NCBI GenBank assembly: GCA_964532205.1 | Contig: CAZHGQ010000004.1 | Location: 3,118 to 67,117 of the forward strand | From: an uncultured Candidatus Saccharibacteria bacterium | GTDB taxonomy: Bacteria; Patescibacteriota; Minisyncoccia; Phycocordibacterales; JAKAEA01 | Length of the DNA: 64,000 nucleotides | Direction of reading: 5' to 3' | Shown: piece by piece, positions 1-64,000 of the stretch | Numbering within the stretch: the stretch's first letter is position 1 | How the letters are laid out: each line of letters begins with the position of its first letter | The notes under the pieces: model-generated | What the model was told of the DNA's origin: nothing | Databases searched by the model: none | The model's input: only the letters and a program-made list of their open reading frames with translations | Position numbers and translations under genes: made by a program

Positions 1-51
1 ACCAGATTCGGCTTATCAAACACTTTTTGTCCTTTTTCTAGTTTTATCATG

Positions 52-2880
52 TTATTGAGTGAGTACTGCTCGTACTTTTATATTATCACCTAACGTAGCA
101 GGTGTGTAGCGAATAAATGTTGTGTCATTGCCCTTATCGGTTGTATTGTAGCTCCCCCACGATGAGCCGTCGGTGGTTTTTTCCCAGGTACCGGTCGCCG
201 ATGTAGTGTAATCATTCACGAGCAAGTCACCAGTCACAGCGTTATACAACCTGACACGCAGTGTCGGCACAGTACCACCAAAAGCAGTGGCGAATCGCCA
301 CGCAAACCGCTTGTTTACAGCACTCGATTTAGCAACCGAAGGCTGATAATGCGAATCGGTGGCATTGGCAGTGTCATCATAAATCACTGTGACACTGAGA
401 ATTTGAGGGGGTATACAAAAAACACCAATCGTAGAGAATTCAAACATAAACTGGATGCGGCGCGAGCCAGATAGACTCGTTAAATCTCCATCTTTTTCTA
501 CCAAGGTCCATTCACCCGTATTATCATCAATACCTTTCAATCGATAGTAGAGTCGATATGGTTCAGGAGCAATACAAAAACCGTTTGGTCCCATTTGACA
601 ATTTCTATTTACAATTACTCGCTGAAACTTGGCACAGTCTGGAGTGTACATCGCCGGCGTAATCGCGCGTTGATTTGTAGCTGCAGCACGTGACCAATCT
701 GCTGACAATGGCAGAGCATACATTTGATGTAGTGCGGCAGTGGCACCATGCTTAACAATGTGCGCGACTCCATTTTCACTCCATACTGTCTGCATCTGTG
801 AGGCGGTATTGTAGTGTAGAACTGTTTGTGGATTAAGATCAATGACATAGTCAGAACCGGAGCCAATCGTTCCAGCTGACGTACTGAGTGTAATAGATGT
901 ACCAGAAGTATAGGCCGATATGGTATACCATGTTGAAATGAGCGTTGGATCAGTTGAACCAAAACCTATTCTAAAACCAATCATACCCGTTGTAAAAAAG
1001 GTATTCGTACCCGTTACCCCCGTACCAGACACTGCCACAGTACCAGAAGAAACGTATGCCTCACCATTCATTGAAACCTGATCCTGTTGTTTATCATCGA
1101 TACCAAAAATTTGATCAAATGGATTGCCGGCTTCCTGTGGGTAGCGCGTTACATAATTTCGATACGCGCTAGCTCCGGTCGACATCACAATAAGTCTGTC
1201 CATGGCGTCAGCAATTTCAACCTGGTTCAAGTTTGTTGTTGCAGGAAATGTACCTGTTCCACCTGGTGGGATTTCTGGACGATTATCAGATGTCCAGTGC
1301 AAACTTCCAAAAACAATTCTTGATAAAGCCGCTCGATATATACGTGTAGCAGTCACAAAATAAAGAGATTCCTCACCTGCCCCCGGACCATGATTCAAAG
1401 TACCGATTCGCCCATTGTTTACAGGTTGAATAGTACCAGTTAGAAGTTCGTTACCTGTTGCAATAACATCAGCTGAGTCAATAACAAAACTCGTACCAGC
1501 GTTAATCGTACCAGCTGATGAAGTTAAAGTGATAGACGTGGCTGAAGAGTATGACGCAATTGTGTACCAAGTAGCAATAGCCGCCGGACCGGTCGAACCG
1601 AAACCAATTTTCATACCTACCATACCCGCTGTAAATGTGGTGCCGGAGCCAGTGACTGCCGTACCAGAGACAGCAACTGTGCCGGTTGAATAGCTACTTA
1701 CCGAGATTGTCATTTTACCCGAAGCCACAGTACCCGTAGCACGCAAATTATAACGATATATTTTAGCGTAGGAAGATGTGTACCCATCGAGTACATAAGC
1801 ATAGTGAAGAGTCTTACTTACCTCTGATTGAACCGCCAAACCACACGCAGACACATTTGTTACTACGTTAGCAGTCGTTCCAGCATCCGACATCCAATAC
1901 ACAGCTTTGATGTTATCGGTATTTGTAGCCGCAGAAATAGTTGTGCCACCCACGACGAAATCAGAATAATTTACACCTTTAACAAGATATAATCCACCAT
2001 TTGTGGCTGTACCGTTTATTGTTGTTAAACCAAAACGTAGCTCTTCAATAACATATGTTGAGCCAGCAGCGATTGTACCGGCAGACGAGGCTAATGTAAT
2101 ACTTGTATTATTGGTAATCGCAGAAATCACATACCAGCTTGAAATCTGAGTTGGATCAGTTGAACCAAAACCAATACGAGCACCGACTGCCAAACGCTCG
2201 TCTTGCCACAATGTATTTGTCCCTGTTACAGCGGTTGTCGAAACCTCGACTGTGCCAGCAGTATGCAAATAACGGAACGCTCTAAATCCACGAATCGTGT
2301 GGGCTGTTGCAGTTGGTAATGTTGCAATAATAAAACCCTTCCAAGTATAAGCTGAGGTTGTTTTGTTAAATTCATAAAGCGTAATTTGTCGCGTAGCCAC
2401 AGCAGTTGCCAGGTTTTGCACCATAAACACCCAATCGACTGTCGAGCTGAATGTGATGGCGTGAGGAAACATGTACGGAATATTGGCCACAATGACAAAG
2501 GGACGACCCGAGTTCACCGTACCCGCTGATGAACCGAGAGTCAAAGATGTGCCCGATCCACGAGTTGAAATGTTGTACCACGTTGTAATTTGTGCTGGAT
2601 TGGTTGAACCAAAACCAATGGCCATACCACCAGCATTTGCAGGAAAATTCGTACTAGAACCTGTAACCGCTGTACCCGAGACCGCCACTGTTCCTGTTGT
2701 ATCTACCACCTCCTGCATCGGTCGGGCAATTCCAATTGGCAGTGGTCCAACAAATTTATCCGTCGCCGCTGAGCCAGTGTTTTGAATTATCAAAGATCCC
2801 AAACTGGTTTTATTTGGATCATAGGAAGTAATCGGTGTCGTTGTTCCAGTAAAAAGATGTTTTACAGCTCGTGATGACAT
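52..2880 (-). CDS. Giant repeat protein, paralog 1 of 3 (942 aa), about 90-aa modules with IGFGST-P-QI-WY motif; no signal peptide
   Basis: Long ORF starting 1-2 nt after paralog 2. Internal repeats (GTVAVSGTAVTG ... IGFGSTxPxxI..WY.I ... TSITL.SSAGTI). Conserved N-term (M..RA..H.F.G.TTPI.SYD) and C-term (YIRYTP..L.D..KVRA.LTQ) shared with the two upstream paralogs. Confidence 0.75.
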   Translation of the reverse strand: MSSRAVKHLFTGTTTPITSYDPNKTSLGSLIIQNTGSAATDKFVGPLPIGIARPMQEVVDTTGTVAVSGTAVTGSSTNFPANAGGMAIGFGSTNPAQITTWYNISTRGSGTSLTLGSSAGTVNSGRPFVIVANIPYMFPHAITFSSTVDWVFMVQNLATAVATRQITLYEFNKTTSAYTWKGFIIATLPTATAHTIRGFRAFRYLHTAGTVEVSTTAVTGTNTLWQDERLAVGARIGFGSTDPTQISSWYVISAITNNTSITLASSAGTIAAGSTYVIEELRFGLTTINGTATNGGLYLVKGVNYSDFVVGGTTISAATNTDNIKAVYWMSDAGTTANVVTNVSACGLAVQSEVSKTLHYAYVLDGYTSSYAKIYRYNLRATGTVASGKMTISVSSYSTGTVAVSGTAVTGSGTTFTAGMVGMKIGFGSTGPAAIATWYTIASYSSATSITLTSSAGTINAGTSFVIDSADVIATGNELLTGTIQPVNNGRIGTLNHGPGAGEESLYFVTATRIYRAALSRIVFGSLHWTSDNRPEIPPGGTGTFPATTNLNQVEIADAMDRLIVMSTGASAYRNYVTRYPQEAGNPFDQIFGIDDKQQDQVSMNGEAYVSSGTVAVSGTGVTGTNTFFTTGMIGFRIGFGSTDPTLISTWYTISAYTSGTSITLSTSAGTIGSGSDYVIDLNPQTVLHYNTASQMQTVWSENGVAHIVKHGATAALHQMYALPLSADWSRAAATNQRAITPAMYTPDCAKFQRVIVNRNCQMGPNGFCIAPEPYRLYYRLKGIDDNTGEWTLVEKDGDLTSLSGSRRIQFMFEFSTIGVFCIPPQILSVTVIYDDTANATDSHYQPSVAKSSAVNKRFAWRFATAFGGTVPTLRVRLYNAVTGDLLVNDYTTSATGTWEKTTDGSSWGSYNTTDKGNDTTFIRYTPATLGDNIKVRAVLTQ

Positions 2881-2881
2881 A

Positions 2882-5335
2882 TTAGTTTTGTGTTAACACT
2901 GCTCGAACATCGATACCGTCAGTGAGAGATGTTGGGGTATATCTGATATACGTAGTTTCATTCGTTTTATCGGTCGAGTTATAACTCCCCCAAGCTACCC
3001 CATCATTGGTGGATTTTTCCCACACACCGTTAGCAGCCGCCACAGTTGTATCCGTCAACAAAGAGGCTCCGGTCACGGCATTGAACAACTCAATCTTTAA
3101 GGTTGGAACTGTTTTACCAAACGAGCAACACATTCGCCAAGCAAATCGCTCATTAGTCACATCAGATTGTGTGGTAGAAATTTGAAAATGTGAATCAGTA
3201 TTACCATCCTCAAACAATACAGCCACGTCTAGCAACCGGCTCGGTATCATTAGTCCGCCCATAATACAAAATTCAAACATAAATTGGATGGCGTTGGCTG
3301 CTGTTACACCCGATAAATCACCATCATCAGTAAGCAATACCCACGAACTTGTGGCATCGGAAGAAATATCTGACGTTCGATAATATACTCGAAACGGATT
3401 TGGTGGCAATTGGAAATTGCCACTACCCAAATATTCATCACACAAAACTGTGACCCGATCAAACTTCACACAACCTGTTGTACTTAAAGATGGCGTAATG
3501 ATGCGCTGGTGATTGGCTGGACTTGTAGTATACGCAAAGTCCCAATGCGCACCGATCGGTAATACGTACATTTGGTTTAAGGTGGCGCCGGTACTTGAAC
3601 GAATAATGTGCAAAACACCGCCCGTACTTATATCACACGTCAAAAGTTGGTTGGCATGCTGAAAGTGTACCGGCGCCAACGAACTCAACGCAGATTGATC
3701 CTGTTGTTTGTCATCAACACCGAATGCATATTCAAATGGCATACCATCACTTTCAGGATATTTAGTCAGGTACTGTCGATACGCCGCGTTAGTAGCAAAT
3801 GCCGTCACCACAAAACGATCAATTGAATTGGAGTATTGTATATTGAGCATTAAACCGCTGGCTGGAATGTTTGCTATACCACCTGGCGGCACTTCCTGTC
3901 TGGCATTTGCTCCTGTTATATACGTAGTACTACCAGCGGTAATTCCTGTGAGGGCGGCACAATAAAGTCTCGTAGTCGTTACAAAATAAAGATACGCCGC
4001 ACCAGACCCCGGCCCATGCGCTGCAGTTGCAATCGTACCATTGTTACAAGCGGCGTTTGGAATTGTACCTGTCACAGAAAAGTTACCAGTAATAACAACG
4101 TTAGTACCAGATGACAACGTCATTTTTCCGGTTGCCACAGCATTGTTTGAGCGCAAATTATATTTAAACACCTTTGCCGTTGATGTGTTTGTGCCATCCA
4201 ACACATATGCCCAGTGTGTGGTTTTGTCTGTTTCGACATCAACAGCACAGCCGTTTGGTGCAGTGTTAGTCACTGTGGCTGCGTCTGCCAGCCAGTATAC
4301 CCCTCGTTGATTATCGACGTTTGTAGCTATAGCCGGAAACGTGTTGCCTGCGGTTGTAAAATCAAGATAACTAGCGCCTTTGAGTAAGAATAGACCACCG
4401 TTTGTTGGTGCGGTGGCTTGAGACACAGCTAAAGCGAATCGTAATTCCTCAATCACATACGATGTACCCGCTGCAATGACACCTGGCGACGTGGTGATGT
4501 TAAGTGATGTATTGCTAGCGATAGAGCCAATTTGATACCAATTTACAATCTGTGTCGGATCAGTTGAACCAAAACCAATGCGCGGACCCAGACCGCCGGC
4601 GACAGCTGTTGCACCGGTACCTGCAGCAATTAGTTCACTGGTAAACTGTGTACTTGAACCAGTTACCGTACACGAAGCAATGACGAATGTAGTACTTGCC
4701 GGGATCGCGCTTGAAGCACCTGAAACCGTGATCGAGGTCGTGTTAGTAAATGTAATGATTGGATACCAACAGTTAATTTGAGCAACGTTGGTGCTACCAA
4801 AACCAATCATCTTACCAACCATAGCTGAAGTGAATGTCGTACCAACACCAGTCACCACACCAGAGACGGCCATAGCCACAGTACCTGTAGCATAAACACT
4901 AGCTGGAGCCGCGACAGCTACCGTACCCGTTGTATGTAAATATCGCAACGCTCGAAAACCACGAGTGGTGTTGGCATTGGCAGCGCTTGGTAATGTGGCG
5001 GTAATAAAACCCTTCCAATTATACGTACTCGAAACTTTGTTATATTCGTACAAAAAGATACGACGGGCTGCGGTTGCCGACGCTAAGTTTTCAGTCAGAA
5101 ATACCCAATCAATCGTTGAACTGAACTGTATGATGTGTGGGTACATCATAGCCACAGCTGTTGACTCTTCTGCTGGTCGAGCCACTGTTACCGGCAAAGG
5201 ACCCGCATAATTATCCTCCGGGTTAATGCCGCTTTTTTGGATCATCAACGTACCTAGATTTGTCTTTGTCGAATCGTATGAACTTATGGGCGTTGTGGAT
5301 CCAGTAAACCGATGTTCTGTAGCGCGAAGTGCCAT
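2882..5335 (-). CDS. Giant repeat protein, paralog 2 of 3 (817 aa)
   Basis: Same architecture as 52..2880 and 5337..7976. Shares a near-identical 142-bp tract with paralog 3. Confidence 0.75.
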   Translation of the reverse strand: MALRATEHRFTGSTTPISSYDSTKTNLGTLMIQKSGINPEDNYAGPLPVTVARPAEESTAVAMMYPHIIQFSSTIDWVFLTENLASATAARRIFLYEYNKVSSTYNWKGFITATLPSAANANTTRGFRALRYLHTTGTVAVAAPASVYATGTVAMAVSGVVTGVGTTFTSAMVGKMIGFGSTNVAQINCWYPIITFTNTTSITVSGASSAIPASTTFVIASCTVTGSSTQFTSELIAAGTGATAVAGGLGPRIGFGSTDPTQIVNWYQIGSIASNTSLNITTSPGVIAAGTSYVIEELRFALAVSQATAPTNGGLFLLKGASYLDFTTAGNTFPAIATNVDNQRGVYWLADAATVTNTAPNGCAVDVETDKTTHWAYVLDGTNTSTAKVFKYNLRSNNAVATGKMTLSSGTNVVITGNFSVTGTIPNAACNNGTIATAAHGPGSGAAYLYFVTTTRLYCAALTGITAGSTTYITGANARQEVPPGGIANIPASGLMLNIQYSNSIDRFVVTAFATNAAYRQYLTKYPESDGMPFEYAFGVDDKQQDQSALSSLAPVHFQHANQLLTCDISTGGVLHIIRSSTGATLNQMYVLPIGAHWDFAYTTSPANHQRIITPSLSTTGCVKFDRVTVLCDEYLGSGNFQLPPNPFRVYYRTSDISSDATSSWVLLTDDGDLSGVTAANAIQFMFEFCIMGGLMIPSRLLDVAVLFEDGNTDSHFQISTTQSDVTNERFAWRMCCSFGKTVPTLKIELFNAVTGASLLTDTTVAAANGVWEKSTNDGVAWGSYNSTDKTNETTYIRYTPTSLTDGIDVRAVLTQN

Positions 5336-5336
5336 A

Positions 5337-7976
5337 TTAATATTGGGTCAGTAATGCCCGAACTTTCGTATTGTCTGGTAATGTTGCAGGTGTGTAACGA
5401 ATATATGTTGTTTCGTTAGCCTTATCAGTTGTGTTGTATGCTGTCCAATTACTACCGCCATCCGTTGTTTTTTCCCAGGTGCCAGCTGGTGTAGCACTGT
5501 TATCGTCGAGCAACAACCCGCCAGTCACAGCATCATAAATACGCACCCGGAGTGTTGGCACAGTTGTATTGAAAGCTGTAGCAAATCGCCAAGCAAATTG
5601 TTTGCTTGCCAAAACTGTTTTGCCTGTTGAGGGTTGATAGTGAACATCTGTTGAATAATCATCATAAAGCACTGCTAATGACATAATTCGTCCCGGCACA
5701 CACAAGAGACTTATAGTCACGAACTCAAACATAAACTGAATATTTTCTGCTGGGGCTAAACCAGTTAAATCACCGTCTTCAGGTAATGCAGTCCAGGCAC
5801 CGGAATTGTCAGTAATACCATTTGTTCGGTAGTACGAAAGAATTGATCCAGTTGGAATTCGAAACTCTTCACTACCCAGGTGATCGACAACAGATGTTAA
5901 CATTCGTCGAAAAGCCGAACAGTTAGGCGTAGAAATCGAAGGCGTAATTACCCGCTGATTTGTAGAAGATGCATAGTACCAATGCGCTGATAAAGGTAGT
6001 GCGTACATCTGACACAGCGCTGCCGTTGTGCCGTGTTTAATAATGTGTGCAATACCATTTTCACTCCACACCGATGTAACTTGCGATGCGGTATTGAAGT
6101 GAATTGGCGCGTTTGGATCGGCAGTTGATTGATCCTGCTGTTTATCATCAACACCAAAGAATCGATCAAATTGATCGCCGGCTACGGCCGGATAACGAGT
6201 AACATATTGTTTAAAAGCAGTGGCACCAGTGGTAAGCACAATCAGGCGATCAATAGCACTGGCAATCTCTACTGCGTTTAAAGCACCTGTGGCAGCAAAA
6301 GTGTTGATGCTACCGGGAGGGATTTCGGGTCGGTTATCAGAGATCCAACCAAGGTTACCAGCAAATATTTTTGAAACCGCTGCCCGATATATACGCGATG
6401 CTGTCACAAAATAGAGCGATTCCTCACCCGCTCCTGGACCATGGTTAAGTGTGCCAATACGACCATTATTCACCGCTACTACTGTACCAGTTACCAATTG
6501 ATTACCAGTACAAATCACATCGGCCGAATCAATAATATAGGCAGTACCACCACCAATCGTACCAGCAGACGAAGAAAGCGTGATTGAAGTACCCGAAGAA
6601 TATGCCGAAATTGTGTACCAAGTGGTAATGAGAGCTGGGCTCGTCGAACCAAAACCAATTTTCATGCCTACCATTGCGGCAGTAAATGATGTACCTGTTC
6701 CTGTTACTGCCGTACCTGAAACAGCCACACTACCGGCAGTTGTGTAAGCAATACTCATGAGCATTTTACCTGACGTAATAGTACCCGTGGCCCGTAAATT
6801 ATATCGATAGACCTTCATGTAGGTTGAGCCAACGCCGTCGAGTACATACGCATAATGCAAACCTTTATTAATTTCATCCTGAATCGCCAATCCGCAGGCG
6901 GCGGTGTTGGTAGATACGTTTGCTGTTGTGCCTGCATCACAAAGCCAGTACACACCACGTTGATTGTCGACACTACCAGAAATAGAGGGGAATGTGTTAC
7001 CGGCACTTGTGAAATCCAAATAGCCCACACCCTTACACAAATAGAGTCCGCCGTTTGTGGCCGTCGTGTTTGTCAACGCCATAGCAAAACGTAATTCCTC
7101 AATAACATATGCTGTACCGGCTGGAATCACACCCGGTGAAGTCACCAGGTTCAATGATGTTTCACTGGCAATTGCGCCAATTTGATACCACTGTGTAATT
7201 TGTGTTGGATCAGTTGAACCAAAGCCAATGCGCGGACCTAGACCGCCGGCGACAGCCGTGACTGTCGTACCGGCAGCAATATCTTCAGTCACAAATTTAG
7301 TATTAGTACCCGTTACCGTACAAGACGCAATGACATAGTTAGCTGAAGCCGCAATTGCACTTGAAGCGCCTGAAACTGTAATCGAGGTCGTGTTGGTAAA
7401 TGTAATGATTGGATACCAACAGTTAATTTGAGCAACGTTGGTGCTACCAAAACCAATCATCTTACCAACCATAGCTGAAGTGAATGTCGTACCAACACCA
7501 GTCACCACACCAGAGACGGCCAAAGCCACTGAAGTACCCGCCGAGTAGTAGCTCACAGGTGCAGCAACTTCAACCGTACCTGTAGTATGCAAATATCGTA
7601 AGGCTCGAAAGCCACGAGTTACGTTTGTGGCCGTCGGTGTTGTAGCAGTAATAAAACCTTTCCAGTTGTATGTGCCTAAGACTTTATTATATTCGTACAA
7701 AAAAATACGCTTAGCAGCAGCTGCGGCGTTTTCAATTAAAAATACCCAATCAATCGTTGAACTATAAGTAATAGCGTGCGGGTACATCATAGCCACGCTA
7801 GTTGATTCTTCTACTGGTCTGGCAACCGCCACAGGTAGAGGCCCAACAAAATTATCCTCTGGGTTGGTACCACTCTTTTGAATCATGAGTGTTCCCAGAT
7901 TTGTCTTGGTCGGATCATATGAGGCGATCGGCGTCGTAGCCCCATTAAAAATGTGTTCAACAGCTCGTAAAGCCAT
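5337..7976 (-). CDS. Giant repeat protein, paralog 3 of 3 (879 aa)
   Basis: Same architecture. Stop lies 2 nt from the upstream gene (7979). Confidence 0.75.
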   Translation of the reverse strand: MALRAVEHIFNGATTPIASYDPTKTNLGTLMIQKSGTNPEDNFVGPLPVAVARPVEESTSVAMMYPHAITYSSTIDWVFLIENAAAAAKRIFLYEYNKVLGTYNWKGFITATTPTATNVTRGFRALRYLHTTGTVEVAAPVSYYSAGTSVALAVSGVVTGVGTTFTSAMVGKMIGFGSTNVAQINCWYPIITFTNTTSITVSGASSAIAASANYVIASCTVTGTNTKFVTEDIAAGTTVTAVAGGLGPRIGFGSTDPTQITQWYQIGAIASETSLNLVTSPGVIPAGTAYVIEELRFAMALTNTTATNGGLYLCKGVGYLDFTSAGNTFPSISGSVDNQRGVYWLCDAGTTANVSTNTAACGLAIQDEINKGLHYAYVLDGVGSTYMKVYRYNLRATGTITSGKMLMSIAYTTAGSVAVSGTAVTGTGTSFTAAMVGMKIGFGSTSPALITTWYTISAYSSGTSITLSSSAGTIGGGTAYIIDSADVICTGNQLVTGTVVAVNNGRIGTLNHGPGAGEESLYFVTASRIYRAAVSKIFAGNLGWISDNRPEIPPGSINTFAATGALNAVEIASAIDRLIVLTTGATAFKQYVTRYPAVAGDQFDRFFGVDDKQQDQSTADPNAPIHFNTASQVTSVWSENGIAHIIKHGTTAALCQMYALPLSAHWYYASSTNQRVITPSISTPNCSAFRRMLTSVVDHLGSEEFRIPTGSILSYYRTNGITDNSGAWTALPEDGDLTGLAPAENIQFMFEFVTISLLCVPGRIMSLAVLYDDYSTDVHYQPSTGKTVLASKQFAWRFATAFNTTVPTLRVRIYDAVTGGLLLDDNSATPAGTWEKTTDGGSNWTAYNTTDKANETTYIRYTPATLPDNTKVRALLTQY

Positions 7977-7978
7977 AT

Positions 7979-8602
7979 TTATACTTCTTTGTAATCAATA
8001 TTAATTTGTACCGTGGTCGTACCTGAAATCACACAATACAAGGCTTCATCTACCCCACCCTCAATGTAGTTGGGGTGATTATTAGCACCATATAAACCCC
8101 CAGCTTTTGGTGAGACATATTTCTCATGATCCGTACCACCGGAGGTAAACCTAAATGAAACTGATGTCGCGTCAGCAGTCAGTGAAAAACGACTAGCGTA
8201 AACCCGAATTTTTTTTCCTGAACCAGGCACTCGCACATTACCCGACGAAGATAAACTTGTTGTAAGTTTAGTAACTCCCTGTCCAGAAATTAAAGAGCTG
8301 AGAGTGTCTTCAGTAGCTGGATTGATTCTGGTGTTGGTAGCATTTTTTAAACCAACCACGCTTGATGACGGTGTACTACCCATGACATAAGCCGAGGCTT
8401 TGCTGGGCATCATTTGCGAGACGGCAATACCCACTCCTGCTACACCGAGCGCTTTAAGAAAATGTCGTTTGCTATCATCACTTATTACTTCCCTGGTTTT
8501 TACGTCAGTCACCAAAACAGACGCTGGTGTTTCTACCTGCGTTTGCGGTTCGGTTATTTTTCTATTTCGTACAAAACGAAAAGAGTGTTTGTTACTGTAC
8601 AT
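7979..8602 (-). CDS. Exported protein with Tat-like signal (KRHFLKALGVAGVGIAVS ... ASA), 207 aa; true start may be downstream of the annotated Met
   Basis: S-K-R-H-F-L-K motif followed by a hydrophobic h-region and AxA. First gene of the tight four-gene minus-strand cluster, next to tatA. Confidence 0.5.
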   Translation of the reverse strand: MYSNKHSFRFVRNRKITEPQTQVETPASVLVTDVKTREVISDDSKRHFLKALGVAGVGIAVSQMMPSKASAYVMGSTPSSSVVGLKNATNTRINPATEDTLSSLISGQGVTKLTTSLSSSGNVRVPGSGKKIRVYASRFSLTADATSVSFRFTSGGTDHEKYVSPKAGGLYGANNHPNYIEGGVDEALYCVISGTTTVQINIDYKEV

Positions 8603-8645
8603 AAAAACTACAAACTCACAACATCATTACATGTTGCGTAAAGAA

Positions 8646-8819
8646 CTAGCGCTTTTTCTGCTCCGGTCCGGGTGTTTCTGACTCATCCTTGAAGCCCCCA
8701 CGGATATGTCGAATTGCTTCGCCAATGCCCTTAGCCAATTCTGGCACTTTCTTGGCACCAAACAACAAAACAATAACCGCTGCTACAATGATGATCTCTT
8801 TTGTTCCGAGTCCAAACAT
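8646..8819 (-). CDS. tatA: Twin-arginine translocase subunit TatA/E (57 aa; not in ORF track)
   Basis: My translation: MFGLGTKEIIIVAAVIVLLFGAKKVPELAKGIGEAIRHIRGGFKDESETPGPEQKKR. N-terminal TM helix plus amphipathic helix, the canonical TatA layout (LLFG.KK.PEL.K..G). Confidence 0.75.
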   Translation of the reverse strand: MFGLGTKEIIIVAAVIVLLFGAKKVPELAKGIGEAIRHIRGGFKDESETPGPEQKKR

Positions 8820-8930
8820 GTATTTGTGCTTAATTTATAATCCCTCACAATGAAAAGTATATCATTGTGCTGCACTATTACATATCCACACTTGTTAATA
8901 TCTTTCGAAATTACTCAAATTCTACCCAAC

Positions 8931-8955
8931 AAAAAAGCCCTTGCGGGCTTTTTTG
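8931..8955. terminator. Bidirectional rho-independent terminator (gcccttgcgggc hairpin flanked by A/T runs)
   Basis: aaaaaagcccttgcgggcttttttg, immediately downstream of minus gene 8956..9519. Confidence 0.7.
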
Positions 8956-9519
8956 TTATTTATAGATGAGTTGGAAACTAAACGTATCAATAGGCGGTTC
9001 ACCTGAGGCATTATCTTCTGTCAAAATAACTTTAATTGGTACTCCGGCTTCCAAACTTACACCTAATTTCTCAAAATTGAGAGTGGTTGTAAATGTTGTT
9101 GTTGGTGTCATCCAGTTTGCTACCTTAATAACTGCTGGTTCACCAAGTTTCTGCCAGCTATTTTTTGTGTAGTAGTACAACTGAGCCATACCTGCCTGCC
9201 CCTCAAACATTGTCCAGGCACAACCTAGTTTTGTGGCATTACTGTTATCAATTTTACCCGAGAGAGTTAGAGGAAAATCTACACGATCATTTGGTTTATG
9301 TGAGGTAATAGTCAGACCACAACTTGAATTTGTGGCCACCGGCTTTGGTGTTGGTGGTGTGGTTGTTGGCTTAGGAGTTTGTGTGGTTGAAGTTGAGGTT
9401 GTCGGAGTTGGTGTTGGTATTGGGGCTTCAACTGAACGACTCCAATAAAAGTACGCGAGTAACGCTACAAAAATTACTAATAAAATAATAAGGGTCGATG
9501 AACCTTTGTTATGCTTCAT
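8956..9519 (-). CDS. Membrane-anchored protein with Pro/Thr-rich linker
   Basis: N-terminal TM helix, PTPTPTTSTSTTQTPKPTTTPPTPKP linker, then a globular domain. Confidence 0.55.
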   Translation of the reverse strand: MKHNKGSSTLIILLVIFVALLAYFYWSRSVEAPIPTPTPTTSTSTTQTPKPTTTPPTPKPVATNSSCGLTITSHKPNDRVDFPLTLSGKIDNSNATKLGCAWTMFEGQAGMAQLYYYTKNSWQKLGEPAVIKVANWMTPTTTFTTTLNFEKLGVSLEAGVPIKVILTEDNASGEPPIDTFSFQLIYK

Positions 9520-9558
9520 ATTATTAATTATACAAATATTTTTTTAATAACCAAGGAA

Positions 9559-10533
9559 CTACAAGATTGAACCGTTAACAAAGAAAGAAACGGTGTACCA
9601 CAGACCGACCATGATCAATACGAGAATCAGTCCATAACTAACATGACGAACATTATGAGATTTAAAACCGGATCGCAAAATGCTACCAAATACAATTAAG
9701 AGCAGTATGCCGATGAGGTCATAGACGAGCGCCAGAATCATGCGCGGACTTGTCGCTGGGACTGCTAATGGATTTTGAGATATGTTTTCGGCAGCACCAA
9801 GTACTGCTGTTGTAGCCTCCACGACCGGCCACTCTTCATTCTTGACTGCAATTGGTGTAGTCGCTGGGGTGGTCGAAGCGCCAGTTACAGCCACAACATT
9901 CGGTTCAGCTTTTTTGGGCTTAGCCACTGTCGCGACAACCGGTGTCACTTCACCTTCTGGGGATGAACCAAACATCTGAACGACAAATGTGGTTTGGCGA
10001 CCTTCGTATATCCCATCCACAACAGCAATACCGACATGAGTGTATCGGCCATTCATAATATTAGCGCGATGAAGTGGTGAGTTAAGCCAAGCTTGATTGA
10101 CTGCTGAAGAATCAGAAAAATCAATAGCCAGATTTTCTCCGGCATACACAAAAGAATATCCGGCCTGAGAAATCCAGTACCACGGCGATGTACCATCCGG
10201 CGCATAATGCGCAAAGTAACTACGATTGATCATGTCCTGAGCCTTGGCTAAGGCGGCTTTTTCCAGACGTGGGTCAGTCACCAATGCCGGTAACCCTGCC
10301 CCAGCTCGATCCTGATTGGCTAACAATGTCAGAGCGGAAGCATAAACTGCAGCCGAATTTTGCTGGCCAATAAACAGATTTTTCTGGAAACCAATAACCA
10401 CGAATAAACAGATGATAATAATAAAAAGAACGGCCGCGCCAACTTCTGAAAGAAGTCTAGGCGCGAAGCCGTTCTTTTTATGTGAGAGAAATAAGTGTGA
10501 CAGGAAGCGTTTCATCCTGTTATTATTCCACAC
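9559..10533 (-). CDS. CAP/SCP (PR-1/YkwD-like) domain protein with N- and C-terminal TM segments
   Basis: NQAWLNSPLHRANIMNGRYTHVGIAV matches the CAP-domain signature (SPGHRANIL...G). Confidence 0.65.
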   Translation of the reverse strand: MWNNNRMKRFLSHLFLSHKKNGFAPRLLSEVGAAVLFIIIICLFVVIGFQKNLFIGQQNSAAVYASALTLLANQDRAGAGLPALVTDPRLEKAALAKAQDMINRSYFAHYAPDGTSPWYWISQAGYSFVYAGENLAIDFSDSSAVNQAWLNSPLHRANIMNGRYTHVGIAVVDGIYEGRQTTFVVQMFGSSPEGEVTPVVATVAKPKKAEPNVVAVTGASTTPATTPIAVKNEEWPVVEATTAVLGAAENISQNPLAVPATSPRMILALVYDLIGILLLIVFGSILRSGFKSHNVRHVSYGLILVLIMVGLWYTVSFFVNGSIL

Positions 10534-10550
10534 TTTTATCCCCGATCAAA

Positions 10551-11780
10551 CTAGTTGAGGACAGGCATTGGACCTTGAGCACCTGGGCACACAATAGAGT
10601 TAATCTTCCAACGTGTTGTCTTGTAGACATAGCCAGTTGAAACATTTGCCTTACCGAGACCGACATCGGCCCATGGTTTCAAGACATCAACATTATTCTT
10701 GAGCTGGAAGGCATGAACTGCGGCCAATGTAGCTGCATCATACACACCATTAATCACAAGCTTAGTCTGTTCATGATCATTGAGGAATTTTTGTAAGAAA
10801 ACTACATCGTCAATGTTGTTTCTGCCGCCAAATTTAATGTAGCTATTGAGCATTGGACAGCTTGGACCAGTACTTGCACCGAGAACCGTGCCGCCAGTAC
10901 CACCAACATATCCTACATAGTTACCACCACCCGTTGCTGGAGGAGGTGTGTTATCAGATGCTGGAGCGTGGTAAGTATTTGTAATGGTACATGTAACCGG
11001 AGCCATACCTGCAGTGCCGCTACATGTGTCACTGAGTTCAAATGTGTAATGGGCTGATGCAGTAGTCGTTGCTTCAGTTACGGCAAAAGATTTGTTTCGA
11101 AGAACCATAAACGTACGGGTGCTTGAGGCTGCACCTGAGTAAACTTCTGAGCCATTTGATGTTACGTTGACAATAAAATCAGATGTAGAAGCAGTACCAC
11201 CAGACACAACAACCTGAACTGTAAGCTGGGTTTTTACTGGTGGACAACCTTTTGTGTCACCAAAGAATTTGCAGCATTCATTGTTATGATCATTACCAAA
11301 ATCCCATGGATCACAACAACGATCGTTACCATTACCGAAGTCACGTGAATCACAGCAGCGATCACCGCCATTACCAAAATCATGCGAATCGCAACATCGG
11401 TCATTGTTGCCAAAATCGTGACTGTCGCAACATCGGTCATCATTGCGACCAAAATTATCACGGTCACAACATTTATCATTACCACCACCGAAATCATTGT
11501 CATTGCAGCAGTTGTCATGATTACCAAATGAAGGACCGCAATTGTTACCACCGCCACCGCCACCGCCAAAAGATGCAACTGGCGAAGAGCCGCCCTCTGA
11601 GTCGACTGCCGGCCGTACATCATCTGCAATGGTTGTTTGAGTACCAATATCTGCAGAAATTTCTGTGCCGATTTGATCAACCACAGTTGCAGTCTGAGCC
11701 ATTGTTGCACCAGCGGGCAAAAAAGCTACCGCGAGTGTCATGTACACAGCTAAAGCCTGTACTGTTATGTGTTTTTTCAT
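10551..11780 (-). CDS. Secreted cysteine-rich tandem-repeat protein with C-terminal peptidoglycan-binding-like domain
   Basis: Signal peptide. About 6 tandem 11-aa repeats (DRCCDSHDFGNN). C-terminal FLQKFLNDHEQTKLVINGVYDAATLAAVHAFQ resembles PG_binding_1. Confidence 0.6.
   Translation of the reverse strand: MKKHITVQALAVYMTLAVAFLPAGATMAQTATVVDQIGTEISADIGTQTTIADDVRPAVDSEGGSSPVASFGGGGGGGNNCGPSFGNHDNCCNDNDFGGGNDKCCDRDNFGRNDDRCCDSHDFGNNDRCCDSHDFGNGGDRCCDSRDFGNGNDRCCDPWDFGNDHNNECCKFFGDTKGCPPVKTQLTVQVVVSGGTASTSDFIVNVTSNGSEVYSGAASSTRTFMVLRNKSFAVTEATTTASAHYTFELSDTCSGTAGMAPVTCTITNTYHAPASDNTPPPATGGGNYVGYVGGTGGTVLGASTGPSCPMLNSYIKFGGRNNIDDVVFLQKFLNDHEQTKLVINGVYDAATLAAVHAFQLKNNVDVLKPWADVGLGKANVSTGYVYKTTRWKINSIVCPGAQGPMPVLN
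11270..11520. repeat. Tandem approx 33-nt coding repeats (Cys-rich CCDxxDFGN modules)
   Basis: Repeated ...gtcacgatcaccgccattaccaaaatcatgcgaatcgcaacatcg... units visible in the sequence. Confidence 0.6.
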
Positions 11781-11914
11781 ATTAATTTATAAGTTAATAA
11801 AATACTTAACCGAGATGGGGTAAATATATAGCAAAGACGGCTGAAGTCAAGGATACATACAATAGCTAAAATCTGTATGAAAACTGCGGCCTTCGGCCGC
11901 AGTTTTTTGACATA

Positions 11915-12403
11915 TTACATCTGAACAGGTGGTACTGGTGGAGGTGGTGGAGTCTGACTTGGAGGAACTATAATAATTGGTCCACCGAAGTAATATTCCT
12001 TAACCTGGAACAATATATAGAAACCAATGACTAGACCGATAATCATACCAACGATATTCATCATAACCAAACTACTCAAAGCACTCACCAACATACTATA
12101 GAAAGAGAAATTCCAGCCCTTTGGTGACGGCTTGAACAAACCCGGCAACGCAACAGCTTCGAGTACGAGCGCTACCACACTCAACAGGAGCGAGATATAC
12201 CAGCCACCTGAAAGACCACCATAAACGGCGTAAGGCATGACAGCACCCAAACCAAACAAAGCCAAGAGTGCAGGCAGACCGAACAAAATACTGATAATCA
12301 CAAGGTACGGAGCAACTTTGACGATGAACTCTTTACCACCCTTTGGCAACTGTGGAGCCTTTTTGCCAAAATACACATTCAATGTCTCAATTAATTGATT
12401 CAT
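11915..12403 (-). CDS. Polytopic membrane protein with Pro-rich C-terminus
   Basis: Four hydrophobic helices. C-terminal PPSQTPPPPPVPPVQM. Confidence 0.5.
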   Translation of the reverse strand: MNQLIETLNVYFGKKAPQLPKGGKEFIVKVAPYLVIISILFGLPALLALFGLGAVMPYAVYGGLSGGWYISLLLSVVALVLEAVALPGLFKPSPKGWNFSFYSMLVSALSSLVMMNIVGMIIGLVIGFYILFQVKEYYFGGPIIIVPPSQTPPPPPVPPVQM

Positions 12404-12525
12404 AACATCTATTAGGTTTATAAACTAACCCCCTTATGATACACCATTGGTAGCTAAGCTCAACTGTCAGATTTTCCCTACCCTAGCGTCTCTATGCTTG
12501 CAGGTTTATACATTAAATAAATAAC

Positions 12526-12672
12526 ATGGATCAAGATAAACAACACAAAAACGATGATCAAAAAGATGAAGATATGATGAATGATGAGGATAAAGAAGAT
12601 AAGGATAAAAAAGATGATGAAGACGAAGATGAGGATGACACCGATTCTTCAGATGATTCGTCTGGAATGTAA
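12526..12672 (+). CDS. Small hyper-acidic protein (48 aa, D/E/K-rich; not in ORF track)
   Basis: Translation MDQDKQHKNDDQKDEDMMNDEDKEDKDKKDDEDEDEDDTDSSDDSSGM. Followed directly by a terminator hairpin. Confidence 0.35.
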   Translation: MDQDKQHKNDDQKDEDMMNDEDKEDKDKKDDEDEDEDDTDSSDDSSGM

Positions 12673-12675
12673 ACA

Positions 12676-12699
12676 AAAACCGCACATTGTGCGGTTTTT
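12676..12699. terminator. Bidirectional rho-independent terminator (accgcacattgtgcggt)
   Basis: Perfect hairpin flanked by A-run and T-run, between convergent genes. Confidence 0.7.
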
Positions 12700-12704
12700 G
12701 TTTC

Positions 12705-13199
12705 CTACATACTCATTGGCATATGCGGTGAACGATACCCCATCAACTCGGGATTAAGCATACCGAAGATCATGGCAACATGCGCCACCACCAAGAAGAT
12801 GGCGACAAAGATTGCATGGAGTCGCAATTTTTCTTCCGAAGTTTTACCACGCGCTATTAGATTAAACTCAAGCAGCGAAATTCCGACTAATGGAATAACA
12901 CCCAATAAATAAAATCCAACCGCAATCACATCAGCCGGACCACGCCAGCCGCCAGACACAGTAAGTGGTACTACAGCATTGAAGAACAGATAGAAGAACA
13001 CTCCCAGAAAATAGATACCGACCAAAGCCCCAGCCCAACGATTTAAACTTTTTACCCAACCATCAACTGGCCGTTTAAAGAGAATATATAGTTCACTGAC
13101 AGCAATTGTTTCCGCCAAAATAACTGGTAACGCCATGAATATAATAAGATTCCATGGCTGATTTGAAGCTAAAAGCTCCATATAGTGAGTCATTGTCAT
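12705..13199 (-). CDS. Integral membrane protein (hypothetical)
   Basis: Four to five hydrophobic helices; no recognisable motif. Confidence 0.5.
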   Translation of the reverse strand: MTMTHYMELLASNQPWNLIIFMALPVILAETIAVSELYILFKRPVDGWVKSLNRWAGALVGIYFLGVFFYLFFNAVVPLTVSGGWRGPADVIAVGFYLLGVIPLVGISLLEFNLIARGKTSEEKLRLHAIFVAIFLVVAHVAMIFGMLNPELMGYRSPHMPMSM

Positions 13200-13228
13200 A
13201 GATACGTTAATTAATTAATAATAATTAA

Positions 13229-13609
13229 TTAACGGCAAGGACTATGTTCAAAAAGAGAGAGCCATCGGGAGATCAGCAAACGCTGTCCCACGTCCTTCGG
13301 CACGTCACCTGATTCAAAACAGAAAAGTGGTTGGAGTTTGAGGTAGCGTAACGAGTATTCATAAATAAACAGTGCCACCACAACAGTTAGCAGCAAAACC
13401 AAGAACAGGCTTGGTTGAACATTTGAAAATGACTGGTAGGCCGAAACGTGTTCAACACTCATTAGCACGCCCTGAGCAAAACAATCTACAGCAGAAGCCA
13501 TTACCCCACTCGACATTACATCATGATTGGGTTTTTCACACAGTGCAGTAAAACCAACCACAGAAATCGAGATGAAGATAAGAGTAAATAATATGACAAA
13601 CCACTTCAT
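13229..13609 (-). CDS. Small membrane protein, paralog of 21103..21720 (shared GxxASAVD, MSVxH, RWLSLFE[HN]SP motifs)
   Basis: Clear similarity to the copper-operon membrane protein at both N- and C-termini. Confidence 0.55.
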   Translation of the reverse strand: MKWFVILFTLIFISISVVGFTALCEKPNHDVMSSGVMASAVDCFAQGVLMSVEHVSAYQSFSNVQPSLFLVLLLTVVVALFIYEYSLRYLKLQPLFCFESGDVPKDVGQRLLISRWLSLFEHSPCR

Positions 13610-13650
13610 ACTTTCATCCTACTCTTTTTTTATGTTTTTTCAATGAAATG

Positions 13651-13677
13651 AAAAACCCCAAACACAAGTTCGGGGTT
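13651..13677. terminator. Probable terminator hairpin (aaccccaaac...gttcggggtt)
   Basis: Imperfect stem with one G-U pair and flanking A/T runs, downstream of 13704..14159. Confidence 0.4.
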
Positions 13678-13703
13678 AAAGTATGGTCTTCATGGAAACC
13701 TCT

Positions 13704-14159
13704 CTAGGCAACCTTGGTACCACAACGCGGACAGAATGCGGCGTTGGTAGGAAACACAAGATCACACTTTGAACATGACAATTTTCTGAACATCTCAATG
13801 GAAGGAATCTTCTTTTGCTTTGCCCGGCATTCAGCAACACGCAGAAGATACTCTCTTACCTGTTGATGGTGTCCGAAAATTTTCGTATCGTTGCACCATT
13901 CTAAAATGTGACGCACCGACCAAAAATCGTACATCGACACGAGTTCTTTTGCCAAATATAACGCCCGCACATCGTGTGATGGCAATGATCTAATTTTCTG
14001 CAAGATGTCTATGGTCTTTTGGTGCCTTTTACCTAATTCAAACACGCACAAAAAAAGTGAAAGACCAAAATACCCACCCACACAGCACACGGTAACAACG
14101 AACCAATTCGGGAGCAAATCCATGAGAACTCCTTTGTAAAATCTTCCGGTATAATACAA
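13704..14159 (-). CDS. Membrane-anchored protein with C-terminal zinc ribbon (CSKCD...CPRCG)
   Basis: N-terminal TM helix and CxxC-x13-CxxC motif. Confidence 0.5.
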   Translation of the reverse strand: MYYTGRFYKGVLMDLLPNWFVVTVCCVGGYFGLSLFLCVFELGKRHQKTIDILQKIRSLPSHDVRALYLAKELVSMYDFWSVRHILEWCNDTKIFGHHQQVREYLLRVAECRAKQKKIPSIEMFRKLSCSKCDLVFPTNAAFCPRCGTKVA

Positions 14160-14180
14160 CTTATTTACAAAAAGTCAATA

Positions 14181-14606
14181 TCACTCCGCATCCCAAAATG
14201 TGCGGCCAGTTTTATAGGCTTCGATAGAATCATGAATTGTGGCAAAGAGCGGTTCGGGTAAATCAGTAAGATCGTACCAACCCCAATGCTCTAGTTTGTC
14301 CGGTTCAAGTACCTGTGGTTCACCCGACTGCCAATCCGCAATCAAACCAATGTGAACATAATGTTTTGGCGCATAACGTTTAATATTTGAAACATATAAA
14401 AAGCGCAGATTTTTTATCTCTATACCACACTCCTCCCCGATTTCTCGTAAGGCACATTCTTTATATGACTCCATGTATTCCAGGTGACCGCCGGGAAATG
14501 CATATTCACCCGAGCCATGTGAACCCTTGCGTTTGCCGAGCAAGACTTTACCGTCTTTTAGAATCATAATGCCTATACCGACGCGAGGTTTTGTTTCTTG
14601 ATTCAT
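14181..14606 (-). CDS. NUDIX hydrolase
   Basis: Nudix box GGHLEYMESYKECALREIGEECGIEI (Gx5Ex7REUxEExGU). Confidence 0.8.
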   Translation of the reverse strand: MNQETKPRVGIGIMILKDGKVLLGKRKGSHGSGEYAFPGGHLEYMESYKECALREIGEECGIEIKNLRFLYVSNIKRYAPKHYVHIGLIADWQSGEPQVLEPDKLEHWGWYDLTDLPEPLFATIHDSIEAYKTGRTFWDAE

Positions 14607-14617
14607 GAAATCGGTGT

Positions 14618-14746
14618 TTAGGAAACTGTGATATTTTCAGCTTGTAATATGTAATTAACTAATGCTGGCACCCACTGCTTTTGAGTAATTAAAAGACCAA
14701 TGCCGATTATGATTAAAATGAGCAAGAAAATTCTTAAGGCTTTCAT
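14618..14746 (-). CDS. Possible 42-aa single-TM peptide
   Basis: My translation: MKALRIFLLILIIIGIGLLITQKQWVPALVNYILQAENITVS. Unannotated short ORF. Confidence 0.2.
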   Translation of the reverse strand: MKALRIFLLILIIIGIGLLITQKQWVPALVNYILQAENITVS

Positions 14747-14894
14747 GGCATTAGTATATCAAAAGATAAATGGTTGGACACCGAAAGGTCCGGTATTCTG
14801 GAGATACTGTGTCACCAAACTTATATGAAATCTCTACAGGAAAGGCTTATGTACATTGGGAACCTTCAACAAAAAAACGCCGCAACGGAACCCG

Positions 14895-15401
14895 TCACAG
14901 CGTTTTGTGTTGAACCTTTCTGGTAACGATTAACCAATCAAGCGGGCCGCCATTGCCAACCTCCAACACCACCGAAAAACCTAACCCGCCTTTCTTTGTA
15001 TGCACTGCCATTGATCTTGTGTTGCTGCGTCTAATGCCCGCAACAAAATTTCGATATCCCATTTCCCAAACGACATTCTCAAATCTGCGAAAAAGGGTCG
15101 AGTACGTTCCACCCTTTCTCGAACCCCCGAGAACATATGCTTGGGCAATGAGGCAAGTCTCACAGAACTGATCGACATGAAGCAATTGTCTTGCCGCTTC
15201 TACGATCGGACGGAATATTTCTTCGGTTTCTGCCTCCTGAAGCGTGAGGCCAAGAATGTATCCGACCACAACTCCTGAATGGTTAAAGGTGCTTACTGGC
15301 TGGATAGCAAGCTTGGAAAGCAGATCTTCCCCGATTTGCCAATGAAAGATCCCTTCTTGAACAGCCTTTTGCTGCAACTCTAGAAGTGACAAAACAATCA
15401 C
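14895..15401 (-). CDS. Possible GNAT-family acetyltransferase (hypothetical)
   Basis: GGSRKGGTYSTLF resembles the acetyl-CoA-binding R/QxxGxG/A motif; weak. Confidence 0.3.
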   Translation of the reverse strand: MIVLSLLELQQKAVQEGIFHWQIGEDLLSKLAIQPVSTFNHSGVVVGYILGLTLQEAETEEIFRPIVEAARQLLHVDQFCETCLIAQAYVLGGSRKGGTYSTLFRRFENVVWEMGYRNFVAGIRRSNTRSMAVHTKKGGLGFSVVLEVGNGGPLDWLIVTRKVQHKTL

Positions 15402-15555
15402 CTCCTTTCGGATTTTGATATTACAATATATTTATAAAAAGTCAAACGGCTGGGTGCCGTCGTAGAGGATGTTAGAACTATTTTCGAGAGAAGGAATGAT
15501 GCGACGATCTACATTCCTGACATGCAAAGTATAGCAGTTTTAGCTTAATTCGGCT

Positions 15556-15626
15556 CTTTTTGGCTCTTTTTGGCCTAATCTGGCCTAGCGTTAGGGCAAT
15601 TTAGGGCAAAATAGGGCAAAAAAGAA
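15556..15626. repeat. Cluster of short direct repeats (ggctcttttt x2, tggcct x2, tagggcaa x3) at the left edge of the low-GC island
   Basis: Seen directly. A 19-mer aatttagggcaaaataggg recurs at 26281-26299. Confidence 0.5.
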
Positions 15627-15635
15627 CACTTTTTA

Positions 15636-17609
15636 CTAGCTTTCATCAATGGCTTTAATGATTTCGAACACCCTCCCCACCTCCTTTTCCTTGGCTAAGT
15701 AGTCAGCGTACATTTTGTGCGCATTTTGAATTAGCTCCTGATAAAGCACTACTCGGATGTTCTTTACTGCCAGAGATTTTGCTGACTCTTCTCTTTTTTG
15801 TGCATTTTTCCAATCGGAAAGATTCTTCCCCACAATACAAACCACTTCAACCGGTTCTTTGGTGTTGGCCTTATCAAGGATTTCTAAAAGCTTGTCCCTG
15901 TATTTTTCTACTTGTCCCAGTAATTCTGAAGTACTAACTGTTCGGTCTGGCCTCTTTAATTCAATTATAATGTGTTTACCGGCTGAATTCTTATATCGAA
16001 TATCAACACGGCCATCTTTCTCATCACCTTTTGCCTTGGCGTTTAATTTATTAAAAGCTGTCTTTACTTGCTGTTCAAGATACGGTGCTTCTGTAGCTCG
16101 GTCCCAAGAAGGATCAAGTAACCAGAGATTATCGTAGAGATGTTGCTGCACTACTTTCTCAAGAGCATTATCCTCAACTTTCTCCTGAAGGGCCTTAATA
16201 ACAACCACCCTGGCTTTCGTGATTTGGTGATACAAAGTTGCTTCTATGTCATTATGCTCACTAAAAATCTGTGTGAACAAAGCCACATTTGAAGGGTCCA
16301 TATTTTCGAGTGCATCAAGATTTTCTCTGTAATTCAGAGTCTCGAATGCAAGAATAGCATGCTTGAACAATGTCTTTCGCTGGTCATCTGACTCAAGTGT
16401 GAGCTGATTGATTTTTCCGAATAGTGACTCAGCTTTTTTCTTTTTATCTCCCTTCAGACCGGAGAACCATTGTCTTATGACCTTGTTTTCTGTCGCCTTT
16501 TTGACACCCTCTCTGTTTCTTAGGTCAGTCCACTTTGATTGTACGTACTTCAACTCCCCATTGATGAAAGCTAGCAATTCCTTATATCTTGGATCGTCGT
16601 TTATTATGCTTTGTCTACTTGTAGTTGCGATATCTTCTTCATCGTCAGTATCCAAAAAATCAGCGTGGATTTCTCCAATTATATATTTGGTATACATTCC
16701 ACCTTCGGCGAAACTTTCCATGATATCTTCCTGAGCAAGCTTTCCACGAACCATCACTACAATCTTGTTGAGATTGTCTTCGCCATCTTTCAAATCGCCC
16801 GAGGAATTGACGGTACCAATCCAACCAGTTACCTTCACTTTTTTACCTTTGATTGTCAGCTCACCATCTCTTTTTTCCTTGTGTTCTGCTTTTTCAGAAC
16901 AGTGATCGGCATATTGTTTGCTGGCCGAACCGAAATACCAAATATATTGAAGTTTATGAAAATAATCCCGATCAGTGATTTTTACTTCGGAAGAATTAAT
17001 GAGGACGGAAAACTTATTTTCACTTCCAAGAATACTGAAGCGTCTTGCCACTCTCTTTTTTAGAGCTTCGTCTGTACCCTCAGTCACATTCCTCTTGAGT
17101 TCAGAGATCGTTATTCTTGTACCATTCTTTGTAAGAGATATATTTTTAGGGTCTATAGGCACAGGATGATACGTGCCCATACCTCCAGAAGCTTCCAACT
17201 GCTTCTCGATTTCACTTGCTATCAAAACAAGACCGTTCTTCTCACCATCCTTGTAAGTTTCAATTTCAATTTTATTAGCTATAGAAAACAGAGACAGTTT
17301 TCCGATGCCCTTTCGACCCATAACAGGTCGCTTATATTTTTTGGTAACTGACATACCAGCTTTCCTTCGGTCATATCCAACTGTAAGGTATTTATCATTG
17401 ATGTCATCGAGAGACATGCCATGTCCGTCGTCCTGAATCAATATTTTTTCTTTTTCTGTGGAAATCTCAACCTTAGTCGCATCGGCATCCCAAGCATTCG
17501 CAACTACCTCGGACAAAACCGCAGGGACGTTACTGTACAATTTTATACCTAAGTGATTGAGTACATTTAGGCTAATTTTAATTTGATATTTTTTGTCGTT
17601 CTTTTCCAT
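15636..17609 (-). CDS. MORC/MutL-like GHKL ATPase fused to C-terminal PD-(D/E)xK nuclease domain; predicted restriction component
   Basis: Bergerat ATP-binding motifs EVVANAWDADA, DDGHGM, GRKGIGKLS. C-terminal VDIRY...HIIIELKRP (D...ExK). Overlaps the downstream C5-MTase gene by 32 nt. Confidence 0.65.
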   Translation of the reverse strand: MEKNDKKYQIKISLNVLNHLGIKLYSNVPAVLSEVVANAWDADATKVEISTEKEKILIQDDGHGMSLDDINDKYLTVGYDRRKAGMSVTKKYKRPVMGRKGIGKLSLFSIANKIEIETYKDGEKNGLVLIASEIEKQLEASGGMGTYHPVPIDPKNISLTKNGTRITISELKRNVTEGTDEALKKRVARRFSILGSENKFSVLINSSEVKITDRDYFHKLQYIWYFGSASKQYADHCSEKAEHKEKRDGELTIKGKKVKVTGWIGTVNSSGDLKDGEDNLNKIVVMVRGKLAQEDIMESFAEGGMYTKYIIGEIHADFLDTDDEEDIATTSRQSIINDDPRYKELLAFINGELKYVQSKWTDLRNREGVKKATENKVIRQWFSGLKGDKKKKAESLFGKINQLTLESDDQRKTLFKHAILAFETLNYRENLDALENMDPSNVALFTQIFSEHNDIEATLYHQITKARVVVIKALQEKVEDNALEKVVQQHLYDNLWLLDPSWDRATEAPYLEQQVKTAFNKLNAKAKGDEKDGRVDIRYKNSAGKHIIIELKRPDRTVSTSELLGQVEKYRDKLLEILDKANTKEPVEVVCIVGKNLSDWKNAQKREESAKSLAVKNIRVVLYQELIQNAHKMYADYLAKEKEVGRVFEIIKAIDES

Positions 17610-18666
17610 TTTTCTGTAGATGCTGTTTTATACTTTGACCTATCACTTCTCCCAATCTGACAGGGACCGCATTACCAATAAATTTTGCCACTTGAGCAAC
17701 AATAATTGGTTTGTTTGTAGGGACAAACTGGTAATCTTTGGGGAATGTTTGGAATATCGCTGCCTCACGAAGACTTATGGCTCTATTCTGCTTTGGATGA
17801 CCGAATCTACCATTTCCAAGGCCTACACACTGAGTTGTCATGGTAGGTGCAGGCTCATCCCACCTCATTCGCCCATATACAGTACTACTGTAGGTCTTTC
17901 CTGATTCTTTCTTGTGGCACTCTAACATCAAATCGTCAGACCAGCTATCTGAATTGCCTCCATCATGAGGAGTAGCTTTAATACGTCTCAAATTAACTGG
18001 GGCAAGCTTTCGTGATCGATGTAAGGGGTCTTTTTTGCTTGTCTCTCCATCTTTGATTGGTTCAAGGTCTTTAATAACATCTCGAACAGTGACTCGATTA
18101 TCCTTATGAGTTCTTTTAATCAAGGAAATCTCACCAAGCTTGGAAGCAAGTAGAACTAATCTTCGGCGTCTTTGTGGTACTCCAAATTCTGATACATCCA
18201 CAACTTCATATTTATATTTATATCCATTATCTTCCAAAGTCTTAAGGAAATTTGCGAAAACAGGATATTTATTAGTGTCTGCTAGGCCGCTTACATTTTC
18301 CATAGAAACAACATCCGGTTGAGTCTGCGCAATAAGTTGGGCAAACTTTCCCAATGGCTCAAGTTGCTTTTGTGTGACCTCTTTTAAATTTAATTTCGAG
18401 AAGGGCTGACAAGGTGCGCAACCTGCAAGTACTCGAATTGAATCTTTTTTTGAACCAAACAATTCATTCACTTGATCGGCTGTAACCTTGAGAATATCCT
18501 TGTCGATAAATTTTGTTTTGTTGTTGTATTCGTATCCGAATTTACACGACGAATCGTTATCAATACCGGCCACAACGTCTAAACCTTCCTTTATGAGACC
18601 ATGGGTCAAACCGCCAATACCGCAGAATAAATCAATGACTTTAATTTTTTTACGATTTGAGCTCAT
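17578..18666 (-). CDS. DNA (cytosine-5)-methyltransferase; start moved to internal Met at 18666
   Basis: Motif I DLFCGIGGL, motif IV PCQPFS, motif VI ENV, QRRR. The ORF-track start at 18813 adds a non-homologous 49-aa leader. Confidence 0.85.
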   Translation of the reverse strand: MSSNRKKIKVIDLFCGIGGLTHGLIKEGLDVVAGIDNDSSCKFGYEYNNKTKFIDKDILKVTADQVNELFGSKKDSIRVLAGCAPCQPFSKLNLKEVTQKQLEPLGKFAQLIAQTQPDVVSMENVSGLADTNKYPVFANFLKTLEDNGYKYKYEVVDVSEFGVPQRRRRLVLLASKLGEISLIKRTHKDNRVTVRDVIKDLEPIKDGETSKKDPLHRSRKLAPVNLRRIKATPHDGGNSDSWSDDLMLECHKKESGKTYSSTVYGRMRWDEPAPTMTTQCVGLGNGRFGHPKQNRAISLREAAIFQTFPKDYQFVPTNKPIIVAQVAKFIGNAVPVRLGEVIGQSIKQHLQKNGKERQKISN

Positions 18667-18724
18667 TAGTAACACTATTATAATCCGAAAACGCTTAATT
18701 GACGATCCGAAGTGTAACAAAAGG

Positions 18725-19159
18725 CTAACCCTGAAACTCCACCTCAAACGGATACATTCCCATTCCGCAGGTTCCTTGGAGTGTGCCGAGTTTACCTTCA
18801 CCAATGTCAACATCAGTTGATCCTGTTTGCGGGAGTGATTTGCTTATGCCAAGACTTGGAATACGGACTGAGGATGAGCAGTCGAAAGTTCCTTTTGTGT
18901 TGAATCGAATAATAGTTGGAATACCTGCCTTAGCAATACTCTTTCGTGGTTGGTAGCCACCCCTCGCAGTTATTTCAATAATCTGCTTTCCATCAACAAT
19001 GCTGACATTGTTGGCATTTGCTACTTGTCCAGTGTCACCACTGCTTTTTGTGAGCATAAAAGCTCCCCCGATGAGGAGTATCGCTACCATAATTGAGATG
19101 ATAGTTGCTTTCATAATTGGAATTATACTAGAAGTTAAAGACTGGCGGAATAACCCCAA
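18725..19159 (-). CDS. Small exported metal-binding-like protein (CSSS...TCGMGMY), cupredoxin-like?
   Basis: N-terminal TM/signal. Cys/Met-rich C-terminal motif. Lies in the copper operon. Confidence 0.35.
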   Translation of the reverse strand: MGLFRQSLTSSIIPIMKATIISIMVAILLIGGAFMLTKSSGDTGQVANANNVSIVDGKQIIEITARGGYQPRKSIAKAGIPTIIRFNTKGTFDCSSSVRIPSLGISKSLPQTGSTDVDIGEGKLGTLQGTCGMGMYPFEVEFQG

Positions 19160-20147
19160 TCACGACCAGGCTATTAATAAGGTTAAAGAGCGCGAACATG
19201 ATGACAATCAGTCCAGCTGTTTTGAAGAAGACACCTGCCTTTGAACTCTTTTGAATACTGAATGAGCTGAAACTGATAAGTGCCAGGACCGGTAATGTAC
19301 CGAGCGCGAATGCAAGCATGGTGAGTCCTCCGGTGAGAAAGCTTCCTGTAGTAAGGGTATAAAGTTGCATTGACTGTGTAAATCCACATGGCAAGAAGAA
19401 CGTTGCGATACCAACGAGAAGCGGCGTAAGCGTATGATTGAACTTTGATACTCCATGCGCGTGCTTAGCGATGAACTTCGGCATTGATGGCTGAAGTTTC
19501 TTAGCCCAATGGAAAGTATCGAGGAGATTGATACCAAGAATGAGCATCACGATACCAATAACCAGACTTAGGATAAATGTTGCAGAAGTGTTAAGTGTGA
19601 ATGCAGACCCTATGGCACCAATCACACCACCGAGAACAAAGAACGCTACAATACGACCACCATGGAACATGAGTTGGGGCCGTACCTTATCACCCTCTTT
19701 AGCGAAAGTTGCAGACATAGAGAGGACCAGACCTCCCACAACTGCCATACAAGTTGAAAGTGATGCTATTATGCCGATCACAAATGCGGTCCCGTAAGTT
19801 ACGTTACCGGCACTTACAAGATTTACGATTCCCATTTTCTGCAGTACCACAAAGAGTACTGCAAAGCCGAGAGCGATCGGGACCGCGATCTTGAAGTCTC
19901 CCCATTTGGCATCATGTTGCAACTTTTCAACCGAGATAGTATAGCCATGAGGTTTGAGCGGTATAGTGAGTTCCTCTGCAACCTGCTCCGGTGTCTTATC
20001 ACCGAAGTCTCCGGTAACTTCAACTGAATGATTTTTCAGGCTTGATTTGACATGAGTAATGTTTGGGAGATCTCCAAGTTCGCTTTCAGTCATGAGTACA
20101 CAGGCATTACAATGCATGCCGTGTACGTGGAAAGTAAGTGTTTTCAT
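19128..20147 (-). CDS. HMA-domain (GMHCNAC) membrane protein, DsbD/CcdA- or MerT-like metal-handling permease
   Basis: N-terminal heavy-metal-associated motif MHCNACV, then about 6 TM helices with conserved Cys. Confidence 0.5.
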   Translation of the reverse strand: MKTLTFHVHGMHCNACVLMTESELGDLPNITHVKSSLKNHSVEVTGDFGDKTPEQVAEELTIPLKPHGYTISVEKLQHDAKWGDFKIAVPIALGFAVLFVVLQKMGIVNLVSAGNVTYGTAFVIGIIASLSTCMAVVGGLVLSMSATFAKEGDKVRPQLMFHGGRIVAFFVLGGVIGAIGSAFTLNTSATFILSLVIGIVMLILGINLLDTFHWAKKLQPSMPKFIAKHAHGVSKFNHTLTPLLVGIATFFLPCGFTQSMQLYTLTTGSFLTGGLTMLAFALGTLPVLALISFSSFSIQKSSKAGVFFKTAGLIVIMFALFNLINSLVVIGVIPPVFNF

Positions 20148-20168
20148 AATTGATAATATTTCTCTGGA

Positions 20169-20390
20169 TTAGATGATCTCTCCTTTTTTCTCAAGCATCA
20201 TATGATGGATTGTAGCAACCTGAAGCCACGTTGCGATAAGTATAAGTATTCCTGCGCAAAGCAAAGCGTCTACTTTAGTAACACCTAACACTGAATTATC
20301 AGCTCCTCCGAAAACTGCGGCTAGAAATGAAATTACTCCGATGAGACCAACTGCAACACTAGTGACATGCATTACTTTTGATATCTTCAT
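20169..20390 (-). CDS. Small membrane protein (2 TM)
   Basis: Hydrophobic 73-aa ORF inside the operon. Confidence 0.35.
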   Translation of the reverse strand: MKISKVMHVTSVAVGLIGVISFLAAVFGGADNSVLGVTKVDALLCAGILILIATWLQVATIHHMMLEKKGEII

Positions 20391-20418
20391 ATATTTATGT
20401 TAATTATTTTTTATAAGT

Positions 20419-21063
20419 TTACTTGTACCACTGAACATACCAAGACTGCATCTGTTGAATCTCCTTTGATTGTGAGGAGATAATGTTCTTTGCGAGCTGC
20501 TGCATTTCAGGACGATTTGTACCTGACTGAAGCATGTTCGCCATCATGATCGCCAACTGGTGATGAGGGATCATTTCTTCGATAAATGCTTTGTCGAAAT
20601 CAGAGGCATTTTCCAAAGCAGTCATATCTTCCTGACCACCCATATGCATTCCGCTTTGAGACATCATGCCGCCACCCATCATTCCTGTACTTACCTTTGG
20701 AACAGCACTACCAAACCAATCCTGATACCAGCCATTCATGCTTTGAATCTCTGCTGTCTGAGCTGCAATGATGGCCGTTGCTAGAGTTTTAATTTCAGGA
20801 CGCTTTGCTTTTTGGAGCGCAAGGTTTGCCATGGCGATAGCTCCCTCGTGGTGAGGAATCATCTGCTCAATGAAGTGCTTATCGATCGTGCTAGCGATTT
20901 GGTTGTTTCCAGTCACTCTTTGGTCATACGATGAGTTATTTCGCCAATTCATCATTCCGTAACTTCCGTATCGCATCATGGGATAAAACACTCCGGCAAG
21001 GAGAAGCCCTATCACGATCCCTCCGATACCGTATAAGATTTTGTTGTTTTGATTGTTGTTCAT
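20419..21063 (-). CDS. DUF305 family protein (duplicated FIxxMIPHHxxAIxMA motif)
   Basis: Two copies of the F(I/E)xMIPHH(E/Q)(G/L)AI.MAN motif; the family is copper-resistance linked. Confidence 0.7.
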   Translation of the reverse strand: MNNNQNNKILYGIGGIVIGLLLAGVFYPMMRYGSYGMMNWRNNSSYDQRVTGNNQIASTIDKHFIEQMIPHHEGAIAMANLALQKAKRPEIKTLATAIIAAQTAEIQSMNGWYQDWFGSAVPKVSTGMMGGGMMSQSGMHMGGQEDMTALENASDFDKAFIEEMIPHHQLAIMMANMLQSGTNRPEMQQLAKNIISSQSKEIQQMQSWYVQWYK

Positions 21064-21085
21064 ATTTTTGTAGTTAGATTAATAA

Positions 21086-21286
21086 TTATTCTCCGGCATA
21101 CTTCACAGGATCGGCTGTAAAGTGATTCTTACAGTGGATAGCGCAAAAGTAATAGGTTTTGCCTTTGTAATCTGCGCTTGCCTTAATGCTGTCCGCATCA
21201 AGCTCCATTCCGCAGACAAGATCGAATGCCACTGCCGGATCAAGATTTTTATACTTTTTGTTGCCTTTAAGCTTTTTTGTTTGCAT
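21086..21286 (-). CDS. YHS/TRASH-domain metal-binding protein
   Basis: DLVCGMELD...YYFCAIHCKNHF. Confidence 0.7.
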   Translation of the reverse strand: MQTKKLKGNKKYKNLDPAVAFDLVCGMELDADSIKASADYKGKTYYFCAIHCKNHFTADPVKYAGE

Positions 21287-21720
21287 AGATTTTTTAGATT
21301 AGAAATGGTAATAGAAACTCTATGCAAAGAGGGACTGTTTTCAAATAACGAAAGCCAACGAGTAATTTTCCGAGAACGACTAAGTTGCCGTTCCGGATCA
21401 AATCTAACTCGCCACAATAACCGACTGGCTAAGATAGAATCTCGATGTTTTATGTAAAAGAATCCTGCGCTGAGAAATACAGCAAACAGAAGTGCGAGCA
21501 ATAAGATAAGTGGAACTGATGGGACAACGCCGAAGAATGAGATGAACGCTTGGATATGATGTACCGACATTGCAGCAATGTTTTCCGGACATGGCGTGTT
21601 GTCTACGGCTGATGCAATACAACCGGTGACATGATTAGCCCCATGATTCATTGAGGTAAAACCGAACACCCCTATTACCAGGACACTTATGATTATTAGT
21701 AATGATAGGAGTTTTTTCAT
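21103..21720 (-). CDS. Membrane protein, paralog of 13229..13609; 3' portion overlaps the YHS gene in another frame, so true C-terminus is uncertain
   Basis: Shared motifs with 13229..13609. ORF continues about 60 aa beyond where the paralog stops. Confidence 0.45.
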   Translation of the reverse strand: MKKLLSLLIIISVLVIGVFGFTSMNHGANHVTGCIASAVDNTPCPENIAAMSVHHIQAFISFFGVVPSVPLILLLALLFAVFLSAGFFYIKHRDSILASRLLWRVRFDPERQLSRSRKITRWLSLFENSPSLHRVSITISNLKNLCKQKSLKATKSIKILIRQWHSILSAEWSLMRTALRQAQITKAKPITFALSTVRITLQPIL

Positions 21721-24050
21721 TATAGTTTTTTAGCCTTAATGCGAAGTGAGTTCGACACCACAGACACCGACGACATCGCCATGGCAAAGCCCGCGAATAC
21801 TGGATTTAAGAGCCAACCGAAGACCGGATACAAAGCCCCTGCCGCAAGCGGAATACCGACAATGTTGTAGATGAAAGCCCAAAATAGATTTTGTTTGATT
21901 CCTCGCATGGTGATCTTGGAGAGCTTGATAGCTTTTACAAGCTTTGAAATATCTCCGCCAAGAAGCGTAATGCCGGCCGATTCAATAGCTACATCAGTTC
22001 CGGTCCCCATGGCAATACCTACATCCGCTTGGGCAAGCGCAGGGGCATCGTTTACTCCGTCACCGGCCATTGCAACCACTCGACCCTGTGATTGTAATTC
22101 CTGAATCTTTTTCAGTTTATCTTCAGGAAGCACGTGAGCAACTACATCATCAATACCGACAAGAGATGCAATGTACTTAGCGGCCTTTTCATCATCACCG
22201 GTAAGCATAACCACTTTGATACCAAGAGCATGAAGATTCTTCACCGCTTCAACTGATTCAGTTTTTATTTCATCGGCAACCATAACAAAGCCAAGGACTT
22301 TCTCTTCGGTAGCTAGAATGACCGGAGTTTTTCCCTGAGAAGTAAATTCTTTAAGTTTTGCTGTATCGAATGGAATTTTAAGATCACTTACGAGCTTTGC
22401 ATTACCGACAAAGTATTCAATGCCGTTGATTGATCCTTTCAATCCTTTGCCCTGAATACCTTCAAAGTTTGAAACATCCGATACAGAGATATTCTTTTCT
22501 TGCACATAATTCACTATCGCATGAGCAATCGGATGTTCTGATTTTTTCTCAAGCGATGCAAGAATCGATACGAACTCTTCATCTTTTAAACCCGAATGAT
22601 TTTGTATATCTACGAGAGTTGGTTTCCCCTTAGTGATGGTCCCTGTCTTATCAACCACCACAGTATTTACCTTATGGAGTTTCTCAAGAGTTGCCGCATC
22701 TTTGATGAGGATACCTTCCTTAGCTCCTTTACCAACACCAACAATGATTGCTGTGGGTGTAGCTAAACCAAGAGCACATGGGCATGCAATAACGAGAATA
22801 CCAACAAATGAGACAAGTCCGAATGAGAGAGCTTGAGAGAATCCAAGATATTGCGAACCGAAGATAAGCCACGCGCCGAGAGTAAGAAAAGCGATTACTA
22901 GAACGATAGGCACAAAGACTGACGAGATTTTATCTGCGAGTGCCTGGATTGGCGCTTTACTACCTTGAGCGTCTTCAACCATTTTTATGATTTGGGCGAG
23001 AAGGGTTTCAGACCCAACTTTTGTAGCTTTGAATGTAAATGAGCCGCTTGTGTTGATGGTCCCAGAAACAACACTATCGCCAATTTTCTTCTGTGCCGGC
23101 ATTGGCTCGCCGGTAACCATGGATTCATCGATAAAAGAGCTACCCTCGGTAATGACACCGTCAACAGGAATCTTTGCGCCTGGCTTAACGATAATGAGAT
23201 CGCCATGTTTTACGTCGTTTACGGAAATCTCCACCTCTTTTCCATCTCGAATGATCAACGCCGTCTTTGCCTGAAGATTAAGTAATTTTTCTATAGCATC
23301 ACCTGTCTTTATTTTCGATCGAGCCTCAAGATATTTGCCGAGAGCGATAAAGGTAATAACTACGATCGTCACATCGTAGTATTGGTAGTCCACGTTTATG
23401 AATGGTCGCAGAGCTTCCTCGAAAGCGGTTACCGCAAAGCTATATAAAAAGGCGGCCGAAGTTCCAATACCGATGAGCGTATCCATATTTGCCTTGCCGT
23501 ATCGAAGAAATCTATAAAATCCCATGAGATAGGGTTTGCCGACGACAAAGAGAATGTATGTAGCGAGGATCGGGAGAAGATGGTGAATAAACTCTTTGAT
23601 TGTATAGCTCATTTCAGGGACTGCTTTATACTGAGCGAGAATGTCCCAAGCCATCACGAGTGCCGCAAAAATTGCCAAGGGAATGGCCGAGAAGACCTTT
23701 GTTCGCATATCAGCAACTTCAGCAAGCTTTTCTTTCTTTGATTGGTTTAGCCCGAGGTGTGCAGCATGCTCATCGGCCGACATGCCCATTTCTTCGGCTG
23801 ATTGACCGCCATGGTCGTGCGACATCTCTTGGTCTAGAGCCAGGGAGTATCCAAGCGGTTCTATTTTCTTTGAAAGCTCTTGTGCGCTTGTTTTTGATTC
23901 ATCAAAAGCCACCTTTGCCTTTTCGGTCCCATAATTCACTTCAGCAGAGTGGACCCCTTCTGTTTTCTTAAAGGTTTTCTCGATAATACCAGCGCATGAA
24001 GCGCAATGCATTCCTTTTACTCTGTAAGTTTTAGCTTGTGGATGATTCAT
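21720..24050 (-). CDS. copA: Copper-translocating P1B-type ATPase; start moved to Met at 24050 (MNHPQAKTY...)
   Basis: HMA GMHCASCAG, CPCALGLATP, DKTGTIT, GDGVNDAPAL. Confidence 0.9.
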   Translation of the reverse strand: MNHPQAKTYRVKGMHCASCAGIIEKTFKKTEGVHSAEVNYGTEKAKVAFDESKTSAQELSKKIEPLGYSLALDQEMSHDHGGQSAEEMGMSADEHAAHLGLNQSKKEKLAEVADMRTKVFSAIPLAIFAALVMAWDILAQYKAVPEMSYTIKEFIHHLLPILATYILFVVGKPYLMGFYRFLRYGKANMDTLIGIGTSAAFLYSFAVTAFEEALRPFINVDYQYYDVTIVVITFIALGKYLEARSKIKTGDAIEKLLNLQAKTALIIRDGKEVEISVNDVKHGDLIIVKPGAKIPVDGVITEGSSFIDESMVTGEPMPAQKKIGDSVVSGTINTSGSFTFKATKVGSETLLAQIIKMVEDAQGSKAPIQALADKISSVFVPIVLVIAFLTLGAWLIFGSQYLGFSQALSFGLVSFVGILVIACPCALGLATPTAIIVGVGKGAKEGILIKDAATLEKLHKVNTVVVDKTGTITKGKPTLVDIQNHSGLKDEEFVSILASLEKKSEHPIAHAIVNYVQEKNISVSDVSNFEGIQGKGLKGSINGIEYFVGNAKLVSDLKIPFDTAKLKEFTSQGKTPVILATEEKVLGFVMVADEIKTESVEAVKNLHALGIKVVMLTGDDEKAAKYIASLVGIDDVVAHVLPEDKLKKIQELQSQGRVVAMAGDGVNDAPALAQADVGIAMGTGTDVAIESAGITLLGGDISKLVKAIKLSKITMRGIKQNLFWAFIYNIVGIPLAAGALYPVFGWLLNPVFAGFAMAMSSVSVVSNSLRIKAKKL

Positions 24051-24054
24051 ATTT

Positions 24055-24327
24055 TTATTTGCGCTTAAGTTTATAAACCTTAAGAATCTCATCAACTGCT
24101 TTCTTCTCACTGCCATGTTTCATCTGATGGACCACATGTGTAGAGAGATGGTTTTCAAGAACTAGATTCTCAATTCCAGTAAGCGCCTCTTTGATGGCCG
24201 AAACTTGGGTAATAATGTCGATACAATATTTCTCATCCTCAACCATCTTCTGCAAACCCCTGATTTGTCCCTCAGTAATTTTTAATCGGCGAATAGCTTT
24301 TGTTTTGATGTCTTGTCTCATACCCAC
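24055..24327 (-). CDS. csoR: CsoR/RcnR-family metal-sensing transcriptional repressor
   Basis: RLKITEGQIRGLQKMVEDEKYCIDIITQVSAIKEAL ... H..H pattern of DUF156/CsoR. Confidence 0.8.
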   Translation of the reverse strand: MGMRQDIKTKAIRRLKITEGQIRGLQKMVEDEKYCIDIITQVSAIKEALTGIENLVLENHLSTHVVHQMKHGSEKKAVDEILKVYKLKRK

Positions 24328-24365
24328 ATGATACCCCTAGGGGGTATATACTGTCAAATCAAGCA

Positions 24366-24992
24366 ATGGCGTATTGGAAAAAAGACGAATCCATTGTAGA
24401 TTTGTATCAAATTACTATTACTATGACGCCGGTCCAGAAGATACAATTCATCAAAGTTTTAATCCATGAAAGAGCTCTGATAAGTCCTGCTGGTATTTTG
24501 AAGTTACAGCTCAAGGATCAGCCATCGTTGTCGGTAAAAGAGCAGATTCTTATTTTGAAAAAACTTGAGCAAGAAGGTCTTATTGGCGATCTGAATGTTA
24601 TCGGCAAAGCAGTTAGTTTCTGGGTGATAAGCACCTTTGCCAATTATTTAAATGAAAATAAAGTTGATACCGACGTCATTACAATCGAAATTGGGACCAA
24701 TGCCCTCTCTATTGATAAGGTCACTGCTGCGGTCCGCTTGAATACTGTTGAGGCTATCTTTAATCCAAAGAGTCAGGAGTTCGAGACCTTGCTCAAACTC
24801 GCCACTACCAAGAATCATCAGGTCACCTATACTGATATCCTCGGAGAATCTGTTTCTAAAACTACTAAACGCAACCTTACTTTTGTAATCAGAAATATTA
24901 AAGAGGTACTCGGTATCCTTCCAGCCAAGAAAGCTAAAAATAAGGACATCATCAAGAATATTAAAGGCTTAGGCTACAAGCTGATTACCTGA
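24366..24992 (+). CDS. Hypothetical protein, possible C-terminal winged-helix (NIKGLGYKL)
   Basis: Clean ORF. Weak OmpR-C-like ending. Confidence 0.35.
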   Translation: MAYWKKDESIVDLYQITITMTPVQKIQFIKVLIHERALISPAGILKLQLKDQPSLSVKEQILILKKLEQEGLIGDLNVIGKAVSFWVISTFANYLNENKVDTDVITIEIGTNALSIDKVTAAVRLNTVEAIFNPKSQEFETLLKLATTKNHQVTYTDILGESVSKTTKRNLTFVIRNIKEVLGILPAKKAKNKDIIKNIKGLGYKLIT

Positions 24993-25118
24993 TCACATTG
25001 AACCCACACTAAACCCATAATCATTCCGTCCACCTTTCTCCTTCGGACGAATAAAGTCAGAGCGTAATGCTTTGGCTTTTTTGTTTAGAGCATTAATTAC
25101 TAACTAACAACATTACTC

Positions 25119-25391
25119 ATGATTAAAAAACGGAGTTGGTCCCAGCCCGAAGCTGATGGACCTGATGTGTTCACAACCTATGACCTTGGAGTATCAGCGG
25201 CACTCATGTGCCTAGGTTACAAGCTTATCCGCTTGGACCGAGACGATCCTCGCAAGGCTCTTTTCGTATTCAAGCGAGAGGCAGAAATTGATAATTATGC
25301 CAATCAATATTTTTCAGACCAACTGAAAGTCAAAGCTCGGTCGTTCTTTGACAGCATCAAGGCTCTCAAGAACAAACTCTACTCGGAATAG
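25119..25391 (+). CDS. Small DUF5659-like mobile-element protein
   Basis: TTYDLGVSAALMCLGYKLIRLDR...ALFVFK pattern. Confidence 0.35.
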   Translation: MIKKRSWSQPEADGPDVFTTYDLGVSAALMCLGYKLIRLDRDDPRKALFVFKREAEIDNYANQYFSDQLKVKARSFFDSIKALKNKLYSE

Positions 25392-25393
25392 CC

Positions 25394-25678
25394 ATGGTCC
25401 TGACCGATGCAGACATTGCAAAGTTTCAGGCACTCTACCGAAGCGAATTCGGTAAGGAAATATGTGCTGAACAAGCCTACGAGCAAGGTATCAAACTTGT
25501 GCGGCTTATGTCTGCCATCTATCGGCCAATGACCGAAGAACAATTTGAAAAGATTCAGAAACACAGAGTAGCTACGCTCCCTTTATTAATCAATAAAATT
25601 ACCCAAGATGACCTGGAATCCAGACCCCAATTCGTGGAAGGATCGCAAGAGAATGAGAGCAACAAGCCTGTTGCGTGA
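25394..25678 (+). CDS. Hypothetical protein
   Basis: ORF only. Confidence 0.3.
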   Translation: MVLTDADIAKFQALYRSEFGKEICAEQAYEQGIKLVRLMSAIYRPMTEEQFEKIQKHRVATLPLLINKITQDDLESRPQFVEGSQENESNKPVA

Positions 25679-26555
25679 TATCCCTTTTGATCGACTCCGT
25701 CCAAAGGATAAACCAACTCGTTACTTTGTAGATAATGAGTATGTTGATGGTTGGTATGTAGCGAAGCTCCCCAGACTTTGTGGTGCCGTTTTGGATGTTC
25801 TCTTGCGGCATTGCAATACTGAAACTCAAGGAGCTTTTCCAAGTATCAAACGTATAAAGAAACTTACTGGTGAAAATAATCCAACGAGCATAAGCAAAGC
25901 AATTCAGATTCTTGAAGATCATGAAATTATTATTGTCCAAAGAAGCCAACAGGGTTTTGGCAGGTCCAACCTGTACGCATTTCAAAGTTCAATCTACTGG
26001 AAACCCTTGGATGAACACTCGAAGCGTATTAAGTTATCAACTTGGAAAGGAAGATATCAAAAAGGAAGGAACCATGATATCAAACCCAATGATAATTCAG
26101 GAAAAAGTAGTGAAATTGATACTCTAACTAACCTAAATAATAATTCTCCTAAAGATTTAACTAACCAAATACGGTCCTTGGCTGACCAGATGAGAATAAA
26201 CAAAAAGCCACAGAGAGTTGCTATTCCAGAGGGTTCTGGCAATACTTGGGTTCCACCTTGGCACAGGCCTGACAACAAGGGAAATTTAGGGCAAAATAGG
26301 GACAATAATGCACCTGTAAGTACAGGAGAAATGCAGGGTGAGGGTAGTATCAATATTGATATCATTGAATCCGTAATAACGGGAAATTTACGGGAAGTGA
26401 ATGATAACAATTCTGATATCATCCAGCCGTTAAAAAACGGTGAAAAAACGGATACGTTAGACGAAATAGAGCGGAATAAAGCGGAAGAGGATAAGAATTC
26501 AATCTACCTTCCAAACATCAGGGATGAGGACATAAGTGCAGGAACAGCAGGATAA
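25608..26555 (+). CDS. Winged-helix DNA-binding protein, possible element replication/regulatory protein; start likely internal
   Basis: FPSIKRIKKLTGENNPTSISKAIQILEDHEIIIV resembles a wHTH; low-complexity C-terminus. Confidence 0.4.
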   Translation: MTWNPDPNSWKDRKRMRATSLLRDIPFDRLRPKDKPTRYFVDNEYVDGWYVAKLPRLCGAVLDVLLRHCNTETQGAFPSIKRIKKLTGENNPTSISKAIQILEDHEIIIVQRSQQGFGRSNLYAFQSSIYWKPLDEHSKRIKLSTWKGRYQKGRNHDIKPNDNSGKSSEIDTLTNLNNNSPKDLTNQIRSLADQMRINKKPQRVAIPEGSGNTWVPPWHRPDNKGNLGQNRDNNAPVSTGEMQGEGSINIDIIESVITGNLREVNDNNSDIIQPLKNGEKTDTLDEIERNKAEEDKNSIYLPNIRDEDISAGTAG

Positions 26556-26561
26556 ATTACT

Positions 26562-28154
26562 ATGAACCAAACTACTCCACGAATACTCTACATATACGCC
26601 AGAAAATCCTCTGAAAGTGAGGACCGGCAAGTTCAATCTATCGACGATCAGGTGAACCGCCTAAAGGAGCTGGCAAACAGTCTGGGAATCACTATCAAAG
26701 AGGTTCTGACAGAAGCTAAGTCTGCCAAGAAGCCGTATTGCCGACCAGTCTTCGATGACATGCTCAAACGCATTCAGCGAGGTGAGGCTGATGGCATTCT
26801 TTGTTGGCAACTTAATCGACTTTCTCGAAACCCCGTTGATAGCGGAGCTCTTAGCTGGATGTTGCAGCAAGGAGTTTTAAAATGTATTCAAACAATTGAT
26901 CGTCAATATTTACCTGATGATAACGTCCTTCTTTTTAGTGTTGAAAGTGGGATGGCAAATCAATTTATTATTGATCTTAAGAAAAACAGCATGCGAGGAA
27001 TGGTTGGAAAAGCTGATCGAGGTTGGCTACCCTCTCGTGCTCCGATGGGATATTTAAATGACAAACTCGAACATACAATCATCGAAGATAAGGACCGTTT
27101 TGATTTGGTCCGAAAGATGTGGGACGTGATGCTTACCGGCAATTACACTCCTTCTCAAATTTTAAAGACTGCAAATGATAAGTGGGGCTTTAGAACTCCC
27201 AAAACAAAACGAAGTGGTGGCGGTGAACTTGCCAACAGCATGATTTATAAGATATTCACCAACATCTTCTATACCGGCATGTTTGAATGGGCTGGAAAGC
27301 TGTATAAGGGCAACCATAAGCCCATGATTAGCCTTGAGGAGTTCGATCGGGTCCAAGCTATCCTGGGCCGAAACGGTAAGCCACGCGGCCAGACTCATGA
27401 GTTTGCATACACTGGCCTTATTTACTGTGAAGAATGTGGCTCGATGTATACCGCAAGTGAAAAAACCAAGTGGGTTGAAAGTGAAAAGAAGTTTAAAACA
27501 TATATTTACTATAACTGCACACGACGTAAGAAAGGAATCACCTGTACGCAAAGAAAACCGATTACGCTCGAAAAACTTGAGGAACAAGTAGACATTCAAC
27601 TTGAGCGATACAGCATTCTTCCTAAATTTAAAGATTGGGCTCTTGAGATTTTGAACAGAGAAAATAATAAAGAGATTGAGGACCGAACCAAGGTCTACGA
27701 GACACAGCATAAAGCAGTCGCCGAAACTCAAAAAGAAATCGACGCTCTTACCAAGATGCGTTATCGAGAATTGATTGATGATGAGACCTTTGTGAAAGAA
27801 CGTGACGATTTGAAAGCAAAACTTACCAAGTTAAAGGCCAATCTGCACAATACCGAAAACCGAGCCGAGAAGTGGCTAGAACTTACTGATAAGACATTTA
27901 ACTTTGCCTGCTATGCACGAGAAAACTTTAATTCTGGGACCTTGGAGAAGAAGCGAGAAATCTTTGCAGCACTTGGTTGGAACTTTTCAATAAAAGACAA
28001 AATAGTGAGCATTAAAGCCAATGATTGGTTTGTTCCAATAGAAAAAGCTTACCCAGAGCTTGAAGCTGAATATCGTCGGTTGGAACTACAAAAATACCTT
28101 TCAGCTGAGGCACGAAATGCTGCTTTTGCCTCACTCATTCTACGTTGGGGTTAG
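26562..28154 (+). CDS. Large serine recombinase rec1 (resolvase N-domain, recombinase domain, zinc ribbon, coiled coil)
   Basis: YARKSSESEDRQVQSIDDQ catalytic-Ser region. CEECGSMY...YYNCTRRKKGITC zinc ribbon. About 60% identical over the N-domain to 60008..61657. Stop codon lies inside the 268-bp inverted repeat. Confidence 0.85.
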   Translation: MNQTTPRILYIYARKSSESEDRQVQSIDDQVNRLKELANSLGITIKEVLTEAKSAKKPYCRPVFDDMLKRIQRGEADGILCWQLNRLSRNPVDSGALSWMLQQGVLKCIQTIDRQYLPDDNVLLFSVESGMANQFIIDLKKNSMRGMVGKADRGWLPSRAPMGYLNDKLEHTIIEDKDRFDLVRKMWDVMLTGNYTPSQILKTANDKWGFRTPKTKRSGGGELANSMIYKIFTNIFYTGMFEWAGKLYKGNHKPMISLEEFDRVQAILGRNGKPRGQTHEFAYTGLIYCEECGSMYTASEKTKWVESEKKFKTYIYYNCTRRKKGITCTQRKPITLEKLEEQVDIQLERYSILPKFKDWALEILNRENNKEIEDRTKVYETQHKAVAETQKEIDALTKMRYRELIDDETFVKERDDLKAKLTKLKANLHNTENRAEKWLELTDKTFNFACYARENFNSGTLEKKREIFAALGWNFSIKDKIVSIKANDWFVPIEKAYPELEAEYRRLELQKYLSAEARNAAFASLILRWG

Positions 28155-28414
28155 TCACTGCGCGCGACTCGATGCTTACTCTGCCCTCGGTAGGAATCGA
28201 ACAATTGGTAAAGGACAACGCCGCTCCACGGGTTCCTCACACCCCTCCAAGGGGGTGGAGGCCCACTACCTTCAAACCAGCGCTCTGTTGAGCGCTCATT
28301 CGTTCGTTGTGTTGAATTTGCCACCCCCGACTACCCGCCTCACGGCCCCTCACGGGGCTCACGCGGGTCACCCGGCTCACGCACCCGCACGCCGCTCAAC
28401 CACACGGGGTGGAG
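28147..28414 (+). repeat. 268-bp perfect inverted repeat, left copy (partner at 59561..59828)
   Basis: Compared base by base with the reverse complement of 59561..59828; identical over 268 bp. Confidence 0.85.
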
Positions 28415-28443
28415 TGAATACGCGAATCACAGCAGCGACATTA

Positions 28444-28461
28444 AGGACATTCAGATGTCCT
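28444..28461. promoter_or_regulatory. Perfect palindrome AGGACAT-N4-ATGTCCT about 130 bp upstream of the Pycsar-like effector gene; candidate operator
   Basis: Seen directly (aggacattcagatgtcct). Confidence 0.3.
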
Positions 28462-28588
28462 TTACCTGTACCACTACACGAGGTCAGCCACGCTACCTTC
28501 CAATGAAGAAAAGACACAGTCACCAAATCGCATTTGTCAATCTGAACTTCGCAGCAGTTTGAACGAATAAACACTATACTTACATCCC

Positions 28589-29497
28589 ATGATTGAGCGA
28601 TTCACGGGACCAAACGGCGGGGCAACGCTTAGTGACGCCATGTTGCAACAACGTATCGTCCAGCATGATGATGCGATTGCAAGGAAATTTATCGGATTAG
28701 GAACGCTGAATGAATACCAAGCTGGCAATGTGTTGATGGAACAGGCAGCCGCCGACGAAGCCGTTTTCTTCATTCTGGCTGGCGAAGTCAACGTTGAAGT
28801 AAATGGCCGGACCGTTGGTATCCGCACGGCTACTGAAACCGTGGGCGAAATTGCCGCCGTTGATCCCACTGCCCCACGGTCTGCAACCGTTCGCGCCGCA
28901 GGCGAAGTCGTGACGCTTCGCGTTGGGTCCGCTGACTTCATCAAAATTGCCGATGAACATCCCAAGGTGTGGAGAGCCACAGCACGAGTCATTGCTGATC
29001 GGCTCCGGCAACGGCATCGATTTCATCGTCCGCCTAATGCAAAGCCCATTCTGTTTGTGGGGTCTAGCGTCGAAGGGCTGGAAATCGCTAAGCACATCCA
29101 ACTTGGCATGAAGCATGACCCGGTAGAAGTTCGCATCTGGTCGAACGGGGTGTTCGGTCCTTCAAGCGTAACAGTCGACAAGTTACTTGCGCAAGTTGAC
29201 CAGTGCGATTTCGCCGCGTTTGTGTTCGGACCAGACGATCGCGTTGCGAGCAGGGACGAAAAATACGAAGCGCCTCGCGACAACGTTATTTTTGAAATGG
29301 GCATGTTTTTGGCCCGGCTTGGCTTGGACCGGACGTACATGGTGAAGGAACAGCGAACCGATTTGAAAATCCCCTCCGATCTTTTGGGGATTGCACCGTT
29401 GACATATGTTGCCGACGCCAAAACCAAAATCGACGTTACTCTCGGCCCCGTCTGCACGGAACTAGCTAAAAAATTGCGTGAATTGGGCTCAATCTGA
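28589..29497 (+). CDS. cNMP-binding domain fused to TIR-like/N-deoxyribosyltransferase-like effector domain (Pycsar effector-like)
   Basis: N-terminal cyclic-nucleotide-binding signature (FFILAGEVNVEVNG...VGEIAAV...RSATVRA). C-terminal ILFVGSS...FVFGPDD...NVIFEMGMFLARLG resembles the catalytic-Glu region of TIR/SLOG NADase-type domains. Confidence 0.65.
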   Translation: MIERFTGPNGGATLSDAMLQQRIVQHDDAIARKFIGLGTLNEYQAGNVLMEQAAADEAVFFILAGEVNVEVNGRTVGIRTATETVGEIAAVDPTAPRSATVRAAGEVVTLRVGSADFIKIADEHPKVWRATARVIADRLRQRHRFHRPPNAKPILFVGSSVEGLEIAKHIQLGMKHDPVEVRIWSNGVFGPSSVTVDKLLAQVDQCDFAAFVFGPDDRVASRDEKYEAPRDNVIFEMGMFLARLGLDRTYMVKEQRTDLKIPSDLLGIAPLTYVADAKTKIDVTLGPVCTELAKKLRELGSI

Positions 29498-29512
29498 AGA
29501 AGGATTACTGGA

Positions 29513-30205
29513 ATGGGACTAGCCGACGATCTCGAAAGCGAAGTGGCAGCTATTCTTCGCACCAAATGGGATGAGCGTGAGGGGCGCGTCGTTCCCGACA
29601 CAAACGACGTAAAACTTGGGAACGATGCTGTCACGCTCGATGGCACAGTTCTTTATGCCGACCTCGCCGACTCAACTGATTTAGTTATTGGTTACAAGCC
29701 TTGGTTCGCGGCCGAGATTTATAAGTGCTACCTGCATTGTGCCTCCAAAATCATCCGTGACGAAGGTGGTGTTGTCACCGCGTTTGATGGCGATCGTGTG
29801 ATGGCTGTATTCCTTGGGGACTTTAAAAACACGTCGGCTGCTCGCTGCGCCCTAAAGATTAATTACGCGGCTGCAAACATCGTCACTCCAGCAATTGAAA
29901 AGGAATATCCGAAAAGTCCCTACAAGGTACATCAATCTGTAGGAGTAGACACGAGTAAACTATTCGTCGCCCGAACAGGAATCCGTGGCTCAAACGATCT
30001 CGTCTGGGTTGGTCGCGCTGCCAACTACGCTGCAAAGCTCTGTTCGCTCCGGGAAGGTTTATACGCATCTTGGATTACCGATGCTGTCTACAGCATTATG
30101 GATGACAACGCCAAGTACAGTGATGGTAAGTCGATGTGGGAACAACGGACGTGGACGGCGCGGAACACAACTGTGTATCGGTCAAATTGGTGGTGGAAAC
30201 CCTAG
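29513..30205 (+). CDS. Minimal class III nucleotidyl cyclase (PycC-like)
   Basis: TVLYADLADSTDL and GDRVMAVF metal-binding and signature motifs of the CHD cyclase fold. About 230 aa with no regulatory domain. Confidence 0.65.
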   Translation: MGLADDLESEVAAILRTKWDEREGRVVPDTNDVKLGNDAVTLDGTVLYADLADSTDLVIGYKPWFAAEIYKCYLHCASKIIRDEGGVVTAFDGDRVMAVFLGDFKNTSAARCALKINYAAANIVTPAIEKEYPKSPYKVHQSVGVDTSKLFVARTGIRGSNDLVWVGRAANYAAKLCSLREGLYASWITDAVYSIMDDNAKYSDGKSMWEQRTWTARNTTVYRSNWWWKP

Positions 30206-30310
30206 AACCTCGTGTCCAGACCCCATTCCTGTCGCCGCTTTGAACATTACGTTTTCTGGCATCCATGTCCTACTACCCCGAATCTTCGATCACGTACCCG
30301 CTCCCCACCC

Positions 30311-30646
30311 CTAGAGTGCAGGTCCCAAACGAACAAGCACCAGCACGTCAACGTCGGGATCGATAGTGACACTGATCGGTTCATGCGCTTCCAGACGAAT
30401 AGTACCATCGTCATGGATGTCGATTTGGGCGACGCACAAGTCTGTTGCTTTTGAAATGAAGATTGTGCATCGCCAGTATCCTGCACATTCACGCCAAACG
30501 ACATCTAACTCCCGGCCGTCACGATGTTGTTGTGCAATCTCACAATCATCTCGCAGATGACACGCCAAGCTACCAAGCACGCTTGGACAGGACATATGCT
30601 GGCCAATGATCTGCTTGAGAATTGACACTTTCATGGGTCCAGCCAA
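30311..30646 (-). CDS. Hypothetical protein
   Basis: ORF 22 nt downstream of 30669..31058, same strand. Confidence 0.3.
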   Translation of the reverse strand: MAGPMKVSILKQIIGQHMSCPSVLGSLACHLRDDCEIAQQHRDGRELDVVWRECAGYWRCTIFISKATDLCVAQIDIHDDGTIRLEAHEPISVTIDPDVDVLVLVRLGPAL

Positions 30647-30668
30647 AAGAGATTAACGAACGGCATGC

Positions 30669-31058
30669 TCAGTCATCAATGACTTCCGGCTTTTGTGTTG
30701 GCTCGGCATCAACCCAGACCTTCCACGTCGCCATGATGTCTTCGTCCGCATCCTCAATATCCTTCAATACTCTCTCAAGCGGGACACCGGACTTGCGAGC
30801 AGCATCCAGAATCACTTTTGGAATCATCGCAGGTGGCAACGTCTTCTTCGGATCGGGTGCGACCACCTTCGCCACCTTCCCGATATACTTGTACTTGCCA
30901 TCAACAATGATCTCCGCTACCTCGCCCGGAACCGTTCGCGGCTCATGCTCATACGAAAAAAGAACAAGTCTAGCGGGGACACCATACGCCTGCTCGCCAT
31001 GATTTGCGGCCAGAGTGATTGCCCTGAACTGACTTGCCGTCACACGCACGGTAAACAT
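30669..31058 (-). CDS. Hypothetical protein
   Basis: ORF convergent with the cyclase gene. Confidence 0.35.
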   Translation of the reverse strand: MFTVRVTASQFRAITLAANHGEQAYGVPARLVLFSYEHEPRTVPGEVAEIIVDGKYKYIGKVAKVVAPDPKKTLPPAMIPKVILDAARKSGVPLERVLKDIEDADEDIMATWKVWVDAEPTQKPEVIDD

Positions 31059-31245
31059 CTTTGTATTGTGAGCTTCTGCTCAGCATCAATCAACCGCCAG
31101 TTCCCGAAGTAGCGCGTTCGTCATTTCTTCATCCCTTCCGCGCATAATGCCCCCTAACCCATGAATTCTCGTCGCATCTTCATTTTTTCCTTGATCTTTT
31201 TGCCCAGAAATCTATAGACAGATTTATCACTTCGCAGGAGGGCAT

Positions 31246-33669
31246 ATGTTGGATCGAAAATTCCGGATGCACGCTTTTCTCTCGCTGGCGGCGTTCTTAA
31301 GTAGCGCCAGCCTCGCCGACACCATCACCAACGACGGCACACTCACCGATCCCGTAACCAACACCGGCAGCAATGCGTTTCTAAACAACGGAACGATTCT
31401 CGCGCCAGTTCTCAATCAAGATGAAGCGACTTTCGAGAATCGCGTCACCGGCGTGGTTGGCTACGTTGAAAACACTTCCGCTGCGTATTTCAACAATCAA
31501 GGGCTCGTTAACTCCGTATTCGTCAATCGCGATTTCGCCACGCTTTTTAACACCGGGACAATCAACCAGCTTGAAAACTACTCCCTTGGATTCGTCAACA
31601 GCCAGAGGCAGATTACGCGATCAGTTTTCAACTACGGGCTTGGATCTTTAGGAATCGGCTCCTTTGCTACGGTCGGCGAGCATGTTTTTAACTACAGCTT
31701 TGGCAGCGTCAAGAACACCGGCAGGATCTACGGTCATGCATTCAATGATGGTTTGGGACGATTCCACAATGCCGGGATCGTCATGCAGAATGCGTACAAT
31801 GGCGGTCAGGGCACATTCGAGAACGCAGCAACAATCTCCGGCAACACCTATAACAGTGGGGGCGGATTCTTTCGAAATGATTCGGTCATTCATGGCTCAG
31901 TCTACAACTACAACTCCAGCGCCTTCGACAATTCCAACTCCGTATCCGCGATCAACGGCGACGTACACAACTATGATCAAGCTACGTTCAGGCACGCCAC
32001 CAAAATCAAAGGCAGCGTCTACAACGACGCCAGCTTTGCTGTCGTCCAGCCTACACCTTCCCAACCAGCTTTAATCAATGGAAACTTCTTCCAGAGTTCC
32101 AGTGGAAATCTCGTCCTCTCAATCAACTCGCAAAATGCATCAAGCACCAAGTTAGCAATTGCTGGCACTGCTAATTTTGCCGGGACCCTTACCGTCACGC
32201 ACGGTGATCTTGATCCTGCCATTGGGAGTCGATACCCACTCCTCTCGTATAAGGCCATCAGGGGGCATTTCGACACCCTTAACGGCTCCATCATCGACGA
32301 AAGCAAGTTCTTTGGTCTGGATTACCAAGACGCCAAACTCGACTTAATTACGCTCGCAACGCCCAAAAGACTTAATCGCGACGGCACATTCGGACATTTG
32401 ACCGACTCCACAAATCTCGGCAGCGGCCTGATTCTGATCACTCACGGACGTGGTAGCAATGTCGATGTCTGGGCAACGGGAATGGCGACTGCGATTCAAC
32501 AACAGATTTCCTCTCCGGACAATTGGGAGACCGCAACCTTTGACTGGAGAGATCTTGCCGCCCCACTTGACGCTCCGGAAGTCGCCCGCCGCGCTAATCA
32601 GATCGGTGATAGTCTGGCAAACTGGATGCGCGAGGAAGGACTGCACTTTAGTAACATTCACGGGTTAGCACACAGCGCGGGCGTGTGGCTCATCAATCGT
32701 TTCGGGGAAGAAGCGCCGCAAGCCGTTGGAGCGACTTTTGTTCACGATACCTTCTTCGATGCCTTTGTACCCTCAGACGGAGTTAGTGATTCTGGCCGAG
32801 AAATTTCGAATTTGGGGCAATTCGCCTCAATCGCTGAACAGTTTGTGGACCACCGTAAGAGCCTAGCATACGACACAAACGCGACGCTCGAATACGCGTC
32901 GAATATTGATGTGACCGGCGCCGACCCTGACTTCATCCATGTTCTCCACCGCACAGCTATGGTTCATGGTTGGCCTTATCGCTGGTACCAAGAGTCGGTC
33001 CTGAATCCATCGAATCCAAAATACGAGGGCGTCGGCTTTTTCCGTTCCGCGGAATTCCTTGGCTACAACCCCTCCATAGATAAAGCCGACATCGGCCAGC
33101 GAAAGTACCTTCCTTCATCGGTCTTCATCCGATCAGATTCTACTACCCCCGTTTCGCTGGATCTTATTCATATAATCGTTAGCGACCCCAACAAGGTGAA
33201 CGTCACTTCTGGCGTGCTCGAACTTAAGGCCACCAGCAATGCGCCGAATACATTGCCGCAGTTCGGGGAACCTCCTGCCGATGACGACGTGCCAACTGGT
33301 GATCCGACGCTCGCGACCTTGATCGCAACTCTCGACCAACCCGTAAACTCGTTGGTGTGCGATTTCAGCTTCTCGGGTGCGGGAGGAGGCTTGTATTCAA
33401 TCTACTTCAACGGCCACTTCGTCGCTCAGTACGACCAGCGATATATTGGCAACGACGTTGCTTCCACTGGACTACTGTTTCTTGGTCAGGAATATGAGCC
33501 AGGAACCTACACAATTCTGTTTCGCCTTGATCCGTACGACGGACTCGATTCATCTGTCAGCATTTCCAACCTCCGACTTGCAGGCCCCATTCCAGAACCG
33601 CAGACATTTTTGTTCTTGGCATTGCCGATGATGATTCGCATCCGTCTCCGCCGTCCTCCCTGTGCATAA
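31246..33669 (+). CDS. Secreted repeat-containing lipase/esterase with PEP-CTERM sorting signal
   Basis: Signal peptide. N-terminal G/N-rich beta-repeats. GLAHSAGV (GxSxG) in an alpha/beta-hydrolase-like region. C-terminus GPIPEPQTFLFLALPMMIRIRLRRPP (PEP motif, TM, basic tail). Confidence 0.6.
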   Translation: MLDRKFRMHAFLSLAAFLSSASLADTITNDGTLTDPVTNTGSNAFLNNGTILAPVLNQDEATFENRVTGVVGYVENTSAAYFNNQGLVNSVFVNRDFATLFNTGTINQLENYSLGFVNSQRQITRSVFNYGLGSLGIGSFATVGEHVFNYSFGSVKNTGRIYGHAFNDGLGRFHNAGIVMQNAYNGGQGTFENAATISGNTYNSGGGFFRNDSVIHGSVYNYNSSAFDNSNSVSAINGDVHNYDQATFRHATKIKGSVYNDASFAVVQPTPSQPALINGNFFQSSSGNLVLSINSQNASSTKLAIAGTANFAGTLTVTHGDLDPAIGSRYPLLSYKAIRGHFDTLNGSIIDESKFFGLDYQDAKLDLITLATPKRLNRDGTFGHLTDSTNLGSGLILITHGRGSNVDVWATGMATAIQQQISSPDNWETATFDWRDLAAPLDAPEVARRANQIGDSLANWMREEGLHFSNIHGLAHSAGVWLINRFGEEAPQAVGATFVHDTFFDAFVPSDGVSDSGREISNLGQFASIAEQFVDHRKSLAYDTNATLEYASNIDVTGADPDFIHVLHRTAMVHGWPYRWYQESVLNPSNPKYEGVGFFRSAEFLGYNPSIDKADIGQRKYLPSSVFIRSDSTTPVSLDLIHIIVSDPNKVNVTSGVLELKATSNAPNTLPQFGEPPADDDVPTGDPTLATLIATLDQPVNSLVCDFSFSGAGGGLYSIYFNGHFVAQYDQRYIGNDVASTGLLFLGQEYEPGTYTILFRLDPYDGLDSSVSISNLRLAGPIPEPQTFLFLALPMMIRIRLRRPPCA

Positions 33670-33710
33670 ACCAATTGATAGGCTGCAATGTTTAATTATA
33701 TGATATACGC

Positions 33711-34049
33711 ATGTACGTTTTTACCGCCGTTGTTCTTACCGTAAGCTCCGCTTGTCTGCTTACGTTTATTCTTATCTGGCTCACTGGCGATTTGTTCAGC
33801 TTCATATATTACGCGGCAACTCAGCATCTTGGGGGTGTTTTCGTTGCCGCGACACTATTTGGCGTTCTTATGCATTACGCCACACGTCGTTTCGTACGTC
33901 GCCGATATTTACCAACAATTCTCAGTAGCGCTGTGGCACTCGCGATCCTCTCTTTCTTTGCAGGCTGGATGCTTCTAAGCAGCCACTTTGACGATGTTCC
34001 AAGTATTACGACTACCATCGCCTACCTTCTGAATACTCATCTGCCCTAG
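33711..34049 (+). CDS. Small integral membrane protein
   Basis: Three to four hydrophobic helices. Confidence 0.4.
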   Translation: MYVFTAVVLTVSSACLLTFILIWLTGDLFSFIYYAATQHLGGVFVAATLFGVLMHYATRRFVRRRYLPTILSSAVALAILSFFAGWMLLSSHFDDVPSITTTIAYLLNTHLP

Positions 34050-34206
34050 CGGTATTACGCACTGTCCAGATTGCTCCTAGGTGATAATTCTCGCTCTTCA
34101 ATCTCTCAACTGCGTCGTTGATTACCTGTCGCCAAGTTGCATCAGACTTTGCATGTCCAGCACAAACGCGCTAATTTACCGCTGGTCGGACTGAATTGGG
34201 GTCATC

Positions 34207-34929
34207 ATGTCACTTCGCGTCAAACGGGCTACGCCCGACGTGATCGTTTCGCACTGGTGCAAACTGATTGAGAACTTCTCGTTCTCATCTCGAACCTTTT
34301 ACGAGAAGCTGGACCAAGCCATCAGCAAACGCCAGATTCCCAACATAAACAGCGGTCAGATCCATTGGCCGGAAGGAAGCGTTCTTTCTGCCAAGCGAAT
34401 CTATCTTCGCCTGGTACGCGAACGCCTCGTCATCGACATTTGTGCGGCACCATTTGGCACGGGCTTCTTTGTGTCATGGAGATTGGGAGAGATTCGCCTT
34501 CGTGTCAGCTTCTTCCTGCTCTTCCTGCTGCTGTGTTCCTGCTATTGGCTGTATGGAAGCATCTATGATCGATATAGCTGGGACATTTATCGTTTTCGCC
34601 ACCGATATCCGGGTGAATTCCTGGGCATCATTGTCGCAGTGGTTGCAGTGTTCTTTCTGATCTTGTTCTTCCTACGCCAGGTTGTTGCCTCCGGGCTATC
34701 CGATCTTGATGCAGTGTTATTGCGCATCCCTATCCTCGGCCCATTCTACGAACGTTTCCTGCGACCCATCACCTACTACCGCATCGACTTGATGCTCGCG
34801 TATCAGGAAGCGGTGCATCAGGCGGTGCTGGAGGTGGTCGATGAAATCACCACCACCGGTGGGATCAAACCTCTCAGTGAATTGGAGCGCCGTCCCATTC
34901 TCACCGAACTGTACAAACGCAGGCGATGA
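34207..34929 (+). CDS. Membrane protein; stop lies 6 nt before the large HerA/FtsK-like ATPase start
   Basis: Three or more TM helices. 6-nt spacing to the next gene. Confidence 0.45.
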   Translation: MSLRVKRATPDVIVSHWCKLIENFSFSSRTFYEKLDQAISKRQIPNINSGQIHWPEGSVLSAKRIYLRLVRERLVIDICAAPFGTGFFVSWRLGEIRLRVSFFLLFLLLCSCYWLYGSIYDRYSWDIYRFRHRYPGEFLGIIVAVVAVFFLILFFLRQVVASGLSDLDAVLLRIPILGPFYERFLRPITYYRIDLMLAYQEAVHQAVLEVVDEITTTGGIKPLSELERRPILTELYKRRR

Positions 34930-34935
34930 GCGGCT

Positions 34936-37900
34936 ATGTCAGCGTATCTTTCCATCGATGAGCAACTTGCCCAGGAGTTTTACGATTGGGAACTCATTGG
35001 TCGGGGCTGGCAGGTGTGGGACGACCCGGTATCGCCAGAACCGCCGTTCCGACCATTCATTCGGAAGATGCCGCAATGCAGTCGTTCTGATGATGGCAGA
35101 GATCACAGTCTTCTGAGTGGTGTTATTGCTCGGCTTGCCAGACTCTTCGCCGGTCGACCCAACCTGCCTGTGGAACCCGAACCCACTTGGACACCGCTTC
35201 GGATCATCCATGATCCGCCACCCGTGGTGGAACTTGCGCTCGTCCCGCCTGCGGATTTTGATGCTTCGCAGCAGATGATGGCTCAACTGCTTGCTTCGCT
35301 TGCGATGGCGAATCATCCAATCGCATTTGAGATTCTCGCGAGCCAGAACACGATAGTATCGCAGTTCGCCGTTGCACAGAGTGATGCATCAGCAGTACGC
35401 AGTCAGATTCAGGCCCACTTTCCCGAAGTCGCGTTGAGTCAACAGACGAACGTTTTGAAGGATCGATGGGACGCTTCAGGTGAAGCCTCGCTCATCTTTG
35501 AGATCGGTCTCTCGCAGGAGTTCATGCGCCCGCTGCCCGTCCCGCCCAAACTCACGCCTGATGTGCTGGTCAGTGTCATGGGAGCAATGGAGGAAGTGTC
35601 CACCGACGAACTAGCGCTCATGCAGATGATCTTTGAGCCCGCCCGTTATCCGTGGGCAGCGAGCATGCTGCGAGCGGTGACCTTCAATGACGGCAGCGAA
35701 TTCTTCGATGCATCGGAAAGTGTACTCGATGAGACAAAGGAAAAACTCTCCCGTCCTTTGTATGCCGCCGTCATTCGACTGGCGGTTAAGACCGCCGATG
35801 AAGCTCGCACGTTCGAAATCGCCCGTTCCTTAACCGCTTCGCTCACCGCAGGTTTTCAAGGCTATGGCAATGACCTGATAGCTTTAAGCAATGATGAGTA
35901 TGATCCAGACGATCACGAGTTTGATACCCTTCATCGCCAGTGCCGACGCAGCGGCATGATCCTCAACAGCGATGAACTGGTGAACTTTGTTCACATACCT
36001 TCTTCCGCTGTACGCACCTCGAAGTTTACCCGGCAACTCAAACGCACCAAACGCGCTCCCGCCATTGCTGCTGGCAGAGATTGTGTTTTGGGTGAGAACT
36101 TCCACGCCGAACATACCATTCCTGTGGGTGTGGCTGCGGAAGAGCGCTCCAGACACATGCACCTCATCGGTGCATCCGGCACGGGAAAGTCGCAGTTGCT
36201 TTTGAACCTCATCGTGCAGGACATGGAACATGGCAAAGGCTTGGGGCTTCTCGATCCGCACGGCGATCTCGTGGACGACGTGCTTTCTCGCGTGCCCGAA
36301 GATCGAATTGATGATGTTGTGCTGCTGGATCCATCCGATGAGACGCACACCGTTGGCATCAACATCCTTTCTGCTAGAACCGAAGTCGAGAAAACCGTCC
36401 TCGCGTCGGATCTAGTAGCTGTGTTCCAACGACTCGCGACTAGTTGGGGCGATCAGATGACTTCAGTGCTTGGGAACGCTATCCTCGCGTTTCTGGAGCG
36501 TCCGCAGGGAGGTACGCTTGCCGATCTTCGACGCTTTCTCATCGAACCCGCGTATCGCAACGAAGTGCTTTCTTCCGTCACCGACCCGGAAGTCATCTAT
36601 TACTGGAAGAAGCAATTCCCCCTCATTCGCGGCATGCCGCTTGGCTCTGTGCTCACCCGACTCGACACGTTCCTGCGTCGCAAACCGATTCGGCAGATGG
36701 TCTGCCTCAAAGAAAAAGCTTTGGATTTCGCGGATATCATGGATCGCGGCAAGATTTTCCTCGCTCGCATCCCTCAGGGTTTGGTTGGCGAAGAGAATGC
36801 TCACCTTTTGGGCAGCTTGCTGGTGTCCAAGTTCTATCAACTGGCAATGGTGCGACAGCAGAGCGCCGCATCTCACCGCCGCGATTTCTATCTTTACATC
36901 GATGAGTTCCACCATTTTGTCACGCCGTCGATGTCATCCATTCTCTCTGAAGCGCGAAAGTATCGCTTGGCATTGATTTTGGCTCATCAGGAATTGCGGC
37001 AACTGGAAAGTCGCGGTGTGGATCTTTCGAGCGCCGTTCTTTCTCATCCGTATACCCGCATCTGCTTTCGTGTCGGAGATCAGGATGCCAAGCGTTTGGC
37101 GGAAGGGTTTTCGTTCTTCACCGCGGCGGATTTGCAGAGTTTGAGCACCGGTGAAGCCATCTGCCGCATGGAACGGTCGAATTACGATTTCAATCTTCGC
37201 ACAAAGCTTCTGCCAGAATTGGAATGGCAACGGGTTGAGGAAAAAAGAAGGAGTGTCATCGAGCGGTCGCGAGACCAGTTTGCTGTTTTGCGGAGTTCGC
37301 TAGTGGATGCCACGTCACTTACGACGGAGAGCTTCACCGCGGAGGAGATTGCGGAGCCAGAGGTCGAACCAATCATTGTGGAGCCGAAACCGGAGACTCC
37401 CGCACCGGCACCACGTCCAATCGCAAAGCCGCCGAAAGTGAAGCCGCTGGCGGATGAGCCCGCGAACCTGGGACGCGGCGGACCCGAACATCAGTATCTG
37501 CAACAACTCATAAAGCAGTGGGCGCAGGGTATGGGGTATCGAGCTTCTATTGAGGCGCCGTTGCCGGAGGGCGGAAGTGTCGATATCGCCTTGGAAAAAG
37601 GCAATCACCGCATCGCCTGCGAAACCAGTGTCACCAATACGCCCGCATACGAGGTCAGCAATATCCGCAAGAGTCTGGTCGCGAAGTATCAATACGTCGC
37701 GGTTGTGACGACCGACCTCAAGCACCGCGAGAAGATCGAAGCGGCGGCGGAGCAGTCATTAACTGACGCGGAGCTGAAGCAGGTGCGATTCTTCTCCCCC
37801 GACGAACTCTTCGCGTTTGTTCAAGAGTTGGAGGTAAACGACGCGAAGCAGGAGCGGCTGGTGTGCGGATACAAAGTGAAGACCTCGGTGCGCTCCACCG

Positions 37901-37986
37901 ACGCACAAGATCAAGCGATGCGGCAGCAGGCGATTGCCCAGGTCGTCGCTCGTTCGGTGACGCGGATGCGGAAAAAGAAACAGTAG
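34936..37986 (+). CDS. Large HerA/FtsK-superfamily ATPase (DUF87-like) with Pro-rich linker and C-terminal PD-(D/E)xK-like or DNA-binding domain
   Basis: Walker A GASGTGKSQ, Walker B IDEFHHF, ARKYRLALILAHQ (HerA-type arginine-finger region). Paralogous ATPase core to 53398..54690. C-terminal GGSVDIALEKGNHRIACE. Confidence 0.6.
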   Translation: MSAYLSIDEQLAQEFYDWELIGRGWQVWDDPVSPEPPFRPFIRKMPQCSRSDDGRDHSLLSGVIARLARLFAGRPNLPVEPEPTWTPLRIIHDPPPVVELALVPPADFDASQQMMAQLLASLAMANHPIAFEILASQNTIVSQFAVAQSDASAVRSQIQAHFPEVALSQQTNVLKDRWDASGEASLIFEIGLSQEFMRPLPVPPKLTPDVLVSVMGAMEEVSTDELALMQMIFEPARYPWAASMLRAVTFNDGSEFFDASESVLDETKEKLSRPLYAAVIRLAVKTADEARTFEIARSLTASLTAGFQGYGNDLIALSNDEYDPDDHEFDTLHRQCRRSGMILNSDELVNFVHIPSSAVRTSKFTRQLKRTKRAPAIAAGRDCVLGENFHAEHTIPVGVAAEERSRHMHLIGASGTGKSQLLLNLIVQDMEHGKGLGLLDPHGDLVDDVLSRVPEDRIDDVVLLDPSDETHTVGINILSARTEVEKTVLASDLVAVFQRLATSWGDQMTSVLGNAILAFLERPQGGTLADLRRFLIEPAYRNEVLSSVTDPEVIYYWKKQFPLIRGMPLGSVLTRLDTFLRRKPIRQMVCLKEKALDFADIMDRGKIFLARIPQGLVGEENAHLLGSLLVSKFYQLAMVRQQSAASHRRDFYLYIDEFHHFVTPSMSSILSEARKYRLALILAHQELRQLESRGVDLSSAVLSHPYTRICFRVGDQDAKRLAEGFSFFTAADLQSLSTGEAICRMERSNYDFNLRTKLLPELEWQRVEEKRRSVIERSRDQFAVLRSSLVDATSLTTESFTAEEIAEPEVEPIIVEPKPETPAPAPRPIAKPPKVKPLADEPANLGRGGPEHQYLQQLIKQWAQGMGYRASIEAPLPEGGSVDIALEKGNHRIACETSVTNTPAYEVSNIRKSLVAKYQYVAVVTTDLKHREKIEAAAEQSLTDAELKQVRFFSPDELFAFVQELEVNDAKQERLVCGYKVKTSVRSTDAQDQAMRQQAIAQVVARSVTRMRKKKQ

Positions 37987-38032
37987 CGTCCAGCATAGTT
38001 GACTATTTTCTCATCGCCTTTGGTGGTCAATT

Positions 38033-38257
38033 ATGATAGACTATCCGGCGATGACTCACGAGCAATTGCTGAAAGTGGTTTGCCGCCGGATGAAGCGTCT
38101 GGACATGACACCGTACCGTTTGCATCAGGAACTCAACGGTAAGGTTTCAAAGCAGACGGTCTACAACTTCATCGAGCATGGCAGGCACGTCACCACGGAG
38201 ACACTCGTGGCGATTCTTTCGGTGCTCAAGCTTTCGATCAGCGAACCGGACGAATAG
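38033..38257 (+). CDS. XRE-family HTH DNA-binding protein
   Basis: SKQTVYNFIEHGRHVTTETLVAILSVL. Confidence 0.6.
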   Translation: MIDYPAMTHEQLLKVVCRRMKRLDMTPYRLHQELNGKVSKQTVYNFIEHGRHVTTETLVAILSVLKLSISEPDE

Positions 38258-38266
38258 GAGGCGATC

Positions 38267-39850
38267 ATGATTGCACGCACGTCGTACGAGATTCACAAAC
38301 CGGTGGGCATCTGGATTCGCGTCTCGACTGAAGACCAGGCCCAGGGTGATAGTCCTGAGCATCATGAGAAGCGTGCCCGCTATTACGCCGAATCCAAAGA
38401 GTGGGACGTCAAAGAGGTGTATCACCTGGAAGGTGTGAGTGGAAAGACGCTCATGGGGCATCCCGAGACACGCCGAATGCTCGAAGACATCCGCACCGGG
38501 AAGATTCGCGGGTTGATCTTCTCCAAGCTCGCCCGTCTCGCCCGCAATACCAAGGAACTCTTGGAGTTCGCCGATATCTTCCGCGAACACAACGCGGATT
38601 TGATTTCTCTTCAAGAATCGATTGATACCTCCACACCCGCAGGCCGTCTCTTCTACACCATGATTGCAGCGATGGCGCAGTGGGAACGGGAGGAGATCGC
38701 GGATCGCGTGAAGGCATCGATTGCCATCCGAGCTAAGCTGGGCAAGCCGTTAAGCGGCAGACCGGCATTTGGATATACACTTAAGGATAAGAAGGTCGTT
38801 CCCCATCCCACCGAAGCCCCGGTTCGCAAGCTCATCTATGAATTATTTGCCGAGCATCGCCGGTACAAGACGGTGGCGAGGCTGCTCAACGAGTCCGGGT
38901 ATCGCACCCGAAGCGGTGGACTCTTCTCCCATTCCACCGTTGAACGACTCATTGACGATCCAACCGCTAAAGGCGTGTATCGCACAGCGTTCACTGAGAA
39001 GATCAAAGGCAGAAGCTGGGTAAGCCAGAAGCCGGAGAGCGAATGGACGACGATTGCGGTTGAGCCCATCGTTTCTGAGGAGTTGTGGGAACAGTGCCAC
39101 AAGTTGCAGGCAGAGCGGTACCAACCTCGCAAGCGTCCAGGCAAACGTCCGGTGCATCTGTTTGCAGGATTGGCGTACTGTGAATGCGGCAAGAAGATGT
39201 ATGTCCCGTCCAACACGCCCAAGTACGTCTGTCAGGCCTGCCGCATCAAGATTCCCATCGTGGACTTAGAGAATGTCTTTATTGAACAACTCAAAGGTTT
39301 CTTCCTATCCCCCGATCAACTTGCAACGCATGTCGAATTGGCAGATGACAACATCCGAGAAAAGCACAAGCTTCTTGAGGTGCTTCAATCGGAAGCGGAC
39401 AAGCTTCAAGCCGAGATTGACAAGACCTACCAACTCTATCTGGAAGGACAGTTATCCACCGAAGGCTTCGGCAAGTTCTACAAACCCCTGGAAGACCGGC
39501 AGAAGCAACTTGGGGAGGAGCTACCCAAGCTCCAAGCTGAGCTTGACCTGCTGCGGATTAATGGCATTTCCGCTGATCTCGTCATGACTGAAGCCAAGGA
39601 CCTCTATGCCCGCTGGAAGGATTTAGACAAAGACGAGAAGCGCCGAGTCATTGAATCTCTTACCGATCGGATCACGATCGGAAAGGAGGCGATAGACATA
39701 AGTCTTTGCTTTCGCCCCTCCTATGAAGAAATGACAAATAGGCAACGCGAGCTTGTCATGGCGTTACCTATTTGCCACCTCAAGCTAACTCATCGAATCG
39801 TCGAGAGTTGTGTAAAACCGAAGATCCCGAGCATGATACAATCGAGGTAA
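38267..39850 (+). CDS. Large serine recombinase rec3 (distinct subfamily from rec1/rec2)
   Basis: IWIRVSTEDQ catalytic Ser. Recombinase domain. CECGKKMYVPSNTPKYVCQAC zinc ribbon. Coiled coil. Confidence 0.85.
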   Translation: MIARTSYEIHKPVGIWIRVSTEDQAQGDSPEHHEKRARYYAESKEWDVKEVYHLEGVSGKTLMGHPETRRMLEDIRTGKIRGLIFSKLARLARNTKELLEFADIFREHNADLISLQESIDTSTPAGRLFYTMIAAMAQWEREEIADRVKASIAIRAKLGKPLSGRPAFGYTLKDKKVVPHPTEAPVRKLIYELFAEHRRYKTVARLLNESGYRTRSGGLFSHSTVERLIDDPTAKGVYRTAFTEKIKGRSWVSQKPESEWTTIAVEPIVSEELWEQCHKLQAERYQPRKRPGKRPVHLFAGLAYCECGKKMYVPSNTPKYVCQACRIKIPIVDLENVFIEQLKGFFLSPDQLATHVELADDNIREKHKLLEVLQSEADKLQAEIDKTYQLYLEGQLSTEGFGKFYKPLEDRQKQLGEELPKLQAELDLLRINGISADLVMTEAKDLYARWKDLDKDEKRRVIESLTDRITIGKEAIDISLCFRPSYEEMTNRQRELVMALPICHLKLTHRIVESCVKPKIPSMIQSR

Positions 39851-40738
39851 ATGACGTCTACAAGAGGTGGGGTGAATATTGAACTTCAAGTACGCGATAT
39901 CGCGCTACTTCGTGACCTTTTTGAATCTCGATTCATGGCACTCCGGCACATCGCGGGCCTACATTTTGACTCTCGGCACGAGCCAGCCCGAAAACGAGTA
40001 TCTCTACTTTGCAGTGCAGGATACATCCGGGTGAGGGCACGCCACTTTAACGAACCTGCGCTGTACTTCTTGACCGCGCGCGGCATGCGACTTCTTTCGC
40101 AATACGGCCACTTAGGATCGTATCCTCATCTGTCTCGCGCGGTCTTGCAGAAGCGACTTGAGATAAGTTCACTAACTCTCCGGCATGAGCTCGATGTGCT
40201 GGATGTCAAAACGGCATTTGTGAACGCGACAAGATCAAACGCCAAACTCCGCATCGCAACCTTCTCAACGTGGCCGAAACTGCATTCCTTTCAAATGCTT
40301 TCAAGCGACGGGTCTGAAGTCATCGTAAAGCCTGATGGGTATATCGTCGTCCAAGAACCGCGTGCCGATTGCCCGCTTGTCATCCATCGATTCTTCCTTG
40401 AAGTCGACCGAAGCACCGAATCGCTTCGGGTCATTGACACGCGATGCAACGCATACGTCGACTATTACCGCAGCGGGGGCTTCGCTGTCGCAAACGGATT
40501 GTCATTCGACGATTATAAGCGTTTCCCATTCCGCGTTCTGATCATCACCAAGAGCGAAGAACGCCTGCAAAACATCGCCGACCGGATAAGCAAGACCGCT
40601 GGATCTCAGATTTGGCTTACGACACAGCGCGATTTCATAATCGGTTCGCTTGGGCAGATTTGGCGCTTGGTGAAACACGGCCACACTAACCAGCCGAACG
40701 ATCACAAGTCGCTCTTCATCACCCGCACCAATTTTTAA
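39851..40738 (+). CDS. Replication-relaxation (Replic_Relax) family protein
   Basis: N-terminal wHTH (DIALLRDLFESRFMALRHIAGL) and FFLEVDRSTE core motif. Confidence 0.6.
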   Translation: MTSTRGGVNIELQVRDIALLRDLFESRFMALRHIAGLHFDSRHEPARKRVSLLCSAGYIRVRARHFNEPALYFLTARGMRLLSQYGHLGSYPHLSRAVLQKRLEISSLTLRHELDVLDVKTAFVNATRSNAKLRIATFSTWPKLHSFQMLSSDGSEVIVKPDGYIVVQEPRADCPLVIHRFFLEVDRSTESLRVIDTRCNAYVDYYRSGGFAVANGLSFDDYKRFPFRVLIITKSEERLQNIADRISKTAGSQIWLTTQRDFIIGSLGQIWRLVKHGHTNQPNDHKSLFITRTNF

Positions 40739-40762
40739 CCAACAGTGGATAGCAACTACTAC

Positions 40763-41092
40763 TCATCTACTGGAGTGCAGTTCCTTCAGACCTGCTCGCG
40801 CATCATCGGCCTCCTTATCCAATCCTTCTGTCTCTGCCAGGGGGATTACCCTCTGAAACATTTCGATCGCTTCGACTAAGCGTCCGAGATCTTTCATCAA
40901 GCATGCGAGGCAATAGAGAATCTGCACCCGATCGTAGGTATCTTCTTCTTGTTCAGCCTTAAGCAAAGCTTCGCGAAGTTGATTTTCTCCATCAGTGGTA
41001 CGGCCACGATCGAGTAGCAGTAGTGCTTTATTGAACATGTCACGTGCATTCATTTTATCTCCCATACATTCTAATGAAGTTGCGAGAAGCAC
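40763..41092 (-). CDS. TPR-like small protein; candidate immunity protein for the upstream Rhs toxin
   Basis: Helical TPR-like repeats. Immediately downstream of the toxin gene, overlapping it by 38 nt. Confidence 0.4.
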   Translation of the reverse strand: MLLATSLECMGDKMNARDMFNKALLLLDRGRTTDGENQLREALLKAEQEEDTYDRVQILYCLACLMKDLGRLVEAIEMFQRVIPLAETEGLDKEADDARAGLKELHSSR

Positions 41093-44000
41093 GTGGTACT
41101 AAATACATCTCAGAGAGGAGTTTGACTTGCCTCTCGATGTCCGCAACTCCAAAATTCGGATTTGCGTTGGCGAAAAGTTCCCACTGCTTGTTCCACTCAG
41201 GGTGCAGTGTCTTGTGGAGTGCGTAAGGTATTTCTGTAATCCGTTGATCTACGAACTTGCGCGGGTCATAGCCGAGAGCTCGGAGCCGATTGCTGAAAGT
41301 GGAATTCTTGAGCAGTTGCTGCGGCACAAGATGATGTTGCCTCATTGCCGCTGGTCCGTAGCGTGCACGGTAGCCTGATGTATTTCGTACCATGCCGCTC
41401 GGCGTCGATCCGGACAATGAATAAACTGCAGTTGAGCCAACTCCGACCACACCGCCCCAGTTGACCGCAGCCCCACTAAAGACGCTTGCAGCAGTTGAAC
41501 CACCGCCCATCACTGAAGCAACAGTTTGACCACCGATAATGGACAGCGCTGGTGGAGGTGTCCGGCTAAAGAGCATCAACGCGCCCTGGGCGCCTTCATC
41601 GGCGTATCGCAACGCCGTGGTCGAGAACCGGCTAATCGCGCCGGGGAACGAACCGGCCAGAGCGCCGATGTTCGTGCCGACCTCCACGCTCTTCCAGTAG
41701 TCCGCTCCTGTCGATGCGGAATAGATCGCGCCACCAGCGCCGCCGACCGCTGTTCCTGCAGCGAGATACCAAAGCGCAGAAGTGCCACCTGACGCTACGG
41801 TCAACGCGACTGTGCCGGCCCATCCGGAAATCTTCGCTAGATGATATGGATCGGCATTCCACTCCGCAGATGGCCGGAACGCGTCATATTTACCCGAGAA
41901 ATCCGTCCACGCATCGAGTGTGCTTGGATTGCTCCATTGTCCTTGTGTTCCGGCGAAACCATCCTTCTCCTGCACGCCCGTCCATTCGACGTTTTTGCCA
42001 TCAAAGAATCCACCGGCGGTATAGCTTTGGTAGGCGTAGCCATCTTCTGTCTGCGGCGTGCCGCGGTAGCTGTCGTGCTCGGTTTGGTTGGGCATCCAAA
42101 GCATGCCGTCACCATCATCACGACCGCCACGCCAAAGGTAACGGAAGCGGTAACCGTCGCTAGACGTGGACCTGCCGTATTGATCGACTTTATAATCAAA
42201 GGTGCTGGTTCCTGTGGATTGACCGACTGCAACCTGTCCTTCTGTTGTGTATGTGTACATCTCACGGTTGATCGCCAAACTTGTAAAATCTTCGCGGATG
42301 CGCCAGACGCTGCCATCGGGTCCGCTGTACACCCAGACACGACTACCATCATCATTGTCTCGAAGCACCATCCGTCCGGGTTCACCGGCGCTCCAGACAT
42401 ACTGATTCTGGGGCTGAGTGCGATACGTGCCGTCAATCTGCTCTTGTTTCTCTTCAATCACATTGCCAGCGGCGTCATAGAACAGGTGCAGCGTGCCCTG
42501 ATATCCCGTGACCTCTTGCGTGCTGTTGGTCTCGGAGATGCGTCGTCCAAGCGCATCGTAGTCGAATGTCAGCGTGTGCGCATTGGGAATATCGTAAGCG
42601 TATTGGTATTGAGAATTCCCCGGATCGGCGAAGATCTCGTCGAGCTTGACTGTCGTCTTGCTTGCGAGCCGACCCAACCCGTCATACTGAACAAAGACAT
42701 CAATGCGCTGATCGATATTATCGACAGGTGTTGATTGAATCGGGCTATTGCCGGTTGGCACTGGGCGCTGGAACACTAAACGTGCAGGTGGATCAAAGGT
42801 GTTTGTCCCGCTTCGGTCGCGTGTCAGGACACTGGCATCGATGATGTTATCCCAATTCTGCGATGAGATTGGCAGCGGATCACCATCGGAATCGGTCGTG
42901 ACGGAAGGCGCGTTGAGGCTGGTCAATCTTCCGCGTTTGTCGCTGCCTGTATTCAGCCAGTAAGTGAAATTCCCTGGATAGTCTCCATCACCGCGGACGA
43001 ACGACTGAACTCTGCCCAACTGGTCATATACCTGATTCGCCGGCGCGCTGCCCGAGCCATACAACTCGCTTCTCCACCGTCCGTTGAAGTTGTCTTGGCT
43101 ATCAAGCCAAGAGTAAAGAACATTCCCATCAGCGTCGTAGCCATAAGCACGTTGTTCGAGGCCGACGTCATGAATGACTACGCGCCCAAACCGATCGAGC
43201 CCGCCATATTGATCGTTGACGCGACCTGCATCGTCGGCGACCTGGTTCCAATCCATTGTCACTGCTGATGCAGGATCGAGATCATAAATGTATGTCGTAC
43301 CTTGAAATGATACGGCCACGCCGCCAGCACTAAGCACACGCGGCATATTACGTTCGACAATGCGATTCAAGCCAAGATACTCGTAACGTTCCAGCCGGTC
43401 GTTGTTTACGGCGGTGGATGGATCACCATCGACCATGAATCCAACTCTGCTGATCCGATCGTTGAGCACTCGGCTGAAGTTCACGAGCGTACTGCTGGTC
43501 GTGTAGTCTTGATATCCATACACCACGCCCACTTCGCGGCCATCGGGATAGACTGTCTTTGCAAGACGGGTGAGATTGTTTCCAAAATCGGTGGTGTAGA
43601 CGTATTGAACCTTTTGCGATGGAGTCCCTCCTGTACGAGCGACCGATGTCTTGTGTTCCTGCCATTCTGTTACGAGATTGCCAAGCCCGTCGAAGTCCCG
43701 GATCACTTGATTCTTGACCGTTGTTCCAGAATCGAGCGTTGTAAATTCAATTCCCCGGCTGAGTGCATCGAATCGTGTGCGAATCTTCTGACCACGATCC
43801 AACATGTTGGCCGGTTTCGATGCGGCATCGATCCACTCCGTCAGCGTCAGTCTGCCAAGTGTGTCGTAGTTGAATCGCTGCTCGCGAATCTGTTTCTGCG
43901 TAGCCGACGTGCTGAGGTTGTAGATTTCCTCTTTCTGTTGCCTGTTTTCGCCCAATGCGGTATAGCCGGTCATCACCTCGCGATGCCCTGATCCAGAGTA

Positions 44001-47000
44001 AGCACCAGCAGGACGACCGTATACAACACTGCTCAAGAGCCCGCTGTGATTGACAAGAATCGTGCTGTTTTTCGTGACGCCATAGTTGTACGTCGTGATG
44101 TAGGAATAGGCGGTGTTTGATTTGTAGGTGGTGGTTTCAATCTGGGTTTGCTGATCAAAGCCGTTGTAGGTGTAAAGCGTTTTTCGCGTGTCGTCTGCGG
44201 TTGGAGCAGATGAGCGATATCCTTCTTGAACAATGGTGGCACGATCCAGCGCGTCATAGGTTGTGCGAGTGACTACACCTCGCGGACTCACCACATCCTG
44301 CAACCGGCCCGCAGTGTCAAAAACATAATCTGTCTGCAACCAACGATCCCAACCATCAGCTGCAGTATCGCGTCCAGGAGCGGTGCTTGGTCGCGAAAAG
44401 TCCCGCACGCCGTTTGCATTGGCATCGCCATCATCGCCATTGTTGCCCCAGTTGACCTGATTGGTCAGTCGGTCCGCAGAATCGTAATAGTTGCCGACAA
44501 GACTGATGCGGGCATTCAAAGAAGTTAAGTCACCCAAATCCGTCTTGTCATGATCCCGCTGCCCGGTTGCAATCAGAGTTGGATTTCCGTTGCCGTCATA
44601 ACTTGTTTCAACTTGTTCCAAAACAACATCATCGCTTACGCTGCCAGCGGCGGTATAGTTGCCGGAAGCACCAGGTGCCGGATCATCTTTTCCATCAGTC
44701 GTGTATCGCTTGGTTTCCCGGCTAGCCCCGTCGTACACCATCTTCTGATTTAAGCCGCCGGGGTTGCGCTGTTTGATCAGGTTGCCGCGATTGTCGTACC
44801 ACATGCTGGTGGTAAGGTAATTGCCTTTTGTGCCCGCAGTACCGGACCATTCCTGCTCGACGCTATACTGCCGTACTTCGTACACGTTTCCGCGATCATC
44901 AAACAGGGTGTCTTGATATGCGCGACGTTGCGCGGAGAGCGTGCTATCCACCGTTCCCAGATTCAAACTGTTGATGTTCTGCCCGTCGCCGTCGTAAATA
45001 CCCTTGCCAACACATCTATCCAAGTTGTCAAAAACACAGAGTGTAATAGGTGAGTTTACCGTCGTGTCGCTGGTGACTCCTTCATGCGTCAACACCAGAC
45101 GATCGCGCCAATCATAGCGCATGGCGGTCACGCGATCCGCGTTAGAGCCTCCTGGAATTTGCGTGACCTTCGTGAGCGTATCGTCACCCACGTTTCCACC
45201 GTCAACGCTGCCACCATCATATTCATTGGCAGTGACCTTCGTCATATTCGTGCCGGGAGAACCTGGAGACCAACTACTGTCATCCGTACCCACCCACGTT
45301 GAGATTGCACGATCCAGTCCGTCATACACGGTGCGCGTGATGGTTGGGTTAAAGCCGGAGAGACTTCCGCCCGTGTACAAATCTCGACCGGCAGCTTGGC
45401 GCGTCTGCCGTCCCCGCTCATCGTAACCAAACTCGGTGCGATATCGGGTTGTCGTGCCTGTTAGAGCGCCAGTGCTGGCGGTATAGGCGTTGCCCGAGGT
45501 GTCCGCGAAACGCTCGACCGCTGTGGCTTGCTGCTGGATATTATGCTCAGTGCGCGTGCGTTTTGTGACTGTTGAAAGCAAGTCACCCGAGCTATCGCGC
45601 ACCACGTCGATTTCATCAAGCACACCTGTCGCGCGATTATCTATAATGACATGGGCTGGTGGAGTATTCCCTGAGCTCGGCAACGGCGGCGTGATTGTCA
45701 CTCGCTTCAGAGCGGCACTGTCGTCATATTCACTCCTAGTAATCCCCGTGCTCAAGCCCATGTAGGTGTTTGCATCCGTAATCTTTCTGTTTCGACCAAG
45801 TAGATCCGCTTCGAAGCCCGTTGTTAATGGAGCTCCGCCACTATCAACAACACTCTGCTTAAGGGCACCCGTGGCGTCAAAATACTGGTTGGTTGCGACC
45901 TTGCCATCGCCGTCCGTAAACGACGTTTCTCTGCCGAAAGAGTCGTACGCCATAATCTCGGTCTTTGATGTGGTTTGTGTGCCGCCGTTCTGAGCCTGAA
46001 GAATGTCGGGAAGCGTTGTAGTTCTTTGTGTGATCCGGTCACTACTATATGAATACGAATAGCTTGTCGTAACGGCACTCGCGCTGGCGTCGCTTCGATA
46101 GACCGTATCAGAAGCGACAACAAATGCGCTCGACGTTGGTGTGCCACCTGTTGCACTTGGACGAGCGCTGTACGTGAGTTCGACTTGCAGATTTTGCGAT
46201 CCTCCTGTCCCCTGTTTTCGACCTGTACGCCACAAGTACCCCGTAGCACTTGCTGGGTCATACTCAAATGTATGGACCAACCCGGTGGCACTCTGCAAGG
46301 TTGCCGGGTGATTGTTGCTGTCGCTGATTGACGCGACAGCTGTCGGCGTCGCTGTAAGGGTCAAGCGTCCTTTTGCATCGAATTGATTGGCGGTGTTCCA
46401 AGTCGCCGCCGTTGTCGCTGTGGGCGAGCTATAACTTGTGAGCAGGACTTCGCCACGGCTGTTTGTGTAAACGACATTCTTGTCGTTATTGCTCAGATCT
46501 GCATTGTCGGAATCCGGTAGGGATTCAATTGTCTTTGAATCCCACGTGTTTACACCACTGCGCCCACCGGTGGTACTCGACGATGGACCAGCATAGTCAT
46601 AGCTGAACGTTCCACTGCCTTGAATCGTCTGCGTTTTCACTCGATTACGCCGAAGTACGGTGGAATCATCGGCGGCGTAGTAATCGAGCACAAGATTCGC
46701 GTACGGTTGGAGTGTCGCTTGGTTCACTGACGCTGGATCCATTCCTTCGCGGCCAAGCGCACGCTCATAAGAAGCGCCCTCAAGCACGAGAATCAGTCGG
46801 CCATAGTTGTCATAGCGATAGAGCTTGCGTTCGACTGCATTGCCACTTTGCTTGACGGTAACGCGCTTCAAGTTTCCAGGATTGCCATATGTGGTGTCGC
46901 TTCCACCGTAATATTCGTATTCGACGTTGCGCACCGCTTCGACTGCACCCGCATTGAGGTCGTTGCGTCGCTCCATCAGCATGCCAGTGAGTTGATTGAT

Positions 47001-48764
47001 ACCGTTATAGCTGTATGTGAGGCGTTCAAGAATAGCAGAGTCAGAAAGCCGTTTTCGCTCCACGGTGTTTGGCAATCCGGCAGCCGTGTAGTTGATCTTC
47101 GTTTCGTTCCCTGCCGAATCCACGTAGCGATCCAGTTGGCCACGCTGCAGCGACGCGATGCTGCTGCCGAAACCATGGAAATAAAACTTGTTACCCAACG
47201 TGTCTGTTACGCGGTATCCCGTGCCATCGACCACAAGCCGATCTAGGCTGAAATCACGTGCCACATAAGCAGAGCCGGTGTAATCAAACCACTGTGAGGA
47301 TCGACCACCGGCTACGAGAATCATGCTACTCGTCGCTTGAATCAGAGACGGCCACTGTGCCATGCTCCATCCAGCGCCATTGAGTGCATCGATTCCCTGC
47401 CCGCGAGAATTGTTCCACGTTCGTGTGTGACCCGAGACAATTCCGCCTTCCGCCGGGTCGAGGTCGGATGAGGTAAAGAACACCGAACCATCTGCATACC
47501 GAACAACACCGGAAAAGCCGTCGGTCATCGGATCACTGCTATCAGCACCTGTCGCGGTGCCACCTGGACGATCGGCAAGTGGGTCATTGAAGTATGATGG
47601 GGTTGCTCGGACGGCGGTCAGCCGAACTGTATCCATGTATTTACCGGGTGTTCCCGCGTTTCCATCCGGATCAACTTCCACAATAATGCTTTGTTCTGCG
47701 AGCGTAGGCGACGGTCTGACTGCCTCCACATAGAGCGTTGTGCCAAGCGCTTGGAATTGCGCCAGTGTATACGTAGTTCCGGATGTGCCTCCGGCAACAA
47801 AATCCGACACCGTGCGGGTTGCGTCCGAACCGTCTTTTTTCCAAAGGCGCAACCATCCAGCGGCGGGTGTGTCCGACGTCGTCGCACCGGAGCTCGGATC
47901 GGAACTGTCGTATGTAAGCTTGATTATCGCGGAAGACGTCAAACCGCTCGGAAGCGTGAGTTGAAGCGGTACAAATTTCAATCCCGTTGCCGTGTCATCA
48001 TTTGATGCTGACCCGTCACGGTTGTAGCCATCGGCAAAGTCGGGAATTCCATCGAGGTCAATGTCGCCATTATTAACGGTAATGATTTTGCCCGGTCGAC
48101 CAATGGACTCCTCGATATCCGTCTCTGAGCCGTTTCGCTCCGGCGACCCCGCACTGGTGTTGTCCGAGTCAATGGACACATCCATGCGCTTCACCGAATC
48201 TGCATAGTACGAAAAGAACAGCGTGTAGTCGTCATTATTCACTAATCCGTCGCCGGTCATATCACCTTGGGTATACTTGGCCCCAGTTGCACCAAAATTT
48301 CCCGCGAGAATGTTGAAATCAATGCTGTTTGCTTTCAGATCCCGATCAAAATCTCCTGGTTGAAATTCGAAGCGGTAGACATTACTCAGCGAAGGCGAGG
48401 CCGACGAAAGTGTAAGTTGGAAACTTCCTTTGGAGAGAATCGCGCCCATACCCGGAAATGTTACTTTCGCAGTGGCGGCATCCGGAAACGTCACGGTGGG
48501 CGTCGAGTTCGCAGGTGCCGAACCGGTCTCGATATCGATTAGCGAGAAGTTGGAGGCGCTCAAACCGCTGCTCACGGCATCACTAAAACGGTACACCACG
48601 CCTTGTGAGCCCGCTTGTGTGTAATCGAACGATGCTTCCATTAGCCGGACGGGGGCGCTGAGCAGTTGCCGACGTTCCAGTGCATCCATTGCACAGTGCG
48701 CAAGAAGACTATGAACGCTGGCACGATTCCGGCGAGAGCGACGATCCATGATGGCTCCTTCCAA
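41055..48764 (-). CDS. Rhs/YD-repeat polymorphic toxin (2569 aa) with dockerin-like N-region and C-terminal QHH (AHH-like HNH nuclease) domain
   Basis: GDMTGDGLVNNDD. Dozens of YD repeats (YxYDxxGR). Distinct about 120-aa C-terminal tail with RQHHLVPQ. Confidence 0.75.
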   Translation of the reverse strand: MEGAIMDRRSRRNRASVHSLLAHCAMDALERRQLLSAPVRLMEASFDYTQAGSQGVVYRFSDAVSSGLSASNFSLIDIETGSAPANSTPTVTFPDAATAKVTFPGMGAILSKGSFQLTLSSASPSLSNVYRFEFQPGDFDRDLKANSIDFNILAGNFGATGAKYTQGDMTGDGLVNNDDYTLFFSYYADSVKRMDVSIDSDNTSAGSPERNGSETDIEESIGRPGKIITVNNGDIDLDGIPDFADGYNRDGSASNDDTATGLKFVPLQLTLPSGLTSSAIIKLTYDSSDPSSGATTSDTPAAGWLRLWKKDGSDATRTVSDFVAGGTSGTTYTLAQFQALGTTLYVEAVRPSPTLAEQSIIVEVDPDGNAGTPGKYMDTVRLTAVRATPSYFNDPLADRPGGTATGADSSDPMTDGFSGVVRYADGSVFFTSSDLDPAEGGIVSGHTRTWNNSRGQGIDALNGAGWSMAQWPSLIQATSSMILVAGGRSSQWFDYTGSAYVARDFSLDRLVVDGTGYRVTDTLGNKFYFHGFGSSIASLQRGQLDRYVDSAGNETKINYTAAGLPNTVERKRLSDSAILERLTYSYNGINQLTGMLMERRNDLNAGAVEAVRNVEYEYYGGSDTTYGNPGNLKRVTVKQSGNAVERKLYRYDNYGRLILVLEGASYERALGREGMDPASVNQATLQPYANLVLDYYAADDSTVLRRNRVKTQTIQGSGTFSYDYAGPSSSTTGGRSGVNTWDSKTIESLPDSDNADLSNNDKNVVYTNSRGEVLLTSYSSPTATTAATWNTANQFDAKGRLTLTATPTAVASISDSNNHPATLQSATGLVHTFEYDPASATGYLWRTGRKQGTGGSQNLQVELTYSARPSATGGTPTSSAFVVASDTVYRSDASASAVTTSYSYSYSSDRITQRTTTLPDILQAQNGGTQTTSKTEIMAYDSFGRETSFTDGDGKVATNQYFDATGALKQSVVDSGGAPLTTGFEADLLGRNRKITDANTYMGLSTGITRSEYDDSAALKRVTITPPLPSSGNTPPAHVIIDNRATGVLDEIDVVRDSSGDLLSTVTKRTRTEHNIQQQATAVERFADTSGNAYTASTGALTGTTTRYRTEFGYDERGRQTRQAAGRDLYTGGSLSGFNPTITRTVYDGLDRAISTWVGTDDSSWSPGSPGTNMTKVTANEYDGGSVDGGNVGDDTLTKVTQIPGGSNADRVTAMRYDWRDRLVLTHEGVTSDTTVNSPITLCVFDNLDRCVGKGIYDGDGQNINSLNLGTVDSTLSAQRRAYQDTLFDDRGNVYEVRQYSVEQEWSGTAGTKGNYLTTSMWYDNRGNLIKQRNPGGLNQKMVYDGASRETKRYTTDGKDDPAPGASGNYTAAGSVSDDVVLEQVETSYDGNGNPTLIATGQRDHDKTDLGDLTSLNARISLVGNYYDSADRLTNQVNWGNNGDDGDANANGVRDFSRPSTAPGRDTAADGWDRWLQTDYVFDTAGRLQDVVSPRGVVTRTTYDALDRATIVQEGYRSSAPTADDTRKTLYTYNGFDQQTQIETTTYKSNTAYSYITTYNYGVTKNSTILVNHSGLLSSVVYGRPAGAYSGSGHREVMTGYTALGENRQQKEEIYNLSTSATQKQIREQRFNYDTLGRLTLTEWIDAASKPANMLDRGQKIRTRFDALSRGIEFTTLDSGTTVKNQVIRDFDGLGNLVTEWQEHKTSVARTGGTPSQKVQYVYTTDFGNNLTRLAKTVYPDGREVGVVYGYQDYTTSSTLVNFSRVLNDRISRVGFMVDGDPSTAVNNDRLERYEYLGLNRIVERNMPRVLSAGGVAVSFQGTTYIYDLDPASAVTMDWNQVADDAGRVNDQYGGLDRFGRVVIHDVGLEQRAYGYDADGNVLYSWLDSQDNFNGRWRSELYGSGSAPANQVYDQLGRVQSFVRGDGDYPGNFTYWLNTGSDKRGRLTSLNAPSVTTDSDGDPLPISSQNWDNIIDASVLTRDRSGTNTFDPPARLVFQRPVPTGNSPIQSTPVDNIDQRIDVFVQYDGLGRLASKTTVKLDEIFADPGNSQYQYAYDIPNAHTLTFDYDALGRRISETNSTQEVTGYQGTLHLFYDAAGNVIEEKQEQIDGTYRTQPQNQYVWSAGEPGRMVLRDNDDGSRVWVYSGPDGSVWRIREDFTSLAINREMYTYTTEGQVAVGQSTGTSTFDYKVDQYGRSTSSDGYRFRYLWRGGRDDGDGMLWMPNQTEHDSYRGTPQTEDGYAYQSYTAGGFFDGKNVEWTGVQEKDGFAGTQGQWSNPSTLDAWTDFSGKYDAFRPSAEWNADPYHLAKISGWAGTVALTVASGGTSALWYLAAGTAVGGAGGAIYSASTGADYWKSVEVGTNIGALAGSFPGAISRFSTTALRYADEGAQGALMLFSRTPPPALSIIGGQTVASVMGGGSTAASVFSGAAVNWGGVVGVGSTAVYSLSGSTPSGMVRNTSGYRARYGPAAMRQHHLVPQQLLKNSTFSNRLRALGYDPRKFVDQRITEIPYALHKTLHPEWNKQWELFANANPNFGVADIERQVKLLSEMYLVPRASRNFIRMYGR

Positions 48765-49056
48765 AGACCCCGACCGAATTGTCTTTGCTTTGATTAACCC
48801 TTTTGTGCCCCGGCGTGTCGCGACTCCCGTTGCGAACAGCGCGCCGGGTTACTTCTCGAATTCAATAGACCAATATGATCAAGCTACGTCAAGATAATTT
48901 TCAGTTAAGACAACTTCATTGAATTTGCTTCGACAGTGTTTCAGGATCGTATCCCCGCCTTGCGCCACAGAACACATCGTGCGAAAATCAAATCAGAATA
49001 TCGCAGCGTCAATTGTCGCGTGTTTGATTCTCAATCTCACATTGAAAGGAGACTTC

Positions 49057-49374
49057 ATGGCCCGCACTCGAAAGCCAACCAGTTCGTCCGAGCCACTCAT
49101 TTCGCAGACGCCACCAGCGGAAGCTACAAACAAGCCAGTGCATACCATTCGCTATGGCGCGGTCAAAGCTACTGTGTGGCAGAACGACAGCGAGAATGGA
49201 ATTTTTCATACCGTGACTGTAAGTCGAAGCTGGCGAGACGATAAAGACCAATGGCACGACTCGCAGTCGTTCCATTTCAAAGAGCTGCCACAGTTGTCAA
49301 AAGCTGTCAACGACGCCCACTCTTGGATCGCGTGGCAAGAGCGGAGAATGGCAGACGCGGCGAAAACGAAGTAA
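49057..49374 (+). CDS. Hypothetical protein (start moved to Met with AAGGAG RBS)
   Basis: aaaggagacttcATG. Followed by a terminator. Confidence 0.4.
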   Translation: MARTRKPTSSSEPLISQTPPAEATNKPVHTIRYGAVKATVWQNDSENGIFHTVTVSRSWRDDKDQWHDSQSFHFKELPQLSKAVNDAHSWIAWQERRMADAAKTK

Positions 49375-49398
49375 GGCTGCTTGCAGCACACCTCCATT

Positions 49399-49424
49399 AG
49401 CCAGGCATCACCCTGGCTTTTGTT
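49399..49424 (+). terminator. Rho-independent terminator (agccagg...cctggct then T-run)
   Basis: Hairpin plus tttgttt. Confidence 0.65.
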
Positions 49425-49524
49425 TAAATGAAAAACCGCTGGCTGATTGAGAGGGGGAAACTCAACCGGGGACGCCAGCGGCAACAGCAATCTATCCATT
49501 CACCTGCGTTGACACAACAAAAAG

Positions 49525-49917
49525 CTAGAAATCTTCGGGCAAGAGAACGGTGGTCACCGAGCGGTCCGCTTCGGTGATGATCCAGAGCTTCACCCCGCAG
49601 CGATCCGTGTAGACCGACAGCAATCGCATCCCTTCCTTCAGCGCGAGATCATTCTCCCTTCGGTCTGATTCGCAGACCTCTCCCCAATCTCCTCTCACAT
49701 GACGAGCTAGGCAACTTGGGATGTCTTCTGGATGCAACTTGTCCTTCGCACTGGCAGTGATAACGCACTGCCCCACTGGAAACAATGATAGCGGCATGAT
49801 GGACTCCTGAGTTTGGATGGATGTAGAAACGATCTTCCTTGAGCGTATGACAGGAATTGATCGCGCGCAACCGTTGGCTGTGGGTAAGAAGACCGCCTTG
49901 ACCGGGCTCAAACACAA
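49525..49917 (-). CDS. Conserved hypothetical plasmid/element protein (HVRGDWGEV...DRREN...WIITEADRS motifs)
   Basis: ORF with distinctive motifs; function unknown. Confidence 0.4.
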   Translation of the reverse strand: MCLSPVKAVFLPTANGCARSIPVIRSRKIVSTSIQTQESIMPLSLFPVGQCVITASAKDKLHPEDIPSCLARHVRGDWGEVCESDRRENDLALKEGMRLLSVYTDRCGVKLWIITEADRSVTTVLLPEDF

Positions 49918-50258
49918 TCAAAATCAAAAAAACTTTGAATTGCTAAGTTGCCGTCACCACAATCCGCGCGGAATTGAAAGGCGAAATCTGGGCTCATTTC
50001 GCCGTTGTCTCCGCTCCATATCGTGCTATGTTGCTTCCGGCTTTTTCCGTTGCCGGTTCCTGCACAATCGACTCTCCTGAGATCGACAATACGTAGCTCT
50101 TCTTGTCCTAGTTACGATGGAACTGGCGAGGTCATTTGTTCGCGATGCGACAGTAGTGCAAAGACCCAAACCTCAACTGGTGAAGCGGTTTCCTGCAAGT
50201 GCTGTCGTGGATATGGCAGGATCGTGTGCCCGATGCATTCACTGCCAAAACAGGCTCT

Positions 50259-50501
50259 TCAAAGTGACCGCTCGAATGATGCAAGCATGACAGAGGGTTC
50301 CTTGCCGCAGGCTTTGCACCAGGAAATAAACTCAACCGGATCGATGCGACGATCCCCAACCTCGACCTTGTGAACATAGGAGGGAGGCTTGCGGAGCTTT
50401 TCCGCAAGCGCACGCTGGGATTGGCCGCTTTGATTCCGCAGCGCCCGCAGCGTGCGACAAAGTTTTCGGTACGCAGGAGTGTGTTGTGCCCTTGCACCCA
50501 T
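50259..50501 (-). CDS. XRE-family HTH transcriptional regulator
   Basis: LRALRNQSGQSQRALAEKL...SYVHKVEVGDRRIDPVEF. Confidence 0.65.
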   Translation of the reverse strand: MGARAQHTPAYRKLCRTLRALRNQSGQSQRALAEKLRKPPSYVHKVEVGDRRIDPVEFISWCKACGKEPSVMLASFERSL

Positions 50502-50563
50502 TACAGGAGCAAGGTAACGTGAACGTCTGATGCTCCCATTTTGGGAGTAACTGGAGGTGTGGT

Positions 50564-50755
50564 ATGTCCAGCCGTAGTTGTCCCCGCTGTCATGAAAAAG
50601 GAACTGTCACCTGCAGCCGCTGCAAGGGATCTGGGCAAGTGTACAAGGGCTTCTTCCGGGATGGCGAAAGTCGCCAGGAATGCCCGAAGTGCGATGGCAA
50701 GGGAGAAGTCCAGTGCCCTCGCTGTGAGGGTTCGGGCACGGTGGAGAAGGGCTGA
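50564..50755 (+). CDS. Small DnaJ-type zinc-finger protein (four CxxCxGxG repeats)
   Basis: CPRCHEKGTVTCSRCKGSGQV...CPKCDGKGEVQCPRCEGSGTV. Confidence 0.5.
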   Translation: MSSRSCPRCHEKGTVTCSRCKGSGQVYKGFFRDGESRQECPKCDGKGEVQCPRCEGSGTVEKG

Positions 50756-50878
50756 TAGACCGACTCTGTGCTGATGATGCCGCTTAACACAGGGATAGTC
50801 GTCCGGTCGAGAATAGTCCAAGCCGACGAGCAAATACTGGGTCGGCTTGGACTTCATCCTTCCAAGAACAAGAACGGT

Positions 50879-51568
50879 CTAGTCTGCAAATGCTACGGGT
50901 TCTAAGCCTTTGCCAGATTCGGAATTGTCCACATCATAACCCACACGCAAACAACCCTTCTTCCATTTGCAACTGCGGATGGTCACCTCTCCCAAATCTG
51001 CTAAGGTCCCGATATGCGTGCCGCCGCACGGGAGCGGCGGGAAGTTTTGAATTGTGACGATGCGAGGCGGCGGTACTCCGTCTGTCATCGAGACTTGGCC
51101 TCCCGCCTCGATAGCGTCGCGAAGCTCAGCAGCCAATGTCGACTCAAAGCCTGAGGGTGGCGCTATTTCACACTGAAATTCGACACGAGCTTCACCGGGC
51201 CAGTGATGTCCACCCTTCGCTCGCAAGGAAGGCAACAATCGTTCGGCGACTCCGGCAATCAAGTGGCCAGCGGTGTGATAGCGTGAGTTCACTGCGCGAC
51301 GATCTGCATCAATCCGAACCTCTACCTCTTCTCCGACTCGTAGACCGTCGACGCTGTCAACAGTATGCGCAATATTGTCGTCATCAGCATAGTCCGCACG
51401 CAAAATCTTCGCTGGCCCAATCCAGCCAAGATCACTAGGTTGCCCGCCACCTTGTGGAGCGACAATCGTCTGATCAAGAAAGACCACCGGCGATGGCTCA
51501 GCGATAATCCGGACCACGCGGGCGCGGCAAATAGCTGCTGAACTTGTGAAATAGGTTTTATTAGTCAT
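50879..51568 (-). CDS. AlaX-like alanyl-tRNA-synthetase editing-domain protein (tRNA_SAD)
   Basis: HTAGHLI and CGGTH zinc-binding motifs. Confidence 0.65.
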   Translation of the reverse strand: MTNKTYFTSSAAICRARVVRIIAEPSPVVFLDQTIVAPQGGGQPSDLGWIGPAKILRADYADDDNIAHTVDSVDGLRVGEEVEVRIDADRRAVNSRYHTAGHLIAGVAERLLPSLRAKGGHHWPGEARVEFQCEIAPPSGFESTLAAELRDAIEAGGQVSMTDGVPPPRIVTIQNFPPLPCGGTHIGTLADLGEVTIRSCKWKKGCLRVGYDVDNSESGKGLEPVAFAD

Positions 51569-51634
51569 TGTGGGTTCCTTATCTTGATAATCAATTCCTG
51601 TATATACGAGCTGACGAATTTTGAGAGATCATTC

Positions 51635-52498
51635 TTATGAGTGATGAAATAGCGGCAGATCTTGGGAAACAAAATCAACGAAACCGCTAATTGATAATCG
51701 CTCCCCTGCTCCAGCACAGGCGGTCACAGCATGGATACGCCTTGCTGATGCGATCACAAGTGCGCCTATTGGAGGATCAAACTCGACATCCGGCGGACCG
51801 ATTCTCGAACGATCAAGCCCGTAGGTCTTGTTCCCCTTATCATCGTAGAACCGAAGAGTGTCGTACTCCGAGCGATTCGTGATGACACGATTCCAGAATT
51901 GGAGTCTTCCACCACTCTCTGTTTTCTTCACATAAACATTGACGAAGAGCTGTTCCTGAATGGAACGGGTTTCGTCACATGGGAAGTCAAGGTCGGCACG
52001 GTCATCGTGGGGATATGCTTCTCCACCGTCCCGAAACACTCGGCACACGCCGGTAAAACATGGCTTTCCGGAGATTCGAAGTTCACGCACACCATGCGGC
52101 CAGGCGTAGCCGACCTCGCGCAGCACCCTATGAATTGGAAATTCATAGGGTGCAAAATGCCGACACAACGCTTTGGACATCTGGTGAACTGAGTCAAAAT
52201 ACTTCGGGCATAATTCTTGCCCAAGACATCCGAAAAGCGAGTTGCCAATCGTGCCGATGCGCTCGGCACCCGTACCCGGCTCATAGGTGGTCCAATGTGC
52301 AAAGGTGAGCAAGCGATCAGCGACGACTTGGCAAGCCGCTTCTGAGAAGAAGCCGGGAATGACCACAGCAAAGTCATCCCGTCGAATCAGCCGACGAAGG
52401 TCTTCCTCTCGGATTTCATCAATCACGCGAACGCCTGGCGGCAGCGTGTCTGCGAAATCGTCGAGAGAATCTTGCCTCGCAGACAATAAATGAGACAT
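51635..52498 (-). CDS. 2OG-Fe(II)-oxygenase-like protein (start moved to Met with strong AGGAGG RBS)
   Basis: YPHDDRAD (HxD) ... RIHAV pattern. RBS aaggaggct 5 nt upstream of ATG at 52498. Confidence 0.35.
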   Translation of the reverse strand: MSHLLSARQDSLDDFADTLPPGVRVIDEIREEDLRRLIRRDDFAVVIPGFFSEAACQVVADRLLTFAHWTTYEPGTGAERIGTIGNSLFGCLGQELCPKYFDSVHQMSKALCRHFAPYEFPIHRVLREVGYAWPHGVRELRISGKPCFTGVCRVFRDGGEAYPHDDRADLDFPCDETRSIQEQLFVNVYVKKTESGGRLQFWNRVITNRSEYDTLRFYDDKGNKTYGLDRSRIGPPDVEFDPPIGALVIASARRIHAVTACAGAGERLSISGFVDFVSQDLPLFHHS

Positions 52499-52825
52499 GT
52501 AAGCCTCCTTTCGAAAGGAGGCCCAGCGGGCAGCGGTAGGCATTCGGCCAATTGCAAAACACTTGCAATTACAATGAATATGGCTCATAATGCACACATT
52601 GGACAGAGGTTAGGACTGACTCGCGAAAGTTTAGGTCCCGATCCCTGAATTGCCCGTCTGGGCCCAATGCCACTAGAGTAATCTGGTGGCTTTTTTTATC
52701 TTAACGCGCATCACAAATCTCGTCCAGAAAAATATCGTTATAGAGAATACTTCATACTTGACGACTAATTGCAGTCGATGGACCTTTCGTTGATTTTAGA
52801 TGCGGCTTTGGCCGATGATTAAAGT

Positions 52826-53320
52826 ATGACCGAAGATCTTGGAAAGAGCCTCTATCGACTGACGGTCAATCTCCGATTGGTTCGTCCACCGAAACCGGAC
52901 AAAGAGAAGCTCTCGGAGCGGGAGATCATGGCGCTTTTCCTCATTAGGTTCTTGGGCACCTGTCCTGTCGAACAACTACGCAGAAGACTCGATGTCCCGA
53001 TGAACACTGCAAGCACCTACATCCGACGATTAGCGGACAAGGAGTTTATTGGGCGATCTTTCGATTCCAAAGACGCCCGAATTCATCTGCTGCAGTTAAC
53101 GAAGCGAGGCGAATCGTTCCTAGAAAAACTTGAGGAAATGCGCGGGCACCGCATGGATACCTACATCGGAGAGCTCGCATTGACGGGCGCTGAAGAGACT
53201 TCCCTTCGTCGAGTGTTGAAGAAGGCAAATGATCTGATTGAGAATCAACTGCGAACCCGCATCAGACGCACGGCTTCTGAAGAGTCGAACGTCCCTCCAG
53301 CCACACTTGACGAAGAGTAG
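52826..53320 (+). CDS. MarR-family transcriptional regulator
   Basis: Winged-helix region TASTYIRRLADKEFIGRSFDSKDARIHLLQLTKRGE. Confidence 0.65.
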   Translation: MTEDLGKSLYRLTVNLRLVRPPKPDKEKLSEREIMALFLIRFLGTCPVEQLRRRLDVPMNTASTYIRRLADKEFIGRSFDSKDARIHLLQLTKRGESFLEKLEEMRGHRMDTYIGELALTGAEETSLRRVLKKANDLIENQLRTRIRRTASEESNVPPATLDEE

Positions 53321-53397
53321 CCCGCCGGAGGAGAGCGATCGACATGCTGACGATTGAAGGTTGCTTGGAACGATTTGAATTGCGCCGGCAGCATTCA

Positions 53398-54690
53398 CTA
53401 TTGAATCCAGCGTCGCAGCTTTTCCTCGACGCAGTTCCTTCGGCTGCCGTACCGCTGGTGGGAACGCTGAACAAGCAGTCTGCTGCGTCCGCACGGCAGT
53501 TTGAGCGCGGCAAGCGTTCTCCCGCGAAATGGCTCTTGCTGCTCGCCATCGCGCATCAGTTTCGCGAGCACTCGAAAGTTCCCCAAGGACGAGAACTCTA
53601 CCGGGGCAAATGATCCGCCAAACTCACGGGAAATAGTTTGCGCATCACTCTCTCCCACTCGGAAACTCAGCATCGAGCCGACGTTACCAAACACGGCTTT
53701 GCGGATAAACTCCGGCACCTGATCCAGGTACTGATGACTCAAGGTCAAGCTGAGTCGGTACTTTCGAGCTTCGGAAAGAATCGATGAAAAACTCGTCGTT
53801 GAAAAGTTCTGAAATTCATCTATCGCCAGAAAAAAGTCCTGCCGCTTTTCTTCTGACACATTCACCCGACTCATCGCTGCGATCTCAAAGCTGGTCACGA
53901 GGATTGAACCAAGGAGATTCGCTTTATCTTCACCCAGCGCGCCTTTGCTGAGGTTCGCGATAAAGATGCGCTTGTGATCCATCATAAAACGAGGATCAAT
54001 CTTTCGTTTCACCTGTCCCAGGACGTGTCGCAGGGGTGGGGCCATGAGTAATTGACCAACCTTGTTTTGAATTGGCGCGATCGCTTCCTTCTGAAACCGC
54101 TTGTCATACCCCTCAAATTCCCGCGTCCAAAATGATCGGACGATGGGATCATTCACCTGCTTCACGACCCAACGGCGATAGTGTGGATCAACCAGCATTC
54201 GCTGGATGCCCAGGATTGATACATTCTCGCATTCGAGTAAAGCGGAGATCGCGGCAGACAAAATGTACTCAGTTCGTGGTCCCCAGGAATCCGACCAGAT
54301 CGCCTTCATGCTGCCAATCAATCCAGAAACGACACGGTGCCGCTGATTGACAGGCACAGACTGAAGCAAATTGAATCCAATTGGATATGAAAGATCGGCA
54401 GGATTGAAATAGACGACATCTTCGGTGCGGTTACGTGGAATATGATCCAGTACATCGCGAGCGAGATCGCCGTGAGGATCAACTAACCCGACGCCGCGGC
54501 CATAATAGATGTCCTGCAGAATCAGGTTTCGCAGCAGTGTGCTCTTGCCCGTGCCCGTTTTTCCCACAATGTACGTATGTTGGCGGCGATCTTCGGGAAG
54601 CACACCAAAAGGCAGCGTCCCATTCCAGACATCTCGATTGCCGATCCAGTTGATCGATTCATCATGAATGTCATTGTGCTCCTCGCTCAT
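53398..54690 (-). CDS. HerA/FtsK-superfamily ATPase (DUF87-like, 430 aa), paralog of the ATPase core of 34936..37986
   Basis: GKTGTGKSTLL, IDEFQNF, SEARKYRLSLTLSHQ. Confidence 0.65.
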   Translation of the reverse strand: MSEEHNDIHDESINWIGNRDVWNGTLPFGVLPEDRRQHTYIVGKTGTGKSTLLRNLILQDIYYGRGVGLVDPHGDLARDVLDHIPRNRTEDVVYFNPADLSYPIGFNLLQSVPVNQRHRVVSGLIGSMKAIWSDSWGPRTEYILSAAISALLECENVSILGIQRMLVDPHYRRWVVKQVNDPIVRSFWTREFEGYDKRFQKEAIAPIQNKVGQLLMAPPLRHVLGQVKRKIDPRFMMDHKRIFIANLSKGALGEDKANLLGSILVTSFEIAAMSRVNVSEEKRQDFFLAIDEFQNFSTTSFSSILSEARKYRLSLTLSHQYLDQVPEFIRKAVFGNVGSMLSFRVGESDAQTISREFGGSFAPVEFSSLGNFRVLAKLMRDGEQQEPFRGRTLAALKLPCGRSRLLVQRSHQRYGSRRNCVEEKLRRWIQ

Positions 54691-54909
54691 ATGCCCGAAT
54701 CAGCCGCCGTTCCTTCGGAAAGACCCTTGGAGTAATCCGGCGCCATTGGGAAACCCACACGCAACGACATCCGTTGTGGTTGACGAGCCGCTAAGGTAGC
54801 GGAGGCTGAAACGGAAACACCAACAGCCTGCCCGCTTGTGTAGTCGTCTGTTGAGCTCCTTCTCAAAAGTATATCTCAACGAACGAAACATTAACTGTGG
54901 AGAAGCTCT

Positions 54910-57378
54910 TCACTTTGACGCAGCTTTGCCACCCCCATCTGCAACAATTAGGGGATTGAGAGGGTTGTTCTTCATCGCATCCACTCGCATCTTCCATTTT
55001 TCCCACTCAACCCCCGACATTCGCACCTGACCAGCCGTTCGGAGACTTTCCAACTCGGCGAGATATGAGTTAACCGCCTTTACAAAGATTTCTCCGTCAG
55101 CACCGACGGGCGCAACCTCGCGCTCCAGCCTTCTCAGGAGCTTTTGGATTGCTGAGATTGAGACGTTGTCCTTATTCAGCCGATTGAAGTCGTTTATAAC
55201 ACGCTTAACTGTCTGAGTAGATGAGTACTTAAGCGTCACGGCGCGACTTCTCTCCAAAGCTTCGCGAATAAAATCACAAATTGCGATGACGTTCGCCCTA
55301 AGGGCTTCGTAAGCCTCTATCTCCTGATCGTCAAATCGCCCAGCTGAGAGATGAGATACAACCTCTTGAAGAACCCCCATCTTGTCGTACTCCCCGCCAA
55401 ATTCCGGCTTCACACCGCGGAACAGTGCTTTCGTCGATTCTACAAGGCCACCAGTTCCATATTCTGGAGACGCGACATGGTTTCGGCAGGTAGCCGCGTT
55501 TTTCTCCCAAGTCTCAGGCAACCATTTTTCAATGTAGTGCAACACCGCTTGCGCATACACGCACTTCGGGATGATGTCCTCTGTGGTGACGATCTGAACG
55601 TTGTCAGAAAAAGAAGTGACCAGAGTTCCAATTTGTCCGACAAACTGCACATCGATCAACTTCCGTTTCTTCTTCGGGTTATTGCCAGTGATGGTAGATG
55701 CAACATCGTTCGCAGGCGGATCAGAGTCTATAACAACAGCTGTCGGCGGTATCGGCTCGTCGGCCCATCGTGATTGCTCCAAGACATTCTCTACGTTTCC
55801 AACGCCATCGGCAGAAACGAACACCACGCTGTTAAGATCCAAAAACTGCCCGACGTTCTCCGGCGTGGCAAACACTCGGATCAGTTCAGTCAAAATGTAC
55901 TGGTCTGTGGCTCCCTCTAGTAAGATGTTGTCAGCACCAAGAAATAAACTGGGAGCACTATCGATACCCAGCGCGGTTCTTACAGGTTCATACCGTCTAG
56001 CCCGTGCCTGCTCGATGTATTGTGTACCTTCTTCCGATTCCTCTTTCTTGACAACCCGGATTCGCCGTGGAAAGTTTCTGTTGATTAGGTATGGCGAATG
56101 GGTCGTATAGATGAGTTGGCAGGTTTGATGCGACGATTCTGGGCTTACAAGTGATTCAAATACTGCCAGAAGGTTTCGTTGCCCCAGAATCGAAAGTGCT
56201 GAATCCGGTTCGTCCATTAAGATAATTGAGTTCCGGTTTTTGTGCGAGAGCTCCATTGCTTTTGCTTGAATGTAATAGCTAAGAAAGTAGCGGAGCCCGG
56301 AACTTCGTTCGCGAAAGGTGTAGATAGAGTCAGTCTTATCTCTGATTTCGAAATAGACCACCCCATCCTTGCAATTCATGGACAGTGAAAACTGCTCATC
56401 CTGCTTCCAAAAATGCGAAAGATTGAGCTTGTCATTCAACTCATCGTTCCACTTCGCAATCTGTCCTTCCACATACCCGCGATCGTTTTGATCGCGTTCA
56501 TAGATGTAGCGTAGTGTCTCTGGAGTTATTTCAAGAATCTCTCGGAACAATTGCATCTCAAGCCCATCCGGAGAGACGTGCTGTCCGGGGATGGCATCAA
56601 TCGACTTCTTGGCGTTTGAAAGTGAGGTGAGAAACTCTTGACCAACTGCGTTTTGTGGCGGAGGTGGCGTGAGCCGCCGAATAACGCCAGCAGCTTCCTC
56701 CATCTTTTTCCTATCCAGCAATCCGACACTTTCAAAGGCTTTGTCGCCGCTAGCAACAAGAAGAGACGCCAGCGGAATTTCGCTGGCAAGCTGGGCCTGC
56801 GAGTGGATATATCTGACTGTAGGAAGGAGCGCTCGCACCCTACTAAGTTGCGATTCATCCAAGAGGACTGCTTGCTCGGATGGTTCGATGTAAATCCTCG
56901 CGGGCTTCTTCGGCTCTTCGTCGGGTGCCAATATCAAAACGAAATGTTTAGACTCTGGACTTCCACTCGGAGAAACAGCCCCGCCGATCGCACTACTTAG
57001 CGCCGTTGACTCTTCCGCATTCTCAATCTCAAAACGCAAGCCGATGTTCGGCCAAGCTTCAACATTTCGGGTCCGGATTCCCGCAAAATGGCAGAGATCG
57101 GTCCGCTTGAACACGTCTCCAGATTCGATTCCCTTCCCTGTTGCGACCTTACTTATCGCATTGAGTAGGTGCGACTTGCCGCTCTCGTTGGCTCCTACGA
57201 TTGTTGTGATGTCGCTTTCTACCGGAATTTCGATGAATGGGAAGATATCTTGTGCAGCAAAAGATGGCGACATTTTGTTCCACGGTCGGTACTCACGCGT
57301 CTCACCCTTTTCGAATGTCCCGCGGTAATTGAGATGAAATGACTTGTACCAACGCAACAGCACTGCTCGAAGTTTCAT
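54910..57378 (-). CDS. OLD-family ABC-ATPase fused to TOPRIM nuclease plus about 250-aa C-terminal extension (Gabija GajA/PARIS/OLD-like)
   Basis: N-terminal ABC ATPase (GANESGKSHLL; signature SSGLRY; Walker B IILMDEPDSALS; TTHSP H-loop). TOPRIM LLEGATDQYIL...VSADGVGNV. Confidence 0.6.
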   Translation of the reverse strand: MKLRAVLLRWYKSFHLNYRGTFEKGETREYRPWNKMSPSFAAQDIFPFIEIPVESDITTIVGANESGKSHLLNAISKVATGKGIESGDVFKRTDLCHFAGIRTRNVEAWPNIGLRFEIENAEESTALSSAIGGAVSPSGSPESKHFVLILAPDEEPKKPARIYIEPSEQAVLLDESQLSRVRALLPTVRYIHSQAQLASEIPLASLLVASGDKAFESVGLLDRKKMEEAAGVIRRLTPPPPQNAVGQEFLTSLSNAKKSIDAIPGQHVSPDGLEMQLFREILEITPETLRYIYERDQNDRGYVEGQIAKWNDELNDKLNLSHFWKQDEQFSLSMNCKDGVVYFEIRDKTDSIYTFRERSSGLRYFLSYYIQAKAMELSHKNRNSIILMDEPDSALSILGQRNLLAVFESLVSPESSHQTCQLIYTTHSPYLINRNFPRRIRVVKKEESEEGTQYIEQARARRYEPVRTALGIDSAPSLFLGADNILLEGATDQYILTELIRVFATPENVGQFLDLNSVVFVSADGVGNVENVLEQSRWADEPIPPTAVVIDSDPPANDVASTITGNNPKKKRKLIDVQFVGQIGTLVTSFSDNVQIVTTEDIIPKCVYAQAVLHYIEKWLPETWEKNAATCRNHVASPEYGTGGLVESTKALFRGVKPEFGGEYDKMGVLQEVVSHLSAGRFDDQEIEAYEALRANVIAICDFIREALERSRAVTLKYSSTQTVKRVINDFNRLNKDNVSISAIQKLLRRLEREVAPVGADGEIFVKAVNSYLAELESLRTAGQVRMSGVEWEKWKMRVDAMKNNPLNPLIVADGGGKAASK

Positions 57379-57612
57379 AACTGTCCTTCAATGAAAAATA
57401 TCGTCGATCGAATTCAATTGCGAGGAGGCGTAGCCCAACGAATATGTTAGCATTGCGTGCAGACGTACACAATTCATCTGCGATCATAGGTTCGTCATGA
57501 GTAATCCCCACCTCCCAATTGACAACCGCAGCCACGTCATGCTTCGCTAGAAACAGTCTCGTTCTTTCCCATTTAGCGCACGCTTCAACCTGCGTCCCAT
57601 GTCGGGTCGCTC

Positions 57613-58029
57613 TTGCTGCGCGCAGAAAGGGTGGCCATGCCACGCAAACAAAAGGTACGACGCTTTGATCCAGGGTTTCATTGTGTTTCGCAGCTAAGTT
57701 TGGAAGAAGAAGCGCGGTTTCTACACCGCGAGGTCGAGAATAGTTTAATCGCCTCTCCCGCCGAACTCGACAAGCTGCGGATTGAGCGACACACCCATTG
57801 CGAACAATCCTGGCAACACCTTTGTTGTCTTCTCGCTCACGTAGCGGAGAAGGATCGCCGAGTATTGCAGGCACTTCTCTTCCGCGACCTATGGTTTGTG
57901 GTCGAATTGTATCGCACCTACCTCAAAGCCAACGCAGAGGACGCGCCACCCATCCGTCAGCACGCGAAGCCTTCAACGGCCCTTGAATTCAGCGATTTTC
58001 TCTTTGACCTTCAACCCCGAAAGGAGTGA
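57613..58029 (+). CDS. Hypothetical protein, translationally coupled to the primase
   Basis: Stop codon at 58027-58029 with primase ATG at 58032. Preferred over the Arg-rich antisense ORF 57302..57874. Confidence 0.35.
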   Translation: MLRAERVAMPRKQKVRRFDPGFHCVSQLSLEEEARFLHREVENSLIASPAELDKLRIERHTHCEQSWQHLCCLLAHVAEKDRRVLQALLFRDLWFVVELYRTYLKANAEDAPPIRQHAKPSTALEFSDFLFDLQPRKE

Positions 58030-58031
58030 CC

Positions 58032-59138
58032 ATGAGTTGGATAGACTTTCGTAAATTGCGTGAGTCCGTGTCATTTAAGCAAGTGCTCGCCCACTACAAG
58101 ATCGAGCTACGAATCACAGGTGACAAAGCCACCGGGTATTGTCCTTTGCCCACACACAAGGGCGAGCGGCGGTCGCCGTCATTTTCTGTAGAGCTTTCGA
58201 AGCGAATATTTCAATGCTTTGGCTGCGGAGCTAAAGGCAACCTGATCGACTTCGTCTGCTACATGGAGGGTAAGAACCCTCGGAACGGTGCTGACGTGCA
58301 TCAGATCGCGATGCTTATCCACCAGACGTTTTTGGAAACCCCAGCTACTCCCCCAGTGAAAGCACCACCGCCTACCAAACCGTCTGTGCCCAAGCCGGTG
58401 TCAACTGCAACAAAGGCGTTGCCCGATCCCACCATCCCTGTTGTGATCAACGCTCCGCTCGATTTCGAGCTAAAGGAGCTTGATCCCGATCATCCGTATC
58501 TGCTTGGCCGCGGCTTCACCGCAGAGACTATCAACCATTTCGGCTTAGGTTTCTGCAACCGTGGCACCTTCAAGGGGCGCGTCGTGATCCCGCTCCATGA
58601 TCTGAAAGGACGTTTCCTTGGGTATTGCGGGAGAATCACCAGCGACAAGCTGATCTCTCCCACGTGTCCAAAGTACAAGTTCCCGCCGCCGCGAGAGCAT
58701 GAAAGAGCGATTCATGAACTTCGCAAATCGCACTTCTTGTATAATGGACATCGCATCAAATCACCGGTGCAGGACTTGATTGTCGTCGAGGGATTTCCAT
58801 CCGTGTGGTGGTTGTGGCAACATGGGCACACCAACACAGTATCGGTGATGGGTGCAGCCTGCTCTAGCGAGCAAGCGCAACTCATCATCAAACACGTCGC
58901 AGCTGATGGGCATGTCTGGGTATTTACCGACGATGACGAAGCGGGCTTACGCTGCGGCGAAAGCCTGCTGAGTCTCATCGCGCCTGAACGGTTCGTCAGA
59001 TGGTTACAACCCATCCATGGCACGCAGCCAACAGATTGCAACGCAGAACACCTCGCCGAACTTCTGCCGCTTGGAACATCGACAGATGCACCCAAAGCGA
59101 GTTCTCGCACGAGAAAACCACTTCCACGCACTGCGTGA
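58032..59138 (+). CDS. DnaG-like DNA primase (CHC2 zinc finger plus TOPRIM), plasmid/phage type
   Basis: CPLPTHKGERRSPSFSV...FQCFGCGAKGNLIDFV and LIVVEGFPSV TOPRIM. AAGGAG RBS before ATG at 58032. Confidence 0.7.
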   Translation: MSWIDFRKLRESVSFKQVLAHYKIELRITGDKATGYCPLPTHKGERRSPSFSVELSKRIFQCFGCGAKGNLIDFVCYMEGKNPRNGADVHQIAMLIHQTFLETPATPPVKAPPPTKPSVPKPVSTATKALPDPTIPVVINAPLDFELKELDPDHPYLLGRGFTAETINHFGLGFCNRGTFKGRVVIPLHDLKGRFLGYCGRITSDKLISPTCPKYKFPPPREHERAIHELRKSHFLYNGHRIKSPVQDLIVVEGFPSVWWLWQHGHTNTVSVMGAACSSEQAQLIIKHVAADGHVWVFTDDDEAGLRCGESLLSLIAPERFVRWLQPIHGTQPTDCNAEHLAELLPLGTSTDAPKASSRTRKPLPRTA

Positions 59139-59185
59139 GTCATCAATACAGAACGACCAGCACTGGTCGTTCTTTTCATCTGAGG

Positions 59186-59449
59186 TCATTCCTTCATTCG
59201 CCTAATCGTCTTTGACAACACCGCAACGAGTTTGTTTGGGTTTGCTCCGCGGGCTAGCACCAACGCAATCATCATGATCTTCGAGAAAAACATAGCGGCA
59301 GCAATTCCTCCGATCGCCGCATACGCCGCCGCCAGCACACAAAAAACGACGACCACTCCAACCGTAACCCATCGTTCCGCCTGACTTACAACTGTCATCT
59401 TTCCCCCTTGTGAGAAACAGCAACTGGCTGTCGCACCGTGCGACATCAC
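59186..59449 (-). CDS. Small membrane protein (hypothetical)
   Basis: Two hydrophobic helices. Confidence 0.3.
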   Translation of the reverse strand: MMSHGATASCCFSQGGKMTVVSQAERWVTVGVVVVFCVLAAAYAAIGGIAAAMFFSKIMMIALVLARGANPNKLVAVLSKTIRRMKE

Positions 59450-59560
59450 ACCCCACTATCCCTATATAGCCAGATAGACGCGCATTAAGTTCCCCGAGCA
59501 ACTTTCCTAGGAAAAATGAGATTTCCAATCCATGCAGAGCAGTAATCAACTAAACGGGTT

Positions 59561-59828
59561 CTCCACCCCGTGTGGTTGAGCGGCGTGCGGGTGCGTGAGC
59601 CGGGTGACCCGCGTGAGCCCCGTGAGGGGCCGTGAGGCGGGTAGTCGGGGGTGGCAAATTCAACACAACGAACGAATGAGCGCTCAACAGAGCGCTGGTT
59701 TGAAGGTAGTGGGCCTCCACCCCCTTGGAGGGGTGTGAGGAACCCGTGGAGCGGCGTTGTCCTTTACCAATTGTTCGATTCCTACCGAGGGCAGAGTAAG
59801 CATCGAGTCGCGCGCAGTGACTAACCCC
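59561..59828 (-). repeat. 268-bp perfect inverted repeat, right copy
   Basis: Reverse complement identical to 28147..28414. Confidence 0.85.
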
Positions 59829-59920
59829 TTCTGGGAAATGCGCGAAGTTTCGCGCGTTTCCAGTGCCGCTTCAGGCGGCAACCCGCAACGCGAACGCCAT
59901 TTCCGGGCCTCCGTTGCAAC
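59826..59920 (-). repeat. Inverted about 95-bp duplicate of the rec2 3' end/att arm (matches 61434..61528 with 1 mismatch), abutting the inverted repeat
   Basis: Reverse complement of 59826..59920 aligns to 61434..61528. ORF 59684..59938 is the resulting remnant (ATEARKWRSRCGLPPEAALETRETSRISQKG). Confidence 0.75.
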
Positions 59921-60007
59921 AACAACGACACGAGTCACTGCCTTGGCGCATTTTTCTTAACGTGCTACTATGCGCGCGCAAATCATTAGCAGTTAATTCG
60001 CATTCAC

Positions 60008-61657
60008 ATGGAAACAATTCACAGCAGCGGCAGGTATTTCCTGTACGCGCGCAAATCCACCGATACGGAGGAAAAGCAGGTTCGAAGCATCGACGATCAA
60101 CTCGCCGAACTTCACGACTTCGCAAAGTCGCACAACCTCAACATCTTGGAGACGTTTATTGAACGGCGCACCGCGAAGATTCCGGGTCGCCCGGTATTCA
60201 ACGAAATGCTCGATCGCATCCAGCGCGGCGAAGCAGATGGCATCCTTGCTTGGCATCCTGATCGCCTCTCCCGCAACAGCATTGATGGCGGCAGGCTTAT
60301 CTACCTTGTCGACCAAGGTGTCATCCGTGATCTCAAGTTTCCCATCTACACATTTGACTCAACCTCGCAAGGCAAGTTCACACTTGCCATCGCTTTCGGA
60401 CAAAGCAAATACTACGTGGACAACCTTTCGGAAAACGTCAAACGCGCGATGCGGCAGAAGGCAAAAAGCGGTCAGTTTCCTGGCCGAGCACCAGTCGGCT
60501 ACCTAAACGATCCGCGTACACGAACGGTGGTGCTTGATCCTGCACGAAGCCACCTGGTGCGGAAAGTCTTCGAGCTTTTTGCAACCGGTCAGTGGTCGAT
60601 CCGCGAGCTACGCGCCACCAGCACCAAGCTCGGATTACTCAGCAGTTCTGAAAGGCCACTCTCACTCTCTGAAATGCACCGCTTCCTGCGCAACCCCTTC
60701 TACTACGGTCTGTTTCGCTATGCCGGTGAACTCTATGAAGGACGCCATGAACCACTCATTGCGAAATCCGTCTTTGATCGTGCCCAACTGGCACTGTCCC
60801 AGCGAACCAAACCCCGCTGGAAGCCTTCATCCGAGAAACTGTTTCAAGGCGTATTTCGGTGTGCCGCGTGTGGCGCGTTCATCACGACTGAAACACAGAA
60901 GGGACGTAACTACCTTCGGTGCACTCGCAAAAAAGGTGCCTGCTCACAGCCGTACCTGCGGGAGGATGATGCGGTCCGACAGATGCAGGTCATTCTTTCT
61001 GAGATCGCCGTGCCCCAGGAAACGGTCGATACACTTCGCGCTGAATTTACCGAGCGTAAAAAACAAGAAGCAACTCATCGCGCCGACAATCTCTTCGATC
61101 TTCATCAGCAATCTGCGGAGATAGACAGCAAACTTGAACGCCTCACAATCAGCTATCTCGACAACATCGTCACCCTCGACGAATACCGTTCAACCAAAGC
61201 GGCCATTCTGCTTGAGAAGACCAAAATCAAAGATGAAACCCGCCTGGTGGAACAACACTCGAACGGTTGGCTCGAACCGATGGAGGCCTTCATTGCAGAG
61301 CTTAACCAAGCCATTTCTGTGGTTTCTGGCTCAGATCTGCGAGAAAAACGCGATTTTCTCACAAGGGTCGGCTCGAACTTAATAATCCAGGATCGCACGA
61401 TCCACTACGATTTCCAGCCACTCTGGAAATACGTTGCAACGGAAGCCCGGAAATGGCGTTCGCGTTGCGGGTTGCCGCCTGAAGCGGCACTGGAAACGCG
61501 CGAAACTTCGCGCATTTCCCAGAAGGGGTGCCCAATGGGAATCGAACCCATATCGCCGGGACCACAATCCAGCGTTCTAACCGTTGAACTATGGGCACCA
61601 TATTTGCCCAGGTTTTTAGTAAACCCACCTAAGCATTGTGCGCAGGAGAGGATTTGA
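60008..61657 (+). CDS. Large serine recombinase rec2 (ortholog-type of rec1); functional C-terminus probably ends near 61528 at the tRNA-His junction, and the ORF reads through the tRNA antisense to the first stop
   Basis: FLYARKSTDTEEKQVRSIDDQ. Recombinase domain. CAACGAFITTETQKGRNYLRCTRKKGAC zinc ribbon. Confidence 0.8.
   Translation: METIHSSGRYFLYARKSTDTEEKQVRSIDDQLAELHDFAKSHNLNILETFIERRTAKIPGRPVFNEMLDRIQRGEADGILAWHPDRLSRNSIDGGRLIYLVDQGVIRDLKFPIYTFDSTSQGKFTLAIAFGQSKYYVDNLSENVKRAMRQKAKSGQFPGRAPVGYLNDPRTRTVVLDPARSHLVRKVFELFATGQWSIRELRATSTKLGLLSSSERPLSLSEMHRFLRNPFYYGLFRYAGELYEGRHEPLIAKSVFDRAQLALSQRTKPRWKPSSEKLFQGVFRCAACGAFITTETQKGRNYLRCTRKKGACSQPYLREDDAVRQMQVILSEIAVPQETVDTLRAEFTERKKQEATHRADNLFDLHQQSAEIDSKLERLTISYLDNIVTLDEYRSTKAAILLEKTKIKDETRLVEQHSNGWLEPMEAFIAELNQAISVVSGSDLREKRDFLTRVGSNLIIQDRTIHYDFQPLWKYVATEARKWRSRCGLPPEAALETRETSRISQKGCPMGIEPISPGPQSSVLTVELWAPYLPRFLVNPPKHCAQERI
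61526..61599 (-). tRNA. tRNA-His (GTG) with genomically encoded G-1
   Basis: Hand fold: 8-bp acceptor including G-1:C73, D stem GTTC/GAAC, anticodon loop TTGTGGT, T arm ATGGG-TTCGATT-CCCAT. Confidence 0.7.
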
Positions 61658-61722
61658 ACCTCCAAGCCCTTGCGGGCGCTACCACCTCAAGGTAGTGCGT
61701 CTGCCAATTTCGCCACCTGCGC
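61639..61722 (-). tRNA. tRNA-Leu (GAG), long variable arm
   Basis: Hand fold: acceptor GCGCAGG/CCTGCGC, anticodon loop TTGAGGT, variable arm CGCCCGCAAGGGCTTGG, T arm AGGTTCAAATCCT. Confidence 0.7.
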
Positions 61723-61814
61723 ATTCAAGGTCTTTCGACGTTGTGCATGAACTATAGCAAAATGATGCCTTTTTTCAAGCTCGATCAGCTTTCTATCAGA
61801 AAATGGTCGAAAAC

Positions 61815-61843
61815 AAAAAATGACAACTTTGTTGTCATTTTTT
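61815..61843. terminator. Bidirectional terminator hairpin (aaaaaatgacaac ttt gttgtcatttttt)
   Basis: Perfect stem with A/T runs, downstream of rplS. Confidence 0.65.
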
Positions 61844-61894
61844 GGTAGGCTGCACTTTCTATATATTCTACCCTGCCCTTTTAAATAATTTTGA

Positions 61895-62320
61895 TTATTC
61901 AGCAGCTGGAGTTTCAACCGGAGTTTCCTTTGTTTCAGCAGCTGGAGTTTCTTCGGTTCGCATACTCTGAGTTCGGCGCATTTCACGACTGATTTCCTTG
62001 GCTGCCTTCTTGCGGATATGATAGAGCTTTGCTCGACGAACTTTAGCGCGGCGGACAACTTCAATCTTATCAATTAATGGTGAGTATAGTGGGAAAATTT
62101 TCTCAACACCAACACCACTAGCTACTTTACGAACAGTAAATGTCGCACCGGCTTCGCTGCCATGCTTGCGGGCCAAAACCAAACCTTCAAAAACCTGAAG
62201 ACGTGTCTTGTCACCTTCCTTAATTTTCTGGTACACCTTTACAGTGTCGCCAGAGCGAAGGTTGAGAGTTGAGCGCTGCTCAACATTGACCGGAGAAATT
62301 GTGATGTTTTTCGTCTGCAT
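61895..62320 (-). CDS. rplS: 50S ribosomal protein L19 with Pro/Glu/Thr-rich C-terminal tail; start moved to internal Met
   Basis: [31 protein letters not shown]...[29 protein letters not shown]. Confidence 0.85.
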
Positions 62321-62373
62321 ATAAGTACGGAACACTTTAGCATACGGTTGTAGCTTTAGCAAGAGCCACGGTT

Positions 62374-63099
62374 TTAAGCCTTATGCTGGCGCATATCTTC
62401 CTGAGCCCGAACAAAATCCATAGGAAATGGCGCTTCAACCCGGGCCTCAGCACCATCAGGAGTTATAAACTCAAGGAGTCGAGCGTGCAGAGCCAACCGA
62501 ATAAAGCCCAAAGCCGCCTCGCGCTTGGGTGCATAGAGACCATCAGCCACAATCGGATGATTTATAGCCTTAAAATGCACGCGGATCTGGTGGGTGCGGC
62601 CAGTTTTTGGGTAGACCTCGACATATGTATGTGTGCCGTCATTCATTAATACCTTGTATTCAGTGATGGCTTCACGGGCTTCACCGCGACCACCTCGCTG
62701 AGCCGACCAGAGCCGAAAATCACTACGCGATCGGGCAATTGGTCGATTGATTACACCCTCTTCCCCCTTCATCACACCATACACAAAGGCATTGTAGGTT
62801 TTATGGACTTCACGGTCCTGAAATTGTTTTTTAAAAAACTCAAAGGCTTCAGCAGTTTTAGCAATGAGTAATACACCCGATGTTTCGCGGTCGAGCCGAT
62901 GCACAATACCCGAACGATGAATAACTGTGCCGTCAGTTTTGGTAATTGGTTCACCGACGTTTTTTGATTCTGGGTAATGCTCTTCAAACCATTCAGTCAC
63001 ATTTGGTTCAGCGGTCCGGCCATCAGCATGAACAACCAAGCCGGCCGGCTTGTTGATGACGACACAGTGTTTGTCTTCGTAAAGAATCTTGATATCCAT
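62374..63099 (-). CDS. RluA-family pseudouridine synthase
   Basis: [12 protein letters not shown]...[16 protein letters not shown] catalytic-Asp motif. Confidence 0.8.
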
Positions 63100-63418
63100 A
63101 ACGACATACTATCTGATTTTTGCAATATGTAAACGAAAGACAGATATGATACAGTATCGGCAGAAAGGATGTCTTATGAATAACACCGAACTTCTGGATT
63201 TGTCTGTCCAGGCTCATCTGTGCGCCACAAAAAAATATCGCCGTCGGGCAATTTTCGAAGCAGCCAAAAAACTGGTTGGTGACACAAGCGAAGAAGAACG
63301 GGCCGAGGTTATCGCATTAATTTTCCGGACAATTATTGCACCGGAACCGAGTGAGCTTGGAAAAATTGAGAAGCGAGATCCCACCGTACCACTCATCATC
63401 CAGATCAAGTGCGACTAA
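63089..63418 (+). CDS. Hypothetical protein
   Basis: ORF followed by a terminator. Confidence 0.35.
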   Translation: MISITTYYLIFAICKRKTDMIQYRQKGCLMNNTELLDLSVQAHLCATKKYRRRAIFEAAKKLVGDTSEEERAEVIALIFRTIIAPEPSELGKIEKRDPTVPLIIQIKCD

Positions 63419-63420
63419 CA

Positions 63421-63449
63421 AAAAGCCGAAGGTATTCCCTTCGGCTTTT
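63421..63449. terminator. Bidirectional terminator (aaaagccgaagg...ccttcggctttt)
   Basis: Hairpin with flanking A/T runs, between a plus CDS and minus tRNA-Val. Confidence 0.65.
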
Positions 63450-63452
63450 GCG

Positions 63453-63528
63453 TGGTGCGCGATGAGGGACTCGAACCCCCGACCTTCCCGGTGTAAACGG
63501 GTTGCTCTACCAACTGAGCTAATCGCGC
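63453..63528 (-). tRNA. tRNA-Val (TAC) with encoded CCA
   Basis: Hand fold: GCGCGAT acceptor, D arm GCTC-AGTTGGTA-GAGC, anticodon loop TTTACAC, T arm GGGGG-TTCGAGT-CCCTC, ACCA end. Confidence 0.75.
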
Positions 63529-63587
63529 ATGTAAACACCTAATGTGGTGTTCACTATACAGGATTTTCTAAAAAAATCCAGATCTAG

Positions 63588-64000
63588 TTAAAACCCCAGT
63601 CTATGTTTGAAGAAGTCGCCAATACCACGAAAGAAACCATACCCTCGTGCTGGTTTGCCATTGCCTTGTGGCATGGTTGTAGAGCCCATACCCCATCCCC
63701 GCATCTCACCGACCATGATTTTGGTAGCAATAACAGATGTGCCGGAAATAGCACCTTCCACACCAGCACGATCACCAACTACCAACGCTGAGATAGTTGT
63801 TGTAGCACGATTCTTCATAACAAAAGCATTTGTTGCGTCAACTGTATATGTGGTTGTACCCTGATTACTTTGTATACCAGGCTGAGCCAATGTAATGGTT
63901 GTACCACTAATTGCAATGATTTGACCATGAACACCGTTGGGTATTTGGGGAACACGACCATCTTCAGGACGACCCCGACCGCTTGCTGCTAAGGCAAAAG
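63588..64000 (-). CDS. Partial hypothetical protein (5' end beyond window)
   Basis: ORF continues in frame to the window edge. Confidence 0.3.
   Translation of the reverse strand, partial: FALAASGRGRPEDGRVPQIPNGVHGQIIAISGTTITLAQPGIQSNQGTTTYTVDATNAFVMKNRATTTISALVVGDRAGVEGAISGTSVIATKIMVGEMRGWGMGSTTMPQGNGKPARGYGFFRGIGDFFKHRLGF

Follow-up and report, generated by a model that had tools for sequence, protein, structure and literature searches.

TCAC-loop mini-hairpins in the attP flank of a serine-recombinase element integrated at tRNA-His: a putative single-strand signal

The sequence analysed here, termed the window, is a 64-kb stretch of DNA. An element of ~33 kb (28147-61529) is integrated in it at the 3′ end of a tRNA-His gene and carries the large serine recombinase LSR3 (60008..61657, + strand). 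The target gene, tRNA-His(GTG), is at 61525..61598 (− strand), and the crossover is at the tRNA 3′ end. A neighbouring low-GC element lies in tandem with the LSR3 element at tRNA-His; its integrase, LSR1 (26562..28154, + strand), is 31% identical to LSR3. The att junctions were set by comparison with two other loci (L001 and L002) and with repeats within the window.

A 268 nt sequence, Z, is present as an inverted repeat (28147-28414 / 59561-59828) with 100% identity. Z1 (28147..28414, + strand) is the attP flank on the P′ side, in this integrated state part of attL, and starts at junction J1 with the core GGGGT (28147-51). The 3′ end of LSR1 forms the B arm of attL, and the LSR1 stop codon (28152-54) comes from Z1. 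Z1 consists, in order, of the P′ half-site, the coding sequence of the native C-terminal tail of LSR3, the hairpin IR-A (28230-64, + strand), the terminator-like hairpin IR-B (28279-96, + strand) followed by a T-rich tract, and an array of short repeats that forms the subject of this report. The stop codon of the Z-encoded tail is at 28289-91 (+ strand) and the array starts 50 nt after it. The array is thus the distal part of Z, in the P′ flank of the LSR3 attP.

The second copy, Z2 (59561..59828, − strand), is inverted and identical, and together with X2 forms an intact inverted attP. Junction J2 between Z2 and X2 reads GCGCGCAtttcccagaaGGGGttagtcacTGCGCGC; its core is an imperfect inverted repeat, GCGCGCA-N11-GGGG-N8-TGCGCGC, within about 25 bp to either side of the crossover, and qualifies as a minimal serine-recombinase attP. 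X2 (59824..59920, − strand) repeats in inverse orientation, with 99% identity, the final 97 nt of the LSR3 gene together with the core, and is the left arm of an inner inverted repeat. The right arm, X1 with the core (61433..61529, + strand), is attR with junction J3 (GGGGT 61525-29) and ends 5 nt inside tRNA-His. The junctions attL, inverted attP, and attR all share the GGGGT core. Z is present twice because the integrated element carries this extra intact inverted attP (X-o-Z) upstream of the integrase.

The integrase reading frame spans attP, and Z carries the conserved C-terminus of LSR3. Integration exchanges the native tail for tRNA-derived sequence; in the window the LSR3 frame passes attR into tRNA-His and displays a non-native tail. 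Other explanations of Z were considered and set aside. The 268 nt repeat is not a transposon terminal inverted repeat, as the right copy is internal with 1.7 kb (the LSR3 module) beyond it. A tRNA-like relic in Z (GGAATCGAAC) is better explained by conserved integrase-tail coding. The open reading frame 28060-28506 shows no Pfam match, and conservation of such a frame is impossible across two differing flanks.

The element also carries a mobilisation backbone made up of a Replic_Relax/MOB_C protein, T4CP-like ATPases, and a primase, a combination treated in the literature (PMC5357655, PMC12857230). The Replic_Relax protein, a MOB_C-type relaxase (39851..40738, + strand), gives a PF13814 match with E=8e-22, and PF13814 corresponds to MobC (PMC5357655). 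T4CP-430 (53398..54690, − strand) is a 430 aa soluble TrwB/HerA-like ATPase. A second module (34936..39850, + strand) encodes a 1016 aa T4CP-like ATPase with 35% identity to T4CP-430, a 74 aa HTH protein, and LSR2; the HTH and LSR2 segment (38023-39747) has 82% DNA identity to locus L193, where it is found in another context. A DnaG-type primase with zinc ribbon and Toprim (58026..59138, + strand) stops ~420 nt short of the inner end of Z2. The cargo includes a cNMP-TIR effector, a 2569 aa RHS protein, and an AAA_15/21 ATPase, and the cargo proteins of the window are singletons in exact look-ups.

The array displays the exact hexamer CTCACG on the + strand at 28339, 28349, 28358, and 28376, with the variants GTCACC (28367), cGCACG (28386), CTCAAC (28395), and ACACG (28402). 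Successive units between 28339 and 28410 are 10, 9, 9, 9, 10, and 9 bp apart, and TRF reports a period of 9 with 3.8 copies at 28349-28382. An earlier note on this DNA described at least five phased CTCACG copies at about 10 bp spacing inside an inverted repeat, with a second array on the opposite strand. The array is real and the count is fair, with four exact copies and one close variant followed by weaker ones, and both arrays are situated in the identical repeat, with the mirror run of CTCACG units at 59594-59636 (− strand). CTCACG is found 29 times over the whole window with 29.9 expected, which is chance level, so what stands out is the clustering alone. Nowhere else in the window do four or more identical 6-mers follow one another at 8-12 bp spacing. 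The random expectation is ~0.003 per 64 kb as a rough estimate, and the same criterion gives ~8 cases in 1.03 Mb of related loci.

When read with their flanks, the CTCACG units are small GC-rich stem-loops in which an invariant C·G pair closes a TCAC tetraloop and the stem covaries. The first array copy (28337..28382, + strand) has five TCAC-loop units, and degenerate units continue to 28410. These are unit 1, gccTCACggc (28337-46), unit 2, gccccTCACggggc (28345-58), unit 3, gcTCACgc (28357-64), unit 4, ggTCACcc (28366-73) with the alternative cgggTCAcccg (28364-74), and unit 5, gcTCACgc (28375-82), all on the + strand. The second copy (59593..59638, − strand) is the same, and its loops read GTGA on the + strand, a GNRA-type loop. 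The array is flanked by the two arms of a 7 bp inverted repeat that spans 28321..28412 (+ strand), CCACCCC at 28321-27 and GGGGTGG at 28406-12. Identity between Z1 and Z2 stops at 28414, 2 nt past GGGGTGG.

Hairpins of this kind are found in modules of four elements, the LSR3 element and those of loci L111, L112, and L276. Flanking complementarity of at least 2 bp is present around 14/17 TCAC in the four modules. Complementarity of at least 3 bp is present around 10/17, compared with 18/601 in the background of the same elements. The pair adjacent to the loop is C·G in 13/13 units, the second pair is G·C in nine and C·G in four with none unpaired, and the third pair is GC in five, CG in four, and UA in one. 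The stem covariation score is 0.412, versus 0.179±0.048 for shuffles (0/500 as high) and 0.11-0.19 for slid controls. Loop and closing pair are constant in the 13 units of the four elements, whose proteins are 48-68% identical. The array stems are Watson-Crick throughout with no G·T/G·U, and are equally compatible with RNA or ssDNA and with either strand. Taken in full, the window array shows no folding advantage over shuffled sequence (z = −0.6 and −1.0) because overlapping hairpins compete. An intrinsic-terminator scan found IR-B alone (match 28289-28306), and on neither strand does a T tract follow the hairpins of the array.

Clusters of at least three CTCACG in 1.1 Mb of family loci were found only in the window (twice), L111, and L112. 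Clusters of at least two TCAC hairpins within 80 nt in 2.0 Mb were found only in the same places and in L276. The (G)CTCACG core is present in 3-5 same-orientation copies in the four elements, and 2-4 copies of the core are counted in L111, L112, and L276; unit number differs from element to element. The sequence of Z around the motif can barely be aligned among the carriers. Orientation of the clusters relative to the att core is constant in all. In the three relatives the cluster is 130-310 nt from the recombinase crossover, and in every case it follows the true stop codon of the LSR at a distance of 50-240 nt, in sense orientation.

The 268 nt repeat showed no DNA match in phages or plasmids, and an exact 20-mer of the P′ arm is absent from GTDB genomes and JGI metagenomes. 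A CTCACG x3 pattern gave 108 unrelated matches in viral contigs, mainly coding 9 bp repeats with non-homologous flanks. Tandem-repeat enrichment just past the tRNA in relatives was weak and largely AT-rich low complexity. No CTCACG clusters were found in 77 metagenome loci with more distant ATPase homologues (31-65% identity), but most of these loci lack the integrase region, which makes the absence uninformative.

Spacing is not conserved. Units are 17 and 32 bp apart in L112, 27, 21, and 17 bp in L111, and 22 bp in L276, and the 9-10 bp phasing expected of iterons is thus not kept in homologous elements, an outcome that the earlier note had itself named as refuting its reading. The spacing in the window probably represents the tightest packing of the hairpins. 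A reading of the units as linear duplex iterons also fails on their flanks, which pair with each other and covary around an invariant C-TCAC-G centre. Stems as short as these (2-7 bp) cannot be extruded from a duplex, and sequence is conserved in the loop and closing pair only. To judge from these patterns the units must act in single-stranded nucleic acid, not as helically phased duplex iterons. The earlier note is upheld in that the mobile element has a cis element here, which is conserved and looks functional; the reading of the units as phased iterons is not upheld.

Besides the LSR, T4CP-430 is the only protein common to all four elements with a TCAC cluster. The window, L111, and L112 share the LSR and T4CP-430, and Replic_Relax is shared with L112 only. 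Clusters are present in 2/2 LSR-family loci with cargo-side T4CP-430 versus 0/39 without it (Fisher p=0.0012). The window and L276, with an ATPase 68% identical, add to this co-occurrence, although the sample is small. Contigs that encode ATPases with at least 60% identity to T4CP-430 number in the thousands. Since the motif is found in only four independent elements, the link to the ATPase could be a phylogenetic coincidence. An AF2 model of T4CP-430 (pLDDT 91.7) matches TrwBdeltaN70 and HerA over its full length. Its C-terminus is modelled as two helices only, with no FtsK-gamma-type winged helix. The earlier note had proposed a link to HerA/FtsK-like ATPases of the element and a clt-type loading site for a TraB/FtsK translocase; the first holds in so far as the motif co-occurs with one of these ATPases, and the second is not supported.

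The reading preferred here, with a rough probability of 0.4, is that the TCAC cluster signals in cis on a single DNA strand of this mobilisable element, either the transferred or an unwound one, a putative function derived from sequence. A single-strand mobilisation signal is favoured because the cluster follows the ATPase backbone and not the integrase clade. The array hairpins would serve as a recognition or priming signal during or after transfer, sited beside att. We know of no oriT or ssi that is built of several mini-hairpins with identical loops. A non-coding block (..TTACCnnnGCGGCTCGTCAACCACAACGGATGTCG..) at 54760..54830 (− strand), ~100 nt upstream of T4CP-430 and shared with L111, L112, and L276, is an alternative candidate for an oriT or a promoter. 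This block is better conserved than the array, from which it is 2.4-4.8 kb distant, and is the stronger oriT candidate of the two.

The position of the cluster past the stop codon fits an RNA (3′-UTR) role equally well. The array may instead be an RNA element of the integrase transcript that stabilises it, terminates or insulates transcripts crossing att, or binds a regulator, a possible reading that is given less weight than a single-strand DNA signal. In the full-length X-o-Z configuration the array would be in the 3′ UTR right after the terminator-like hairpin. In the integrated state its inverted counterpart, with hairpins capped by GUGA/GNRA loops, lies ~370-450 nt upstream of the LSR3 start. 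Consistent with this, the sense-oriented cluster always follows the true stop, hairpins are found past the stop codon in Z modules throughout the family, and IR-B with its T-rich tract resembles a terminator. The C(GUGA)G sequence is a GNRA tetraloop closed by C-G, a structure of established stability. However, stability selection alone would give mixed GNRA variants, and all 13 loops are GTGA. G·U pairs are absent, and the 39 family members that lack the ATPase show no cluster, though integrase control is needed there too. Rfam shows no match at gathering thresholds in the window (27900-28700 gives chance-level hits only, E ≥2.2), folding of the whole of Z gives z of just −1.5 and −1.8, and no promoter-like site was found near either copy of Z. 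On the Rfam and folding results, the whole repeat was rejected as a structured RNA.

Protein-binding repeats in duplex DNA are improbable. These would be a binding site of the MOB_C relaxase, a clt-like loading site of a T4CP/HerA ATPase, or operators of an element-encoded regulator. The same-orientation copies of the (G)CTCACG core in four elements suit such a reader, and with IR-A and IR-B followed by direct repeats 50-160 bp on, the layout resembles that of the pAD1 oriT. Both the window and L112 encode Replic_Relax. Against duplex binding, spacing changes from 9-10 bp here to 17-32 bp in relatives, and a duplex reader does not need self-complementary, covarying flanks. For the ATPase, an FtsK-gamma-like DNA-reading domain is missing from T4CP-430. 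For the relaxase, its gene does not co-vary with the motif across relatives, and the earlier note's suggestion of Replic_Relax as partner is not borne out. Replic_Relax is not detectable in 16 kb of L276, which has the motif. Loci L194-L198 carry Replic_Relax with 47-53% identity, yet TCAC clusters are absent, and no convincing short-repeat arrays were found near these genes.

The cluster could also be a functionless by-product, a GC-rich palindromic mini-repeat (REP-like or formed by slippage), carried along passively in the attP flank and homogenised by gene conversion, which is quite unlikely. TRF reports a simple 9 bp tandem repeat, unit number is variable among elements, and the window copies are 100% identical, an identity which therefore carries no information on constraint. 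A by-product does not account for the invariant loop and closing pair in 13 units amid flanks that cannot be aligned and proteins of 48-68% identity, for the compensatory substitutions in the stems, or for the constant position and orientation.

Least probable of all are accessory sites for the serine integrase or a directionality factor at attP; recombinase arm-type sites were one of the readings in the earlier note. The array is in the attP flank and is duplicated along with attP, and the P′ half-site of the window contains GTCAC, but serine integrases manage with short sites of about 50 bp or less and no accessory ones (PMC1470463), the crossover is 190-260 bp away from the array, which is therefore outside the minimal attP, half-sites differ between tRNA-His (window) and tRNA-Ser (L111/L112) while the motif is the same, the P′ half-sites of L111 and L112 have no GTCAC, and the motif is missing in most family members.

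The arrangement of the att sites extends well beyond the carriers of the motif. An intact inverted attP upstream of the integrase is found in 69/82 family loci, and on this recurrence in independent loci an assembly artefact was rejected. In L111 and L112, 2.5-3.1 kb separate the inverted attP copy from the att core that lies at the 3′ end of the integrase. A flipped state is seen in three family loci. No description of an integrase frame across attP with an inverted spare attP upstream was found in the literature searched.

A broader interpretation, offered as a speculative one, is that the family consists of tRNA-targeting LSRs that control themselves by DNA topology, with the TCAC cluster as a new single-strand signal. 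The family is widespread, with members in Patescibacteria, Planctomycetota, Gammaproteobacteria, and other phyla. With attP in the gene, integration removes the conserved C-terminal peptide (..L-N-K-I-R-T-F-F-x-E-N-P..). The inverted spare attP would make the integrase module an invertible cassette, and a flip would restore the full-length gene. In the sub-family with the TrwB/HerA ATPase, the TCAC cluster in the attP flank would be a new kind of recognition signal on single strands. It could act in transfer or priming, or in bringing the transferred strand's ends into register with the inverted copy.

The label of iterons in a terminal inverted repeat is changed in both halves by the comparative data. 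The conserved hairpins give a little-known class of mobilisable islands with defence/toxin cargo a concrete cis element, and the inverted repeat reveals a family-wide serine-integrase design in which the frame spans attP and an inverted spare lies upstream. If the cassette truly flips, the state of integration would be tied to integrase structure in a new way, and the flipping would also account for assembly breaks at the integrase of these elements. The design is relevant to island annotation in uncultured phyla and to the mining of serine integrases as genome-engineering tools, because annotated frames of integrated copies have the wrong C-terminus.

Several known systems share features with this region. 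The oriT of pAD1 and pAM373, served by the MOB_C relaxase TraX, has an inverted repeat with nic and five short direct repeats bound by TraX, situated in pAD1 70-120 bp from nic (PMC12857230). The element likewise encodes a PF13814/MOB_C relaxase and shows hairpins followed 50-160 bp on by ~6 bp repeats, in a non-coding region near its recombination/transfer functions. Here, however, the repeats are themselves hairpins with covarying stems, the motif does not track the relaxase, and the site is 11-19 kb from the relaxase gene. The 8 bp clt repeats of Streptomyces, read by the FtsK-like translocase TraB, were compared together with the KOPS of FtsK. They resemble the array in their same-orientation, GC-rich 7-8 bp motifs at variable spacing and in the presence of a HerA/FtsK-superfamily ATPase. 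Differences are that T4CP-430 is modelled as a TrwB soluble domain and HerA without the gamma winged helix, that the units are palindromic about an asymmetric loop, and that the ATPase gene does not have the cluster at its 3′ end.

Hairpins of the ssi (RSF1010), sso (rolling-circle), and Frpo types are also GC-rich with conserved loop bases and free stems. They function only as single strands, as is putative here, and the array belongs to a mobilisable element with its own primase. To our knowledge there is no sequence similarity between the array and these hairpins. The ssi and sso consist of one or two larger hairpins, unlike the 3-5 mini-hairpins with identical loops found here. REP/BIME sequences are clustered, short, GC-rich, imperfect palindromes downstream of a gene, as in the array. 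But the present cluster does not extend beyond a single module of a mobile element and has all units in one orientation, the loop is conserved in place of a 5′ GTAG-type tetranucleotide, and a RAYT transposase is absent.

The att arrangement compares with SSV1-type archaeal integrases and with the integration-dependent immunity of mycobacteriophages, where attP is within a gene and integration alters the protein. In LSR3, attP is within the 3′ end of the integrase frame and the conserved C-terminal peptide is replaced. The recombinase here is a serine and not a tyrosine enzyme, the inverted intact attP keeps the 3′ end, and the integrase lies between near-perfect inverted repeats. It also compares with the C segment/cin of phage P1 and the G segment/gin of Mu, in which a recombinase segment lies between inverted repeats with the crossover cores at their outer ends. 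As in those, both orientations are found among loci and reading frames cross the junction. In contrast to cin and gin, the large serine integrase also integrates the element at a tRNA, and the sites are of attP and attR type, not identical invertase sites; inversion here is putative.

The array of CTCACG units lies at 28337-28382, in the segment 28330-28414 (..gccacccccgactacccgcCTCACGgcccCTCACGgggCTCACGcggGTCACCcggCTCACGcacccgcacgccgctcaaccacacggggtggag). Exact CTCACG starts on the plus strand at 28339, 28349, 28358 and 28376, with a TRF period of 9 bp, and a mirror array is found on the minus strand at 59594-59636. Both copies are inside a 268-nt inverted repeat with 100% identical arms (28147-28414 / 59561-59828); exact positions and repeat comparison confirm the array and its mirrored placement as described in the earlier note. 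CCACCCC and GGGGTGG flank the array on its two sides. CTCACG is not enriched over the whole window (29 observed vs 29.9 expected), thus the signal is its clustering. Phased 6-mer chains are found nowhere else in the window and about 8 times per 1.03 Mb of related loci.

The unit flanks are self-complementary and differ in sequence: gcc/ggc, gcccc/ggggc, ccc/ggg, cgc/gcg, ggc/gcc, gaggc/gcctc, gtccgcc/ggcggac, ctcggc/gccgag and tgc/gca. Over 13 units the closing pair is always C·G, the second stem pair is G·C in nine and C·G in four and never unpaired, and the third is GC in five, CG in four, UA in one and unpaired in three. The covariation score is 0.412, compared with 0.179±0.048 in shuffles (n=500, 0/500 reach this value) and 0.11-0.19 in slid controls. 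Thus the supposed iteron core is the closing base pair and TCAC tetraloop of a mini-hairpin (GTGA on the opposite strand), and the supposed spacers are its stems. There are no G·T pairs in the unit stems, which therefore fit RNA and single-stranded DNA alike, on either strand. In the window, neighboring hairpins are so close that they overlap; this accounts for the 9-10 bp period as well as the unremarkable fold energy of the whole array. Relatives show a spacing of 17-32 bp, so a phasing of about 10 bp is not a conserved trait.

Read outward from the core, the 268-nt repeat (Z, the P' flank of the attP of the large serine recombinase LSR3) begins with the P' half-site, followed by LSR3 tail coding sequence with a stop at 28289-91. 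It also contains the hairpins IR-A (28230-64) and IR-B (28279-96), the latter next to a T-rich tract, and after IR-B, in its distal part, the array. Folded as single-stranded DNA, 28225-28320 (IR-A and IR-B) gives z = -3.2. The motif is present in the equivalent flank of three related loci, L112, L111 and L276, in the same orientation as in the window, with three, four and two GCTCACG copies respectively, plus degenerate ones in L276. In these flanks its distance is 130-310 nt to the core and 130-240 nt to the preceding LSR stop codon, and the surrounding sequence is hardly alignable between elements. Among 2.0 Mb of fetched loci, unit clusters are found only in these four elements.

A second inverted repeat adjoins the first (59824-59920 / 61433-61529, 97 nt, 99% identity); on the right it reaches 5 nt into tRNA-His (61525-61598, minus strand). 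Three junctions have the core GGGGT in common. With X as the final 97 nt of LSR3, J1 (28147) runs from the LSR1 end through the core to Z, J2 (59828, minus-strand reading) from X to Z, and J3 (61525) from X to tRNA-His. J2 shows an imperfect palindrome, as expected of a serine-integrase attP (GCGCGCAtttcccagaaGGGGttagtcacTGCGCGC). Two loci with an LSR1 90% identical, L001 and L002, match the window as far as ..cattctacgttGGGGT. From there on, their sequence is that of a different element of 10 kb, with a serine integrase of its own, that borders tRNA-His; J1 is thus a true att junction. The segment 28147-61529 (GC 52% vs 42% in the flank) is an element that has integrated at tRNA-His beside an older one, the two in tandem. 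The 268-nt repeat is rejected as a terminal inverted repeat; the two repeats are att arms that include an inverted attP. The window carries three large serine recombinases, of which LSR1 and LSR3 are 31% identical and LSR2 is distant. The LSR1 frame (26562-28154; L001 10001-11623) also crosses its own att core, and its stop codon (28152-54) comes from the neighboring element, so that the protein has 530 aa in the window but 540 aa in L001. At tRNA-His, as many as three serine-integrase elements follow one another in tandem.

Most of the 82 fetched loci with LSR3 relatives (L111-L192; 43-51% identity, many phyla) display the same arrangement. In approximately 60 of the 82 a convergent tRNA gene lies no more than about 150 nt from the end of the LSR, and in 69 a near-perfect inverted repeat matches the 3' end of the LSR plus the att core to a site upstream of the LSR. 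[quoted passage not shown] At least 20 loci additionally have an outer repeat (Z...rcZ; 100-330 nt, mostly 97-100% identity). Many contigs break off at the arms. The two inverted repeats of the window are thus a family hallmark, and the 69 loci rule out an artefact. With B the B arm of attL and o the core, the general structure is B-o-[Z cargo rcZ]-o'-[rcX LSR X]-o-tRNA, in which the integrated element keeps one extra attP, intact and inverted. Most family members also have a long hairpin in the attP flank whose apex has two C-tracts (CCCCCC-N3-5-CCCCCC or the G-rich complement), often within a 15-19-bp AT-rich stem resembling a bidirectional terminator (Z-equivalents of L115, L116, L127, L129, L130, L158, L173, L175 and L184).

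When the LSR frame is read through X-o-Z, 51 of the 59 loci that could be evaluated yield a conserved C-terminal peptide, ..L-(N/D)-(K/E)-(I/V)-R-T-F-F-x-E-N-P-D-x-E-F*. The X-o-tRNA configuration that is actually present gives it in 0/63 and encodes tRNA-derived sequence instead, e.g. ..RDSNPR... The window LSR3 tail is ..SQKG-LVTARDSMLTLPSVGIEQLVKDNAAP..ALC* through Z and ..SQKG-CPMGIEPISPGP..ERI* through the tRNA. Thus the attP is inside the integrase reading frame; integration swaps the native integrase tail, with the 3' end kept in the spare inverted attP. In L138, L167 and L181 the tRNA adjoins the upstream arm (the flipped state), and in L276 the LSR is joined to Z; we infer that the integrase module inverts.

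Four components make up the element backbone: LSR3, a soluble TrwB/HerA-like ATPase of 430 aa (53398-54690), Replic_Relax (PF13814, 39851-40738) and a DnaG-type primase. PF13814 is the MOB_C relaxase family, with a PD-(D/E)XK fold (PMC5357655, PMC3424549). A second module contains a 1016-aa ATPase paralog (35% identical to the 430-aa ATPase), an HTH protein and LSR2. The HTH gene and LSR2 (38023-39747) are 82% DNA-identical to L193 3122-4846, where they are situated after unrelated M78 peptidase and nucleoside deoxyribosyltransferase genes; LSR2 may be part of a separate nested element. The cargo comprises a cNMP-binding protein with a TIR domain of CAP12/Pycsar type, a 2569-aa RHS-repeat protein followed by a small TPR protein, an 822-aa AAA_15/AAA_21 ATPase, a 2OG oxygenase and a MarR protein, with defense/toxin cargo at 28589-29497, 41055-48764 and 54910-57378. 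The nearest relatives (LSR about 48%, ATPase 59-68% identical) all encode the ATPase and an LSR, together with an RHS and an HTH protein in L111, a Hachiman system and Replic_Relax in L112, and a ParB-like protein in L276. The window element is an integrative mobilizable island of the kind reviewed in streptococci, whose IMEs carry a serine integrase together with a coupling protein and a MobC relaxase (PMC5357655).

A stem of only 2-7 bp will not be extruded from a DNA duplex, so the units must presumably be read in single-stranded form. We tentatively favor, at a probability of roughly 40%, that the hairpin cluster would act as a single-strand signal for the mobilization backbone. Among LSR-family loci the cluster is present in 2/2 with the 430-aa ATPase and 0/39 without (p=0.0012), and the window and L276 also pair the two. 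It does not track an integrase clade, since LSR identities are alike for carriers and non-carriers. The encoded relaxase and primase also count for this reading. Two points speak against the cluster as oriT proper: Replic_Relax does not co-vary with the motif, and all four elements have, some 100 nt upstream of the ATPase gene, a block that is far better conserved. This non-coding block (..TTACCnnnGCGGCTCGTCAACCACAACGGATGTCG..; window 54760-54830, minus strand; L112 ~7530-7600; L111 ~8290-8350; L276 ~4950-5010) could be an oriT, promoter or leader. An RNA element of the integrase transcript is a somewhat weaker possibility; the cluster is always past the true stop codon and a terminator-like hairpin, and the opposite strand gives GNRA-type loops. 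A clt-type site for the ATPase is disfavored, as the 430-aa protein models as TrwBdeltaN70/HerA and is without the gamma-like winged helix. Duplex binding sites are improbable. The interpretation in the earlier note is partly supported by the sequence comparisons: a functional-looking cis element of the mobile island holds up, but phased duplex iterons (given the self-complementary, covarying flanks and the unconserved spacing) and a place in a terminal inverted repeat do not.

Other short repeats are found in the window and related loci. AGGGCAA repeats with 10-bp phasing (AGGGCAATTTAGGGCAAAATAGGGCAAAAAA) occur twice in the neighboring low-GC element (15593-15633 and 26278-26308), one set being some 250 bp upstream of LSR1. 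In L189 (~11650-11675) a similar TTTGAGGGCAA is present twice, downstream of the integrase 3' end with no tRNA after it. Just past tRNA-Ser, on the host side of attR, are two inverted arrays of an 8-bp unit in L111 (11608-11723; GGTTYAAG x6, then the complement) and five TCACC units of 8-bp period in L112 (11854-11896). In the left flank of the window a gene of about 2.65 kb is present in three paralogous copies (1-8000, minus strand, segments 60-84% identical), and a 36-39 nt tandem repeat in five copies (11291-11481). In two Saccharibacteria loci, L143 (6008-6099) and L174 (3741-3977), a distant ATPase homologue (36-38% identical) is directly followed by arrays of tandem repeats with 7-9-bp units, a placement reminiscent of clt.

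The array appears to be a hairpin-type cis signal of a mobile element, a known class in a novel form. More surprising, and worth further study, is the context in which it sits: a serine-integrase design seen across the family, in which the integrase frame runs across attP and a spare attP is kept in inverted orientation. No description of this combination was found in the literature searched. SSV1-type integrase genes are partitioned on integration, mycobacteriophages show integration-dependent immunity, and P1 and Mu carry invertible segments; these are the nearest analogies to the family design.

Follow-up and report, generated by a model that had tools for sequence, protein, structure and literature searches.

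Two adjacent genes at the left edge of a high-GC segment in a small-genome bacterium of the candidate phyla radiation (CPR) raise the question of which signaling system they encode, and of how such a system came to be carried there. A first, sequence-only reading of the window (the whole 64,000-nt stretch of DNA that was analysed) had paired a cyclase with a cyclic nucleotide-sensing, TIR-like effector into a Pycsar-like module, and had suspected a variant in both its gene order and its effector domain. PADLOC, Pfam and PDB comparisons bear out the Pycsar assignment and place the pair among canonical rather than Pycsar-like systems; the E values of the Pfam and PADLOC matches leave no room for chance. 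ORF1 and ORF2 very likely form an intact, canonical two-gene PycTIR-type Pycsar anti-phage operon. The membership of both proteins in their families, the completeness of the architecture, the layout of the operon and the conserved catalytic and ligand-contact residues are all observed.

Both open reading frames lie on the same strand and, like the motifs originally quoted from them, are present as described (Table 1). The short spacing between pycTIR and pycC implies their co-transcription, and the Shine-Dalgarno-like motif AAGGA sits 8 nt before the ATG of ORF2. Scans for promoters and terminators gave nothing above shuffled expectation and identified no promoter, and a search of positions 28000-31300 against Rfam returned no match at E ≤ 1.

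Table 1. Features of the pycTIR-pycC operon and of the element that carries it (positions in the window).
Feature	Position	Strand	Description
Integrative element	28152..61524	.	Carrier of the Pycsar operon; 33.4 kb, ~52% GC, inserted at the tRNA-His 3' end
ORF1, pycTIR	28589..29497	+	302 aa, ATG start; N-terminal extension, cyclic nucleotide-binding domain and putative TIR NADase domain
N-terminal extension and CNBD	28589..29023	+	aa 1-145; predicted nucleotide sensor
His143 codon	29015..29017	+	Counterpart of PsPycTIR Asn143, which reads uracil; gap-free alignment
TIR domain, CAP12/Pycsar type	29054..29407	+	aa 156-273; Pfam PF10137, 2e-27
Glu236 codon	29294..29296	+	Predicted catalytic Glu of the NADase domain, within NVIFEMG (aa 232-238)
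Intergenic spacer	29498..29512	+	15 nt; AAGGA ribosome-binding-like motif at 29500-29504, read from the sequence
ORF2, pycC	29513..30205	+	230 aa, ATG start; single-domain Pycsar pyrimidine cyclase, clade-B type
PycC active-site stretch (predicted)	29654..29797	+	Y48, D50, D92, D94 and R95, equivalent to BcPycC Y50, D52, D94, D96 and R97 (alignment to 7R65)
Large serine recombinase	60008..61657	+	Last gene on the right of the element, running into tRNA-His; Pfam Resolvase, Recombinase, Zn_ribbon_recom
tRNA-His(GTG)	61525..61598	-	Integration target at the right junction; ARAGORN and Rfam

The first gene had been described as a fusion of a cyclic nucleotide-binding domain (CNBD) to a TIR-like domain, a description that stands since Pfam detects both PF00027 (cNMP_binding, aa 42-124, 7.9e-12) and, in the C-terminal domain, PF10137, named 'CAP12/Pycsar effector protein, TIR domain'. 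Two PADLOC models of PycTIR match the protein over its full length (PDLC00731, 1e-110; PDLC02371, 4e-100), as does the PDB PycTIR chain 8JSJ over residues 2-296 (1.2e-43, 30.5% identity). The sensor moiety, residues 1-145, aligns gap-free to the cUMP-bound CNBD of PsPycTIR (8JSK, 1.7e-21). In an alignment of 54 PycTIRs, comprising the window protein and those extracted from 53 of 80 related genome loci, G86, E87 and R97 of the ribose/phosphate cassette and the stacking residue R138 are invariant, and S98 is kept in 46; the A89 contact is also conserved between ORF1 and the PsPycTIR CNBD. The roles of these residues, ribose/phosphate contacts for G86, E87, A89, R97 and S98 and stacking for R138, were established in PsPycTIR (Hou et al., 2024; PMC11224242).

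The TIR domain aligns not only with that of PycTIR but also with PDB chains of Cap12 (9LMQ, 4.4e-22, 42.5% identity; 7UN8, 3.3e-16). Alignment supports the reading of the motif NVIFEMG as being of the catalytic-Glu type: its E236 lines up, in 8JSJ, 9LMQ and 7UN8, with the glutamate in the motif RDNV(V/H)(F/L)E(F)G, and Glu occupies that column in 53 of the 54 PycTIRs. The proposal that the effector domain is N-deoxyribosyltransferase-like, hence a variant, was rejected, as ORF1 matched no N-deoxyribosyltransferase, either as a Pfam family at E ≤ 1 or as a PDB chain at E ≤ 0.01, and the domain aligns instead with the solved TIR domains of PycTIR and Cap12. The canonical TIR and TIR_2 models of Pfam likewise found nothing in ORF1, even at E ≤ 1. 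Since PF10137 is the very subfamily that defines PycTIR and Cap12, the TIR-like domain represents no departure from known Pycsar systems. Single-sequence AlphaFold2 modelling of PycTIR gave a mean pLDDT of 39.5 and was unusable.

The second gene was correctly read as a cyclase devoid of regulatory domains. PADLOC models of PycC cover ORF2 at full length (PDLC00766, 3e-102, profile positions 1-231 of 232; PDLC02367, 8.4e-97), BcPycC (PDB 7R65) aligns with residues 2-228 at 53% identity (2.3e-62), and no partner or sensory domain was found. Ordinary class III cyclases, among them 5X4T and 3R5G, match more weakly, at about 1e-4. A Pfam search had been suggested as a check, and it was uninformative in this case: ORF2 has no match in Pfam, Guanylate_cyc included, and no other domain was found. 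The failure of the Guanylate_cyc model to detect this PycC reflects the divergence of the family and does not count against a cyclase, of which more than 7,700 homologues were found. The motifs YADLADST (aa 48-55) and GDRVMAVF (aa 93-100) are both present. A set of active-site positions was examined in 81 PycCs, namely the window protein and the cyclases of 80 related genome loci. Y48, D50, D92, D94 and R95 are invariant or nearly so in this alignment, and the metal-binding Asp pair D50/D94 (BcPycC D52/D96) is strictly invariant. Hou et al. (2024; PMC11224242) place BcPycC in clade B and assign the recognition of UTP to its Y50, D94 and R97. Given the 53% identity to the cUMP-making BcPycC and the conservation of the UTP contacts, cUMP is the best guess for the cyclic nucleotide made by the window enzyme, and is probably its product.

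The order of the two genes, effector before cyclase, had also been taken as a possible variant, and turned out to be the standard one. Of the 80 genome loci whose cyclases are closest to that of the window, 57 have PycTIR directly upstream of the cyclase (same strand, gap <300 nt), at distances of 6-151 nt, and none has it downstream. In the nearest metagenomic relatives, whose cyclases are 81% and 73% identical to that of the window, a 302-aa PycTIR precedes the cyclase by 12-14 nt. Nine PycTIR-less loci were tested: the upstream neighbour is a PycTM/2TM effector of ~120-220 aa in eight of them, and the upstream ORF of the ninth (L019) gave no match. PycTIR is found ~750 nt upstream in two loci, one of which (L017) reads PycTIR-PycC-PycC with a second cyclase intervening, the other (L045) having an ORF of the same size in that place. 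An annotated Xanthomonas plasmid also encodes a CNBD-TIR protein followed by a cyclase. Together, the 57 loci with PycTIR upstream and none with PycTIR downstream, the PycTM loci and the Xanthomonas plasmid indicate that effector-first is the norm for this clade. A PycTIR-PycC pair is also carried by an Uhrbacteria genome (L076), so that Pycsar in CPR bacteria is not unprecedented.

The first reading set the operon at the border of the high-GC element, and this placement is correct. The GC content is 0.40-0.42 before position ~28150, rises to 0.51-0.55 up to ~61000, and then falls back; the Pycsar operon is the leftmost cargo of this segment, starting 437 bp inside its left junction. The limits of the insertion were drawn by comparison with a related Paceibacterota genome (GCA_046350795.1, here L085), which carries the same low-GC element as the window (84% identical over positions 18725-28151). 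There, the large serine recombinase of the low-GC element abuts tRNA-His, followed by tRNA-Leu, rplS, rluA and tRNA-Val. The window is homologous to L085 up to 28151 (...TTGGGGT) and then again from 61633, within tRNA-Leu; GGGGT, the 3' end of tRNA-His, is present at both junctions (28147-28151 and 61525-29). The break in homology and the GGGGT at both junctions thus identify 28152-61524 as an insertion at tRNA-His. The 33.4-kb element stands in tandem with the low-GC element, which is a metal-resistance element, and the recombinase at its right end is 31% identical to that of this neighbour (26562-28154). Besides the operon, it encodes two T4CP/HerA-like ATPases, a primase, a 2569-aa RHS-repeat protein, an OLD/AAA_15-type ATPase, and a Replic_Relax gene product beside a third serine recombinase. 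Rfam detected three tRNAs and nothing else over the whole window. The tRNA-like appearance of positions 28170-28290 found no Rfam match at E ≤ 1 and was not retained.

On one side of the element, positions 21720-24116 encode a Cu-ATPase sharing 86-98% identity with proteins that, where their source is named, all come from Paceibacterota/Parcubacteria; on the other side, the best named relatives of RluA (62374-63099) are found in Paceibacterota/Parcubacteria. Judging from the affinities of these proteins, both flanks are Paceibacterota/Parcubacteria (CPR) DNA. A chimeric assembly is an unlikely origin of the GC step, since both flanks are of Paceibacterota and the break falls at the 3' end of tRNA-His, beside a serine recombinase. 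In two MAGs, one of them from Phycisphaerales, a PycTM-type Pycsar is flanked by related carrier genes, namely a HerA-like ATPase (67% and 46% amino acid identity) and a recombinase (42%). Defence cargo is typically found on mobile elements.

One small departure of the effector from the characterised proteins concerns the residue that reads the base. Asn143 of PsPycTIR reads N3 and O4 of uracil and was described as a specificity determinant, and the mutations N143A and N143S abolish activation (Hou et al., 2024; PMC11224242). The window protein has a His at this position, a residue that it shares with its three closest relatives (L081, L083 and L084, 70-84% identity). Read from the gap-free RLRxR-X segment, column 143 of the 54 PycTIRs, all of which adjoin clade-B-type cyclases, contains N in 33, S in 7, G in 7, A in 3, and H, E, R and T in one each. 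As position 143 varies even though the UTP-reading residues of the partner cyclases stay the same, it is an unreliable marker of specificity in this clade, and Asn143 marks the characterised PycTIRs rather than defining the family. His143 is therefore best considered as a caveat on the predicted cUMP specificity, not as evidence against membership in the PycTIRs. A second departure concerns the positions of the R12-E114 salt bridge, which are A12 and S114 in the window protein. PsPycTIR forms filaments by means of its N-terminal extension, R4 included, and of the salt bridge that R12 and E114 make between dimers (Hou et al., 2024; PMC11224242). R12 is found in 26 and E114 in 45 of the 54 PycTIRs; the N-terminal extension and R4 are kept in the window protein. 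Given His143 and A12/S114, the protein may differ in detail from PsPycTIR in how it reads its ligand and oligomerises.

The same architecture could also serve another signal, should the His143 PycTIRs and their cyclases use cCMP or cGMP instead of cUMP. Support for this possibility comes from the loss of PsPycTIR activation upon replacement of the uracil reader, from the retention of His in the closest relatives, and from the precedent of 'Pucsar', described in a 2026 preprint as a cGMP-making Pycsar offshoot with TIR and TM effectors (bioRxiv 10.64898/2026.08.12.744502). We consider a change of signal quite unlikely for the window operon, whose cyclase is as close to the cUMP-making BcPycC as stated above, with all three UTP contacts Y50, D94 and R97 kept, and whose effector belongs to a family in which the residue at position 143 is free to change (N, S, G, A, H, E, R, T) next to invariant residues in the partner cyclase. 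No PucC or PucTIR chain was among the PDB matches of either protein. Moreover, a His side chain can both donate and accept hydrogen bonds to uracil, which likewise counts against a different ligand.

That the two genes instead form a housekeeping signaling pair, made of a regulatory cyclase and a cNMP receptor without any role in immunity, is suggested by the names given to their homologues in RefSeq, which are called only 'adenylate/guanylate cyclase domain-containing protein' and 'cyclic nucleotide-binding domain-containing protein'. We regard this as highly improbable: the output of the receptor is a putative NADase TIR domain of the PycTIR/Cap12 type with a catalytic Glu, Pycsar-specific profiles match both proteins at full length, the cyclase lacks sensory or partner domains, and the pair is carried by a horizontally acquired element that the related genome L085 lacks. 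A CBASS system with Cap12, or some other TIR-based system that merely resembles Pycsar, has hardly any claim to the locus and was rejected, although matches of NCBIfam Cap12 models (1.2e-31) and of PDB Cap12 chains favour it: the NCBIfam matches are confined to aa 152-282 and reach 110 bits against a curated cut-off of 450 bits, the sensor is a CNBD rather than STING or SAVED, and the adjoining enzyme is a PycC rather than a CD-NTase. Neither a gene for a CD-NTase in the operon nor a cyclic-oligonucleotide ligand was seen.

As a PycTIR-type Pycsar operon, the locus is intact and apparently functional. Its cUMP signal, NADase activity, filament activation and defence phenotype are those that we infer from characterised homologues. 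In the mechanism drawn from these (Hou et al., 2024; PMC11224242; Hobbs et al., 2022; PMC9117128), phage infection would activate PycC, which would convert UTP into 3',5'-cUMP. [quoted passage not shown] The resulting depletion of NAD+ would abort the infection.

Three groups of characterised systems, and one of genomic loci, offer the closest comparisons. The Pycsar of Burkholderia cepacia LK29, which pairs BcPycC (7R65) with BcPycTIR, is reportedly from the study of Tal and colleagues in 2021. It is summarised by Hou et al. (2024; PMC11224242), and its cyclase is likewise a single-domain, clade-B-type protein of ~230 aa that aligns end to end with that of the window, has in common with it the helix region at the N terminus, the two metal-binding Asp residues and, for reading UTP, Y50, D94 and R97, and is likewise paired with a CNBD-TIR effector. 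The two differ by 47% sequence divergence, and the window system, known here from sequence, resides in a CPR bacterium on an integrative element. On the effector side, PsPycTIR and NpPycTIR (8JSK, 8JSJ; Hou et al., 2024; PMC11224242) have the same length and architecture, the same N-terminal MIERF start with R4, the G86, E87, R97 and S98 cassette, the stacking R138 and the catalytic Glu of the TIR domain; overall identity is 30-32%, and the window protein differs from PsPycTIR by the replacements of Asn143 with His and of R12-E114 with A12/S114.

The Cap12/TIR-STING proteins of CBASS (7UN8, 9LMQ) share the PF10137 TIR subfamily, with 42% identity in that domain. In these proteins, the NADase is switched on by ligand-induced filament formation. 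The window effector differs from them by its CNBD, which takes the place of STING, and by a signal that would come from a class III-like cyclase and not from a CD-NTase. Finally, sister loci with a PycTM-type Pycsar (L005 and L008, for example) have cyclases 63-65% identical to that of the window, the same effector-first order and partly homologous carrier genes, and differ by their effector, a 2TM protein of ~170 aa in place of CNBD-TIR.

The pycTIR-pycC pair is a further member of a well-described family and, as a defence system, adds nothing conceptually. PADLOC or DefenseFinder would flag the operon automatically, and homologous operons with the same gene order number in thousands. Its interest, a modest one, lies in two other aspects. 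First, the published determinant of uracil specificity, Asn143, varies across natural PycTIRs, a hypothesis about ligand reading that would be cheap to check by mutagenesis. The His143 subclade may recognise cUMP through another contact, or respond to a different signal altogether, and, separately, the operon may be a working abortive-infection module brought into a small-genome CPR episymbiont by a tRNA-His-targeting serine-recombinase element with Planctomycetota relatives; we advance these proposals as speculation, and rate them as unlikely. Second, a nucleotide-signaling abortive-infection system is carried into Paceibacterota (CPR) on an element of foreign composition whose insertion site can be mapped precisely, and carriage on such an element bears on how ultra-small symbionts gain immunity.

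The Pycsar operon occupies the left end of a 33.4-kb element (28152-61524) of ~52% GC, whose insertion site in the ~42-45%-GC Paceibacterota genome is the 3' end of tRNA-His. The corresponding site is empty in the related Paceibacterota genome L085 (GCA_046350795.1), and GGGGT is present at both junctions of the element (28147-28151 and 61525-61529). By eye, tRNA-His of the window (61525-61598) shares only ~70% identity with that of L085 (5794-5867), unlike tRNA-Leu and tRNA-Val, which share 91-93%; the inserted element may contribute part of the tRNA-His gene. The 437-bp non-coding interval between the left junction and pycTIR contains a 9-nt tandem repeat, CTCACGCGG (28349-28382; 3.8 copies, 80% matches).

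Further genes of this high-GC element are listed in the table. The recombinase and Replic_Relax genes at its middle could belong to a nested or composite element, and the RHS_repeat ORF may encode a polymorphic-toxin-like giant protein. The 822-aa ATPase weakly matches the defence ATPases AriA, Old, GajA and PtuA (top match 1e-16), and could be a second defence gene of this element. As judged by eye, the C-terminus of the 807-aa protein (…PIPEPQTFLFLALPMMIRIRLRR…) resembles a PEP-CTERM sorting signal; such an ending would be more in keeping with a Gram-negative donor than with a CPR host.

Features of the two tandem elements (window positions)
Feature	Position	Strand	Remark
Low-GC element
REase	15636-17609	-	PADLOC REase_II, 6e-94
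Cytosine methyltransferase	17578-18813	-	PADLOC MTase_II, 2.7e-87
DsbD_2/HMA gene	19128-20147		
DUF305 gene	20419-21063		
P-type ATPase	21720-24116		
HTH_36 gene	25608-26555		
Serine recombinase	26562-28154		
High-GC element
807-aa protein	31246-33669	+	no Pfam match
Third large serine recombinase	38267-39850	+	directly upstream of Replic_Relax gene
Replic_Relax gene	39851-40738	+	
2569-aa ORF	41055-48764	-	sole Pfam match RHS_repeat, 6.8e-08
822-aa ATPase	54910-57378	-	AAA_15/AAA_21
190-aa ORF	57302-57874	-	unannotated; adjoins 822-aa ATPase
Serine recombinase	60008-61657		runs into tRNA-His

A second serine-recombinase element, of low GC (~12000-28151), lies in tandem with the first at the same tRNA-His, and its cargo includes copper/heavy-metal resistance genes, namely those for the P-type ATPase, DsbD_2/HMA and DUF305 proteins. 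At the nucleotide level this element is 84% identical to L085, L086 and L088, against just 63-71% for the core genes rplS and rluA, which suggests that it has spread recently among CPR lineages. The low-GC element of the window also carries a type II restriction-modification pair (15636-18813, minus strand) where L085 instead has a gene for a NERD-domain protein together with a 534-aa ORF; cargo has thus been exchanged inside the element.

At the related Pycsar locus L017 (4243-6699), PycTIR is separated from the matched cyclase by an ORF that is itself a PycC (PADLOC PycC, 1.1e-92), and the order is therefore PycTIR-PycC-PycC; in L045 (4286-6690), an ORF of the same size occupies this position. 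Finally, in L005 (Phycisphaerales MAG, 1-9200) and L008, a Pycsar system of the PycTM-PycC type is flanked by homologues of genes of the high-GC element, namely the HerA-like ATPase (67% and 46% amino acid identity), the T4CP-like ATPase and the serine recombinase of the right end (42% identity). Pycsar is thus carried across phyla by a family of related elements.

Follow-up and report, generated by a model that had tools for sequence, protein, structure and literature searches.

The window, that is, the whole 64,000-nucleotide stretch of DNA that was analysed, contains two neighbouring open reading frames on the forward strand. The first (34207..34929, 240 aa) encodes a membrane protein, here called the membrane partner or MEM, and the second (34936..37986, 1016 aa) encodes a long ATPase whose start lies 6 nt beyond the MEM stop. 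Since more than 2460 homologues were found for the long ATPase and 509 for MEM, these are real genes, and chance reading frames are ruled out. A first-pass annotation had described the two frames and their spacing, a proline-rich linker, a paralogue elsewhere in the window and several motifs, and each of these is present in the sequence. The motifs lie in the long ATPase at aa 412-420 (GASGTGKSQ), 655-661 (IDEFHHF), 673-685 (ARKYRLALILAHQ) and 881-896 (SVDIALEKGNHRIACE). No literature on the pair was found; it is an uncharacterised and tightly conserved pair, carried on compact integrating mobile elements of many little-studied bacterial phyla.

MEM, of about 27 kDa, is composed of a conserved soluble N-terminal domain (aa 1-95), two transmembrane (TM) segments (approximately aa 100-120 and 135-158) and a conserved soluble C-terminal domain (approximately aa 170-235). 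Unlike the flanking soluble domains, the TM helices are not conserved in sequence. The protein had been described as multi-TM; its membrane nature stands, but only two hydrophobic, TM-like segments are present. MEM has no match in Pfam, NCBIfam, PADLOC or PHROGs, and Pfam domains are absent from all 509 of its homologues. The co-conservation of the membrane gene with the ATPase gene, on which the first-pass annotation had staked its module, is borne out: a MEM homologue is co-oriented with the ATPase in 65 of the 66 informative loci and no more than 100 nt away in 58 of these, usually at an upstream offset of -4 to +23 nt. This co-conservation spans at least eight phyla, the 65 loci belonging to Acidobacteriota, Verrucomicrobiota, Planctomycetota, Bacteroidota, Gemmatimonadota, Binatia, Desulfobacterota and CPR. 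VirB3, a small (10-15 kDa) 2-TM protein whose gene lies beside an ATPase gene (PMC12857230), was considered as an identity for MEM. The two TM segments and the adjacency fit, but 240 aa (~27 kDa) is too large, and hhalign to TrwM gives a probability of 0.2%.

The long ATPase comprises four regions, with no hydrophobic (TM) segment found in any of its 1016 aa. Its P-loop motor (36130..37260, + strand; approximately aa 399-775) contains a Walker A motif at 412-419 and a Walker B motif at 654-658, the residues of which are invariant in 32 homologues. In Pfam, the motor matches TrwB_AAD_bind (48.6 bits, cutoff 20.5; E 7e-13) and TraG-D_C (23.1 bits, cutoff 22; E 7.7e-5). With hhalign, it aligns to TrwB over 255 columns, from Walker A to past Walker B (probability 94.8%, E 4.9e-8), and a sequence search of the PDB returns TrwB and DotL as the best matches, with DptH also among the matches. 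As judged from these sequence comparisons, the ATPase core is of the type IV coupling protein (T4CP; TrwB/VirD4) type. The HerA/FtsK-like core that had been proposed is not supported: DUF87 scores 19.5 bits, below its cutoff of 23.2, FtsK_SpoIIIE is not matched, and HerA reaches only E 0.06 in a PDB profile search. Assignment of the motor to VirB4 was also rejected, as the TIGR00929 score, 20.3 bits, is far below the cutoff of 643, neither Pfam VirB4 family (CagE_TrbE_VirB, AAA_10) is matched, and hhalign to TrwK aligns the P-loop only, with a probability of 12%.

The N-terminal domain (34936..36129, + strand; aa 1-398) had been considered unknown. Nevertheless, it has a Pfam name in homologues, DUF8128 (PF26449), and its best match among solved structures is the N-terminal domain (NTD) of VirB4. 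In a Foldseek search of the PDB with an AF2 model (pLDDT 83, pTM 0.80), TrwK/VirB4 of R388 accounted for each of the top 13 matches (E 8e-5 to 2.5e-3, probability 1.0), a moderate similarity (TMq 0.39-0.43) to what is effectively one independent target protein. Sequence comparison lends this likeness no support, as hhalign against TrwK aligned the P-loop only. Uncharacterised proteins of the Bacillus phages Slash, G and JL give a better Foldseek match (E 8e-16, TMq 0.57).

The motor is followed by a variable, proline-rich linker (37261..37461, + strand; about aa 776-842, or 800-845 with narrower limits), which has the lowest conservation (0.22) and the highest gap fraction in a 120-sequence alignment, and by a C-terminal domain (37462..37986, + strand) with a predicted PD-(D/E)xK fold at aa 843 to ~950, then a beta-hairpin and a basic helical tail. 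The domain is found in the long-ATPase family only. Its nuclease-like character, another point on which the earlier annotation had rested its case, is recovered at the level of the predicted fold: the AF2 model (pLDDT 87, core 96-98) has an alpha-beta-beta-beta-alpha-beta-alpha topology, as expected for this superfamily with its alpha-beta-beta-beta-alpha-beta core, and its top Foldseek matches (R.BspD6I, Bax1, PaqCI, AF1548, EcoT38I, R2 RLE, Can2 and Hjc) are nearly all PD-(D/E)xK nucleases (E about 1e-3, probabilities of 0.93-1.0). REase-ARP is weakly matched by 3 of 28 members. As for the D...E.K-like motif that had been proposed, its letters are present, but within one strand and its hairpin they do not make the canonical geometry. 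D883 in beta2 is invariant. The sequence at the beta3 position is C895-E896-x-S/T and lacks a Lys; 4 of 28 members have L, Q or M in place of E896. The invariant residues are H852, Q856, E873, D883, C895, E906 and K912, among which E873, E906 and K912 might form a relocated catalytic site. The domain is not a MOB_C relaxase: hhalign against the Replic_Relax protein of the window gives a probability of 0.2%, and none of the 28 members matches PF13814.

Downstream of the ATPase gene, all on the + strand, lie a small HTH protein (38033..38257), a large serine recombinase with Pfam Resolvase and Recombinase domains (38267..39850) and Replic_Relax (39851..40738). The small protein matches HTH_3 below the cutoff (E 1.3e-3) and has no homologue in related loci, and HTH_3 is fused to the recombinase in some relatives. 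Of 64 loci, 22 have a co-oriented recombinase homologue no more than 350 nt downstream of the ATPase, and 31 have one within 2.5 kb; serine or tyrosine integrases are encoded in 42 of these loci. A truncated comM, found beyond the integrase in 11 loci, marks the element end. Replic_Relax (PF13814, Pfam 8.4e-22), the start of which abuts the recombinase stop 1.9 kb downstream of the ATPase, is a candidate MOB_C-type relaxase of the restriction-endonuclease-fold type, PF13814 being equated with MOB_C (PMC5357655, PMC12857230). Its homologues adjoin the module in the closest relative, L090, which has a 6.3-kb core, and in six other loci; a relaxase homologue within 10 kb of the module was detected in 6 of 83 reference loci, in addition to L090 and the window. 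In the remaining loci, the element may run past the flanks, or its relaxase may have diverged too far to be recognised.

Two further genes of the window recur with the pair. The paralogue (53398..54690, - strand) is a short T4CP-like ATPase of 430 aa that consists of the motor only, matches TrwB_AAD_bind and shares 35% identity with the core of the long ATPase across 406 aa (E 1.5e-74). Of 61 loci, 21 have an orthologue (42-58% identity); in L020, L039, L041, L046, L050, L059 and L071 its gene comes immediately before that of MEM. The DnaG-type primase (58026..59138, + strand; Pfam Zn_ribbon_DnaG, DNAG_N and Toprim) belongs to the element backbone and accompanies both Replic_Relax and the short ATPase in L012, L017, L023, L032 and L083; it is also present in L031 and L042. 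The recurrent backbone comprises the short T4CP-like ATPase, the MOB_C relaxase, the primase, ArdC and RadC. In L023, L032 and L083 whole elements measure about 14 kb, and L042 shares the backbone, with the short ATPase and relaxase not detected in the stretch examined. The proposal of a membrane protein and a DNA-translocase-type ATPase on an integrative element with Replic_Relax, a primase and serine recombinases holds.

The more specific suggestion, single-protein dsDNA conjugation of the actinomycete TraB type, finds no particular support. The core is not FtsK-type, the ATPase relatives are almost all in diderm phyla, and the recurrent genes include a MOB_C relaxase and another T4CP-like ATPase, which points to relaxase-based processing. 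As for the CTCACG iterons that had been linked to the module, CTCACG is not enriched in the window as a whole (29 occurrences against 29.9 expected). It forms two arrays of 9-bp period (28339-28381 and 59594-59636), at distances of 6 kb and 21.6 kb from the ATPase gene, and no conserved short-period repeat array was found near the module in 84 loci.

Relatives also occur outside the compact elements. On a B. subtilis plasmid with a separate VirB4-class ATPase, a Tcp-type conjugation operon has a homologue in the place of TcpA, the coupling protein; the similarity of this homologue extends to the N-domain (family HMM E 1.4e-40). Rather than transferring DNA between cells, the pair could be an intracellular DNA-processing motor, as the distant Bacillus phage relatives might be; alongside the primase and the nicking protein Replic_Relax, it would support replication, resolution, segregation or excision. 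The PHROG family phrog_5156, of unknown function, matches aa 264-745 of the long ATPase (E 1.7e-62), and homologues occur in 50 Bacillus phage records, such as PBC1_039, in an early region near DNA polymerase. The closer fold match of the N-domain to phage proteins than to VirB4, the match of Replic_Relax to a PHROG annotated 'replication initiation by nicking' and the primase in the gene set are in line with such a role. Nevertheless, an obligate 2-TM partner is hard to reconcile with a purely cytoplasmic replication function, and ArdC and RadC, which are typical of transferred elements, are present in the neighbourhood. In addition, the homologue on the Bacillus plasmid is part of a conjugation operon, and the phage homologues are only ~21% identical and likewise of unknown function. 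We consider an intracellular motor rather improbable.

The pair could also be defence cargo against phages or plasmids. By analogy with HerA-nuclease, DndFGH/SspFGH and MADS systems, MEM would sense or localise, the ATPase would translocate on invading DNA and the PD-(D/E)xK domain would degrade it. PADLOC models for mad8 (1.7e-16), HerA (2.5e-4) and DndH (3.6e-4) match the ATPase, DptH is among its PDB sequence matches, and the C-domain has the predicted nuclease fold. Other genes of the island in the window encode Pycsar and, beside the short paralogue, an OLD/Gabija-like AAA_15 ATPase, and the pair in L005 is flanked by a type I R-M system on one side and an AAA_15 protein on the other. However, detection of MADS needs MAD6, MAD7 and MAD8 together, within 10 genes (10.1101/2023.03.30.534895), whereas among the window ORFs scanned there were only mad8-like matches, generic to the P-loop, in the two ATPases and a weak mad3 match among many AAA_15 matches. 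MADS membership was therefore rejected. Neither MEM nor Replic_Relax has a PADLOC match, and the canonical ExK catalytic motif is degenerate. Furthermore, the pair is fixed directly upstream of the integrase, co-oriented with it, at the element end, and it is found in ~14-kb elements in which most of the other genes are backbone (relaxase, primase, ArdC and short ATPase), which is unlike the behaviour of variable cargo. A defence role is unlikely, if not negligibly so.

The reading that we favour, at about even confidence, is that the pair serves as the membrane-docked DNA-transfer (coupling) motor in compact integrative elements, a widespread family whose members are probably mobilizable. The 2-TM MEM would anchor the TM-less ATPase to the inner membrane through the VirB4-NTD-like N-domain, in parallel with VirB3-VirB4 and with TraI-TraJ of pIP501, and the T4CP-type P-loop domain, whose Walker motifs are intact in sequence, would hexamerise and pump DNA. 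The C-domain and its basic tail (an HTH_17 in one subfamily) would recognise, and possibly nick or cut, the element DNA, going by the modelled fold. Gene linkage suggests that the element would be excised by the co-transcribed serine integrase and its DNA then processed by the MOB_C relaxase, where present; the long ATPase and the short T4CP-like paralogue would jointly pass it to a mating channel. Pfam recognised no genes for a mating pore (VirB6, B8, B9, B10, pilin; VirB/Tra/Trb) in the window, and none were seen in the compact elements that were mapped. Given this and the diderm hosts, a co-resident conjugative element most probably provides the channel, in which case the present element would be an integrative mobilizable element (IME).

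In favour of a transfer motor, we count the T4CP-type core, the VirB4 NTD as the best solved-structure match of the N-domain, the TM-less ATPase with a 2-TM partner, the integrase downstream, the recurrent backbone, the homologue in the B. subtilis TcpA slot and the precedents of IME class 8 and pIP501. Counted against it are the lack of mating-pore genes, a relaxase near few loci, the moderate similarity to the VirB4 NTD, the fusion of a nuclease-fold domain to a T4CP, for which we know of no precedent, the combination of ATPase, nuclease and membrane protein, which is a typical defence layout, the PADLOC matches, the defence neighbours in the window and L005, and the distant homologues near replication genes in Bacillus phage genomes.

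The missing pore could instead mean that the element is self-sufficient. As a new mating-pore class, a hybrid VirB4/VirD4 ATPase, MEM and the short ATPase, with a polytopic 800-aa protein in some elements, would export DNA without a canonical T4SS. To our knowledge, canonical conjugation is poorly documented in the phyla that carry this very widespread ATPase family. The VirB4-like NTD, the VirB3-like gene position and the two ATPases are consistent with such an apparatus. Directly upstream of MEM in L032 and L042 there are, moreover, proteins of 781-807 aa with ~6 hydrophobic peaks (5-6 TM) in the N-terminal 200 residues, which resemble the 'extended VirB6' p49 of pLS20 (PMC8557374). Nevertheless, this polytopic protein has no Pfam match and is not conserved across the family, nothing was seen that could span the outer membrane, and the motor has no sequence-level tie to VirB4. 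We regard a minimal conjugation apparatus as improbable.

The coupling motor that we favour shares features with several known systems. HerA-nuclease systems, DndH/SspH and Mad8 of MADS have the same broad combination of an FtsK-HerA-T4CP pump and a nuclease, as reflected in the PADLOC matches, but DUF87 is below its cutoff here, their partner genes are absent beside the pair and the pair has a fixed backbone position by the integrase. Streptomyces TraB and Clostridium TcpA are ATPases of the hexameric-pump type from integrative or conjugative elements, and a C-terminal module of TraB recognises DNA, binding the 8-bp repeats of a clt locus. The slot of TcpA is the one filled by a homologue of the long ATPase in the B. 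subtilis operon. By contrast with TraB and TcpA, the window ATPase has no FtsK_SpoIIIE match, no conserved locus of 8-bp repeats (clt-like) was found, the hosts are diderms and the gene set includes a relaxase. In the VirB4 (TrwK)/VirB3 (TrwM) pair, the TrwK NTD is the best solved match to the predicted N-domain fold, and virB3 of R388 lies 2 nt upstream of virB4, much as the likewise 2-TM MEM is encoded immediately upstream of the ATPase. However, MEM, at 27 kDa, exceeds VirB3 (10-15 kDa), has large conserved soluble domains and lacks sequence similarity to TrwM, and other VirB genes are absent near the pair.

T4CPs (VirD4/TrwB/TraD/TraG; Pfam TrwB_AAD_bind, T4SS-DNA_transf and TraG-D_C) resemble the long ATPase in the P-loop motor and, in those loci where a relaxase was detected, in gene linkage to a relaxase and an integrase, an arrangement known from IMEs and ICEs. 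T4CPs have an N-terminal TM anchor, whereas in the long ATPase anchoring has apparently been given to a separate 2-TM protein. The long ATPase also differs in its 400-aa VirB4-NTD-like N-domain, its C-terminal PD-(D/E)xK-fold domain and the lack of a cognate T4SS nearby; we know of no precedent for a nuclease-fold domain fused to a T4CP. Two parallels in layout are from Firmicutes, with shorter coupling proteins that, unlike the long ATPase, lack DUF8128 and nuclease-fold domains. In pIP501, the 2-TM TraI has been proposed to anchor the TM-less T4CP TraJ (PMC12857230), so that anchor and motor are split over two proteins, as is proposed here for MEM and the ATPase. Streptococcal IME class 8 combines a VirD4 coupling protein, a MobC (PF13814) relaxase and a serine integrase (PMC5357655), a compact set that is also that of the present module.

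The first-pass annotation described two adjacent genes, and both open reading frames, together with all the motifs quoted for them, were found in the window. The first (34207-34929, +) encodes MEM, a membrane protein of 240 aa, and the second, 6 nt after it (34936-37986, +), encodes the long ATPase of 1016 aa. In the latter, the Walker A motif GASGTGKSQ lies at aa 412-420, the Walker B motif IDEFHHF at aa 655-661, and two further motifs at aa 673-685 (ARKYRLALILAHQ) and aa 881-896 (SVDIALEKGNHRIACE). Across an alignment of 32 homologues the P-loop and the DE residues are invariant. Conservation is lowest in the Pro-rich linker (about aa 800-845). Sequence searches recovered more than 2460 homologues of the long ATPase, mostly full-length, of about 1000-1070 aa and with 45-50% identity, as well as 509 homologues of MEM. 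Both are real genes that are widely conserved. Database entries for the long ATPase call it either hypothetical or a type IV secretion system DNA-binding domain-containing protein and nothing more specific, and those for MEM give hypothetical alone. Literature searches turned up no description of the ATPase architecture or of the pair, which is uncharacterised, whether its role is in transfer or in defence.

The motor of the long ATPase (aa 401-740) belongs with the type IV coupling protein (T4CP) families of Pfam, as it matches TrwB_AAD_bind with 48.6 bits (cutoff 20.5) and TraG-D_C with 23.1 bits (cutoff 22). The HerA/FtsK identity proposed for it at first was rejected, since DUF87/HerA falls under its cutoff and FtsK_SpoIIIE gives no match while the T4CP profiles pass. 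The best solved relatives of the family profile are TrwB and DotL, followed by DptH and HerA. When compared by hhalign, TrwB of R388 aligns with the motor over 255 columns, from Walker A to beyond Walker B (94.8% probability); for TrwK/VirB4 of the same system, the P-loop alone aligns (12% probability). No TM segment is present in the long ATPase. Its N-domain (aa 1-398) had been regarded as unknown, but in homologues it carries Pfam PF26449 (DUF8128), a name that appears in no paper found by literature search. An AlphaFold2 model of this domain, built from an alignment of 24 sequences, is confident (pLDDT 83, pTM 0.80), and each of its 13 top matches in the PDB is a TrwK/VirB4 chain from the R388 T4SS (350-375 columns aligned; probability 1.0; E 8e-5 to 2.5e-3; TMq 0.39-0.43), after which come unrelated ferredoxin-like folds. 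The modelled resemblance to the VirB4 NTD is a lead that comes from one independent target protein with a moderate TM-score. Uncharacterised proteins of Bacillus phages (Slash, G gp156, JL) match the N-domain more strongly, with E down to 8e-16 and TMq up to 0.57. In general terms, the long ATPase is a variant within the known T4CP/VirB4-class conjugation ATPases.

In MEM, two TM helices of unconserved sequence lie between two soluble domains that are conserved, one N-terminal (aa 1-95) and one C-terminal (aa 170-235). It has no match in Pfam, NCBIfam, PADLOC, PHROGs or the PDB, and its assignment by sequence to VirB3/TrwM was rejected, as similarity is absent. The context of the pair was followed in a non-redundant set of 83 loci, drawn from metagenomes as well as reference genomes and covering Acidobacteriota, Verrucomicrobiota, Planctomycetota, Bacteroidota, Gemmatimonadota, Binatia, Desulfarculus, a CPR bacterium and others. 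Culturable carriers are Lacibacter luteus TTM-7 (L050), Mucilaginibacter sp. OK098 (L047), M. pankratovii ZT4R22 (L056) and Mesoflavibacter zeaxanthinifaciens DSM 18436 (L058). Where the ATPase is intact and there is room upstream, a MEM homologue on the same strand is found at 65 of 66 loci, no more than 100 nt away in 58 of them. Co-conservation of the membrane gene, named beforehand as a check, is thus decisively borne out. The gaps between the two genes are mostly of -4 to +23 nt, which suggests that they are translationally coupled.

Homologues covering at least 80% of the long ATPase were sought on plasmids and phages, and none was found. Nevertheless, a 65-kb Bacillus subtilis plasmid (L088, CP120602.1) encodes a 913-aa protein (8830-11571) that is a true homologue, including the N-domain (family HMM E 1.4e-40). 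Its gene lies just upstream of TcpC-, TcpD- and TcpE-like genes, which is the position of the TcpA coupling protein in pCW3-type operons, and the plasmid also encodes a separate VirB4-class (AAA_10) ATPase that spans the start of the record. A reading of this match as the pLS20 T4CP was rejected, as the plasmid system is different and of the Tcp type. Distant homologues (about 21% identity) lie near replication genes in some 50 Bacillus phage records and belong to a PHROG annotated as of unknown function. The phages include G, with two adjacent copies (gp155 and gp156), Slash, JL and PBC1 (L092, 5344-7551). All of these plasmid and phage homologues are uncharacterised and have the DUF8128-plus-motor architecture without the C-domain. 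The phage neighbourhoods would fit a motor for replication or DNA processing inside the cell; however, this seems quite improbable given the membrane partner at 65 of 66 loci and the homologue within a conjugation operon.

The C-domain (aa 843-1016) had been described as nuclease-like, and both its model and Foldseek agree with this. The model (pLDDT 87, core 96-98) has an alpha-beta-beta-beta-alpha-beta-alpha topology, and almost all its matches are PD-(D/E)xK nucleases, with E of only about 1e-3, but consistently so: R.BspD6I small subunit, Bax1, PaqCI, AF1548, EcoT38I, R2 RLE, Can2, Hjc and RecU. Invariant residues are H852, Q856, E873, D883, C895, E906 and K912. The specific D...E.K assignment is unsupported: the canonical beta3 position of the (D/E)xK motif reads E896-x-S/T, and 4 of 28 members have L, Q or M in place of E896. 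With consistent structural matches and a non-canonical beta3 motif, the modelled PD-(D/E)xK fold is supported and nuclease catalysis is putative. An exhaustive profile search located the domain in 2700 cluster representatives, at the extreme C-terminus every time. Stand-alone or otherwise fused copies were rejected because the short matches are merely co-linear truncated gene calls; the domain is thus specific to the long-ATPase family. In one subfamily, an HTH_17 (AlpA/excisionase-type) domain takes the place of the terminal beta-hairpin and basic helix, and this replacement argues that the C-terminal region contacts DNA. Members of this subfamily, in which HTH_17 follows the nuclease-fold core, include P0038, P0059, P0084 and P0099. 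PF13814 (Replic_Relax), the MOB_C relaxase family, has a restriction-endonuclease fold (PMC3424549, PMC5357655, PMC12857230). An identity of the C-domain as a MOB_C relaxase domain is without sequence support, and no relationship was detectable between it and the MOB_C relaxase of PD-(D/E)xK fold encoded in the window.

The neighbours of the pair are those of an integrative element. Of 64 loci, 22 have a large serine recombinase in the same orientation no more than 350 nt downstream of the ATPase, a count that rises to 31 when the distance is extended to 2.5 kb, and 42 contain an integrase of the serine or tyrosine type. In 11 loci, a truncated comM/Mg-chelatase gene in opposite orientation lies beyond the recombinase, which places the pair right at the end of an element that has integrated into comM. 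The short T4CP-like paralogue (390-510 aa) was detected at 21 of 61 loci, at least seven of which have it immediately before MEM, and other repeated neighbours are a Replic_Relax protein, a DnaG-type primase, ArdC and RadC. A whole Verrucomicrobia element (L023, L032, L083) measures about 14 kb and runs in the order short ATPase, ArdC, Replic_Relax, primase, a few small ORFs, one large variable protein, MEM, long ATPase, recombinase and comM fragment. L042 has the same backbone, with the short ATPase and relaxase undetected within the stretch covered. L090, which is the closest relative (69% identity), packs the genes for Replic_Relax, the short ATPase, MEM and the long ATPase into 6.3 kb. In the window, the same gene set extends across 25 kb: MEM and the long ATPase occupy 34.2-38.0 kb, the serine recombinase and Replic_Relax 38.3-40.7 kb, and further on come the short ATPase (53.4 kb) and the primase (58.0 kb). 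The short ATPase (53398-54690, -) is indeed a paralogue of the long one, as had been noted (35% identity over 406 aa, E 1.5e-74).

Taken together, these features lead us to favour, with evenly balanced confidence, a pair that acts as the membrane-docked DNA-translocation and coupling motor of compact integrative elements that form a widespread family. This reading draws on the T4CP-type motor with intact NTP-binding motifs, the TM-less ATPase with its near-invariant adjacent 2-TM partner, the nuclease-fold C-domain, the backbone position beside an integrase, and the linkage to a MOB_C relaxase, a second T4CP-like ATPase, a primase and ArdC. MEM would anchor the long ATPase through its VirB4-like N-domain; the ATPase would form a hexamer and pump DNA, and the C-domain may recognise, and perhaps nick, the DNA of the element. 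Neither the window nor the compact elements yielded a recognisable mating-pore gene; as the hosts are moreover diderm, export would proceed through a helper T4SS. The earlier analogy with TraB-type dsDNA translocases is unsupported by the T4CP core, the lack of an FtsK_SpoIIIE match and the failure to find clt-like repeat arrays near the module in relatives. Binding to CTCACG iterons is likewise unsupported, and this sequence is not enriched in the window overall.

Two Verrucomicrobia elements encode, directly upstream of MEM, proteins of 781-807 aa (L032 6809-9232, L042 6864-9209) that are 46% identical to each other and have 5-6 N-terminal TM segments, a large soluble domain and no Pfam match. 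They are possible VirB6-like channel candidates. A self-sufficient minimal transfer machine could include such a protein, reminiscent of extended VirB6, although the protein is not conserved and nothing would span the outer membrane, which makes this very unlikely. A related proposal, which we regard as fairly improbable, is that the pair and the short paralogue form the core of an unrecognised minimal DNA-transfer machine of environmental diderm phyla. Here, a hybrid ATPase with a VirB4 NTD and a VirD4 motor would work with a dedicated 2-TM partner, and the restriction-endonuclease-fold domain would serve as a nickase or relaxase belonging to the element itself in the many elements whose relaxase gene is undetectable, giving a T4CP-relaxase fusion and possibly a new class of mating pore.

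In the window, cargo genes (RHS toxin, MarR, oxygenase, AAA_15 ATPase and Pycsar) are scattered among those of the backbone within a GC-rich island (GC 0.52 versus 0.41-0.45) whose end adjoins rplS. The Pycsar anti-phage system (28589-30205) is complete, consisting of the PycTIR cNMP-binding/TIR effector (E 1e-110) and, after it, the cyclase PycC (E 3e-102). An 822-aa AAA_15/AAA_21 ATPase (54910-57378, -) with OLD/Gabija/PARIS(AriA)/Septu-like PADLOC matches directly adjoins the short T4CP-like paralogue and is overlapped by an ORF at 57302-57874 (-); a similar AAA_15 protein follows the recombinase in the related locus L005. Between the relaxase and the remaining backbone lie, as cargo, an RHS-repeat protein of 2569 aa (41055-48764, -), a candidate polymorphic toxin, and at the 3′ end of its gene a small TPR protein (40763-41092, -). 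Upstream of MEM there are an 807-aa protein with a C-terminal PEP-CTERM-like sorting signal (PEPQTFLFLALP...RRP; 31246-33669, +) and, just before MEM, a 112-aa membrane protein (33711-34049, +). The former was rejected as a conserved upstream component (0 homologues across related loci) and the latter has a homologue in no related locus; thus, both are probably cargo. Elsewhere, an apparent four-protein operon (942, 817, 879 and 207 aa; 52-8602, -) with zero Pfam matches occupies the lower-GC part, and the gene for a C-5 cytosine DNA methylase (411 aa) overlaps that for a 657-aa HATPase_c_3 (MORC/GHKL-type) protein (15636-18813, -), possibly a restriction-modification-like or defence pair.

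With defence genes close by, PADLOC matches to mad8, HerA and DndH, and a layout of ATPase, nuclease and membrane protein, the pair could itself be defence cargo. We consider this unlikely, as it behaves like backbone and not like variable cargo, and the MADS partners are absent; membership in MADS was rejected for lack of the partner genes (10.1101/2023.03.30.534895). The transfer-or-defence framing of the first-pass annotation stands, as do the nuclease-like C-domain and the co-conserved membrane gene. Its HerA/FtsK label, unknown N-domain, TraB-type analogy, specific D...E.K motif and iteron binding are corrected or lack support.

The island that holds the module is flanked by the arms of a perfect 268-nt inverted repeat (28147-28414 and 59561-59828), 31,146 nt apart, each with an array of four or five copies of a 9-bp repeat (CTCACGSSG); these arrays span 28339-28381 and 59594-59636. 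The left arm begins 8 nt ahead of the stop of a serine recombinase gene (26562-28154). This repeat could mark an invertible segment, the terminal repeats of the element, a product of recombination between tandem elements or an artefact of MAG assembly. A second inverted repeat of 97 nt (99%; 59824-59920 and 61433-61529) abuts the right arm, and its right copy, shortly ahead of the host rplS, lies within the 3′ part of a third serine recombinase gene (60008-61657). The array of 9-bp repeats recurs, as TCCACGAAT in about three copies, at both ends (109-137 and 12503-12531) of a 12.5-kb Ignavibacteria contig, L082, which encodes a truncated member of the long-ATPase family; there it may be the end overlap of a circular element.

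To our knowledge, the mechanisms by which genes move horizontally are poorly understood for Acidobacteriota, Verrucomicrobiota, Planctomycetota and many Bacteroidota. In these groups, compact integrative elements of the class that the long-ATPase family marks are very common, and their signature protein joins features of both key T4SS ATPases with a nuclease fold and has an unannotated membrane partner alongside. If the pair drives transfer, it would be a marker for finding such elements and a defined two-gene experimental target, and its natural split/hybrid VirB4/VirD4 architecture would bear on the evolution of conjugation ATPases. If it serves defence instead, it would represent a new, widespread defence system.

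Known systems share parts of this arrangement. The NTD of VirB4 binds both the membrane and VirB3, whose gene adjoins virB4 (PMC12857230); in R388 the two genes are 2 nt apart. Precedents that fit the anatomy of MEM and the long ATPase are class 8 of the streptococcal IMEs, in which a VirD4 coupling protein, a MobC/PF13814 relaxase and a serine integrase make up one compact module (PMC5357655), and pIP501, where the 2-TM protein TraI has been proposed as the anchor of the TM-less T4CP TraJ (PMC12857230).
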